From IMG/VR virus record IMGVR_UViG_2778261498_000008, positions 1 through 33,311 of that record: a DNA stretch of 33,311 nucleotides. The stretch is one strand, 5' to 3'. The translations under genes were made by a program, and so were the position numbers. The notes beneath the pieces were generated by a model. That model was not told the origin of the DNA, did not search any database, and was given only the letters and a program-made list of their open reading frames with translations. The DNA is from a virus. Its lineage: Duplodnaviria; Heunggongvirae; Uroviricota; Caudoviricetes. This document shows positions 1-33,311 of this stretch, one piece after another (position 1 is the first letter of the stretch; every line of letters starts with the position of its first letter).

Positions 1-990
1 TTATGTGGATGAAATGTGGATGCCTCCTTTTAACGGATTAAGTGAAATTGCATCCTGGAGGAAATCAGGAGCGAGGTGCGCATAGGTCATAGTTTGCTGG
101 ATCGTGGCGTGCCCCATAATTCGCTGGAGCGTAAGTATATTTCCTCCATTAATCATAAAGTGAGCAGCAAAGGTATGGCGTAGAACATGTACAGCCTGTC
201 CTTTTGGTAGGTCTGGCTTAACACTGCGAAGCACCTTGCGATATTCCTCATAATTGACGTCAAACAAAAGGCCGGATTTCTTTGTTTTGATCTCACTAAC
301 AACTTCATCAGAGACAGGAATAATTCGAACTTTTCCGTTTTTAGTTTTGTTAAACGTCACGCGATTATTGATGATGTGTTCCGCGCGCAGATTTTTCGCT
401 TCTCCCCATCTCGCCCCAGTACTGAGACAAAGTAGCGTAATCCGCCGGGCATCACCGCTTACTGCATCCAGTAATTTGGCGATTTCTTCCGTGGTGAGAT
501 ACGTCATTTCGGGTGATTTTCGTTTCAAAGAGGGGAGGGCGCGGAGCGGATTTTCTCCGTGAAATTCCCCGGCATTTGCTAGGAGTGTAAACATTCCTCC
601 GAGATCCGACTCATCACGCCGAACAGTAGACTCTTTTACTCCCAAGGATAAACGGGAGCTTCGATAAGCGGCCATGAAACGAGCATTAATCTGGCTAACC
701 CTTGGATCATTCATTTCTTTGATGATTTTTTTCAACCTGGTTAGAACGCCGTTAGCATATGGCTTATTGCGTCCACCCAATTCCCACCATAACGGAAGCA
801 GATCTGAGAGATGACGTTGCTCTGTTGGCTTTTCAAGCCATTCCTTATCGTGCATGTGGCTGAGAACATAACGCTCAAAGGCCACTGCATCTGCCTTTTT
901 CTTAAAAATCCGCTGAATCCGACGTCCACTTCGGCCACGCGGTCTAACATCCACTTTATACCGTCCACCATCGAGTGCTTTAATTGCCAT
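1..990 (-). CDS. int: Phage integrase, tyrosine recombinase (P2 Int-like)
   Basis: Product aligns end to end with P2 Int as recalled (MAIKxLDGGRY...VDxRP N-terminus; LSTGARWGEA; HxLRHTFAxHFMINGGNIxTLQRIxGH...TMxYAH C-terminal catalytic region). ATG at 988-990 chosen; the track ORF extends in frame to 1023. Confidence 0.9.
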   Translation of the reverse strand: MAIKALDGGRYKVDVRPRGRSGRRIQRIFKKKADAVAFERYVLSHMHDKEWLEKPTEQRHLSDLLPLWWELGGRNKPYANGVLTRLKKIIKEMNDPRVSQINARFMAAYRSSRLSLGVKESTVRRDESDLGGMFTLLANAGEFHGENPLRALPSLKRKSPEMTYLTTEEIAKLLDAVSGDARRITLLCLSTGARWGEAKNLRAEHIINNRVTFNKTKNGKVRIIPVSDEVVSEIKTKKSGLLFDVNYEEYRKVLRSVKPDLPKGQAVHVLRHTFAAHFMINGGNILTLQRIMGHATIQQTMTYAHLAPDFLQDAISLNPLKGGIHISST

Positions 991-1056
991 TGGCAAGCCC
1001 TCCGGTGAAACGAGGAAAGACATTTCCAGTTTGTAAAATGTAAGAATAATAAAGGG

Positions 1057-1353
1057 TTAACCAATTTTCCTTTCGGATGGGGGTAAATCCGTTGGTTCTT
1101 GCCCATAGTGTGCGAGAGCCGGAGCTATCTGCCCGGATTCAGGCGCAATTTTTCCAGTCATAAACCACAACGCATATTTCTCAAATCTGGGGTTGTTTAG
1201 TATTTGCTCAATTACTTCAGCATTAGGGATAGTTTTACCGCTTTCATATCTCCACAGAGCATCACGGTTTAAACCAAGCATTTTTGCTGTATCCGGGAGG
1301 CTAGTAAGTCTCTCGCTTTCACGCATGATTTTTATGCGCTCTCCAATAGTCAT
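1057..1353 (-). CDS. C: Immunity repressor, P2 C-like
   Basis: 98-aa product from ATG at 1351-1353 matches P2 C as recalled, including the block FxKYxLWFMTxxIAPESGQIAPALAHxGQ. Divergent from cox, adjacent to int, as in P2. Alternative start at 1359. Confidence 0.85.
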   Translation of the reverse strand: MTIGERIKIMRESERLTSLPDTAKMLGLNRDALWRYESGKTIPNAEVIEQILNNPRFEKYALWFMTGKIAPESGQIAPALAHYGQEPTDLPPSERKIG

Positions 1354-1454
1354 ACGCATGTTGCAATTCTCCAACGTCTGTATTAATGTTTATACAAATG
1401 AGTTTGATTTGGGGCATCCGTCGCAAGAAATACCCCAAACAGGGAGATTATCAC
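1354..1454. promoter_or_regulatory. Divergent C/cox switch region; 7-bp inverted repeat TTTGGGG (1408-1414) / CCCCAAA (1433-1439) is a candidate operator
   Basis: AT-rich ~100-bp spacer between divergently transcribed repressor and cox-like genes; the inverted repeat was read directly. Promoter hexamers not confidently assigned. Confidence 0.45.
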
Positions 1455-1781
1455 ATGAATGAAGAACTATTGAGGGCATTGTTTAAGATCCCAGACCCCA
1501 TCACCGTCGATGAGTTTTCCCGCCGCACAGGTAAGACCGAATCAGCCGTAAGAAAGTTGGTAGAGCGTCGACTCATCCCTCTAACTACTGAGCGCGAGGT
1601 TTTAGGCGAGGAAGGGAGTTCGCGCCGTCTTCTCATCCTTTGGAATGAGTGGCTCGAAATGGTCTATGACGCAACGAAACAGCTTCCTCCTGAGCGTAAA
1701 GATTGGCGCAATCACTGGCTTAAGAAAGCCAAGAAGCTGGCGGAAGATTTGGGATTAGGCTTTCTTAATTTTGCTGCATGA
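1455..1781 (+). CDS. cox: Cox-like excisionase / early transcriptional regulator
   Basis: First gene of the rightward early operon; ATG 1455 preceded by AGGGAG; product shares the P2 Cox pattern as recalled (EFxxxxGKxxxAVRxxxxxxxxP...W...W). Longer than P2 Cox. Confidence 0.7.
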   Translation: MNEELLRALFKIPDPITVDEFSRRTGKTESAVRKLVERRLIPLTTEREVLGEEGSSRRLLILWNEWLEMVYDATKQLPPERKDWRNHWLKKAKKLAEDLGLGFLNFAA

Positions 1782-1799
1782 GATGCAGGGAGTTTTGAT

Positions 1800-2141
1800 A
1801 TGAAACAGCAACGTAATTCACGCTTTCGTAATGGTGCTGAACGCCACGCTAACCGTTTCGCTACCAGTGCATCACGCAGCAACATCCGCTACAGCCTGAG
1901 TGATACACACGCAACGCCGGATGGCTACCCAGTAAAACAAATCGGCGAGCATGCCTGGCTGATTGAGAAAGCTGGAATCGTGGTCCACAAATGCCCACGC
2001 AATCCGTTTACCGGAAACCGCATTTTTGCATTGAGCTGCGGCGACAATCAATTCGGGCAGGATTTCACATTATACGAAGCACTTCGCACGGTTGATCGTC
2101 TGCTTCGTGGGCAAAGTTTTATTAAACAGGCTGATTTATAA
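1800..2141 (+). CDS. Hypothetical early protein (orf78/B region of P2-like early operon)
   Basis: ATG ORF of 113 aa with AGGGAG upstream, in the early operon on the coding strand; no family recognised by eye. Confidence 0.5.
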   Translation: MKQQRNSRFRNGAERHANRFATSASRSNIRYSLSDTHATPDGYPVKQIGEHAWLIEKAGIVVHKCPRNPFTGNRIFALSCGDNQFGQDFTLYEALRTVDRLLRGQSFIKQADL

Positions 2142-2151
2142 CAGGTGCTTT

Positions 2152-2430
2152 ATGACCAAAGAGCATGCACAAGGTGTATTTATCCGTTTTATTGATTTTC
2201 GCGGTGAACTGTTATTACGCGCATCAGCCATTGACGGAGTTGTTCCATCCGAAAAAAACGCAGCTACTTACGTTTATCTGAACGGTACGCGCCTGACTGT
2301 GGAGCTTCCGTACCAGACCGTGCGAGAAATCATTAGCGAAGCTGAAAAGGCACGTCAGGTTAATGGCGATGAACCATATATCGAAATTATTTGTATGGAT
2401 TCAGAAGCTGAAATTCAGAAAGCAGATTAA
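2152..2430 (+). CDS. Hypothetical early protein
   Basis: 92-aa ORF from ATG 2152 (track ORF starts earlier at 2092 but overlaps the previous gene); tightly packed in the early operon. Confidence 0.45.
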   Translation: MTKEHAQGVFIRFIDFRGELLLRASAIDGVVPSEKNAATYVYLNGTRLTVELPYQTVREIISEAEKARQVNGDEPYIEIICMDSEAEIQKAD

Positions 2431-2441
2431 AGGGCGTTGCG

Positions 2442-2684
2442 ATGGGCAAAGAATATAAAACTCTCATTAACAAAGCACTTGAACGATTTTATTTTCGCTT
2501 AAGTGCATCAGGCGCTCATGCTGAACGTGCAGCCCGTGACTCATTGACCAGGGCAATCCGGAGTTTGTATGACGTCGCTTTTTACGCTGATGATCTGGAT
2601 GCACTTAACGAACTTTCCGAGCTGATCTGTGCCGCAGAATGCGGGGAACATATTGAACCGTATAAGCTGGGGAATATCGCATGA
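2442..2684 (+). CDS. Hypothetical early protein
   Basis: 80-aa ATG ORF, 11 bp after the previous stop, same strand. Confidence 0.5.
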   Translation: MGKEYKTLINKALERFYFRLSASGAHAERAARDSLTRAIRSLYDVAFYADDLDALNELSELICAAECGEHIEPYKLGNIA

Positions 2685-2794
2685 GTATATTTATCTCATG
2701 GCTTGTTCTGATTATTTCGGTGGCCTGCGCCATTGGGATTATGCGAATTATTCATTCAGTAAAAAAGATTGAACGCTTTTTCACTGGCGAATAA
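2681..2794 (+). CDS. Candidate small hydrophobic peptide (37 aa, MSIFISWLVLIISVACAIGIMRIIHSVKKIERFFTGE)
   Basis: ATG at 2681 overlaps the upstream stop as ATGA (translational coupling); single predicted transmembrane helix. Below the 60-aa track cutoff, found by eye. Confidence 0.3.
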   Translation: MSIFISWLVLIISVACAIGIMRIIHSVKKIERFFTGE

Positions 2795-2880
2795 CAGAGC
2801 AAATAAAACCACAGGTTAAATAAGAAAATGTAAAAACAATCCGCATTCGCGGAGGTATTCGCACACGCCAAGGAGGCGTA

Positions 2881-3084
2881 ATGGCAATTAAGCATTTTCC
2901 TGTCGTTCGTTTTACCTCCAGAGGACGTGAATACGAAGTCGATGAACGCCTGATTACCACAATCGACAAACACCGTTCAGAAAAGGATGCACATCACATC
3001 TATCTCACTGACGGCACTTACTTCTGCGCCACGAATGTGGTGCGGGTGAACCTTATCCGACAGGTACAGGAGTCACGCAGATGA
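2881..3084 (+). CDS. Hypothetical early protein (67 aa)
   Basis: ATG preceded by strong SD AAGGAGG; stop overlaps next start. Confidence 0.55.
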   Translation: MAIKHFPVVRFTSRGREYEVDERLITTIDKHRSEKDAHHIYLTDGTYFCATNVVRVNLIRQVQESRR

Positions 3085-3326
3085 CCATTCTGGACTATAT
3101 CGCCGCCAATCCGGGGTGTAGTGGTGGAGAAATCGCCGCAGCACTGAATACCCCAACCACAGCCATTAATGCGGAGTTACGCCGACTCTGGCGCAGCGGT
3201 TCAGTCATAAGAAAAGAACGCAAAACAGGCGGTCGCTTTTCTTACCAGATAAACCCGATGCCGTTCGGGTGCGGCAATCCACTTACCAACATGTTTAACC
3301 AGCTACTGAAGGAAGCCAGAGCATGA
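3081..3326 (+). CDS. Hypothetical early protein (81 aa), possible small DNA-binding protein
   Basis: ATGA-coupled to the upstream gene; no motif verified. Confidence 0.5.
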   Translation: MTILDYIAANPGCSGGEIAAALNTPTTAINAELRRLWRSGSVIRKERKTGGRFSYQINPMPFGCGNPLTNMFNQLLKEARA

Positions 3327-3622
3327 ACGCCATCAACCTCCAGGAATTACGCGAACTGGCGATTGACCTGCAACGAATGGCAACGCATCAAAAATTACTG
3401 GCGTTTCGCGCAATGCTCTCGCCGTCTGCCGTGCTGGCACTGCTGGATGAGCTGGAGCACGCCAGAACCATGTCTCCAGCCATTCGCCTGGCGCTTCATC
3501 ATGAAATCGCTGATTTCTGCGCACCACTGGGTTCGCCTGGTGAACCAGAAACGCCGGAAGCAATGCAACGAGAGCTACTGCAACGCATCGACAAGGTTTT
3601 TGATTTCTTCCTTAACCAGTAA
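3323..3622 (+). CDS. Hypothetical early protein (99 aa)
   Basis: ATGA-coupled ORF in the early operon; no family recognised. Confidence 0.5.
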   Translation: MNAINLQELRELAIDLQRMATHQKLLAFRAMLSPSAVLALLDELEHARTMSPAIRLALHHEIADFCAPLGSPGEPETPEAMQRELLQRIDKVFDFFLNQ

Positions 3623-3633
3623 AGGACCGCGAT

Positions 3634-3837
3634 ATGAACAAAAAGACCTGGTTTCGCGCATACATGTGGGCGCTGGTATGCGTCCTCGTTTCTCTCATTC
3701 TGTATGCAGGACTACTCCCCCGAATGATTTCATCAGACAGCTCCTTCCTGGTATTGCTGGGCATTTTCATTGCCATGCTGTACCCGGCAGGCGTTGTTCG
3801 CCTTTTCAGTAAGTACATCAAGGAAATCAAACAATGA
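3634..3837 (+). CDS. Small integral membrane protein (67 aa, two predicted TM helices)
   Basis: ATG 3634 with AAAGGA upstream; two hydrophobic stretches; stop overlaps the start of the next gene (ATGA at 3834-3837). Confidence 0.55.
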   Translation: MNKKTWFRAYMWALVCVLVSLILYAGLLPRMISSDSSFLVLLGIFIAMLYPAGVVRLFSKYIKEIKQ

Positions 3838-4664
3838 AGAAATTCAAACTCTTTCAGATTCTCCCGCTTTTTGCTGCCATCCTGCTGGTTGGTTGCGATC
3901 GCGTTGAGCCAGGTAATGTGGGCATCAAAGTCAACAAACTGGGCGACGACAAAGGCGTCGGTGAAGTGGTTGGCGTTGGCCGCTACTGGACAGGCTGGAA
4001 TACAGAGGTTTACATCTTCCCAACCTTCAAACAAATGAAGACCTACGATGAGCCGTTCAGCTTTCAGATGAGTGACGGCACAACCATCGGCTATCACATC
4101 GGTGTGGCCTACAAGGTTGATCCATCCAAAGTTACTACAGTGTTTCAGACCTACCGCAAAGGCGTGGATGACATTACCGACACTGACCTGCGCCAGAAGA
4201 TCGCCGACGCACTCAACCGACTGGCCAGTAAAATGACCACCGATAAATTTATCGACGGTGGCAAGTCTGAACTGCTGGATTCAGCACTTAAAGACATTCA
4301 GGCAGAAATGACACCTATCGGCATTCAGGTAATGAGCCTCTCTTATGTCGGTAAACCGGAATACCCACCAACCGTTATCGACAGCATTAATGCCAAAGTC
4401 ACGGCAAACCAGAAAACTCTGCAACGCGAACAGGAAGTCAAGCAGCGCGAAGCAGAAGCCAACATGCTACGCGCAGAAGCAGCCGGACAGGCTGATGCCA
4501 TTCGCACAAAAGCCCAGGCTGAAGCCGACGCCATTCGTTTGCGCGGTGAAGCTCTGCGCCAGAACCCCGGCGTTATGGAGCTGGAAGCTATCAACAAATG
4601 GAACGGCACGCTGCCGCAATACATGACCAGTAATACCGCTGTTCCGTTTGTTCCGGTGAAGTAA
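3834..4664 (+). CDS. Lipoprotein with SPFH/band-7-like domain and C-terminal Ala/Glu-rich coiled coil
   Basis: N-terminus MKKFKLFQILPLFAAILLVGC has a signal peptide and lipobox (LVGC); the C-terminal REAEANMLRAEAAGQADAIRTKAQAEADAIR tract resembles the EA-repeat coiled coil of HflK/HflC/flotillin-type proteins. Domain assignment is by pattern recognition only. Confidence 0.75.
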   Translation: MKKFKLFQILPLFAAILLVGCDRVEPGNVGIKVNKLGDDKGVGEVVGVGRYWTGWNTEVYIFPTFKQMKTYDEPFSFQMSDGTTIGYHIGVAYKVDPSKVTTVFQTYRKGVDDITDTDLRQKIADALNRLASKMTTDKFIDGGKSELLDSALKDIQAEMTPIGIQVMSLSYVGKPEYPPTVIDSINAKVTANQKTLQREQEVKQREAEANMLRAEAAGQADAIRTKAQAEADAIRLRGEALRQNPGVMELEAINKWNGTLPQYMTSNTAVPFVPVK

Positions 4665-4670
4665 TTAAAC

Positions 4671-4715
4671 CCGGCCAGTGGAAACCGCTGGCCGGAGCAG
4701 CATCAGGATTTTTTA
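4671..4715 (+). terminator. Hairpin CCGGCCAG/CTGGCCGG followed at a distance by a T6 run
   Basis: 8-bp perfect stem (4671-4678 / 4688-4695) directly after the lipoprotein stop; the T-run is ~13 nt downstream, so not a canonical intrinsic terminator. Confidence 0.4.
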
Positions 4716-4810
4716 GTATGCCGTTCTCACAAAAAAACCGCTTGCCATGCCGCAATCAGTCAGGTTACATTTCCGCTGCACCTCATAAAACGGGTGCCGG
4801 GATTTCCACC

Positions 4811-4852
4811 CCGCTGACTATACACGCGCACAACCGCGCCAGCGGTTTTTTT
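4811..4852 (+). terminator. GC-rich hairpin (CCGCTG...CAGCGG with inner GCGC stem) followed immediately by T7
   Basis: Read directly: stem 4811-4816 / 4840-4845, then TTTTTTT at 4846-4852. Looks like an intrinsic terminator or the 3' end of a small RNA. Confidence 0.5.
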
Positions 4853-5031
4853 GTGCGTACCGTATCGCCACGTCTTTTTCGCGTCAGAATTATGGTGGGG
4901 CGTATGGGGCCGACTTCGGTCGGGCCGGGTTCGTGTATAGCCGGTTGTGGAAACCCTGTACGTCTCACCACCCCGAGTTTTCCACCTCTGGATGGTGAGT
5001 TTTCAAAACTTACTATACACGAGGCCACACC

Positions 5032-5262
5032 ATGGCAAACCGCAAACAGCACCGCGCTATCGCGGAGCGTCGTCACATCCAGACTGAAATCAACCGCAGA
5101 CTTTCCCGCGCATTCCGCGTCGCTAAAATCATGCACATCAATATGCTGCATGAGCGTAGCTGCGAACTTTCAAACCTCTATTCATCCGCTGTTTTCAGCT
5201 ATCTGGCGGATGATCTGCGCGAGCTTCAGCAGCTCATCCAGCAGCAAAACAAACTCCATTAA
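5032..5262 (+). CDS. Hypothetical basic protein (76 aa)
   Basis: ATG ORF after the long structured intergenic region; Arg/Lys-rich N-terminus; function unknown. Confidence 0.5.
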   Translation: MANRKQHRAIAERRHIQTEINRRLSRAFRVAKIMHINMLHERSCELSNLYSSAVFSYLADDLRELQQLIQQQNKLH

Positions 5263-5334
5263 TTCCTGTTCCGGGCCTTTCCTGCACCTTGCGGCGGGAG
5301 GCCTTCGCACATCTGTAGTAAAGAGAATTGCAGC

Positions 5335-5724
5335 ATGATTGACGCTCATGACTTCACAAGATGGGTGCGCACACAGGACACCCGTCTGGCTCCCGTTCTT
5401 CAGGGATTATTTGATCTTTACATCCGTGGTCGTGACAACAGAGCACGCACTACAAAACCGGAGAATGCGGACACCCTTTATTTCACAGTAGACGACTGCT
5501 ACCGCGTGGACTTCACACCACACGGGCTGGCGTTGCACTGCCTGACACCACACGGCGAATCACTGCTGGCGTATTACGACTCCCCGGCCTCCGTATTCGC
5601 GGCAATGCTGGCGCATCGCACTGCTGGCGGGTGTGCCTCGCTGAGTGAATACACCGCTGAATTTAACCGCCTTTCCGCCATCTTCTCGCAGGAGTGGCAG
5701 CGCGTGACGGGATACCAGCCATGA
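5335..5724 (+). CDS. Hypothetical protein (129 aa) immediately upstream of, and coupled to, gene A
   Basis: Stop overlaps the A start (ATGA at 5721-5724). Confidence 0.5.
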   Translation: MIDAHDFTRWVRTQDTRLAPVLQGLFDLYIRGRDNRARTTKPENADTLYFTVDDCYRVDFTPHGLALHCLTPHGESLLAYYDSPASVFAAMLAHRTAGGCASLSEYTAEFNRLSAIFSQEWQRVTGYQP

Positions 5725-8528
5725 GCGAGTTTGCATGGAGCTGGAATGAACCACGGCCAGCCATTGATCCGGCCAGATTTACGGAGCGCAGGCAGGAAAC
5801 TGAAACCGACCTGCAACGCGCCATCCGTTACTACCTTGAGGCGGACAAAAGGGCACAGGAAGAACAGGAAGCGAAGGAAGAAGCCTTTTTCGCACAATCC
5901 GCCATGGGTAAAAAACTCATGGCATCCCTTGAGGAAGCCGGACAGCGTGAAAAGCTGGCACAGAGCATCATCAGTAAGCGCCGGGCAACAGAACAAGACC
6001 CGGTAGCCCGTGCCTTTGCCACACTAAAGGCACTACCTGTTTATCTGCGTGAACCACTGAGCCGCCACCTCTCTTTCCTGCGCAAAAAACAGGAAGCCGA
6101 TCGCCAGAAAGGTAAAAAGAGCTGGCAGGCGGAACGCTATGCACGCGGACCCCTGCGCAAAATATTCGAACGTCTGGATCGCACTGACGGACGCTGGCTG
6201 ACACCGGGTTATCGCTCCCTTGCCGGGCGCGAACGCCTGGACGATTTGCTTTACCTGCCGCAGCTCAACAAGCACCAGATACAGACGCTGGCCACCATGA
6301 CCGCGGCGATGTTCAGCAGCACCTTCGAAACACTCTGCGATGGCTTTGGTGCCAGAGATGGCGAGCTGACCATGGATGTAATGTTGAAGGCTTACCGGAT
6401 GCTGGCTCGTATCGCATTACGCCTGCACATCATGCCGCCACATTACGAAGCCCTGAACAAGAGCGAACCGGATACGGAACTGCTGCCGGGCGCAATCCTT
6501 CGCCTGACCTGTGCGGACTGGTGGAAACGCAAACTGTGGCTGTTACGTTGCGAGTGGAGAGAAGAACAACTCCGCGCCGCCTGTCTGGTTTCCAGAAAAA
6601 CATCGCCTTATCTGAGCCAGGACGCGTTAAGCGAGTTTCGCGCACAGCGCGAGAAAACACGCGATTTCCTGAAAAGTTTCATGCTGGAAAACGAAGACGG
6701 GTTCACGATTGATCTCGAGACAGTGTATTACGCGGGAGTAAGTAACCCGGTTCACCGTAAGGCAGAAATGATGGCCACCATGAAGGGGCTGGAACTTCTG
6801 GCCGAAGCCCGTGGTGACAAAGCGGTGTTTCTGACTGTCACCTGCCCGTCAAAATACCACGCAACAACGGAGAACGGTCATCCGAACCCCAAATGGAACG
6901 GGGCCACCATGCGCGACTCCAGCGACTACCTGGTTAACACGTTTTTTGCGGCGGTCCGCAAAAAACTGAACCGCGACGGCCTGCGCTGGTATGGCATCCG
7001 CACGGTGGAGCCTCACCATGACGGCACCGTACACTGGCATATGATGGTCTTTGCCCATCCGGAAGAAATCGACACCATTGTGTCCCACACCCGCGATATT
7101 GCCATTCAGGAAGATCGTCACGAGCTGGGCGATGATATTACTCCGCGCTTTAAGGCGGAGTATGTAGACGGCTCAAAAGGCACGCCAACCAGCTACATCG
7201 CCACCTACATCGGAAAGAACCTGGACAGCCGCGCCGCGGATGGCATCGACCCGAAAACGGGCAAACCACGCGTTGACCACGAAACCGGAAAATCAATGGC
7301 CGAGAGCGTGGAGCGCGCCATCGGCTGGGCGCGCCTTCACCGGGTCCGCCAGTTCCAGTTCTTTGGCATCCCCTCCCGTCAGGTGTGGCGTGAACTCCGC
7401 CGCCTTGCCAGCCAGATGGCACGCAACCCGGAAGGCCCGCAACGGCTGAAGGATGACGCAATGGATGCGGTACTCGCTGCCGCTGATGCCGGATGTTTTG
7501 CCACCTATATAGAGAAACAGGGCGGCGTACTTGTTCCACGCAAGGACTACCTGATTCGCACCGCCTACGACCTCGCCGATGAGCTGAACGATTACGGCGA
7601 ACAGAGCGTACAGATTTACGGGATCTGGTCACCACTCATCGGGGAATCCTCCCGTGTGTGCACGCATCCGGATAACTGGAAGCTGGTAAGACGTAAACCG
7701 GAAGCGGAAGACAGCGCCCGCGAAAATGGTTTTGACCTTCAGGGCGGCCCTGCCGCCCCTTGGACTCGTGGCAATAACTGTCCCCGTGTACAGGAAACGG
7801 ACAACAACGGGACAGAACAGCCGGAAGAACGGTCAGCACCGTGGCCGCAGCTCCCTGACGGCGTTGAAGTGAACGAATGGATGCGCTCACTGAAACGGCA
7901 CGAACGCCGGGCGCTGATGCGTTCGCTTCGGCTTCGTGACAAACAGGCAAAAAACAGCAGTGATGAAATGCAGAGCTGGACACAGAGCCGCAAACAGCAG
8001 CGGCCTTTGCCTGATAACCACGAATTACTCGCTAAAGAATGGCGGGAATCTGCCGAATCTCTCGGCCTGCATATCGGTGAACAGCAGATGCAGCACCTGT
8101 TACGGGGCGGCAGCCTGTACGTTGACGGCAGCATCATTGCACCGCAGGGATTTGAAATTGTACGCAAACCGGATACCCGCCCGGACAGCCGAATCACGCA
8201 GCTCTGGCAGCGCCTGAGCCGTAATCACGGCGTAAGCAGCACAGAGATCCGCCATAACCCGGTCGCCAGCTATCTGGAACAACTGGGGGCATCAGACCCC
8301 GAAGCCGCCGCACGTCTGGCATCCACACTTCAGCAGGACCAGAACACCATGAAAACCCCCGTTACCGTGCTTTCTGACATGTTGCGCGCCATCCGTGACG
8401 CAGAGCACGCACAGAGAATCAGTGAAACCACTGAGCGCGCCCACCGCAAAGCAGACCTGCTGCGGGGTAGCCTGACCAGTGGAAACAAAAAAACAGACAG
8501 AAACGGGATTCACAAATCCCGTAAATGA
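5721..8528 (+). CDS. A: Rolling-circle replication initiation endonuclease (P2 gpA family)
   Basis: Contains an HUH-type metal-binding motif (HWHMMVFAHP) and a tandem-tyrosine segment (SYIATYIGKN) typical of gpA-type nickases; sits after the early operon as in P2. ATG 5721 chosen over the upstream in-frame track start (5694). Confidence 0.9.
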   Translation: MSEFAWSWNEPRPAIDPARFTERRQETETDLQRAIRYYLEADKRAQEEQEAKEEAFFAQSAMGKKLMASLEEAGQREKLAQSIISKRRATEQDPVARAFATLKALPVYLREPLSRHLSFLRKKQEADRQKGKKSWQAERYARGPLRKIFERLDRTDGRWLTPGYRSLAGRERLDDLLYLPQLNKHQIQTLATMTAAMFSSTFETLCDGFGARDGELTMDVMLKAYRMLARIALRLHIMPPHYEALNKSEPDTELLPGAILRLTCADWWKRKLWLLRCEWREEQLRAACLVSRKTSPYLSQDALSEFRAQREKTRDFLKSFMLENEDGFTIDLETVYYAGVSNPVHRKAEMMATMKGLELLAEARGDKAVFLTVTCPSKYHATTENGHPNPKWNGATMRDSSDYLVNTFFAAVRKKLNRDGLRWYGIRTVEPHHDGTVHWHMMVFAHPEEIDTIVSHTRDIAIQEDRHELGDDITPRFKAEYVDGSKGTPTSYIATYIGKNLDSRAADGIDPKTGKPRVDHETGKSMAESVERAIGWARLHRVRQFQFFGIPSRQVWRELRRLASQMARNPEGPQRLKDDAMDAVLAAADAGCFATYIEKQGGVLVPRKDYLIRTAYDLADELNDYGEQSVQIYGIWSPLIGESSRVCTHPDNWKLVRRKPEAEDSARENGFDLQGGPAAPWTRGNNCPRVQETDNNGTEQPEERSAPWPQLPDGVEVNEWMRSLKRHERRALMRSLRLRDKQAKNSSDEMQSWTQSRKQQRPLPDNHELLAKEWRESAESLGLHIGEQQMQHLLRGGSLYVDGSIIAPQGFEIVRKPDTRPDSRITQLWQRLSRNHGVSSTEIRHNPVASYLEQLGASDPEAAARLASTLQQDQNTMKTPVTVLSDMLRAIRDAEHAQRISETTERAHRKADLLRGSLTSGNKKTDRNGIHKSRK

Positions 8529-8601
8529 GCAAAAAACGTGCCGCGATATATGAAGCGCGCACAAAACAGGCAAAAGCGGGATTTAAAAATCCTGTAAACG
8601 A
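8504..8601. repeat. Two copies of a ~25-bp dyad element (CGGGATTcacaaATCCCGTAAATGA at 8504-8528; CGGGATTtaaaaATCCTGTAAACGA at 8577-8601); candidate parC-like centromere/operator
   Basis: Read directly; copies are 73 bp apart, straddle the A stop codon and lie just upstream of the parM-like gene. Only two copies, so the centromere assignment is tentative. Confidence 0.35.
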
Positions 8602-8629
8602 TTAATTAATCAACATAAGGAAAAGCGAC

Positions 8630-9589
8630 ATGAAAATTCACATCGACGACGGCTCCACCAACATCAAGCTGGCATGGACTGAGAACGGCGAACGCCGCAA
8701 CGCCATCAGCCCGAACAGCTTCAAGTCGGAATGGTCTGCGCCGTTCGGTGGCACGCAGCCCGCGAACTACATGCTTGATGGCGTGCGCTATGGTTTTGAT
8801 CCGGTCAGCGATCGCTTTGTCCAGACGACCGACACGCAATACCAATACAGCGATGTGAATGTCATTGCCATTCATCACGCGCTGGTCAAATCAGGCATCA
8901 CGCCACAGGAGGTGGATGTGGTTGTCACCCTGCCACTGAGCGAGTATTTCGACACAAACGCACAGCCGGACATGGCCAACATCAACCGCAAAAAAGCGAA
9001 CGTTATGCGCCCGGTGGAGTACCAGAACGGCGAAGCATTCACTATCCGTAACGTGCGGGTTATGCCTGAATCCATTCCGGCTGGCTTTAAGGCACTGGCT
9101 GACATGAGTCCGTTTGAATCCCTGCTGATTGTGGATTTGGGCGGAACCACGCTGGATGTGGCAAAAGTTCAGGGGCAACTGGCAGGTATCAGCCAGGTGT
9201 TTTGCGATCCACACGTAGGCGTTTCTCTGATGGCCGATGCCGTACTGTCGGTGATGGCCACTAACGGTATGCGCACCAGTCACCACATCGCCAATACCAT
9301 TATCGAACATCGCCATGATGAAGCCTGGCTGCGCCAGCACATCCACAATGACGCGCATTACGCCAGCCTGATGGCGGTTATTCGTGAAAAGGAAGAAACA
9401 CTGAAACAACGCGTGATCCGCGCGCTGGCGGGTTTTTCGGGTTACGGGCGGGTGATGGTTGTCGGTGGCGGGGCGGAGATTGTGGCACCCGCTATCCGCG
9501 AAGCCTGCGGAGTTAATGCGAATTTCATCGCGGACGGGGTGCCACAGTTTGCTCTGGTTAATGGGCTGTACGCAATGGACAAGGAGTAA
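8630..9589 (+). CDS. parM: Actin-like segregation ATPase, ParM/StbA family
   Basis: N-terminus MKIHIDDGSTNIKLAW...ISPNSFK...YSDVNVIAIHHAL and later VMPESIPAG, LIVDLGGTTLDV and VMVVGGGAE closely parallel plasmid R1 ParM as recalled; AAGGAAAAG SD upstream. Confidence 0.85.
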   Translation: MKIHIDDGSTNIKLAWTENGERRNAISPNSFKSEWSAPFGGTQPANYMLDGVRYGFDPVSDRFVQTTDTQYQYSDVNVIAIHHALVKSGITPQEVDVVVTLPLSEYFDTNAQPDMANINRKKANVMRPVEYQNGEAFTIRNVRVMPESIPAGFKALADMSPFESLLIVDLGGTTLDVAKVQGQLAGISQVFCDPHVGVSLMADAVLSVMATNGMRTSHHIANTIIEHRHDEAWLRQHIHNDAHYASLMAVIREKEETLKQRVIRALAGFSGYGRVMVVGGGAEIVAPAIREACGVNANFIADGVPQFALVNGLYAMDKE

Positions 9590-9593
9590 ACCA

Positions 9594-9905
9594 ATGACGA
9601 CTCCAACCAGACGGATAAGTTTCTATCTGAAGCCCGCCGCCGTCAAGAACGAAGGCGAAGCATGCGCCTGGCTGGACAGCCTTACACCAGAAGCCCGCAA
9701 AAGCGGCCAACGCGTGGCTTTTCTGGCCGGGCTGGCACTTCTGAAAATGAATCCAGCAGAGGCTTACCGACTGGCTGCATGGGCTGACGATGAGGCGTTA
9801 TCGGTGACACAAACCAGGACAGAACGCCCCGTGTCACAGCCAGTACCAACCACACAGATAACCAGTCAGATGGCAGGGAATATCCGGGCATTATTTCCTG
9901 AATGA
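9594..9905 (+). CDS. parR: ParR/StbB-like centromere-binding adaptor
   Basis: 4 bp after the parM stop with AAGGAG SD; product shares the R1 ParR pattern as recalled (RRISFYLKP..., LDS, AFLAGLALL, C-terminal IRALFPE versus R1 ILRSLFPKE). Confidence 0.65.
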   Translation: MTTPTRRISFYLKPAAVKNEGEACAWLDSLTPEARKSGQRVAFLAGLALLKMNPAEAYRLAAWADDEALSVTQTRTERPVSQPVPTTQITSQMAGNIRALFPE

Positions 9906-9965
9906 CGAATTTGACGGCTTTTAATTTTATCGGGGTGCACTGTCGCCCCGCGCGAGGAAAACACG

Positions 9966-10490
9966 ATGAAAAAATACGAATACATGCTAATGAAAGAAGC
10001 ACTGCGGGCTGGTCTGGCTCCCTGTCCTGTATCCGTAGAAGCTGTTGTTGGGAACACGATTTTCCGAACGCTGCGAAATCGCGTATCCGTGAAGATGATT
10101 CACCAACCACCCAAATCTACCAGCATGATCTATCTGCCGCTGCCCGAGGCTATCAAACTTATGCGTTCGCTGAAATTTGCGATTTGGATGCAGACACAAC
10201 TCAACAAAGCGGTGCAAAACACCTTCGTTAAGAAACTGATGCCGGAGCTTGCTGCCAGATGTGCAAAATGTACCAGACCCGCACTTCAATTTGATCTGTC
10301 ATTGATTCAACAAGCTACGGAGGCAGAACTGTACCGCCTGTCACCTCTCCATGATGCTCACACGGAAGCCTCAGAAATGTTCCGGCTCATGTTTCAATTT
10401 AATTTTGCCGTTCGACGCACACGCATTCAGGTCAATCGCATGATGCAGGCGCAGGAAGAGCTGACGCAACACAAAGGAGGCAACCAGTGA
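9966..10490 (+). CDS. Hypothetical protein (174 aa), accessory
   Basis: ATG 9966 with AGGAAA upstream; no recognisable family by eye. Confidence 0.5.
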   Translation: MKKYEYMLMKEALRAGLAPCPVSVEAVVGNTIFRTLRNRVSVKMIHQPPKSTSMIYLPLPEAIKLMRSLKFAIWMQTQLNKAVQNTFVKKLMPELAARCAKCTRPALQFDLSLIQQATEAELYRLSPLHDAHTEASEMFRLMFQFNFAVRRTRIQVNRMMQAQEELTQHKGGNQ

Positions 10491-10662
10491 GCAAAATTGA
10501 CTATCAGGCATTACGCGAGGCGGCACAAAACTATCAATCGACGCTGGCGTGGTATGAGGTTGACGCGGGCTAGTTTTGCCGCAAGGATAATTCGTTTCAG
10601 CGGGTGATTTTTTGCGCTATCATTCCGGCAGTGGTTCACGATTATTGGCAGGAAAGGCAATT

Positions 10663-11256
10663 ATGAGCAGTAAAAAAAATAAAATAACATCTATGGCCGC
10701 AGCGCTGGCGGTGGCTCTCGCCCCTGTTCCTGCCAGTAGCATTGTGCATCATGACTTATCAATCTCCCGGCACAGTACGTCTACGCTATCCCTCCAGGAC
10801 GTAAAGGATTCTGTGGCATACCTTCCTATTGATGAGGCCACCAGTTATATGCTTAACCTGGCTGATAGGATGAAGACACACAGGGCAAACCTTCGCATCG
10901 AATGGGAAGAAAAGCAGATCCCTATTATTCTGAAAAATCAGAAAAAAGAGACTCAGGAAGGGTTTGAAAGCCTTTTCCGTCATATTGCGGTATGTGCAAG
11001 TTTTGTCGAGGCTGCAAGGGTTGCGCTGAAAAGCGTACCTGAAAGTAACGCGGAACTGAGAAAAGAGATTGTCGCTTTTGCTCGTTCCGCTGCGACGCTC
11101 CGCTATACGATTGAAGATATTTTATCCTTCATTGAAAGCACGCATGTGCCGAAGAAAACTTCAGATGCTGATCTGGGTGTTACCGCCGATCAGGTTCGCG
11201 CACTTATCCGCAGTGAACATAAAAAGCTGGGCCTTAAAGATCCAACGTTCCATTAA
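10663..11256 (+). CDS. Hypothetical protein (197 aa) with signal-peptide-like N-terminus; putative partner of the downstream toxin homologue
   Basis: ATG 10663 preceded by AGGAAAGG; N-terminus MSSKKNKITSMAAALAVALAPVPASS has a positive n-region, hydrophobic core and a VPA-S cleavage-like site. The track ORF starts 51 nt earlier without an SD. The region is visibly more AT-rich than the phage backbone. Confidence 0.5.
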   Translation: MSSKKNKITSMAAALAVALAPVPASSIVHHDLSISRHSTSTLSLQDVKDSVAYLPIDEATSYMLNLADRMKTHRANLRIEWEEKQIPIILKNQKKETQEGFESLFRHIAVCASFVEAARVALKSVPESNAELRKEIVAFARSAATLRYTIEDILSFIESTHVPKKTSDADLGVTADQVRALIRSEHKKLGLKDPTFH

Positions 11257-11265
11257 GGCAGGGCC

Positions 11266-11646
11266 ATGATTAAAGTCTCTGTCCACAATGACATAGAACT
11301 CCCCGCAGTTGCTCGTAAATATGCACATGCTTTGCAGTCATGGAAAAACGGCGGATCTTTACCCTCAGTCTTTGGCAACGAAGGGCAGTGGGAAGATAGC
11401 GGGCGTCTTCGTGATTCTTTTGTTTTTAAGATTCACATTCGTTTACCTGATGAACAGCCGTGGCCTGCAAAGCTACCTGCCGCCTCGCGTAAATCAAACA
11501 GTTATCTTGTTTACTCCCGCCATTTCTTATATCCAGATAAGTATCAGCTAATCAGCATTATGACACCCAATGCGCATGAGTTAGCCCGTACATCCTACAT
11601 GGCAGAAATTGAGCGCAGAGCAGAAGAGTTCCAGTCTTCTTTTTGA
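11266..11646 (+). CDS. YafO-family toxin homologue (ribosome-dependent mRNA interferase family)
   Basis: 126-aa product matches E. coli YafO as recalled in several blocks: LPSVFGNEG vs LPDIFGRD; HIRLPDEQPWPAKLPAASRKSNSYLVYSRH vs HIHLANENNPFPPQLRQFSRTNDEAHLVYCQG; C-terminal LISIMTPNAHELAR...AEEF vs LLIAILKPEPHKLAR...AEAF. 9 bp after the upstream gene. Confidence 0.7.
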   Translation: MIKVSVHNDIELPAVARKYAHALQSWKNGGSLPSVFGNEGQWEDSGRLRDSFVFKIHIRLPDEQPWPAKLPAASRKSNSYLVYSRHFLYPDKYQLISIMTPNAHELARTSYMAEIERRAEEFQSSF

Positions 11647-11684
11647 GTTTTGCGACGACTATCTATCAATCCCTTACTAATCTG

Positions 11685-11718
11685 AAAAGCTGCCTTTTGA
11701 AGGCGGCTTTTCTTTCTT
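11685..11718 (+). terminator. Intrinsic terminator (AAAAGCTGCC / GGCGGCTTTT stem, T-rich tail)
   Basis: 10-bp stem (one G-U pair) with 7-nt loop followed by CTTTCTT; flanked by A-run and T-run so could act in both directions. Confidence 0.6.
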
Positions 11719-11737
11719 CCTGGCCTTCTTTCTCTGT

Positions 11738-11764
11738 TGCACAATAGTGCACAAATTTGCACAA
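11738..11764. repeat. Three direct TGCACAA repeats phased at exactly 10 bp (11738, 11748, 11758)
   Basis: Read directly; helical phasing suggests a protein-binding array in the region expected to hold cos and packaging signals. Confidence 0.4.
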
Positions 11765-12188
11765 TTTTTTTGAACGACTTTTTACCCTTCCGGCCCGCAT
11801 GGCGGCTGGATCCGTCAAGGATCCGTGCGCGCACAAAAAAACGCGCTTTTTCTGCGCGCAGGTGACGGGGGAACAGCCCGCGTTTCTGGGGGTAAATAGC
11901 GTTCCCTTAACGATGTCGCAGCGACACGACAGAATGGCCGTATTTCTCACGCTGAGCGTGAAAAATACGTGAGGGATTCTGGTTTGATGGGGTGAAAGGT
12001 AAGGCCGTCAAAATCGCACTGAGGCGGCGAGAACATGCAGTCAGCGCAGTGGGATTGCGTAAGAATCTGACCGTCGATGATGGCAATAAGCAGGAAAGCA
12101 TCGTGAAATTATCTGACTGATACAGGAGCTGGAGAGTCGGGGCATAAATTTTTTATGCCCCGGCGAAGCAGCAGACAAGCGAAGCGCG

Positions 12189-13235
12189 TCAGGATGTGGG
12201 CTGGGTATCTAACAGTGCGTAAGGGTTAAAGCGGATCACCTCTTCGCCAAGCCAGTCATTGATGTGCTTCATGGCCTCCATGACGGGCATCAGCTCGTTA
12301 ATTGCGTAAACCCGCGCGGCCTTCTCCACATCACCAAACGCACTTTTTTCGCCCGGCATCGCCCCCATCAGTTGCGGCGGAACGCGGTGCGCAGCCAGCA
12401 CATCATCACGGGATGCCGCCTTAACATTCATGAACTCATCCTTTGCGGTGATCTGCTGGAACGGCAAAATTTGCACCCCCTCTTTGCCCCCGTTGGGCGC
12501 ATGAATGAGCACGTTTTTAAACGCACCACCACCACGTGCCCCCTGTAGCGTTTCTTTCAGGGAGTCCATGCTTTCGCGGTTTACCTGCGCTGCACCGATG
12601 TAGATGATGCACCCGGCGTGGGATCCGTTGTCGTAGTACAGTTTTCTGAACATGTCCGCCGAATGAGAAAGGCTGGCCGAGAGTAATGCGCCAAGATATT
12701 CCGGCATGCCGTAGATTTCCTGGTTAATATCCGGATTCATCAGGTGGCACACTTTACCAGGGCGAAACTGAAACGCATCCTTGCCATCCTGCACATACCA
12801 CCATGATTCAAGATCGCTTCCGCGTCGCATGTATTTCGCCAGGGCGTGCCGTAATTTAAGCGGTTCGCCGAGCATATTGCTCCGAAGCTCAAGGAATGCG
12901 TTACCGAACACAAACCAGTCCAGCGCCAGCGCCGAGAAATCCTGCCGGGAAAGCAGCGGGTGCGGAATATAGCAGCCGAGCAATACATTGCGCTTAAAGT
13001 AAAGCGCAGACTGATGCCAGGACGTTTGCCGGGCAGCTCTTGCCAGACCGTACCAGTCCACCGGGGTTTCATACCACCGCCCGTTATCAGCACAGTACAT
13101 ATTGTCCAGCAGGTCATGCCCGGTCAGGCGATAAGGACCATCAAATGTGAATGCACTGAGCGATGATTCTTTCCTGAGCGCATCAGCGAGATCAATGCGT
13201 GAACTCATGCGCACTTTTTTATTTTTTCTGCTCAT
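12189..13235 (-). CDS. Q: Portal protein (P2 gpQ family)
   Basis: 348-aa product, leftward operon with the large terminase as in P2; length and position match gpQ. Confidence 0.9.
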   Translation of the reverse strand: MSRKNKKVRMSSRIDLADALRKESSLSAFTFDGPYRLTGHDLLDNMYCADNGRWYETPVDWYGLARAARQTSWHQSALYFKRNVLLGCYIPHPLLSRQDFSALALDWFVFGNAFLELRSNMLGEPLKLRHALAKYMRRGSDLESWWYVQDGKDAFQFRPGKVCHLMNPDINQEIYGMPEYLGALLSASLSHSADMFRKLYYDNGSHAGCIIYIGAAQVNRESMDSLKETLQGARGGGAFKNVLIHAPNGGKEGVQILPFQQITAKDEFMNVKAASRDDVLAAHRVPPQLMGAMPGEKSAFGDVEKAARVYAINELMPVMEAMKHINDWLGEEVIRFNPYALLDTQPTS

Positions 13236-14986
13236 CAGAACTCCATAACCGTGAAACGCTCGTTTTCTCCTTCGCCGCCAATCGGTTCATTAATGACAGC
13301 AAGCATGGTTGCCCACGCAAGGTCGCCGTGGCTGATCCCCCTCGCTCGGTCCGTTTCGTAAGTGATAAAGCCGCCCGGTGTTTTCACCTTACGTACGGCG
13401 TTAAAGGCCGCGACCAGCTCGCGTTCGGCACGATCGTATTCCCACCGCCCGGCACGCATTATTTGCAGCATTTTCAGTACCAGCGACCGTTTTGATGACA
13501 GCGTGAAGGTGTACGGAATAGCAGCAGGGAAAAACCGTTTCACTATCTGATAAACGGCATCCCCGTGCCCGCCAGTCGCATCAATGCCGATGTGTTCCAC
13601 GTTGTAGCGACACGTGAACTCTTCAATGACTCTGGCCTGTTCTTCAAACTCCAGCCCCTGAACGCGTCGCGTCTCCACCGTTCGAAAACGGCCACCAGGA
13701 ACAGCCGGAGGAACCACCACGGACACCGCGCCGCTGTCGCCGTTTCCACTGCTGCCGTTTGCGTCATACCCAATCCATACCGGACGATTCCCCATCGGGC
13801 GGGGAGCAAAAGGTTTCCAGTCTTTCCAGTCGTCGTATCCGTCAACACCGCAGCCAATCAGGATATTCAGGTTAAATGCCGATTCCCCTTCGCGGACAAA
13901 CTCACACATATAGAGATTGCGGAACTCGTCTTCGGTGTTTTCATCACGAATTTCATCAATATCGGTGTGTTTCCAGCCGTGATTAACCACATCTTCCAGC
14001 GTGACAATTTGCCGCCACGTCCGGTCGGGGCAGATAAGTCCGTTATGCAGCGTTTTCCAGTCCACAGAAAAACGCTGGCGTTTATGCGCGGCCTTTTTCT
14101 CGTTCCAGCGGTCGCCGTTCCAATAGACGTATGCCTCGTGCGTTTCGGTGGATGGCGTGGAGAAGTAGGTGCGCCGCAGTCCGCTGAGGGTTGCCATAGC
14201 GCCAGCCACCTTGCGCAGTTCAGCAAAGCGACTGACCCAGAAAAATTCATCAAAATAAAAATTGCCTGTGTAGGACTGTGCCGTCGCAGCAGAAGTACCG
14301 AGAAAATGCAGTTCTGCGCCGTTGGAGAGGATGATTTTATCGCCCCCTTTCAGCTCCACATCAACTTCAGCCGCGGCCTTCTGAATAATGCTTTTAAACT
14401 GGAACGCCTGACGACGCGACGCAGACAAAAAAATCTGGTTACGCTGGTAAGGTTGTGCCACATCGTCACGCAGCGCCATCAGCAGTGCTTCCTGTGCAAA
14501 ATACCAGGTCGCCCCAATCTGTCGGGATTTCAGGATCATCCTGTTACGTATCCCGGCTTCACTGCAAAGGGTCAGGGAGTCAAACCAGCCCCGCTGATGC
14601 CACTCCAGCCTGCTGATGATTTTTTCCCGCAGTGCGGCAATCTGCTCCGGCGTGAAATGATTTTTAAGTTTTTTCGCCCGGCCTTTCTTTCCTGTGGCCG
14701 TCGCATCCGGCTGGCCATCATGCAGTTTTTTAAGCTGCCGGGTCAGCAGGTCTATTTCCTTAAAGTCACCACCTGTTTTATTCTGTTTTTCAGTAAGCTG
14801 GATGAGGCGCGCATCGATGGACTGCGTGACACGCTGCACGGGTGGCGTTTCATCCCACTGGTCGCGTTTTTTCCACGCATAAATCGTGTTCGGGTTTATT
14901 CCCATCAGACGTGATATTTCTGCGGGCGGATAACCCTGCCAGTAAAGTTGCCGCGCACGCTGGCGCACAAAAGCGTCCTGAATCAT
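13235..14986 (-). CDS. P: Terminase large subunit / ATPase (P2 gpP family)
   Basis: 583-aa product upstream of the portal on the same strand; length and position match P2 gpP. Confidence 0.9.
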   Translation of the reverse strand: MIQDAFVRQRARQLYWQGYPPAEISRLMGINPNTIYAWKKRDQWDETPPVQRVTQSIDARLIQLTEKQNKTGGDFKEIDLLTRQLKKLHDGQPDATATGKKGRAKKLKNHFTPEQIAALREKIISRLEWHQRGWFDSLTLCSEAGIRNRMILKSRQIGATWYFAQEALLMALRDDVAQPYQRNQIFLSASRRQAFQFKSIIQKAAAEVDVELKGGDKIILSNGAELHFLGTSAATAQSYTGNFYFDEFFWVSRFAELRKVAGAMATLSGLRRTYFSTPSTETHEAYVYWNGDRWNEKKAAHKRQRFSVDWKTLHNGLICPDRTWRQIVTLEDVVNHGWKHTDIDEIRDENTEDEFRNLYMCEFVREGESAFNLNILIGCGVDGYDDWKDWKPFAPRPMGNRPVWIGYDANGSSGNGDSGAVSVVVPPAVPGGRFRTVETRRVQGLEFEEQARVIEEFTCRYNVEHIGIDATGGHGDAVYQIVKRFFPAAIPYTFTLSSKRSLVLKMLQIMRAGRWEYDRAERELVAAFNAVRKVKTPGGFITYETDRARGISHGDLAWATMLAVINEPIGGEGENERFTVMEF

Positions 14987-15140
14987 TGCTCCCCCTGAGT
15001 AATTACAGGAAGATTACCCGCGCGCGAAACCGTTCTCCTTAACCCCCTGTTCTGGCCGTTTCCTTACAACAAAAGACCTTTGTATCAGCCTGTTACGCTT
15101 TGCCATCATGACTGAAGAACCAGTCAGAGGGGCAAAAACT

Positions 15141-15977
15141 ATGGCTAATGAAAAAAAGACATCCCGCAAAAAGTTTCGCGTGGCTGTCTCCGGATCAACT
15201 GTTGATGGCCGTGAAATCAGTCCGGTGCATCTGCGTGAAGCCGCCGAGAACTTCAACCCGGATGTTTACGCTGCCCGCGTGAACGTTGAGCACTATCTCT
15301 CGCCATGCCCGTCAAGCGAATTTTCCGCAATGGGCGATGTCACCGCACTGAGTACGGAAGACATTACGGAAGGTCCGCTGGCCGGACGTACTGCGCTGTA
15401 TGCAGAAATCGAACCGACCGAGCGCATGAAGCAGCTTGTCGCGGACGGCAAGAAAATCTATTCCAGTATCGAACTGCACCCGCAGTTCTCCGTTAACGGG
15501 CGCGCCTATCTGGTCGGGCTGGCGATGACCGACACCCCGGCAAGCCTGGGCACTGAGCGCCTGAAATTCACGGCACAGCAACGTCAGGCGGTGATGACGT
15601 TCAACAGTGTCCAGGGTGAAGCACCGCTCATTTCCGAAGCCATCGAGTCTGAAATCATCGAAATGGCAGAACAACGCCAGGAAGAAGGCACCCAGTGGTT
15701 TAACCGCGTAATGGGGATTATTGGTCGTGGCCGCAAAGCGGATGACGCCAGTTTCTCCCGTATTCAGGAAGCGGTGGAAGGCGTCGCAACGTCACAGGCC
15801 GACATTATCGACCGTTTTAATGTGCTGGAAACCCGCCATCAGCAGGACCGCCAGAAAATCACGTCACTGACCACAGAGCTGACAGCACTGAAGGAAAAAC
15901 TGCGCACGCAGGACGGCGATCCGCAGAACCGGTTCACCGCAACGGGCGCAGCCTCCGACCAACTGGCTGACTTCTGA
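15141..15977 (+). CDS. O: Capsid scaffolding protein (P2 gpO family)
   Basis: Product matches P2 gpO as recalled (FRVAVSGSTVDGREIS..., YLVGLAMTDTPASLGTE). ATG 15141 with AGAGGGG SD preferred over 15108. Confidence 0.85.
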   Translation: MANEKKTSRKKFRVAVSGSTVDGREISPVHLREAAENFNPDVYAARVNVEHYLSPCPSSEFSAMGDVTALSTEDITEGPLAGRTALYAEIEPTERMKQLVADGKKIYSSIELHPQFSVNGRAYLVGLAMTDTPASLGTERLKFTAQQRQAVMTFNSVQGEAPLISEAIESEIIEMAEQRQEEGTQWFNRVMGIIGRGRKADDASFSRIQEAVEGVATSQADIIDRFNVLETRHQQDRQKITSLTTELTALKEKLRTQDGDPQNRFTATGAASDQLADF

Positions 15978-16000
15978 TAAGACAAAGGAGCAAATTTTTT

Positions 16001-17053
16001 ATGAATCTGGTGATGTCAGATATTACCCGCAACAAGCTGGGTTGCTATATGGCGCAGCAGGCGTCGCTTAACAATATCCCGGTTTCTGCGCTGGTATCGC
16101 GATTTACCGTCAATCCATCGGTACAACAGCGTTTTGAAAACGCTTCAAAGGAAAGTACCGAATTTACGAAAAGAATTAACGTAATCGGTGTAACTGACCA
16201 GAAAGGCGAAAAAGTTCTCCTGGACACCACCGGGCCGATTGCGCGCACGAATACCAGTTATGACGGCACAGATCGCCGTAATCCGATTAACGCTGTCGAT
16301 ATGAAGGCTCGTCAGTACCAGTGTGAACAGGTGAACTACGACACCTTTATTTCGTATCCGAAGCTTGATGCCTGGGCGGCTCACAGCGATTTTCAGTCGC
16401 GCATCAGCACACAGATTGCCCGGCAGGTGGCGCTTGACCGCATCATGATCGGCTTTAACGGCACATCACACGCGGAAAAATCCAATTTCAGCACCAACAA
16501 GCTGCTTCAGGACGTTAACGTGGGCTGGCTGGAGCACATCAGAACCGATGCCAGTGAACGCGTAATGAATGACGTGACGCTGACTTCCCGCAACATGGAC
16601 AACACCGTGGCGCACGCGGGTAAGTATGCGAACGCTGATGCACTCGTACAGGACGCGCGCTCATCCCTGCTGGATGAATGGCACAAGGAAGCAGACGACC
16701 TCGTGGTGATTATGGGGCGCAACCTGTTTAACTCGCTGCGTCTGCCCGTTCTGAACAGCATCAGCGGCCAGAATCCCAATGCGGAATTACTCGCCGGACA
16801 GCTCATCCTGTCATCGCGCACCATTGGCGGGCTGGATGTATTCCTTGCGCCGTTCTTCCCGGATGCAACGATGCTGATTACCTCATTCAACAACCTGTCA
16901 ATTTACTGGCAGAGAGGCTCAATGCGTCGCCTGATGAAAGACGAGCCGGAATACAACCGTATCGCCACTTACCAGTCCATCAATGACGCTTATGTCGTTG
17001 AAGACTATGGCAAGTGCGCGATGGTCACTGGCCTGAAGTTCGCCGACAGCTAA
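16001..17053 (+). CDS. N: Major capsid protein (P2 gpN family)
   Basis: 350-aa product following the scaffold gene; shares blocks with P2 gpN as recalled (FTVNPSVQQ, IMIGFNGTSHAEKS, VGWLEHIR, YVVEDYG). Confidence 0.9.
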   Translation: MNLVMSDITRNKLGCYMAQQASLNNIPVSALVSRFTVNPSVQQRFENASKESTEFTKRINVIGVTDQKGEKVLLDTTGPIARTNTSYDGTDRRNPINAVDMKARQYQCEQVNYDTFISYPKLDAWAAHSDFQSRISTQIARQVALDRIMIGFNGTSHAEKSNFSTNKLLQDVNVGWLEHIRTDASERVMNDVTLTSRNMDNTVAHAGKYANADALVQDARSSLLDEWHKEADDLVVIMGRNLFNSLRLPVLNSISGQNPNAELLAGQLILSSRTIGGLDVFLAPFFPDATMLITSFNNLSIYWQRGSMRRLMKDEPEYNRIATYQSINDAYVVEDYGKCAMVTGLKFADS

Positions 17054-17098
17054 TCAACTCACGGCGGGCATCATGCCCGCCTGTAACGGAGAGAAAGA

Positions 17099-17899
17099 AT
17101 GATTACCCCTGCACAGCAACACTGGCAGAACGTGATGGCGCAGCGCGCAGGCCGGGCGAATGAAGGCGTGGATCACGCCGCACGTACCGCGCATGAAGAG
17201 GTGCTGTATCGTCTGCGTCTGGCACAGGCCCGACTTAAGGGCGTACAGGCCAGAAGCGCCAAAGCCGCCATCAAAAAAGAGTTGTTACCGGACTTTTCCG
17301 GCTGGATTGAAGGAACGCTGGAGGCTGACGGCGGGCAGCAGGATGAGGTGATTGCCACGCTGATGGTGTGGGCGATTGACTGTGGCGATCTTCCGCTGGC
17401 ATTGCGTATTGGTGCGTATGTGGTCCGTCACAACCTCATCATGCCGGATAACTTTGGCCGTACTGCTGCCACAGTGCTGACCGAAGAAATCTGCAACCCG
17501 GTACTGACGCAGGCCGGGACGGATGCCGACGCGGATTTGTCCGCCTTTATCGAACCACTGGACACCCTCCGGGAGATTGTCACCGACCAGGATATGCCGG
17601 ACGAAGTACGCGCCAAATTATGCAAGGCGTGCGCCTTTGCCCGCCGTGGCCTGAGCGATGCGGACAGCATGGCCCTGTCACTGAAGCTGCTGCGCGAAGC
17701 GATGCACCTGAACCCGAACGCAGGTGTGAAACGCGAGATTGCAACCCTTTCCCGCGCCCTGAAAAAAGCCGATTCCGCAGCCGCCCCAGATGACGCCAGC
17801 GCACAGCAGGCGCAGGACGAAAGCAGCAAAAGTAAAAAGACAACGCGGAAGCCTGCAACACGAAAAACCACCGCGACGCAGAAGGCGAAGCGCGTTTAA
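17099..17899 (+). CDS. M: Terminase small (endonuclease) subunit (P2 gpM family)
   Basis: Position after N and length consistent with gpM; Ala-rich C-terminal tail. Confidence 0.85.
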   Translation: MITPAQQHWQNVMAQRAGRANEGVDHAARTAHEEVLYRLRLAQARLKGVQARSAKAAIKKELLPDFSGWIEGTLEADGGQQDEVIATLMVWAIDCGDLPLALRIGAYVVRHNLIMPDNFGRTAATVLTEEICNPVLTQAGTDADADLSAFIEPLDTLREIVTDQDMPDEVRAKLCKACAFARRGLSDADSMALSLKLLREAMHLNPNAGVKREIATLSRALKKADSAAAPDDASAQQAQDESSKSKKTTRKPATRKTTATQKAKRV

Positions 17900-18000
17900 C
17901 GACTGACCCCGTCAGCGGGCGGCGTGCACGGTGTTCCGGTTTGACTCCGTGACCGTTTACACCGCGCACCCACCGCCCGATTTTTTCAGGAGTGAACCCC

Positions 18001-18495
18001 ATGAGTATGGTTGCCAGAACTGACCCCAGACCCGCAGAGGACGACATCACCGATACCGATGATGGCGACACTCGCATTTCAGCGGGCGCATTCTGGCCGG
18101 ATATTGTGCTGCGAGATCTGCGTCTGGCGGTACGACTGCCGGGGCGTGTGACCACCTCCCGCCTGCTGCATACCGCCACCGGGGCCGTGGCACACGTTAT
18201 CCGCGAGCTGGAAGCGTGGCAGCAGGAACAGCAGGCGGCTGGCCATCAGACGCTGGCCGATGTTCCGGCACCCGTAATTAACGGAGAAAGCGTCAATCTC
18301 TGGCACTGGCGTAATGCCGTTTATACCGCCACACGCGCCCTGATTCTGGAGCGTTACCGCGATGCGGACACAACGGATAAAGGCGAGCGCCGGGCAGACG
18401 CACTGGACGCACAGGCTGCGGATCTGTGGCGCGATGTGAGCTGGGCCATCTCTGACATTCTGTGCCGCCCGCGAATCTTTGCGGAGTTGTGCTGA
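18001..18495 (+). CDS. L: Head completion/stabilisation protein (P2 gpL family)
   Basis: C-terminal LWRDVSWAISDILCRPRI matches the gpL pattern as recalled. ATG 18001 with AGGAG SD chosen; the track start at 17992 is a GTG. Confidence 0.85.
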   Translation: MSMVARTDPRPAEDDITDTDDGDTRISAGAFWPDIVLRDLRLAVRLPGRVTTSRLLHTATGAVAHVIRELEAWQQEQQAAGHQTLADVPAPVINGESVNLWHWRNAVYTATRALILERYRDADTTDKGERRADALDAQAADLWRDVSWAISDILCRPRIFAELC

Positions 18496-18695
18496 TGAAA
18501 GTGAAGGCACTGGAAGGCGACACCGTGGATTCGCTCTGTTTCCGGTACTACGGCACGACGCAGGGCGTCACCGAAAAGGTGCTGGATGCCAACCCCGGAC
18601 TCTGTCAGCAGGTATTTCTGGACGCCGGGCAGGAGGTGGAGATGCCGGAGCCGGAGAAGAAGAAACGAGAAATGATTCAGTTGTGGGGGGAGTAG
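18495..18695 (+). CDS. X: Tail protein X (P2 gpX family)
   Basis: 66-aa product MKVKALEGDTVDSLCFRYYGTTQGV...ANPGL matches P2 gpX as recalled; ATGA-coupled to L. Confidence 0.8.
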   Translation: MKVKALEGDTVDSLCFRYYGTTQGVTEKVLDANPGLCQQVFLDAGQEVEMPEPEKKKREMIQLWGE

Positions 18696-18697
18696 CA

Positions 18698-19021
18698 GTG
18701 AGCACCATTCAAACAGGGATCACAGAGCAGGTTATTGCGTGGCTCTTTGACCACCTGCCAACGGTGTATGCAGTAGGCGCGGCGGTCAGCATTTCCGCGC
18801 TGATGAGTCTTTATGACGGACGAACACTGGTTCAGACCGTAACGGGATCGCTGGCGTGCGGCGTTCTTGCCATGGCCGTGGCCGGGTCGTTGCGCTTCTT
18901 CGGGTTTCCTGAAGATGCCGTGACGTTTATCGGCGCATCAATCGGTTTTATGGGTGCAGAGAAAGCACGCGACAAGGTTATTGCGGCCTTTAATCGCAGG
19001 GTGAAGGAGAAGGACGAATGA
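18698..19021 (+). CDS. Putative holin
   Basis: Small protein with hydrophobic TM segments and a charged C-terminus, directly upstream of the endolysin. GTG start at 18698 with GGGGGA SD; the start codon is uncertain. Confidence 0.55.
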   Translation: MSTIQTGITEQVIAWLFDHLPTVYAVGAAVSISALMSLYDGRTLVQTVTGSLACGVLAMAVAGSLRFFGFPEDAVTFIGASIGFMGAEKARDKVIAAFNRRVKEKDE

Positions 19022-19410
19022 GCAACACATTTAAATTCAGCAGCCGGAGCGAAAAGAATTTGCAGGGCGTAAATCCTGATCTGGTGAAAGTGACCCGACG
19101 GGCACTGGAAATCTCGGAAGTGGATTTTGGTATCACCGAAGGGTTGCGCAGCCGTTACCGCCAGAAGCAACTGGTGGCCACGGGTAAGAGCCAGACCATG
19201 AACAGCCGCCACCTTACGGGGCATGCCGTGGATGTTGTGGCTTATATCGGCAGCCAGGTGTCATGGGAATGGCCGCTGTACGAAAAAATCGCAGCAGCAT
19301 TCAGACAGGCCAGCCGGGAACTGAATATTCCGGTGGAATGGGGCGGCGACTGGAAGACCCTGAAAGACGGACCGCATTTTCAGTTACCACACGGAGCCTA
19401 TCCGGCATGA
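19018..19410 (+). CDS. Endolysin, peptidase M15-like (Zn-dependent cell-wall peptidase)
   Basis: Contains SRHLTGHAVDV and a later His (HFQLPHG) resembling VanY/M15-type zinc-binding motifs; ATGA-coupled between holin and spanin genes. Confidence 0.7.
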   Translation: MSNTFKFSSRSEKNLQGVNPDLVKVTRRALEISEVDFGITEGLRSRYRQKQLVATGKSQTMNSRHLTGHAVDVVAYIGSQVSWEWPLYEKIAAAFRQASRELNIPVEWGGDWKTLKDGPHFQLPHGAYPA

Positions 19411-19814
19411 AGCTCTGGCCCACGCTGGGCGTCGCTTTCCTTCTGATTGCCGCATGGGGAACATCCATGCGTCTGTCGTGGTCGCTGGGCCGGGAGAACG
19501 CCAGAAACGAAGCGCAGGCCAGCGCCCTGAAAAGTACCGCCGACACCCTGAATATCATCAGCACCGGGGTACAGGATATGCAGCAGGTGCTGGCGCAACT
19601 CCGCGTGGAAAATCAACAGCGAAATCAGGACGGAGAGGCCAGACGTGAACAGCTACGCAACGATATTGCAAAAGATGAATGCGCCCACGCTTTGCCTGAC
19701 GCTCGTTTTACTGACAGGTTGCGCAGGCACGCAGAACGCGCCACGGCCAGCGCCGTCAGTCCGGCTTATACCGCAGACGCTGACCATACCAGTAATGCCT
19801 CCCCCCTTCCCTGA
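19407..19814 (+). CDS. Inner-membrane spanin component (Rz/LysB-like)
   Basis: N-terminal TM helix (MKLWPTLGVAFLLIAAW) followed by a charged coiled-coil-like region; overlapped in another frame by the o-spanin. Confidence 0.55.
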   Translation: MKLWPTLGVAFLLIAAWGTSMRLSWSLGRENARNEAQASALKSTADTLNIISTGVQDMQQVLAQLRVENQQRNQDGEARREQLRNDIAKDECAHALPDARFTDRLRRHAERATASAVSPAYTADADHTSNASPLP

Positions 19815-19965
19815 TACTCCCACATGGGGAAATCTCGGTATATGGGGCGACCGCCTTCTGGATGCACTGGAAACCTGTAACGCGGATAAACGGGCCATTG
19901 AATTACTGGAACAGCGCAGGCTGCAACGACTGAACAACGAGGACAACAACCATGCTGAAAACTGA
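19675..19965 (+). CDS. Outer-membrane lipoprotein spanin component (Rz1/LysC-like)
   Basis: Lipobox LLTGC followed by a proline-rich segment, partly embedded in the i-spanin gene. ATG 19675; an upstream in-frame GTG at 19645 is an alternative start. Confidence 0.55.
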   Translation: MNAPTLCLTLVLLTGCAGTQNAPRPAPSVRLIPQTLTIPVMPPPFPDTPTWGNLGIWGDRLLDALETCNADKRAIELLEQRRLQRLNNEDNNHAEN

Positions 19966-20419
19966 TTCCCTGCGTGAAGCCATGACCCGTTCATGCCGAT
20001 GGTGTCAGGCCAACCCGGAAAAATTCACCATTTTCGTGGAGAGCGGCAACATTGAAACGACCGGAGAAACGCCCTCGTTTGTTTACCGCTATCAGATGGT
20101 GATGTTTGTCATGGATTACGCCGGGGAGCTGGACGACCTCACGCTGCCGCTACTGGCGTGGTTATCCGAAAATCAGCCACAGTTGTTGCTCAATCCGGAG
20201 CGTAATCAGGACATCAAATTCTCCGCCGTTATCAATGACGATGACAGCGCCGATCTCCTGTTTACGCTCCCTCTGCAGGAACGCGTTCGCATCACGCGCA
20301 GCAGTCAGGGCACGCCGCAGGCAGAACACCTGCCGGAGCCAAAACCCCGCCTGCCATCTTCCGAAGGCGACTGGTCGCATGTATTCCAGGATGTGACGTG
20401 GGGTGAAAGCGATGGATAA
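19952..20419 (+). CDS. R: Tail completion protein (P2 gpR family)
   Basis: MLKTDSLREAMT N-terminus and LLAWLSENQP block match P2 gpR as recalled. Confidence 0.8.
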   Translation: MLKTDSLREAMTRSCRWCQANPEKFTIFVESGNIETTGETPSFVYRYQMVMFVMDYAGELDDLTLPLLAWLSENQPQLLLNPERNQDIKFSAVINDDDSADLLFTLPLQERVRITRSSQGTPQAEHLPEPKPRLPSSEGDWSHVFQDVTWGESDG

Positions 20420-21047
20420 GGCATTCACCCGCGTGGATGAAACCTTTGAGGCCATCCGCGACAGCCTGAATCAGCAGGCCATCAATAACATCGCCAGAAA
20501 GCTGGCACAGGATTTACGCCGCGCCCAGCAGGCGCGTATCCGGTCACAGAAAGCGCCGGACGGGACCGCGTGGACACCACGCAGACGCCGCGTAACCCGG
20601 ATACAGGAACGCATTCGCTTTATCTGGAATAACGAAGCACGCACGCTGAAAAACTGGCATCACGACACGGGGAAATACGGGCGAACCATTACCGGGTGGG
20701 ATGAGGATAAAAATAATATCCGCACGTTTTACCGGGATGACATCGACCGTTTTCTGGAAATACGCACCCGGCGCATCAACCAGGACAGCACAAAGCGCGT
20801 CCCCATGTTCGTAAAACTGCGCACCGCCCGCTACCTGAAAGCCCGTGCAGATGCTTCCGGTGTGACGGTGGGTTACAGCGGCGTGGCCGCACGTATTGCC
20901 CGCGTTCATCAGTTCGGTGAGCGCGATCAGGTTGCGCCGGGCATTTTCACCGATTACCCGGTACGTGAGCTGTTGGGTATCAGCCAGGCAGATGAGCGCC
21001 TGATTTATAACACGGTGCTGGGCCGGATTGCGGAGGCTGTACGGTGA
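20412..21047 (+). CDS. S: Tail completion / virion morphogenesis protein (P2 gpS family)
   Basis: Follows R with an 8-nt overlap; ATG 20412 (track start 20403 is GTG). Longer than P2 gpS as recalled. Confidence 0.75.
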   Translation: MDKAFTRVDETFEAIRDSLNQQAINNIARKLAQDLRRAQQARIRSQKAPDGTAWTPRRRRVTRIQERIRFIWNNEARTLKNWHHDTGKYGRTITGWDEDKNNIRTFYRDDIDRFLEIRTRRINQDSTKRVPMFVKLRTARYLKARADASGVTVGYSGVAARIARVHQFGERDQVAPGIFTDYPVRELLGISQADERLIYNTVLGRIAEAVR

Positions 21048-21625
21048 GCGCAGAACTCATGCGACTGCTGAGCAATATCATCCGCACCGGGATCATCTCT
21101 GAAGTTGATGAGAAGTCCTGGCGCGTGCGCGTTCGCAGCGGCGAACTGGAAACAGGCTGGCTGCGCTGGAACACCACGCGCGCGGGAGCCTTCAATGTGT
21201 GGCTGCCGCCATCACCAGGCGAACAGGTGGTAATTGCCTGCATTGGCGGCAACCCGGAAACCGCCATGATAATTGGCAGCCTGTGGAGTGATGCCAATCC
21301 GGCACCCGGCAAAAGCCTGAAAGAAATCGTGATCAGCGCGCCGGACGGCGCGGTGTTCCGCTACGACGCGGACGCTGGCGCACTGAGCGCCAGCGGCATG
21401 AAAACGGCCACTTTACAGGCATCCGTCAGCGTGAAACTGGATACGCCCGTCGTGGAATGCACAAACCTTCTGAGAACGGCGACGCTTGACGTCACAAAAG
21501 GAGGAAAGATGAGCGGCAATATCACGCACAGCGGCGGCAACTTCACCTCAAACGGCATTACCGTGCATACGCATAAACACGGTGGCGTGAAAGGCGGCAG
21601 CGATTCGACAGGAGGCCCGCAGTGA
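21044..21625 (+). CDS. V: Baseplate spike protein (P2 gpV family)
   Basis: IIRTGIISEVD and C-terminal GNITHSGGNFTSNGITVHTHKHGG match gpV as recalled. GTG start at 21044; ATG at 21059 is an alternative. Confidence 0.85.
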   Translation: MSAELMRLLSNIIRTGIISEVDEKSWRVRVRSGELETGWLRWNTTRAGAFNVWLPPSPGEQVVIACIGGNPETAMIIGSLWSDANPAPGKSLKEIVISAPDGAVFRYDADAGALSASGMKTATLQASVSVKLDTPVVECTNLLRTATLDVTKGGKMSGNITHSGGNFTSNGITVHTHKHGGVKGGSDSTGGPQ

Positions 21626-21972
21626 CAACCCGCTACACAGGAATGAACCCGGACGGGACGGGAAACCTGAACGATATGGAGCACCTGAAACAGTCAGTCA
21701 GGGACATCCTGACCACCCCGCTGGCAAGCCGGGTTATGCGACGGGAATATGGCAGCCTTGTGCCTGATTTGATTGACGAACCCATGAATAACACCACGCG
21801 TCTGCAATGCATGAGTGCTGCCGTGATTGCGCTGACACGATGGGAACCCCGCATTGCCCTGGACGCCATCGACGTTGTCTGGAAAGCGGGAGGCCGCGCC
21901 GGGGTGACGCTGTCGGGCACTGTCATGCAGACCATGCAGAATGTTGAATTAACCATCACGCTGAGGGAGTAA
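21622..21972 (+). CDS. W: Baseplate wedge protein (P2 gpW family)
   Basis: MTTRYTGMN...RVMRREYGSL matches P2 gpW as recalled; GTG start with AGGAGG SD. Confidence 0.85.
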   Translation: MTTRYTGMNPDGTGNLNDMEHLKQSVRDILTTPLASRVMRREYGSLVPDLIDEPMNNTTRLQCMSAAVIALTRWEPRIALDAIDVVWKAGGRAGVTLSGTVMQTMQNVELTITLRE

Positions 21973-21975
21973 ATC

Positions 21976-22872
21976 ATGCCCGCCGTTGACCTTTCACAGT
22001 TACCGGAACCCGCCATCATCGCGGAGCCTGACTTTGAGGCAATTCTGGCTGACACAAAGGCCATGATGATTGCGTCCTATCCTGCCGAACAGCGTGAAGC
22101 CGTCTCCGCCGCGCTGGAGCTGGAATCGGAACCCCTGAACGTTATCGCTCAAACCATGTCTTTTCGTGAAATGCTGTTACGCCAGCGGGTTAACGAGGGC
22201 GCACGCGCCTGCATGTTAAGCCACGGTTCAGGGACAAACCTGGACAACCTCGCGGGCAATATGAACACAAAGCGCCTGGTTATCACTCCGGCAACGGATA
22301 CCACCGACGCGGTGATGGAGAGCGACACCTCGCTGAGATTGCGGGCGCAACGGGCGTATGACGGCCTGAGTGTTGCTGGCCCGTCAGGTGCATACGAGTA
22401 TTTTGCACGCAGCGCCAGCGGTCTGGTGCGTGATGCGCGGGCCATCAGCCCGTCTCCGGCCTGTGTGACGGTCTCCATCCTGTCCACTGAAGGCGACGGC
22501 ACAGCAACGGAGGCGTTGCTTAATACCGTTCGCGCCGTTCTGAATGCAGAGGATACCCGCCCGGTGGCCGACCGCCTGACCGTACAGAGCGCCAGAATCG
22601 TGACATGGCGGCTGAATGCAAAACTGTACTTTTACCCCGGCCCGGAATCTGAACCTATTCTTGCGGCGGCGGAATCGTCGTTCAGGAAGTGGCTGGCTGA
22701 GCAGGGGCTTATCGGTCAGGACGTGGCGTTGTCCGCCATTGCTGCCGCACTGCATGTGCACGGAGTGCAGCGTGTGGAGATAACCGAACCCACGCAGAAC
22801 ATAGTTATCAGCGACACCCAGGCAGCGCGCTGTGAGTCATTCAGTATCAGCGAGGGCGGGCGCAATGAGTGA
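21976..22872 (+). CDS. J: Baseplate protein (P2 gpJ family)
   Basis: 298-aa product in the V-W-J-I order, length as P2 gpJ. Confidence 0.85.
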   Translation: MPAVDLSQLPEPAIIAEPDFEAILADTKAMMIASYPAEQREAVSAALELESEPLNVIAQTMSFREMLLRQRVNEGARACMLSHGSGTNLDNLAGNMNTKRLVITPATDTTDAVMESDTSLRLRAQRAYDGLSVAGPSGAYEYFARSASGLVRDARAISPSPACVTVSILSTEGDGTATEALLNTVRAVLNAEDTRPVADRLTVQSARIVTWRLNAKLYFYPGPESEPILAAAESSFRKWLAEQGLIGQDVALSAIAAALHVHGVQRVEITEPTQNIVISDTQAARCESFSISEGGRNE

Positions 22873-23395
22873 TTCGCTGTTACCGCCATCAGCCAGTAAT
22901 TTCATGCGTTGTGCCGAAGCCGTCGGAACACGCATTACAGGCATTCCGGTAGACCTCAATACGCTGTGGTCGCCGGACACCTGCCCGGTGCATCTGCTGC
23001 CCTATCTCGCCTGGGCGTTTTCCGTTGACCGCTGGGATCGCAACTGGCCGGAAGAGACAAAGCGACAGGTGATTCGTGACGCATGGCTGATACACCGACA
23101 CAAAGGGACCATCAGCGCACTGCGCCGGGCCATTGAGCCGCTGGGATACCTCATTCGCGTGTCTGAATGGTGGGAGTTCGGCGGGGAACCGGGAACATTT
23201 ACCGTTGAAGTCGGCACACTGGACAGCGGCGTGACGGAGGAAATGTATCTGGAAATGGAGCGGTTGATTGCTGATGCCCGCCCGGTCAGCCGCCACCTGA
23301 CAGGGCTGAATCTCATTCAGGAGATCCAGGGGGATATTTTTGCGGCGGCAGCAACTTACGACGGTGAAGTCACCACCATTTATCCGGACGATTAA
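22865..23395 (+). CDS. I: Baseplate protein (P2 gpI family)
   Basis: Strong match to P2 gpI as recalled (LLPYLAWAFSVDRWD, HKGTI, WWEFGGEPGTF, EMERLIADA). ATG 22865 overlaps the J stop. Confidence 0.9.
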   Translation: MSDSLLPPSASNFMRCAEAVGTRITGIPVDLNTLWSPDTCPVHLLPYLAWAFSVDRWDRNWPEETKRQVIRDAWLIHRHKGTISALRRAIEPLGYLIRVSEWWEFGGEPGTFTVEVGTLDSGVTEEMYLEMERLIADARPVSRHLTGLNLIQEIQGDIFAAAATYDGEVTTIYPDD

Positions 23396-23397
23396 GC

Positions 23398-24762
23398 ATG
23401 AGTACCACGATACGAAAATTTAAAACCATTATCACTGATACTGGTGCCAAAAAATTAGCTCAGGCAGCCGCGCCAGATGGTAAGCCAGTCCGCCTGACAC
23501 ATATGGCCGTGGGCGACGGTGGCGGCACGTTGCCCACACCAGACAGCAAGCAGACCCACCTTGTGCATGAGGTGTGGAGACATACCGTTAATCGCATCAC
23601 CCAGGACACAACACATCAGAACCGCATTATTGCGGAGCTGGTTATTCCCCCTGAAACGGGCGGATTCTGGATCCGGGAAATTGGTGTATTTGATGAGCAC
23701 GGCGATTTGATCGCGGTGGGCAATACTGCCGAAAGTTACAAGCCAACCGTTGCCGAAGGGTCCGGACGTGCACAAACATTCCGCATAATTCTGTCCATAT
23801 CCACTGCAGCAATAGTGGAACTGACGATAGACAAAAGCACAGCGATGGCCTCCATGGATTACGTGGATGAAGCAATCAAAGAACACGAAAAATCCCGTAA
23901 TCACCCTGACGCAACCCTGTCAGAAAAAGGTTTTGTCAGACTTAGTAATGATACTGACAGTGACAGCGAGACAGAAGCCGCAACCCCTGCCGCTATAAAG
24001 AAGGCTATAAAAATTGCAAGTGAAAAATTTACCGTACAGGACGCAACCACAACACAAAAAGGTATTGTTCAGTTAAGTAACGATACTGACAGTGAAAGCG
24101 AAACAGAAGCTGCAACTCCCAAAGCAGTCAAGGCTGCATATGACCTGGCCGACGGGAAATATACTGCGCAGGATGCCACCACGACACAAAAAGGTATTGT
24201 TCAGTTAAGTAGCGATACTGACAGTGAAAGCGAAACGGAAGCTGCCACACCAAAGGCGGTTAAGGCGATTAAAGCTGCTCTTGATAAAAAACAACCACTG
24301 AATGACATGCTGACGGCACTAAGTAAATTAATGCCTGCCGGAAATGCATTTCCGTATTTTGACGCGGATAAAAAGATTAGTCTGGCAAGCATTTCAGAAA
24401 TTGCCAGACAGTTTATTTCGCTCGATACACTCTATTCCATGCAGGAATTTCTGGTGACGCCTGATCTAATAGCAAGGCGAATCAGATCGCATAGTGCGAC
24501 CTTTGAACCTGATGTTGGTAATGTATTTCTTGCCGCATATATGAGGCCAGCAGATGATTTCACTATGACAGCCCGTGGCCGCATGGTAGATGGTCGTTAT
24601 TTAAGGGATATTAATATTGAATTAAAGCCCGACATGAAAACGCTGATATTTAATGTTGATGATATTGGTACAAGCTCATTCCCTGGCAGTTACGCTGCAC
24701 TGTACGGATATATAGGTGCAATAACCGGATACGAAATTGGCCTCTTTATCAGATTCGCATAA
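23398..24762 (+). CDS. H: Tail fibre protein (P2 gpH-like N-terminus, fibre repeats, divergent C-terminal domain)
   Basis: Conserved N-terminal baseplate-attachment region, three tandem copies of the phage tail-fibre repeat (QKGIVQLSxDTDSESETEAATPKAVK), then an AT-rich distinct C-terminal domain. 454 aa, shorter than P2 gpH as recalled. Confidence 0.85.
   Translation: MSTTIRKFKTIITDTGAKKLAQAAAPDGKPVRLTHMAVGDGGGTLPTPDSKQTHLVHEVWRHTVNRITQDTTHQNRIIAELVIPPETGGFWIREIGVFDEHGDLIAVGNTAESYKPTVAEGSGRAQTFRIILSISTAAIVELTIDKSTAMASMDYVDEAIKEHEKSRNHPDATLSEKGFVRLSNDTDSDSETEAATPAAIKKAIKIASEKFTVQDATTTQKGIVQLSNDTDSESETEAATPKAVKAAYDLADGKYTAQDATTTQKGIVQLSSDTDSESETEAATPKAVKAIKAALDKKQPLNDMLTALSKLMPAGNAFPYFDADKKISLASISEIARQFISLDTLYSMQEFLVTPDLIARRIRSHSATFEPDVGNVFLAAYMRPADDFTMTARGRMVDGRYLRDINIELKPDMKTLIFNVDDIGTSSFPGSYAALYGYIGAITGYEIGLFIRFA
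23923..24300 (+). repeat. Three tandem ~132-bp (44-codon) repeats inside the tail-fibre gene
   Basis: Units begin at about 23923, 24055 and 24187 with near-identical DNA (ggtattgttcagttaagt...gatactgacagtgaaagcgaaac). Confidence 0.7.
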
Positions 24763-24782
24763 TGAAAAAGGTGGTTAGATAG

Positions 24783-25358
24783 ATGAATATTTTGTCAATT
24801 AAAAATCCGGTTTACATATCTCATGACGCGATCAGTTGTCAGGTGTTGTTTGAAGGGGAAACAGAGTTTATCCCATACACCGCAACCGCCACAGATACCG
24901 CAGCAACAGGCCGGGCCGTCTGGCAGGCGCTTCAGGATGGCCTTGCCGGAGAAATTGCACCGTTTGTGATGACAGAAGCGCAGCTGGAGCGCATCCGTCA
25001 GAGTAAGCATGATGAAATCAGTCGCTGGCGTGATGACCAGGAAAACGCCGGAATTATTTTTGAGTGGAATGGCCACCGCTGGGACGGTGGAAAAATTTCA
25101 CGAAGCCGCCTGGCACCGGTGATTGCTGTGGCACAGGCGGGTGCGCTTCCGGCGGGCTTTTTCTGGACTGACGCGGATAACCAGGACGTCACCCTCACGC
25201 CGGAAGAGCTGGTACAGCTGGACGCTGCCATGTTGCAGGCGATGGTTATCCGTGGTTTTCAGATACACGAACGCCAGCGGCAGATGAAAGAGGACGTGGC
25301 AGGACTGGACAGTGCCGACGCCGTTCGCCGTTATGTTGTGGGATGGGGCGATGAGTAA
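24783..25358 (+). CDS. Putative tail fibre assembly chaperone (gpG position)
   Basis: 191-aa ORF immediately downstream of the fibre gene; assigned by position and size; no sequence motif verified. Confidence 0.6.
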   Translation: MNILSIKNPVYISHDAISCQVLFEGETEFIPYTATATDTAATGRAVWQALQDGLAGEIAPFVMTEAQLERIRQSKHDEISRWRDDQENAGIIFEWNGHRWDGGKISRSRLAPVIAVAQAGALPAGFFWTDADNQDVTLTPEELVQLDAAMLQAMVIRGFQIHERQRQMKEDVAGLDSADAVRRYVVGWGDE

Positions 25359-25728
25359 ATTCACCACTCCTGCCGTGCTGGAAATGCTCGATGATTACCG
25401 CTGGCGACTGGTTGAGCCGTTTGAGTTCTGGCTGACGGATAACCCCGTGGATGTGATTGCGGTTCCTGCGGGGTATGTCACAGACCTTGCCAGCGTACCG
25501 CGCATTCTCTGGTCGGTATTTCCGCCACACGGTCGTTACGCCAAAGCGGCGATTATTCACGACTGGCTGTACGACAACGCGCTGCGGACAAAGCACGAAG
25601 CGGACAAGATATTTCTTGATGCGATGTGTGTACTGGGTGTTCCCCGCTGGCGCAGGATGCTGATGTATTGTGCGGTCAGATTGTTCGGACGGGGAAATTA
25701 CTTTCGGGAAAAAATTACCCACCTCTGA
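25351..25728 (+). CDS. DUF1353-like hypothetical protein at the Z/fun position
   Basis: 125-aa ORF overlapping the stop of the preceding gene; between the fibre module and the tail block where P2 carries Z/fun. Family assignment is from memory and weak. Confidence 0.5.
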   Translation: MSKFTTPAVLEMLDDYRWRLVEPFEFWLTDNPVDVIAVPAGYVTDLASVPRILWSVFPPHGRYAKAAIIHDWLYDNALRTKHEADKIFLDAMCVLGVPRWRRMLMYCAVRLFGRGNYFREKITHL

Positions 25729-25778
25729 AACTGAGATATAAAATGATTTTATATCAACAGGTTATTATGTGTGACAAT

Positions 25779-25801
25779 AAAGCGCGGATATACCGCGCTT
25801 T
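25779..25801. terminator. Perfect 9-bp hairpin AAAGCGCGG-atata-CCGCGCTTT between convergent genes
   Basis: Read directly; lies between the DUF1353-like gene (+) and gpU (-), flanked by A/T runs, so likely a bidirectional terminator. Confidence 0.55.
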
Positions 25802-25812
25802 CCAGTAATAAA

Positions 25813-26307
25813 TTAAAAAAAACCTTTTATCGCACCGGAGACACCATTCATAGCTGATGAAGCCCCACTCTTAAACCTGCTCAACATATCACTGAACGAT
25901 GAGGATTGCAGGCGTTCGCGCATGTCCTCATCACAGCGTTGCAGCGTCAGTGAAAATTCTATCTTTTTCGCCTTACCGTAGCGGTCAAATTCAGAGCGCG
26001 TAATATTCTGGCCGGTCAGAACATACATACCGTAGATTTGCCCAACACCATCAATCAGGGGCCACGGAAGCCCGGTATAGGCCTGCGTGGTTAACAGTGT
26101 AAGGGACACCTCACCGCCCGTAATTTCAGGGTAAAGCACACCGGAAAGCGTGATCTGATCTTCCCCTGCCCCGATATACTGCCAGCTTGCTGAACGGTTT
26201 ATCCGCTCATTCTTCACATGCCGCCAGCTCCTGCTCTGCTGCAACTGCTGATGAGGCAGCGTGCGCAGCTCAAAAACAAACATGCCGTAGATCATCATCA
26301 TGGTCAT
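25813..26307 (-). CDS. U: Tail protein U (P2 gpU family)
   Basis: ATG at 26305-26307 (MTMMMIYGMFVFE...), 7 nt downstream of the tape-measure stop on the same strand. The track ORF extends upstream over T in another frame and was trimmed. Confidence 0.8.
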   Translation of the reverse strand: MTMMMIYGMFVFELRTLPHQQLQQSRSWRHVKNERINRSASWQYIGAGEDQITLSGVLYPEITGGEVSLTLLTTQAYTGLPWPLIDGVGQIYGMYVLTGQNITRSEFDRYGKAKKIEFSLTLQRCDEDMRERLQSSSFSDMLSRFKSGASSAMNGVSGAIKGFF

Positions 26308-26314
26308 GACTCCT

Positions 26315-29134
26315 TTAATCTTTATCGTAGAAGCTACTACGTCCGGCACGCTCCCGGCGTTCCATTTCTGCCCTGACAGCCTCGCCAACCAACTTTGCCA
26401 GTTCGCGGGGTGTCTGTGTGACAACGTTATGAAGGTGAACATGAATTTCACCGCCAAATCTGGCTGGCTCCTGGCGGCGTGCATCTCCGCCACCGGATGG
26501 CACAACAGGGCGCCGGATGGCTTCTGCCACCTGTCCTGTCCCTGCGGCAACAACGGGCGGCAACGCCGGGGGTGGTGTAACGGTAACGGCTTGCGGAATG
26601 CTGACTGCCGGTGTGGCTTTACTGAGCCGCTCAACCTGACGTTCACGCCATTCACCACGAACGGCCAGCGCACGGGGCAGGTTCTTAAAGACAATATCGC
26701 CGGGACCGATGCGTTTTTTAGCGTCCTTTGCTTCATTCAGCAGGCCACCGGTGTTATCGGCAATTTTGCCAAGCCTGCGCATGGTTCCGGTATTGCCATC
26801 CGTAAGCGGTTTGTTGTCTTTGGGTTTATCGTCTTTTTTGTCGCCGGGTTTATCTGACGGGGCCGGGCTGGGAGTCCATGGTTTCTGAACCATTTTCTTG
26901 AGAGCAGGATCCCATTCCCACATCACAGGAGCCTTTGAAGCGTCCTCCATTTTTTTTCTCGCCCGCTCCGCTTCATCCGGAAGCACGCCCAGCTTCTCCA
27001 GTATCCATCCCAGCGTATCCAGCAACATTTTCGCAGGCGTCAGCACAAGCTCCAGCGCACCGCCAAGAACCCTGCCGAATACTTCGCCGGCACTGGTGCA
27101 TTGATCCAGTGTTTCCTTGCTGGATTCCATCGGTGACAGCAGTGACATGAACCAGTTAAACACCTGGCTGATACCACTGCCGATCATGTCGAAAATGGGG
27201 CTGAACTGTTCAAAGGTTTCACGCAGCGGGGTCAGCCGCTCCATAATTCCGCTGAACACCCCGGCAAAAAATGCCTTAATCGGGTCCCAGTATTTCCAGA
27301 TAAGAACAGCCGCAGCCACAAGAGCCGCCGCAATCAGGCCCACCGGACTGAACAACGCCCCGAGAGCACCACCCAGCAGGGAGACGGAGCCTGTCACCAT
27401 ACCCCACAGTGCAGGCAGCACCCGGACAACGTTCATGGAGCTGGTCAGAAGAGAAAAGCCCAGACGCAACGTGGCCAGCTTCCCGTAAAGCACGCCGATA
27501 ACCAGCGACAGGGAGCCCACCGTTGCCGTTGTTGCCAGCAGTGCACCGCCTGCGATCAGTAACTGGCGGGTGAGTGCCGGATGTGCCTGCGCCAGCGCTG
27601 TTACCTTTGCGACCACCCGCGTGAGCCACTGTGTGGCAGAACGCAGCGGCCCGTCAACCAGATCGGCAATGCGAATACGCAGCCCTTCCCATGCGCTGCC
27701 AAGTGATTTCAGGTCGCCGTCAAGGTTGTCAGCCATGACCTTTGCCGTGCGCTCTGCTTCACCACGTGCAGCTTCCAGTTCTTTTCTCAGTTTGGGTAAG
27801 GAGCCGTTACCCGCCGCGTCAACGAGGGCCATAAATGATGTGAAGGCCTCTTCCCCGGCGATATCCTTAAAGAACGATACCCGGTCAACTTCCCCGTATT
27901 TGCGGGTGGCTTTATAAAGGTCGGACAGCACATCCTCCATCGGGCGCATTTTGCCGTTCGCATCGGAGACAGATACCCCAAGCTCTTTCAGCGCCTCTGC
28001 TGCTGCCTTTGGAGGTGATGCCAGGCGGGAAAGGCTGGCACGCATCGCCGTCCCTGCATCGCTCCCCCTGATCCCCATATTCGCCAGCACGCCCGCCATC
28101 GCGGCAGCCTGTTCCAGCGATATCCCCAGCTTGCCCGCCACCGGCCCCGCGTATTTCATGGTTTCCCCCAGCGCGCGGAGGTCGGTATTGGTACGGGTGA
28201 ACGCGGCGGTAAGGGTATCGCCGACCCGATCCATCTGGTCAGCAGAAAGACCAAACTGCGTGAGAATATTTGAACCAATATCGGCAGTTTCGCCGAGGTC
28301 CATGCCGCTGGCCGTTGCCATGTTCAGCACACCAGGTAGCGCCGCCTGAATGGCCTCCGGCGTGAAGCCCGCCATGGCAAGAAATGCCTGACCACTGGCG
28401 GCATCGCCTGCGGTGAACTGCGTTTCAGAGCCGAGTTTTAACGCCTGTTCGCGCAGCGCCTTAAACTGCGGGCTGGTTTTGTCGATACGCGTCAGCGCCT
28501 GCACACGCGACATCTCTTTCCCGAACCCGATGGCGGGCTGCAGAAAGCGTCCGGCAGCATAGCCGCCGGCCACAGCGGCACCGACAGCCATCGCGCCGCC
28601 GGTTTTCAGTTTTCCGGCGGTTTCCTGCGCCCGTGAATAACGTTCACGCGCCTGCGTGACACGGGTCAGCGCCTGCCGTTCACGTTCAAGCTGATTGTTG
28701 TATTGTTCGGTGCGCCGGATAGCCTGCTGGATGGTGTTGTCGCTGCCCGTCAGGGAAATGCCATGGCGCTTCAGCTCTGCACCCAGCTCGCGCATTTTTT
28801 CTATTTCACGCGTGCGGGTTTCATTCAGGCGTTCAAGTCGGGTGCTTAACTGCTGCATCAGCTTTTGTTGTTTTTCGCTGAGCACTGTACCCGTGCGTTG
28901 TAACTGATTAAGGGCGTTAAGCTGGCGTCGTGCTTTCACGATGCCCGCATCCGCTTTACTGACAGCGTCACGGGCGCGCTCAAATGAACGCGCCTGACGC
29001 TCGAGATTTTTGATCGCCCCCTGCGTTCGCTGGATGGCGTCACCAAACTGCCCCATCAGGCGGCGGGCGTTTTCGGTAGGCCGGGTCAGCCTGTCAACAG
29101 CACTGAAAGCGACCCGGATATCAAGAGTCTTCAT
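26315..29134 (-). CDS. T: Tail tape measure protein (P2 gpT family)
   Basis: About 940 aa, Ala/Gly-rich with hydrophobic central segments, downstream of E/E'. ATG at 29132-29134 chosen; the track start at 29179 is a TTG. Confidence 0.85.
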   Translation of the reverse strand: MKTLDIRVAFSAVDRLTRPTENARRLMGQFGDAIQRTQGAIKNLERQARSFERARDAVSKADAGIVKARRQLNALNQLQRTGTVLSEKQQKLMQQLSTRLERLNETRTREIEKMRELGAELKRHGISLTGSDNTIQQAIRRTEQYNNQLERERQALTRVTQARERYSRAQETAGKLKTGGAMAVGAAVAGGYAAGRFLQPAIGFGKEMSRVQALTRIDKTSPQFKALREQALKLGSETQFTAGDAASGQAFLAMAGFTPEAIQAALPGVLNMATASGMDLGETADIGSNILTQFGLSADQMDRVGDTLTAAFTRTNTDLRALGETMKYAGPVAGKLGISLEQAAAMAGVLANMGIRGSDAGTAMRASLSRLASPPKAAAEALKELGVSVSDANGKMRPMEDVLSDLYKATRKYGEVDRVSFFKDIAGEEAFTSFMALVDAAGNGSLPKLRKELEAARGEAERTAKVMADNLDGDLKSLGSAWEGLRIRIADLVDGPLRSATQWLTRVVAKVTALAQAHPALTRQLLIAGGALLATTATVGSLSLVIGVLYGKLATLRLGFSLLTSSMNVVRVLPALWGMVTGSVSLLGGALGALFSPVGLIAAALVAAAVLIWKYWDPIKAFFAGVFSGIMERLTPLRETFEQFSPIFDMIGSGISQVFNWFMSLLSPMESSKETLDQCTSAGEVFGRVLGGALELVLTPAKMLLDTLGWILEKLGVLPDEAERARKKMEDASKAPVMWEWDPALKKMVQKPWTPSPAPSDKPGDKKDDKPKDNKPLTDGNTGTMRRLGKIADNTGGLLNEAKDAKKRIGPGDIVFKNLPRALAVRGEWRERQVERLSKATPAVSIPQAVTVTPPPALPPVVAAGTGQVAEAIRRPVVPSGGGDARRQEPARFGGEIHVHLHNVVTQTPRELAKLVGEAVRAEMERRERAGRSSFYDKD

Positions 29135-29659
29135 TGTCGGTATTCCCGCTACGAAGTGCCGCCCGCTCACGCCAGGCAACCACTTCGCCGGGGGACATCA
29201 TGAAGATTTCGGCGGGCGACCAGTTAAAAACAACGGCGATATCTGCCACAAGATCTTCGATGTGCTCAAAGCACACCAGGCTGATTACGCTGCCGTCTCC
29301 TGCGCGCTCTTCCCGCCAGAGTCCGGCTCGCTCATAAAATTTACGGCCACTGCACACAACTGGATAAAGTCGCGTGACGACATTTTTTTAAGCGTCACTT
29401 CATCCAGTCGCGGCGACGTCACGCGGGGCAACAGCGTGAACATGGCATCCGTTTTCAGATTCAGCACGTCAGTCAGTGACAGACCGCGCAGGGAACCAGC
29501 CTGCTCAATCGCCCCGGTGATTTCCACGTACGTGATTTTTTCACCGCCACGCTCAACCGGACGGAGCAGTTTTACGCCACGTTCAGCGGCTGCATCCTCA
29601 CCGGTCGCCACATCATCCGCCACGCTGTTATCACGGGTTTCAGTATCGGTGTTTTTCAT
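29121..29659 (-). CDS. E+E' fusion made by programmed -1 frameshift at an A7 run (plus-strand T7 at 29383-29389)
   Basis: The -1 frame is open from the A7 run to a stop at 29121-29123; in-frame reading is CTT AAA AAA ATG. Matches the conserved chaperone frameshift of P2-like tail operons. Confidence 0.55.
29285..29659 (-). CDS. E: Tail assembly chaperone E (P2 gpE family)
   Basis: 124-aa ORF with AGGAGA SD, between tube and tape-measure genes. Confidence 0.8.
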   Translation of the reverse strand: MKNTDTETRDNSVADDVATGEDAAAERGVKLLRPVERGGEKITYVEITGAIEQAGSLRGLSLTDVLNLKTDAMFTLLPRVTSPRLDEVTLKKMSSRDFIQLCAVAVNFMSEPDSGGKSAQETAA

Positions 29660-29713
29660 GGAGGTCTCCTTTTCAGTCAGAGGCGACGCACTGCGCCGCC
29701 TGCATATTACTTA

Positions 29714-30226
29714 TCAGCCAAGCCCGAGCGCGGAACGGATGCGATCGGGCACAATGTCCCTGCCGTCCTTGCGGTAAATGAAGTTCAGCAGGTCGATTTC
29801 CCAGACCGGACGATCGTCAACGCTCATCTTGTAGTAGGTGTTTTTGATGGTGTACGTGTGCGAGGTGGCTTCCCCCTGTTTGGCCTCCCCCGTATCAATT
29901 TCCGTCACACGTCCGCGCATCTCAACCTCATACAGTTCGCTTTCGTCGTCGGTGTAGTATTCACCGACAAAACGCAGCAGCGTCCCGTCAATGGTTCCGC
30001 CGTATTTGAGAAACAGGGCACGCACGGCGCCGCCCATCACAAAGCTGGCATCAAGTGCAGAATCGTCCAGACCGAGGTCGATACTGACCGCCCCCATCAT
30101 GCCACCGCCACGAAAACTCTCAGTCTTGCGCGTCAGTTTTGGCAAAGTGACAGACGTCACCTTACCCACTTCATTCTCGCCATCCACAAACAGCGTAAAA
30201 AAGCGAAGATTTTTTGGTACAGCCAT
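29714..30226 (-). CDS. FII: Tail tube protein (P2 gpFII family)
   Basis: 170-aa product with VTLPKLTRK and GRVTEIDTGEAKQGE blocks matching gpFII as recalled. Confidence 0.85.
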   Translation of the reverse strand: MAVPKNLRFFTLFVDGENEVGKVTSVTLPKLTRKTESFRGGGMMGAVSIDLGLDDSALDASFVMGGAVRALFLKYGGTIDGTLLRFVGEYYTDDESELYEVEMRGRVTEIDTGEAKQGEATSHTYTIKNTYYKMSVDDRPVWEIDLLNFIYRKDGRDIVPDRIRSALGLG

Positions 30227-31410
30227 TAAGCACCTCCCAGCACCGCAAAGGCAGGGCCAAAGAATTCATCTGTAAACGTCTGGTAAAGCTCCATGTCTTC
30301 CAGTGGCGGAGCGGGCGTGTATTTGTAGCGAATACGCACACGTCCCTGACGTAAATTCGTGGTGCCGTTATCCACCACGTCATACCAGCACTCCGCACCA
30401 ATCAGTTTCCCGGCAGTAACCAGCGAATCCAGTTTTGCCCTGATGGCGCTGATAACATCCTTCACGTTCGCAGGTGTCAGTGGACTGTCGATGGTTTCAA
30501 ACTGCGCTTCCGCAATTGAATCAGCCAGCACCTGTGCGGTTCGGGTATACACCTCAAAGATGTAGGCGTTCGTTTCCGGTGTGCGGTTGCCCCAGAAGCG
30601 GAACCCGTTGCGACGAATAATGGTCGTGATTTCTTTGTTGTTGAGGCTGTTGGCATCGCTGTCTTCGGCCTGCAACGACCAGAACACATGCCTGGACATC
30701 CCCAGCACATTTTTAACCGGAACGTTGGACAGCGATTTGTGCCAGCCCTGTTCATGGTCAATGTACGCACGAAGGCCGCACGCATAGGCAGGCGCGGGGA
30801 ACGTTTCGTTTTCGCCACTTTTCGGGTTGTAGGCGATGAAGTCCGGCCATAAGAGCATCACTTCACGTTCGTTGAATTTCTGGCGGTAGGTAATCGCTTC
30901 AGCCATCGTGTTACAGCCGTGACATGAGGCATACACAAATGCGCGCAGTTTACCCGCAATCACGCACAGGGATTTTGTCACCGCCTCCGTGTCCAGCTCC
31001 GGCGCGGCCAGAATACGCGGACGGTATCCGATGCTTTCATCCTGCTCTGCAACAAGCAGCGCATACATCCCCGTATAGCTGCCGTCATCCTCAGAACCAC
31101 CGATAACCAGTTGATCCTGCGTCTTTTCGTCTTCTTCTTTGTGTTCAGCCACGCGAACGACGATCACCTTTGTGCTCACCTGGTCTGCGATGGCCTTAAG
31201 CGCACGATAAAGCGTCCCCGTTGTTCCGCATTTTCCCAGCACGTCATTGACGCGGGTCAGCAGTGTGGGCTTGTTCAGCGGGAACAGCTTCGCGTCCGCA
31301 TCATCCGCCGTTGCCACGATACCGATAACGCTGGAATCAACATCGTTAATCGCTGTTACCAGGTCGGTATTTTCCGTAACACGGGCACCATGAAAACGAG
31401 TTTCACTCAT
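30226..31410 (-). CDS. FI: Tail sheath protein (P2 gpFI family)
   Basis: 394-aa product, length and position as gpFI; stop overlaps the FII start. Confidence 0.9.
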   Translation of the reverse strand: MSETRFHGARVTENTDLVTAINDVDSSVIGIVATADDADAKLFPLNKPTLLTRVNDVLGKCGTTGTLYRALKAIADQVSTKVIVVRVAEHKEEDEKTQDQLVIGGSEDDGSYTGMYALLVAEQDESIGYRPRILAAPELDTEAVTKSLCVIAGKLRAFVYASCHGCNTMAEAITYRQKFNEREVMLLWPDFIAYNPKSGENETFPAPAYACGLRAYIDHEQGWHKSLSNVPVKNVLGMSRHVFWSLQAEDSDANSLNNKEITTIIRRNGFRFWGNRTPETNAYIFEVYTRTAQVLADSIAEAQFETIDSPLTPANVKDVISAIRAKLDSLVTAGKLIGAECWYDVVDNGTTNLRQGRVRIRYKYTPAPPLEDMELYQTFTDEFFGPAFAVLGGA

Positions 31411-31567
31411 AGCTTCAGCCCCTTGTATCCGTTAAATGATTCGGCAACAATCATCACCCACCACGCGCGTAATCTCACCCCTGCGCCGTTCTCCCGCCAC
31501 GGCGACAACAAAAAGCAGTAACCCCCTCCGCACGCACATGCGACCATGCCACACAGGGAGGGAGCAG

Positions 31568-32677
31568 ATGACCGACACCACCATGCAATTGCTCAGTCAA
31601 GGCACAGACCCTGTAAAAATGCCGGATTTTGATATTCTCGCGGAGGGTAAAACGCTGTCAGGCGTGGCAGAGCGCCTGATGAGCCTGTCGCTGACCGACA
31701 ACCGGGGATTTGAGGCAGACCAGCTCACCATCACGCTGGATGATGCGGATGGTCAGTTGCAGCTACCGCCACGGGGCGCGCGCCTGAAGGTTCTCATTGG
31801 CTGGAAAGGCGAACCGCTGACAGAAAAAGGCACTTACATTGTTGATGAAATCGCTCACGAAGGACCGCCGGACAGGCTGACTGTTTCGGCCAGAAGCGCA
31901 GATTTTCGGGATGAATTTAACGTTAAACGTGAGGTGTCCTGGCATGATGTGACCGTTGAGCGTGTGGTATCCGCCATCGCTCATCGGTATGGTCTGAAAC
32001 CGCAAATCAGCGAAATGCTGATGGATATCGAAATCGACCACGCCGACCAGACCGAAGAAAGCGACATGTCCTTCCTTACGCGCATGGCGGAAATGCTGGG
32101 CGCAATCACCACGGTAAAAAGCGGCAATCTGTTATTCATCATGCCAGGTGGTGGCGTGAACGCACAGGGCCAGCCGTTGCCCTCGTTCGCCATTACACGC
32201 AGCAGCGGCGATCGCCATCAGTTCCGTATTGCTGACCGCGAGGCTTATACGGGGGTACGCGCCTACTGGCTTGATCTTAATTACGGGAAAAAGAAAAAAG
32301 TCAGCGTAAAACGCCGTAAACCGCCAAAACCCAAAAAGGAGAAAAGCAGCAGCCGTGAAGGTGATTATATGGAAGGCGCGGAAGGCAATGTGTTTGTGTT
32401 ACGCAAGACTTATCAGAACGAGCAGGCAGCAAGACGCGCAGCGGCGGCAAAGTGGCAGCAACTACAACGCGGAGCCGCAGCGTTCTCCATCACGCTGGCG
32501 CGTGGACGTGCAGAACTCTACCCCGAAATGCATGGCACGGTAACAGGATTTAAAAGCGAGATTGATAATCAGGACTGGATTATTGCAAAAGCGGAGCACT
32601 CTATTGATAACAGTGGCTTTACCACGCAGCTTGAGCTTGAAGCAAAAATCCCGGAATGGATAGCAGAAACAGAGTGA
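31568..32677 (+). CDS. D: Tail protein D (P2 gpD family)
   Basis: 369-aa product from ATG 31568 with GGGAGGGAG SD, directly upstream of ogr. Confidence 0.8.
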   Translation: MTDTTMQLLSQGTDPVKMPDFDILAEGKTLSGVAERLMSLSLTDNRGFEADQLTITLDDADGQLQLPPRGARLKVLIGWKGEPLTEKGTYIVDEIAHEGPPDRLTVSARSADFRDEFNVKREVSWHDVTVERVVSAIAHRYGLKPQISEMLMDIEIDHADQTEESDMSFLTRMAEMLGAITTVKSGNLLFIMPGGGVNAQGQPLPSFAITRSSGDRHQFRIADREAYTGVRAYWLDLNYGKKKKVSVKRRKPPKPKKEKSSSREGDYMEGAEGNVFVLRKTYQNEQAARRAAAAKWQQLQRGAAAFSITLARGRAELYPEMHGTVTGFKSEIDNQDWIIAKAEHSIDNSGFTTQLELEAKIPEWIAETE

Positions 32678-32719
32678 GCAACTTAGAATAGCGGCAGCAC
32701 CACGTTAAGGGAGGTCGCT

Positions 32720-32980
32720 ATGTTCCGTTGTCCGCTTTGTGGCGCATCTGCCCGTATCCGCACCAGTCGTCCGGAAAATGATTCAAACACCGTGCGGCAA
32801 AAGTATTACCAGTGTAACAATCTGGAATGCGGCGTATGCTTCTCAACACTGGAAGCTTTCCATAAATTCACATCGAAACATGCCTCCGGCGTTCACTCTT
32901 CAGAAGGTATCCCGTGGCATGAGCTGCCAGCTTCACACAGGGGAAACAATCAGATGAGCTTGCCTTTATCTCAGAATTAA
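32720..32980 (+). CDS. ogr: Late-gene transcriptional activator, Ogr/Delta zinc-finger family
   Basis: MFRCPLCG...YYQCNNLECG has the CxxC...CxxxxC arrangement and matches P2 Ogr as recalled (MFHCPLC...YHQCQNVNC). Carries a C-terminal extension to 86 aa. Confidence 0.8.
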   Translation: MFRCPLCGASARIRTSRPENDSNTVRQKYYQCNNLECGVCFSTLEAFHKFTSKHASGVHSSEGIPWHELPASHRGNNQMSLPLSQN

Positions 32981-33040
32981 CAGGCAGAATTGCCGGAGTA
33001 ACAAAAAAGCGATAGATTACGCGCGGGTGCCTTTCGGCTG

Positions 33041-33304
33041 ATGGTCGGAGGGAATACCCGAAGGCCGGATGTGGAAAGGCCCCGGAAAACATTTCTGTTT
33101 AACCGAGGCCCTAACCGCATTACCTTGACAAGTGAAAGGTTAGCGCCTCTCCGGAAAAGGAGCAAGTGCTATGTCGCAAAAATCGCTTACGGCCATCACG
33201 TTCTGCGTGACGGCAATCCTCATCATCTGGATGCTGCATGGTTCGCTGTGCGAAATACGGATGAGCTTCTGGGGAGCGGAGTTTGCGGCGTTCTTACAGT
33301 GTAA
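33041..33304 (+). CDS. Candidate mok-like overlapping reading frame
   Basis: ORF that starts upstream of the hok-like gene and overlaps it in another frame, ending 7 nt before the hok stop, as in hok/mok/sok loci. The true start is unknown. Confidence 0.35.
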   Translation: MVGGNTRRPDVERPRKTFLFNRGPNRITLTSERLAPLRKRSKCYVAKIAYGHHVLRDGNPHHLDAAWFAVRNTDELLGSGVCGVLTV

Positions 33305-33311
33305 GCAGTAA
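33171..33311 (+). CDS. hok: Hok/Gef-family type I toxin (46 aa)
   Basis: MSQKSLTAITFCVTAILIIWMLHGSLCEIRMSFWGAEFAAFLQCKQ has a single TM helix followed by the SLCEIR and E(F/V)AAF signature of Hok/Gef peptides. The stop codon is the last three bases of the window. Confidence 0.8.
   Translation: MSQKSLTAITFCVTAILIIWMLHGSLCEIRMSFWGAEFAAFLQCKQ

What the first reader, a model, noticed from the sequence alone, without database searches (positions are those of the whole stretch)
25729..31567. Sheath/tube/E/tape-measure/U block is inverted relative to the P2 gene order, leaving D with ogr
As I recall P2, FI-FII-E-T-U-D are transcribed in the same direction as V-W-J-I-H-G and ogr. Here FI to U lie on the minus strand, converging on the fibre module at a hairpin terminator (25779-25801) and diverging from D-ogr across a 157-bp spacer (31411-31567). 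This implies a separate promoter for D and a rearranged late-operon structure.
Basis: partly seen in the sequence, partly recalled or inferred. Interest (0 to 1): 0.5.

Follow-up and report, generated by a model that had tools for sequence, protein, structure and literature searches.

The report
Inverted tail-gene block, normal for P88-like prophages
The sheath-to-U tail genes of this P2-like prophage really do run opposite to P2, but this is the fixed, inherited layout of a large known group of enterobacterial P2-like phages (P88 and relatives), so it is ordinary.

Summary
FI, FII, E, T and U (25813-31410) lie on the minus strand. The fibre genes, D (31568-32677) and ogr (32720-32980) lie on the plus strand. 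In P2 all of these share one strand.

It is not an artefact and not peculiar to this genome.
- The window is collinear with Escherichia phage P88 (genus Xuanwuvirus) along its whole length.
- The same layout is annotated in five ICTV genera of Peduoviridae: Xuanwuvirus, Senquatrovirus, Novemvirus, Reginaelenavirus and Reipivirus.
- The FI|D junction is contiguous in 1109 of 5426 complete E. coli genomes.
- In a scan of species-representative genomes, all 44 loci with FI at least 54% identical have the inverted layout. All 36 with FI at most 51% identical have the P2 layout.

The block is orthologous to P2's F operon, with aa identity to P2 (33-48%) comparable to the head genes (35-47%), so it is one old inversion.

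The 157-bp FI|D spacer holds one Ogr-type dyad (TCT-N12-ACA, 31490-31507). Conserved -10-like hexamers sit symmetrically on both sides, with the same geometry as P2's divergent pP/pO. I infer that one activator site drives both FI-U and D; this has not been shown experimentally.

Low interest.

The parts
23398..24762 (+). Tail fibre gene H. It is near the end of the rightward head/tail operon that converges on U.
   Evidence: Pfam PF12571 and PF03406; 48% aa identity to P2 H over the N-terminal part.
24783..25358 (+). DUF4376 protein, in the position of the fibre-assembly gene G.
   Evidence: Pfam PF14301, E = 3.5e-20. RefSeq annotates the same gene as a DUF4376 domain-containing protein.
25312..25728 (+). 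DUF1353 protein, the last plus-strand gene before the convergence point. P88 has an invertible fibre segment and a DNA invertase at this position instead.
   Evidence: Pfam PF07087, E = 1.1e-32; P88 annotation.
25779..25801 (.). GC-rich hairpin (AAAGCGCGG-loop-CCGCGCTTT) between the convergent DUF1353 and U genes. It is a probable terminator of the FI-U transcript and a weaker one for the plus-strand operon.
   Evidence: Fold of 25729-25812: z = -4.78 (minus strand) and -4.69 (plus strand), with 0 of 200 shuffles folding as well. A comparable hairpin follows U in 5 of 6 genomes compared. Function is inferred.
25813..26304 (-). Tail gene U.
   Evidence: Pfam PF06995, E = 1.5e-38; 48% aa identity to P2 U, 84% to P88.
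26315..29137 (-). Tape-measure gene T.
   Evidence: Pfam PF10145, E = 2.8e-60; 33% aa identity to P2 T, 87% to P88.
29121..29342 (-). Probable E' extension, reached by a -1 frameshift on the heptamer A_AAT_TTT (29342-29336, minus strand). It overlaps the start of T.
   Evidence: Read directly from the sequence. The ORF 29121-29357 is in the -1 frame, and P88 annotates a short 'tail protein' ORF at the same place. The frameshift is inferred by analogy with P2 E/E'.
29285..29659 (-). Tail chaperone gene E.
   Evidence: 37% aa identity to P2 E and 70-86% to P88 and phiSM. No Pfam hit.
29714..30226 (-). Tail tube gene FII.
   Evidence: Pfam PF04985, E = 2.2e-46; 42% aa identity to P2 FII.
30226..31410 (-). 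Tail sheath gene FI.
   Evidence: Pfam PF04984, PF22671 and PF17482; 45% aa identity to P2 FI, 98% to P88.
31411..31567 (.). Divergent FI|D control region, 157 bp.
   Evidence: Sequence. Identical length and near-identical sequence in P88. Conserved blocks across five genera and 40 loci.
31450..31455 (-). Predicted -10 hexamer of the FI promoter pF (GATGAT on the minus strand), 43.5-48.5 nt from the dyad centre.
   Evidence: Conserved columns (GATTAT, GATGAT or GATATT) at the same offset in 40 aligned loci. Inferred; no transcription start site has been mapped.
31490..31507 (.). Ogr-type activator dyad TCT-N12-ACA (centre 31498.5), 88.5 nt from the FI ATG and 69.5 nt from the D ATG.
   Evidence: One such site lies in the FI|D spacer of each of 6 genomes. 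It is present in 39 of 43 distinct inverted loci at 74.5-88.5 nt from the FI ATG, against a mean of 0.6 (max 4) in shuffles. The P2 consensus TGT-N12-ACA is given in PMC3931495.
31539..31547 (+). Predicted extended -10 of a D promoter pD (TGcGACCAT). The hexamer lies 43.5-48.5 nt from the dyad centre.
   Evidence: Conserved 'TG.AA.CAT' columns on the D side in 40 aligned loci. Inferred.
31568..32677 (+). Baseplate hub gene D, separated from the F operon.
   Evidence: Pfam PF05954; 49% aa identity to P2 D, 98% to P88 D.
32720..32980 (+). ogr, the late-gene activator (C4 zinc finger).
   Evidence: Pfam PF04606, E = 5e-14; CX2C-X24-CX4C read from the translation. A TAGAAT -10-like hexamer at 32684-32689 suggests it has its own promoter, as in P2.
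15051..15068 (.). Matching dyad TCT-N12-ACA in the divergent P|O (terminase/scaffold) spacer. This is the only other strong site in the window.
   Evidence: 29.4 and 28.7 bits against at most 15.7 bits elsewhere; the weight matrix was built from these sites, so the ranking is partly circular.

Best explanation
The window is a P88-like (Xuanwuvirus) P2-family prophage. In an ancestor of a large enterobacterial clade of Peduoviridae, one DNA segment was inverted once and fixed. That segment carried the late promoter pF plus FI-FII-E/E'-T-U.

The breakpoints lay upstream of the pF activator site and between U and D. As a result U now converges on the fibre genes at a terminator hairpin, and D lies back-to-back with FI.

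D, the last gene of the F operon in P2, is most likely transcribed from a promoter of its own (pD). I propose that pD shares the single dyad-symmetric Ogr-binding site with pF, in the same way that P2's divergent pP and pO share one site. The site would be centred about 55 nt from each predicted transcription start.

Shown here: gene identities, orientation, orthology, the clade-wide distribution, and the conserved dyad with symmetric -10-like elements. Inferred: Ogr binding, the two transcription starts, the terminator function, and the single ancestral event.
For: Orientation and orthology:
- Pfam identities and the P2 gene map.
- aa identity to P2 is 33-48% for FI-U, against 35-47% for the head genes Q, P, O, N, M, L and 44-58% for the baseplate genes V, W, J, I.
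- Head and tail genes follow the same divergence gradient across Novemvirus, Reginaelenavirus, Reipivirus, Senquatrovirus and P2.

Standard layout:
- The window is collinear with P88.
- Annotated records of five genera show the same order.
- Among the records listed in both searches, every one with FI at least 55% identical has FI and D adjacent on opposite strands.
- The species-genome scan gave 44 of 44 inverted and 36 of 36 collinear loci, split cleanly by FI identity.
- The junction is contiguous in 1109 of 5426 complete E. coli genomes.

Collinear order is ancestral: distant relatives from Ralstonia, Burkholderia, Shewanella and Aeromonas are collinear.

Promoter model:
- Each FI|D spacer and each P|O spacer of six genomes holds one T[GC]T-N12-ACA dyad.
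- 39 of 43 distinct inverted loci carry it 74.5-88.5 nt from the FI ATG, against a shuffle mean of 0.6. In P2 the pF dyad centre lies 82.5 nt from the FI ATG.
- Conserved -10-like hexamers lie 43.5-48.5 nt from the centre on both sides.
- In P2 the annotated pP and pO starts (3016 and 3127) flank one annotated activator site (3057-3087) at about 55 nt each.
- The consensus and the four P2 late operons are given in PMC3931495.
- No plus-strand gene lies upstream of D from which it could be read through.
Against: - No transcription data exist for this phage group, so the promoters, starts and terminator are all predictions.
- The window's left half-site is TCT rather than TGT.
- 4 of 43 distinct loci have only a degenerate dyad.
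- The weight-matrix ranking is circular.
- The D start codons in the 44 loci were extrapolated from tblastn, so the distances from the dyad to D are approximate.
- A single ancestral event is inferred from a clean identity split, not from a rooted phylogeny.
Confidence: 0.8

Rival explanations
1. The dyad serves only pF. D is expressed from an Ogr-independent promoter (for example a plain extended -10 sigma-70 promoter), so D is no longer a strictly late gene.
For: The D-side element TGcGACCAT is an extended -10 type that can work without a -35 element or an activator. A conserved CGCGCGCG box of unknown role lies between the dyad and the -10. No experimental data exist.
Against: The D-side -10 sits at exactly the mirror offset of the FI-side -10 relative to the dyad centre, in 40 loci. 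The same CGCGCG box plus -10 arrangement is found on the P side of the P|O spacer, which is Ogr-dependent in P2. The hexamers are poor matches to TATAAT, as is typical of activator-dependent promoters.
Confidence: 0.15
2. The tail block is a foreign contractile-tail module from a non-P2 source, inserted in the opposite orientation. On this reading it is a replacement, not an inversion.
For: Phage genomes are mosaic, and the region between the fibre genes and U is a cargo hot spot (invertase, DUF262, DUF1353).
Against: FI, FII, E, T and U each find their P2 orthologue as the match, with aa identity comparable to the head genes. Across five genera the block diverges in step with Q, P, O and D. 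The pF dyad keeps the P2 distance to the FI ATG.
Confidence: 0.03
3. The block is a reversible invertible segment, flipped by a site-specific invertase like the Mu G or P1 C segments, and is seen here in one of two states.
For: P88 and phiSM carry a DNA invertase gene immediately next to U.
Against: The window has no invertase gene between the fibre genes and U. There are no inverted repeats at the two junctions; the best pairs are 72-76% matches inside coding sequence. Orientation is fixed in 44 of 44 loci and in 1109 E. coli genomes. In P88 the invertase flanks the duplicated fibre and fibre-assembly genes, which is its usual substrate.
Confidence: 0.01
4. The inversion is an assembly artefact of this record.
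For: None found.
Against: The FI|D junction is contiguous at 95-99.9% identity in 1109 complete E. coli genomes. The DUF1353|U junction is at 99.8-99.9% in 4 complete genomes. Independent phage records of five genera show the same layout.
Confidence: 0.01

Closest known systems
Escherichia phage P88 and other Xuanwuvirus (P884B11, 500465-2, PhiR44_2, Chuche, Citrobacter phage Shae_phiSM)
   Same: Whole-genome collinearity at 88-96% nt identity over about 27 kb. The U-T-E-FII-FI (minus) | D-ogr (plus) layout is identical, and the 157-bp FI|D spacer is the same apart from two bases. FI and D are 98% aa identical.
   Different: P88 has an invertible fibre/fibre-assembly duplicate and a DNA invertase between G and U. 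The window has DUF4376 and DUF1353 genes there instead, with a different hairpin. The integrase is only 49% identical.
Bacteriophage P2 F operon (pF-FI-FII-E/E'-T-U-D, then ogr)
   Same: Orthologous genes in the same internal order (33-49% aa identity). The activator dyad lies about 82 nt upstream of FI. The E/E' frameshift arrangement and ogr downstream of D are also shared.
   Different: In P2 the operon runs in the same direction as V-G and includes D. Here pF through U is inverted, D is detached, and no S/V intergenic region or pV-type site is found.
P2 divergent late promoters pP/pO, which share one activator-binding region
   Same: Two divergent genes flank a single TGT-N12-ACA-type dyad. 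Mapped starts (P2) or predicted starts (window) lie about 55 nt either side of its centre. The window's own P|O spacer has the same dyad.
   Different: The P2 case is experimentally mapped. The FI|D case is a prediction from conservation only.
Senquatrovirus SEN4/5, Novemvirus phiT5282H, Reginaelenavirus 3LV2017, Reipivirus ST16-OXA48phi5.4, Serratia phage KSP20
   Same: The same inverted block with D divergent from FI. The same dyad lies in the spacer of the four complete genomes; KSP20's spacer was not examined.
   Different: FI is 55-76% identical. Cargo between the fibre genes and U differs. SEN5 keeps an S/V intergenic region with a TGT-N12-ACA match, a possible pV.

Membership tests
P2-like phages (Peduoviridae) | Divergent Q-P | O-N-M-L head module with P2-family portal, terminase, scaffold and capsid genes. 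| tested here: met
   tblastn against P2 gives Q 47%, P 44%, O 37%, N 41%, M 38%, L 35%, in P2 order and orientation.
P2-like phages (Peduoviridae) | Contractile-tail genes FI, FII, E, T, U and D, plus baseplate genes V, W, J and I. | tested here: met
   Pfam hits for FI, FII, T, U and D. All of these genes match their P2 orthologues.
P2-like phages (Peduoviridae) | Ogr/Delta-type C4 zinc-finger late activator. | tested here: met
   PF04606, E = 5e-14; CX2C-X24-CX4C in the translation.
Genus Xuanwuvirus (P88-like) | At least about 70% nucleotide identity over the genome length to the type species (the ICTV genus criterion, quoted from my own knowledge). | tested here: met
   blastn against P88 gives four collinear blocks totalling about 27.4 kb of 33.3 kb at 89-96% identity, roughly 77% overall.
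P2-type F operon (single late transcription unit FI through D) | D lies directly downstream of U on the same strand. | tested here: not met
   U is on the minus strand at 25813-26304. D is on the plus strand at 31568-32677, divergent from FI.
Ogr-dependent late promoter | A TGT-N12-ACA dyad centred about 55 nt upstream of the transcription start. | tested here: inconclusive
   The dyad TCT-N12-ACA (a one-base variant) is present, conserved, and correctly spaced relative to the FI ATG and to the -10-like hexamers. Start sites and Ogr dependence cannot be tested with these tools.
Invertase-driven invertible segment (Gin/Cin/Hin type) | A serine invertase gene plus inverted-repeat crossover sites flanking the segment, with both orientations found in nature. 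| tested here: not met
   No invertase gene lies between the fibre genes and U in the window. No junction inverted repeats were found. A single orientation is seen in 44 of 44 loci and in 1109 genomes.

The most novel reading that the evidence does not exclude
The ancestral inversion created a second bidirectional Ogr-dependent control region. One dyad (31490-31507) would activate both pF (FI-U) and a new promoter pD (D, perhaps reading on into ogr). With the pV region absent, the whole late regulon of this clade would then run from just two shared activator sites (P|O and FI|D) rather than P2's three activator-site regions serving four late promoters. As far as I could find, this has not been described for the P88 group.
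Probability: 0.6. Interest if true: 0.3.

Novelty: already known. Interest (0 to 1): 0.15.

Why it matters
It matters little beyond annotation.

- The inverted FI-U block is a reliable structural marker of a widespread enterobacterial Peduoviridae clade. It should not be flagged as a misassembly or a recent rearrangement.
- It is a tidy natural example of operon rewiring. Inverting a promoter-plus-genes cassette next to a dyad-symmetric activator site can immediately supply a promoter for the gene left behind (D).
- If confirmed, this would simplify the late-transcription map for a prophage type carried by about a fifth of complete E. coli genomes.

Tried and rejected
- **Exact TGT-N12-ACA search.** It gave only two matches in the whole window, fewer than chance and neither in a late spacer. 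The sites only appeared after allowing the TCT variant and comparing genera.
- **Generic promoter/terminator scan.** It found nothing above background and missed the 25779-25801 hairpin, because the T-run is short.
- **Inverted repeats at the breakpoints.** None were found. The longest pairs are 72-76% matches inside T, U or D.
- **Literature.** I checked papers on P88, phiSM, SEN4/5, the Serratia PP4/KSP20 prophage, a 2026 survey of P2-like viruses, and Burkholderia P2-like phages. None mentions this inversion. The library is incomplete, so an explicit description may exist elsewhere.
- **Third dyad (pV).** The next-best weight-matrix hit (19472-19501, 15.7 bits) lies inside a lysis-region gene, and I do not consider it convincing.
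- **Rfam.** It found nothing in the block.
- **Not used.** The large protein-database searches and structure prediction were not needed.
Full report
**1. What is in the window**

The 33.3-kb window is a complete P2-family prophage.
- Integrase is at 1-1023 (minus strand).
- The divergent head genes are Q/P (12189-14986, minus) and O-N-M-L (from about 15108, plus).
- Lysis and baseplate genes follow, then the fibre gene H (23398-24762, plus).
- Pfam identifies, on the minus strand, U (25813-26304), T (26315-29137), FII (29714-30226) and FI (30226-31410).
- Pfam identifies, on the plus strand, D (31568-32677) and an Ogr/Delta zinc-finger gene (32720-32980).
- E (29285-29659, minus) has no Pfam hit but is 37% identical to P2 E.
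- A -1 frame ORF reached through the heptamer A_AAT_TTT (29342-29336) gives the expected E' extension, which overlaps the start of T. The frameshift is inferred.

**2.

- The annotated P2 record has V-W-J-I-H-G, FI-FII-E/E'-T-U-D and ogr all on one strand, with D as the last gene of the F operon.
- In a nucleotide comparison with P2, the int, Q and I/H matches are co-oriented, but the FI match is on the opposite strand.
- The hairpin at 25779-25801 is real. It has a 9-bp stem, and the 84-nt spacer folds with z of about -4.7 on both strands, with 0 of 200 shuffles folding as well.
- On the U-sense strand the hairpin is followed by TTTATTGT.
- The FI|D spacer is 157 bp.

**3. It is not an artefact and not specific to this genome**

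- *Nearest relatives.* The tail region is 88-91% identical to Xuanwuvirus phages (P88, P884B11, Shae_phiSM and others). The whole window is collinear with P88, and the P88 and phiSM annotations show the same layout.
- *Other genera.* The layout is also annotated in Senquatrovirus SEN5, Novemvirus phiT5282H, Reginaelenavirus 3LV2017 and Reipivirus ST16-OXA48phi5.4.
- *Phage collection.* I cross-matched tblastn hits for FI and D. Every record listed in both searches with FI at least 55% identical has FI and D adjacent on opposite strands; this includes Serratia KSP20 and many Klebsiella phages. Records with FI at or below about 50% that could be cross-matched (P2 group, ENT90, Ralstonia, Burkholderia, Shewanella, Aeromonas) are collinear.
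- *E. coli genomes.* A 1.2-kb query spanning the FI|D junction is contiguous in 1109 of 5426 complete E. coli genomes.
- *Species genomes.* A scan of one genome per species with an FI alignment returned 80 loci.
  - The 44 loci with FI at least 54% identical to the window all read ogr-D (minus) | FI-FII-T-U (plus) | I-J (minus). One locus (L020) has a rearranged baseplate I hit on the plus strand.
  - These 44 come from Salmonella, Citrobacter, Enterobacter, Klebsiella, Kosakonia, Serratia, Brenneria, Pectobacterium, Erwinia tracheiphila, Providencia, Morganella, Photorhabdus, Xenorhabdus and others.
  - The 36 loci with FI at most 51% identical are all collinear, as in P2.

**4. It is an inversion of orthologous genes, not a foreign module**

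- Identity to P2 is 33-48% for FI-U and 49% for D.
- For comparison, it is 35-47% for the head genes Q, P, O, N, M, L and 44-58% for the baseplate genes V, W, J, I.
- Across the other four genera the tail block, D and the head genes diverge in step.
- Distant relatives are collinear, so the collinear order is ancestral and the inverted order is derived.
- No inverted repeats remain at the junctions.
- The window has no invertase gene between the fibre genes and U. In P88 the invertase flanks the duplicated fibre genes, which is its normal substrate.

**5. How D is probably expressed**

P2 late promoters carry a TGT-N12-ACA activator site (PMC3931495). In the P2 record one annotated site (3057-3087) lies midway between the divergent pP and pO starts (3016 and 3127), about 55 nt from each.

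The dyad:
- The window's FI|D spacer contains one TCT-N12-ACA dyad (31490-31507, centre 31498.5). The P|O spacer contains another (15051-15068) with the same flanks, GTTCT...ACAACAAAA.
- Each of six genomes from five genera has exactly one such dyad in each of the two spacers.
- Among the 44 inverted loci, 39 of 43 distinct upstream regions carry the dyad 74.5-88.5 nt from the FI ATG. Shuffles give a mean of 0.6 and a maximum of 4.
- The exceptions have one-base variants at the same position.
- In P2 the pF dyad centre lies 82.5 nt from the FI ATG. So pF travelled with the block.

The flanking -10 elements, seen when 40 loci are aligned on the dyad:
- On the FI side, a conserved -10-like hexamer lies 43.5-48.5 nt from the centre (window: GATGAT, complement of 31450-31455).
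- On the D side, a conserved TG.AA.CAT lies at the mirror offset (window: TGcGACCAT, 31539-47).
- The D side continues with a ribosome-binding site, and in the window and many of the aligned loci the ATG lies 68.5-69.5 nt from the centre.

I therefore predict starts near 31443 (minus strand, pF) and near 31554 (plus strand, pD) that share one Ogr site. All of this is inference from conservation and from analogy with P2; no transcript data were available.

Further points on late transcription:
- No other strong dyad exists in the window (this ranking is partly circular).
- S and V overlap, so a separate pV seems absent here.
- SEN5 retains an S/V gap with a TGT-N12-ACA match.
- ogr probably keeps its own promoter, with TAGAAT at 32684-32689, as in P2.

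**6. The convergent end**

- A GC-rich hairpin follows the U stop codon in 5 of 6 genomes compared, although the sequences differ.
- The DNA between the fibre genes and U is a cargo site. It holds an invertase plus spare fibre genes in P88, DUF262 and other genes in ST16-OXA48phi5.4, and DUF4376 and DUF1353 in the window.
- The exact DUF1353|U junction occurs in only 4 complete E. coli genomes.

**7. Verdict**

I found no paper that comments on the inversion, but it is plain in many deposited annotations.

The only mildly new element is the predicted shared pF/pD activator site. Interest is low.

Noticed in passing
window 24783-25728: The fibre-accessory genes here (DUF4376 and DUF1353) replace P88's invertible fibre segment and invertase. 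The same two genes occur at 92-96% identity on E. coli plasmids of about 95-100 kb and in another chromosome, which suggests exchange of this module between P2-like prophages and plasmid-borne phage-like elements.
   Followed up: partly
window 4778-4975: Rfam finds a C4 antisense RNA (4888-4975, 77 bits) and isrK (4778-4852, 63 bits) in the early region. This is a P1/P7-type c4-ant style immunity element inside a P2-like prophage. P88 annotates a 'derepression protein' just downstream.
   Followed up: no
window 33172-33311: A hok/gef-type small toxin ORF (MSQKSLTAITFCVTAILIIWMLHGSLCEIRMSFWGAEFAAFLQCKQ) lies at the right end of the prophage. This stretch matches many Stx-converting phages at about 83% identity, and P88 annotates it as MokW-like.
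   Followed up: no
window 20403-21047 / 21044-21625: S and V overlap with no intergenic region, and no Ogr-type dyad is found there. The P2 promoter pV therefore seems absent, and O through the fibre genes may be one transcription unit of about 10.6 kb. SEN5 keeps an S/V gap with a TGT-N12-ACA match.
   Followed up: partly
window 15108 vs 15141: The first ATG of the scaffold gene O (15108) lies before the predicted pO start (about 15115). P88 annotates the start 33 nt further down, behind an AGAGGGG ribosome-binding site, so the real O start is probably 15141.
   Followed up: partly
L002 (OR565851, Shae_phiSM); L004/L009 (SEN5): Public annotation errors. In Shae_phiSM the sheath gene is labelled 'late control gene D protein' and D is labelled 'ogr'. 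In SEN5 a 120-nt ORF on the wrong strand is noted as ogr, while the true ogr homologue is on the D strand at about 22048.
   Followed up: partly
L011 (NZ_JBQPOM010000071.1): A 226-kb contig labelled Vagococcus sp. (a Firmicute) carries a Xuanwuvirus prophage with FI 97% identical to the window. This is probably contamination or a mislabelled assembly.
   Followed up: no
window 31520-31540 and 15017-15026; aligned loci: A conserved CGCGCGCG box lies between the activator dyad and the -10 element on the D side of the FI|D spacer and on the P side of the P|O spacer, across genera. P2's pF has no such box, and its role is unknown.
   Followed up: no
window 8630-9589: The ORF corresponds to P88's annotated ParM-like plasmid segregation protein and is followed by a partition-protein gene. 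Partition functions are unusual cargo for an integrating P2-like prophage.
   Followed up: no

What the first reader, a model, noticed from the sequence alone, without database searches (positions are those of the whole stretch)
32981..33311. hok/mok-like type I toxin locus immediately right of ogr
A 46-aa Hok/Gef-family peptide gene with an overlapping mok-like frame ends exactly at the window edge, about 190 bp after ogr. In P2 the attachment site lies between ogr and int, so this locus is either phage cargo at the att-proximal end or host DNA marking the prophage boundary. An antisense Sok-like RNA is expected on the minus strand around 33040-33170 but cannot be placed by eye.
Basis: partly seen in the sequence, partly recalled or inferred. 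Interest (0 to 1): 0.5.

Follow-up and report, generated by a model that had tools for sequence, protein, structure and literature searches.

The report
Phage-carried hok/sok toxin-antitoxin module
The last 330 bases of the window hold a real but already catalogued hok/sok-type toxin-antitoxin module that P88-like (P2-family) phages carry as cargo just after ogr; the window cuts off its 3' end, and the true prophage end lies about 1.7 kb further right.

Summary
ORF 33171-33311 encodes a 46-aa Hok/Gef peptide (Pfam PF01848, 29.9 bits, cut-off 22). The leader 33025-33184 matches Rfam RF01794 (E 4e-9, below gathering). An overlapping frame is open from 33041 or 33125 to 33304.

The open question is settled: this is phage cargo, not host DNA. 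The same locus follows ogr in isolated P88-like phages (P88, P88_4B11, Chuche, PhiR44_2), with more cargo and then att/int downstream. In the nearest lysogens the order is ogr-hok-TM2-Com-methyltransferase-attR-raiA. The 27-bp att core lies 1675 nt past the hok stop, and the empty pheL-raiA site has no hok.

The window edge is a prophage-caller artefact: 46 of 80 IMG/VR contigs end at the same base. It removes the 3' UTR, which in identical relatives carries the fbi element (GGCACCC, pairing with the 5' GGGUGCC) and a terminator.

A Sok gene is predicted on the minus strand at about 33130-33072, with promoter TTGCTC-17-TAACCT, by positional homology to R1.

Hok is under purifying selection. 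The mok-like frame is not conserved in close relatives.

The module is ordinary and already annotated in RefSeq and phage records. Interest is low.

The parts
32990..33018 (+). Candidate hok promoter: -35 TTGCCG (32990-32995), 17-nt spacer, -10 TAGATT (33013-33018)
   Evidence: Read from the sequence. The -10 keeps the same distance from GGGTGCC in every context, and reads TAGAAT in the contexts without ogr. It is weak (8 of 12 matches), and the promoter scan reported nothing here. Inferred.
33025..33184 (+). hok mRNA 5' leader (match to Rfam RF01794 'sok', which is modelled on the hok strand)
   Evidence: 46.2 bits, E 3.9e-9, gathering score 59. As a control, an R1-type locus matches on the hok strand from mRNA +1 to the hok AUG at 87.2 bits.
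33025..33039 (+). tac element (5' GGGUGCCUUUCGGCU). It can pair either with fbi, which lies 71-85 nt beyond the window end, or with ucb.
   Evidence: In the MFE fold of the full-length RNA from an identical relative, nt 1-15 pair with nt 337-352; z = -6.9. This helix is 91% paired across 30 variants. R1 has GGCGCUU/AAGCGCC at the same places.
33071..33083 (+). ucb / anti-SD box (GUGGAAAGGCCCC), the alternative partner of tac and of the GAGG box
   Evidence: The RNAalifold consensus pairs columns 4-17 with columns 50-62. In the single-sequence MFE fold this box pairs with the GAGG region.
33105..33108 (+). Conserved GAGG, the positional equivalent of the R1 mok Shine-Dalgarno
   Evidence: Nearly invariant in 30 variants. 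In R1 the mok SD is GAGG at 104-107 (PMC9841398).
33125..33304 (+). mok-like overlapping frame: TTG start, 59 codons (the frame is already open from ATG 33041)
   Evidence: It has the same codon phase as R1 mok relative to the conserved AGG-NTA-GC element. TTG is shared with a distant Citrobacter variant, whose 15-codon ORF ends in UGAUG at the hok start. It is not conserved: 14 of 30 variants have no canonical start, and there is no protein-level selection on it (14 synonymous against 115 non-synonymous differences).
33137..33165 (-). Predicted Sok promoter: -35 TTGCTC (33165-33160), 17-nt spacer, -10 TAACCT (33142-33137)
   Evidence: It has the same position and spacing as R1's TTGCGC-17-TATCCT in a verified R1-type sequence. 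AGGTTA is invariant and GAGCAA nearly invariant in 30 variants. The generic promoter scan did not report it. Inferred.
33072..33130 (-). Predicted Sok antisense RNA (about 59 nt). Its 5' tail is complementary to the TTG/mok-start region, followed by a hairpin and then UUUCC.
   Evidence: Fold -31.4 kcal/mol, z = -4.4. The ends are inferred from the promoter and by analogy with R1. There are no expression data.
33159..33162 (+). hok Shine-Dalgarno GGAG, 8 nt before the ATG. It sits in a CUCC/GGAG hairpin.
   Evidence: Sequence; MFE fold; helix 8 is 95.5% paired.
33171..33311 (+). hok CDS, 46 aa, Hok/Gef family
   Evidence: Pfam PF01848 at 29.9 bits, above the cut-off of 22. Among close variants the variable sites fall 1, 1 and 14 at codon positions 1, 2 and 3.

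Best explanation
This is a hok/sok-type type I toxin-antitoxin module carried as accessory cargo by a P88-like (Xuanwuvirus, P2-family) prophage. It is the first gene after ogr in the variable ogr-to-attR interval.

Proposed mechanism, by homology with plasmid R1:
1. A weak promoter (about 32990-33018) makes a stable mRNA starting near 33025.
2. In the full-length mRNA the 5' tac box (GGGUGCC...) pairs with the 3' fbi box (GGCACCC, 79-85 nt beyond the window end). This keeps the RNA closed and untranslatable.
3. Slow 3' trimming lets tac pair with ucb instead, which opens the leader.
4. A short, unstable antisense Sok RNA, made from the minus strand (about 33130 to 33072), then binds the leader around the mok-start region and blocks translation or triggers decay.
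5. If Sok transcription stops, the 46-aa Hok peptide is made, inserts in the inner membrane and kills or lyses the cell. Sok could stop on loss of the prophage, on shut-off by an infecting phage, or during induction.

What is shown here: family membership of the peptide, the leader match, tac/fbi and tac/ucb complementarity, purifying selection on Hok, and location inside phage genomes.

What is inferred: promoters, Sok ends, 3' processing, toxicity and biological role. The role could be prophage addiction, exclusion of other phages, or help with lysis, as reported for hokW-sokW.
For: Peptide: Pfam HOK_GEF is above its cut-off. The nearest K-12 paralogue is HokA at 43% identity.

Leader: RF01794 at E 3.9e-9, with a control on an R1-type locus.

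RNA architecture: in the full-length fold nt 1-15 pair with nt 337-352, z = -6.9. Across 30 unique variants 94.4% of cells are paired, and 19 pairs have changes on both sides against 6.5 +/- 1.9 in shuffles. The three natural fbi variants all keep G.U pairs. Between R1 and this locus tac and fbi change together.

Selection: variable sites fall 1/1/14 by codon position.

Cargo status: the locus lies inside the genomes of phages P88_4B11, PhiR44_2 and Chuche, between ogr and int. ogr ends exactly 45 nt upstream of the mRNA start in 71 of 80 IMG/VR loci. The att core and host homology begin 1675 nt right of the hok stop, and the empty site lacks hok. Contigs carrying the window's exact gpD show D-ogr-hok-TM2-Com-MTase-raiA.

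Literature: hok is enriched in prophages, and 42 of 45 tested homologues were toxic (bioRxiv 10.1101/2025.08.07.668861). hokW-sokW in a Stx phage is a working type I TA system (PMC8621323).
Against: The Rfam score is below gathering (46.2 against 59).

The generic promoter scan found neither the hok nor the Sok promoter. Both match the sigma-70 consensus poorly.

The mok frame is required for Hok translation in R1 (PMC9841398). Here it has only a TTG start, 16 nt after the GAGG box, and it is absent in 14 of 30 natural variants.

The fbi box and terminator of this particular copy cannot be seen. They were read from relatives that are 100% identical over 32981-33311.

There are no expression or toxicity data for this 46-aa subfamily.
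Confidence: 0.85

Rival explanations
1. The locus is host chromosomal DNA (a resident hok locus) lying just outside attR, so it marks the prophage boundary.
For: In P2 itself att follows ogr closely (established knowledge). The window ends right at the hok stop.
Against: The locus is present inside isolated phage genomes between ogr and int. Host homology and the 27-bp att core start 1675 nt further right. The empty pheL-raiA site has one core copy and no hok. The same module travels with ogr at a fixed 45-nt distance in 71 of 80 viral contigs. The window edge is a shared caller artefact: 46 of 80 contigs end at the same base.
Confidence: 0.02
2. The locus is a decaying, non-functional hok relic, like several K-12 chromosomal hok loci. 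The toxin is never expressed because the mok coupling is defective.
For: The mok-like frame has only a TTG start with poor SD spacing, and many close variants have lost it. The Rfam score is below gathering. K-12 hokA is annotated with a mokA pseudogene next to IS150.
Against: There is strong purifying selection on the Hok peptide: 1/1/14 variable sites by codon position, with the 46-codon length kept in 28 of 30 variants. The tac, ucb, fbi, SD and Sok promoter boxes are conserved, and there are compensatory changes in several helices. Most tested Hok homologues are toxic.
Confidence: 0.1
3. The module works, but not as an addiction module. Its selected role would be phage-phage conflict (abortive infection or exclusion) or timing of lysis on induction. 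It may be fed by late read-through transcription from D-ogr, which is co-directional with no terminator in between.
For: It sits at the head of a variable cargo island that also holds an orphan methyltransferase with Com, or a RES-domain toxin in relatives. hokW-sokW raises the phage yield of Sp5 about two-fold, and R1 hok/sok reduces T4 plating (PMC8621323). No terminator was found between ogr and hok.
Against: There is no direct evidence here. PADLOC has no model that matches the peptide. The Hok catalogue found no enrichment of hok next to defence systems. This explanation concerns the role, not the mechanism, and it is compatible with the best explanation.
Confidence: 0.4

Closest known systems
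hok/mok/sok of plasmid R1 (type I toxin-antitoxin paradigm; Pfam PF01848, Rfam RF01794)
   Same: A small membrane toxin with the SLCEIR and E-x-AAF motifs. An mRNA about 350-400 nt long whose 5' tac box can pair with a 3' fbi box or with an internal ucb box. A GAGG box. A hok SD held in a hairpin. An antisense promoter with the same position and the same 17-nt spacer. A terminator hairpin after fbi.
   Different: The peptide is 46 aa, not 52. The tac/fbi sequences differ (GGGUGCC/GGCACCC against GGCGCUU/AAGCGCC). The mok start is TTG at best and is not conserved. The element is carried by phages, not plasmids: 34 of 72,556 plasmid records have this type, against at least 5000 with R1 Hok. The leader scores below Rfam's gathering score.
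E. coli K-12 HokA (NCBIfam NF007290)
   Same: It is the closest named paralogue: 43% identity, with a shared ...AAFL-x-CK C-terminus, and it is the best NCBIfam hit.
   Different: The score is 34 bits against an equivalog cut-off of 89, so this is not HokA. K-12 hokA is chromosomal and is disrupted by IS150.
hokW-sokW of Stx2 phage Sp5/933W (PMC8621323)
   Same: A phage-borne hok/sok module in a temperate coliphage. Phage records label the present gene 'MokW-like host killing'.
   Different: HokW is 51 aa and begins MKQQKAM, so it is HokC/D-like. The relative of the present locus in Stx phages is a separate 46-aa gene after lom, about 82% identical in DNA.
P2 ogr-att-int region
   Same: The gene order ...D-ogr-[att]-int, with a tyrosine integrase.
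   Different: In P88-like phages a variable cargo island of 1.5-3.5 kb, headed by hok/sok, is inserted between ogr and att. The statement about P2 itself rests on established knowledge and was not tested here.

Membership tests
Hok/Gef toxin family (Pfam PF01848) | Peptide of about 50 aa that scores above the family's gathering threshold | tested here: met
   29.9 bits against a cut-off of 22, covering profile positions 5-42 of 42.
Hok/Gef toxin family (Pfam PF01848) | Membrane toxicity on expression | not testable with these tools
   Indirect only: 42 of 45 diverse Hok homologues were toxic in the bioRxiv catalogue. It is not known whether this cluster was among them.
hok/sok type I TA locus (R1 paradigm) | hok mRNA leader recognisable by the family covariance model (RF01794) | tested here: inconclusive
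   E 3.9e-9 but 46.2 bits, below the gathering score of 59. An R1-type control scored 87.2 bits.
hok/sok type I TA locus (R1 paradigm) | Long-range 5' tac / 3' fbi pairing, plus the alternative tac/ucb pairing | tested here: met
   Both pairings are found. Helix 1 is 91% paired in 30 variants, with wobble-only changes. tac and fbi change together relative to R1. Caveat: the fbi box lies outside the window and was read from relatives identical over 32981-33311.
hok/sok type I TA locus (R1 paradigm) | Overlapping mok leader ORF whose translation is coupled to hok | tested here: inconclusive
   The frame is open in the window (TTG 33125 or ATG 33041). But 14 of 30 unique variants have no ATG, GTG or TTG start upstream of hok in either overlapping frame. 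The spacing from GAGG to TTG is 16 nt.
hok/sok type I TA locus (R1 paradigm) | Cis-encoded antisense Sok RNA with its own promoter, complementary to the leader | tested here: inconclusive
   TTGCTC-17-TAACCT sits at the R1-equivalent position and is conserved. The predicted RNA folds well. The promoter scan was negative, and there are no transcript data.
HokA equivalog (NCBIfam NF007290) | Score above the equivalog cut-off | tested here: not met
   34 bits against a cut-off of 89.
HokW/SokW of Sp5 | 51-aa HokW-type peptide (MKQQKAM...) | tested here: not met
   The length and both termini differ. HokW's length comes from the paper, and its termini from the cloning primers. 'MokW-like' is only an annotation label.
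Phage cargo (inside the att-bounded prophage) | Lies between attL and attR, is present in phage genome records, and is absent from the empty site | tested here: met
   This was tested on the nearest relatives (92-96.5% identical prophages, with 100% identity over ogr-hok), because the window's own flanks are not available.

The most novel reading that the evidence does not exclude
In this phage-borne 46-aa Hok subfamily the mok leader ORF may be dispensable. About half of the natural variants lack any canonical start for it, yet Hok stays under strong purifying selection.

Control would then rest on something other than mok coupling. One candidate is the covarying long-range helix between the Sok-target region and the 3' UTR. 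Another is a very short upstream ORF with a near-cognate start.

The hypervariable patch at the Sok 5'-tail target (mRNA +89 to +112) could be diversifying so that co-resident prophages keep TA modules that do not cross-react.
Probability: 0.2. Interest if true: 0.4.

Novelty: already known. Interest (0 to 1): 0.15.

Why it matters
It matters little beyond correct annotation. The peptide is already a RefSeq 'Hok/Gef family protein', the locus is annotated in P88-like phage records, and prophage-borne hok genes have been catalogued at scale.

Three practical points follow:
- Prophage calls of this phage group are systematically cut at the hok stop. They lose the RNA's regulatory 3' end and 1.5-3.5 kb of cargo. 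Studies of phage cargo, and any att-site inference from such contigs, will therefore be biased.
- P88-like phages have a variable cargo island between ogr and attR that begins with this module.
- The uneven conservation of mok offers a natural test of how far the R1 model generalises.

Tried and rejected
- The generic sigma-70 and terminator scan over the locus found no promoter. It found only a minus-strand terminator-like hairpin, which is the conserved 3' UTR hairpin of the hok mRNA. It was therefore no help in placing Sok.
It worked once an alignment was given.
- Three papers retrieved for 'hok + P2-like' mentioned the two terms in unrelated places.
- PADLOC has no model for the peptide.
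- The window's exact source genome was not found among complete E. coli genomes; the best match is 96.5% identical over the last 10 kb. Downstream sequence was therefore inferred from relatives.
- ATG 33041 was considered as the mok start and rejected. It lies inside the tac region, 64 nt upstream of the conserved GAGG box, and is missing in divergent variants.
- The 'host hok locus' reading was considered and rejected (see rival explanations).

Full report
WHAT IS IN THE SEQUENCE

The window is a P2-family prophage cut from gene end to gene end. A 340-codon minus-strand ORF, the integrase, has its stop at base 1, and the last ORF ends at base 33311.

At the right end, gpD (31568-32677) is followed by ogr (32720-32980; Pfam Ogr_Delta, 52 bits). 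After a 190-nt gap comes a 46-codon ORF, 33171-33311: MSQKSLTAITFCVTAILIIWMLHGSLCEIRMSFWGAEFAAFLQCKQ. This peptide scores 29.9 bits on Pfam HOK_GEF (cut-off 22). It is identical to RefSeq WP_000078916.1, 'Hok/Gef family protein'.

The stretch 33025-33184 on the same strand matches Rfam RF01794 ('sok') with E 3.9e-9, but at 46.2 bits it is below the gathering score of 59. A control with an R1-type plasmid locus shows that this Rfam model is laid on the hok strand. It runs from mRNA +1 to the hok AUG and scores 87.2 bits there. The window match therefore marks the hok mRNA leader and puts the 5' end near 33025.

A second frame is open from 33041 (ATG) or 33125 (TTG) to 33304.

CARGO OR HOST

The same 331 nt occur at 93-98% identity in isolated or induced P88-like phages (genus Xuanwuvirus, Peduoviridae): P88, P88_4B11, 500465-2, Chuche, PhiR44_2, 520873 and Citrobacter phage Shae_phiSM. 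They also occur at about 82% identity in roughly 170 Stx-phage records.

In three phage records that were inspected, the order is D-ogr-hok-variable genes. In P88_4B11 and Chuche the integrase follows those genes; PhiR44_2's linear record ends before it.

Of 5426 complete E. coli genomes, 1750 have a match. Three of the 100%-identical hits were inspected, plus the genome closest to the window over its last 10 kb (MIN10, 96.5%). All four read ogr-hok-TM2 protein-Com-DNA methyltransferase, and then the host genes raiA and bamD.

In strain ET358 the other prophage end is pheL|int. A 27-bp direct repeat, ACAAAAAACGCGCCCGAAGG(T/C)GCGTTG, flanks the element. It contains a short inverted repeat and lies just 3' of raiA, so it looks like raiA's terminator. 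Homology to all other E. coli genomes starts exactly at the first base of the right-hand copy, 1675 nt after the hok stop. A K-12-derived empty site has one copy of the repeat between pheL and raiA and no hok. The window contains no copy of the repeat.

Contigs that encode the window's exact gpD show the same right arm in five of six places.

WHY THE WINDOW STOPS AT THE HOK STOP CODON

80 IMG/VR contigs encoding the identical peptide were examined. 46 end at exactly this base, while the rest continue for 0.3-4 kb. This is how a prophage caller trims to the last called gene. It is not biology.

The trimming has a cost. Homology among all copies of the module continues for 85 nt past the stop and ends exactly after GGCACCC. 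Beyond that point the terminators and cargo differ.

ANATOMY AND MECHANISM

The full-length RNA was taken from a relative identical over 32981-33311 (L004 6045-6440). It folds to -174.9 kcal/mol (z = -6.9), with nt 1-15 (GGGUGCCUUUCGGCU) paired to nt 337-352 (GGUCGAAGUGGCACCC). This is the tac/fbi fold-back of the R1 paradigm. A hairpin with a short U-run follows, as in R1.

The consensus fold of 30 unique variants instead pairs the 5' end with GUGGAAAGGCCCC (33071-33083). This is the tac/ucb alternative. The single-sequence fold pairs that box with the conserved GAGG region at 33105-33108.

Counting pairs for the full-length structure on the 30 variants gives 94.4% paired cells. 19 pairs have changes on both sides, against 6.5 +/- 1.9 in shuffles (0 of 500 shuffles reach the observed value) and 5-10 when the partners are slid. 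The usual caveat applies: the structure was derived from one of these sequences. The three natural fbi variants (GGCAUCC, GGUACCC, GGCACUC) all keep G.U pairs with the invariant 5' end. Between R1 and this locus, tac and fbi change together: GGCGCUU/AAGCGCC against GGGUGCC/GGCACCC.

The hok SD (GGAG, 33159-33162) sits in a conserved CUCC/GGAG hairpin.

A candidate hok promoter is TTGCCG-17-TAGATT at 32990-33018. Its -10 keeps its distance from the mRNA start in every genomic context.

SOK

On the minus strand, TTGCTC (33165-33160), a 17-nt spacer and TAACCT (33142-33137) occupy the same place and spacing as R1's TTGCGC-17-TATCCT. The comparison was made against an R1-type sequence fetched for the purpose. 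AGGTTA is invariant and GAGCAA nearly invariant in the 30 variants.

Transcription would start near 33130. It would give an RNA whose 5' tail is complementary to the TTG/mok-start region, followed by a strong hairpin and then UUUCC. The stretch 33131-33060 folds at -31.4 kcal/mol, z = -4.4.

It remains a prediction. The generic promoter scan reports nothing here, and these boxes also belong to the sense RNA's structure, so their conservation is not independent evidence.

MOK

In the window the overlapping frame is open. TTG 33125 has the same codon phase as R1 mok relative to the shared AGG-NTA-GC element. It also lies just inside the predicted Sok 5' end, as the R1 mok AUG does.

A distant Citrobacter braakii variant shares this TTG. 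Its 15-codon ORF ends in UGAUG on the hok start, a classic coupling arrangement.

Against this, 14 of the 30 unique variants have no ATG, GTG or TTG upstream of hok in either overlapping frame. They include phages P88_4B11 and Chuche, a Stx phage and a Salmonella copy. The GAGG-to-TTG spacing is 16 nt. Substitutions are 14 synonymous to 115 non-synonymous in the mok frame, against 76 to 46 in the hok frame.

Hok itself is clearly under purifying selection. Among 17 close unique coding sequences the variable sites fall 1, 1 and 14 at codon positions 1, 2 and 3.

'Overlapping mok-like frame' is therefore true of this copy, but a functional mok is not established for the subfamily. The authors of the recent Hok catalogue also note that Mok prediction is ambiguous.

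COMPARISON WITH WHAT IS KNOWN

The module works like R1 hok/sok and belongs to the Hok/Gef family. It is not HokA, which is the nearest K-12 paralogue at 43% identity; the NCBIfam score is 34 bits against a cut-off of 89. It is also not HokW, which is 51 aa and begins MKQQKAM.

This 46-aa type is overwhelmingly phage-borne. 34 of 72,556 plasmid records carry it, against at least 5000 for R1 Hok.

Prophage-borne hok genes are already catalogued: 6290 in IMG/VR, about four times the number expected by chance in prophages. Their role is stated to be unstudied. hokW-sokW of Sp5 is a working type I system that increases phage release. That paper also cites earlier work showing that R1 hok/sok reduces T4 plating.

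Which role applies here cannot be decided from sequence. The candidates are addiction of the prophage, exclusion of other phages, and help with lysis. D-ogr-hok are co-directional with no terminator between them, so late read-through transcription is possible.

VERDICT

This is a real but ordinary feature that is already annotated. The only mildly unexpected points are the systematic truncation of such prophage calls at the hok stop and the patchy conservation of mok.

Noticed in passing
window 1 and 33311; IMG/VR loci L015-L094: Both window ends coincide with gene ends: the integrase stop at base 1 and the hok stop at 33311. 46 of 80 IMG/VR contigs encoding the same Hok end at exactly the hok stop. 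Prophage calls of this phage group are therefore systematically trimmed, losing both att sites, the hok 3' UTR and 1.5-3.5 kb of cargo.
   Followed up: yes
beyond window end; L004 6332-8005, L001 3832-7154, L003 3832-5311: The ogr-to-attR interval of P88-like phages is a variable cargo island that always begins with hok/sok. In the window's nearest relatives it holds a TM2-domain protein, Com and an N6/N4 DNA methyltransferase. In P88_4B11 it holds a RES-domain toxin with a small upstream ORF and a VasI-like protein. In Chuche it holds Com and a methyltransferase only.
   Followed up: partly
L007 3821-3847, L004 8006-8032, L098 1201-1227: The att core of this prophage group is a 27-bp sequence, ACAAAAAACGCGCCCGAAGG(T/C)GCGTTG, in the pheL-raiA intergenic region. 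It contains a short inverted repeat just 3' of raiA, so it looks like the raiA terminator.
   Followed up: yes
window 33113-33136 (mRNA +89 to +112); alignment A2 columns 97-125: The most variable patch of the leader is the predicted target of the Sok 5' tail, around the mok start. The flanking boxes are nearly invariant. In the full-length fold this patch pairs with the 3' UTR (helix 7), and 5 of its 12 pairs show changes on both sides.
   Followed up: partly
L104 7560-7745 (AP027408.1, second P88-like prophage in one genome): One E. coli genome carries two P88-like prophages with the identical gpD. The second sits at another att site and has a diverged hok allele (MTQIPLKTLLLCITAVAIIWILHTSPCELRFRFAGTEIAAFLLCNK) behind an almost identical tac region. 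This may reflect allele diversification between co-resident modules.
   Followed up: no
L016, L056, L060, L083, L084, L087, L094, L011: The same hok module (86-95% identical) also sits in a different phage context without ogr or gpD. There it lies downstream of an HP1-ORF34-type baseplate gene and a 565-aa ORF. In Escherichia albertii it is followed directly by serS. Homology starts at the -10 box, so the module moves as a unit of about 375 bp running from the promoter -10 to fbi.
   Followed up: partly
L095 2521-2875 (Shigella phage 75/02 Stx): Stx phages carry a 46-aa hok of this subfamily just after lom. It is labelled 'MokW-like', but it is distinct from the experimentally studied 51-aa hokW.
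   Followed up: partly
L008, L009, L012 (GTDB genome contigs): Near-identical copies of this enterobacterial phage locus occur in assemblies labelled Planococcaceae MAG, Vagococcus sp. and Xanthomonas pisi. Contamination or mis-binning is the likely cause.
   Followed up: no
L093 2218-3807: One IMG/VR contig has ogr split by an insertion of about 1.3 kb, just upstream of an intact hok module.
   Followed up: no
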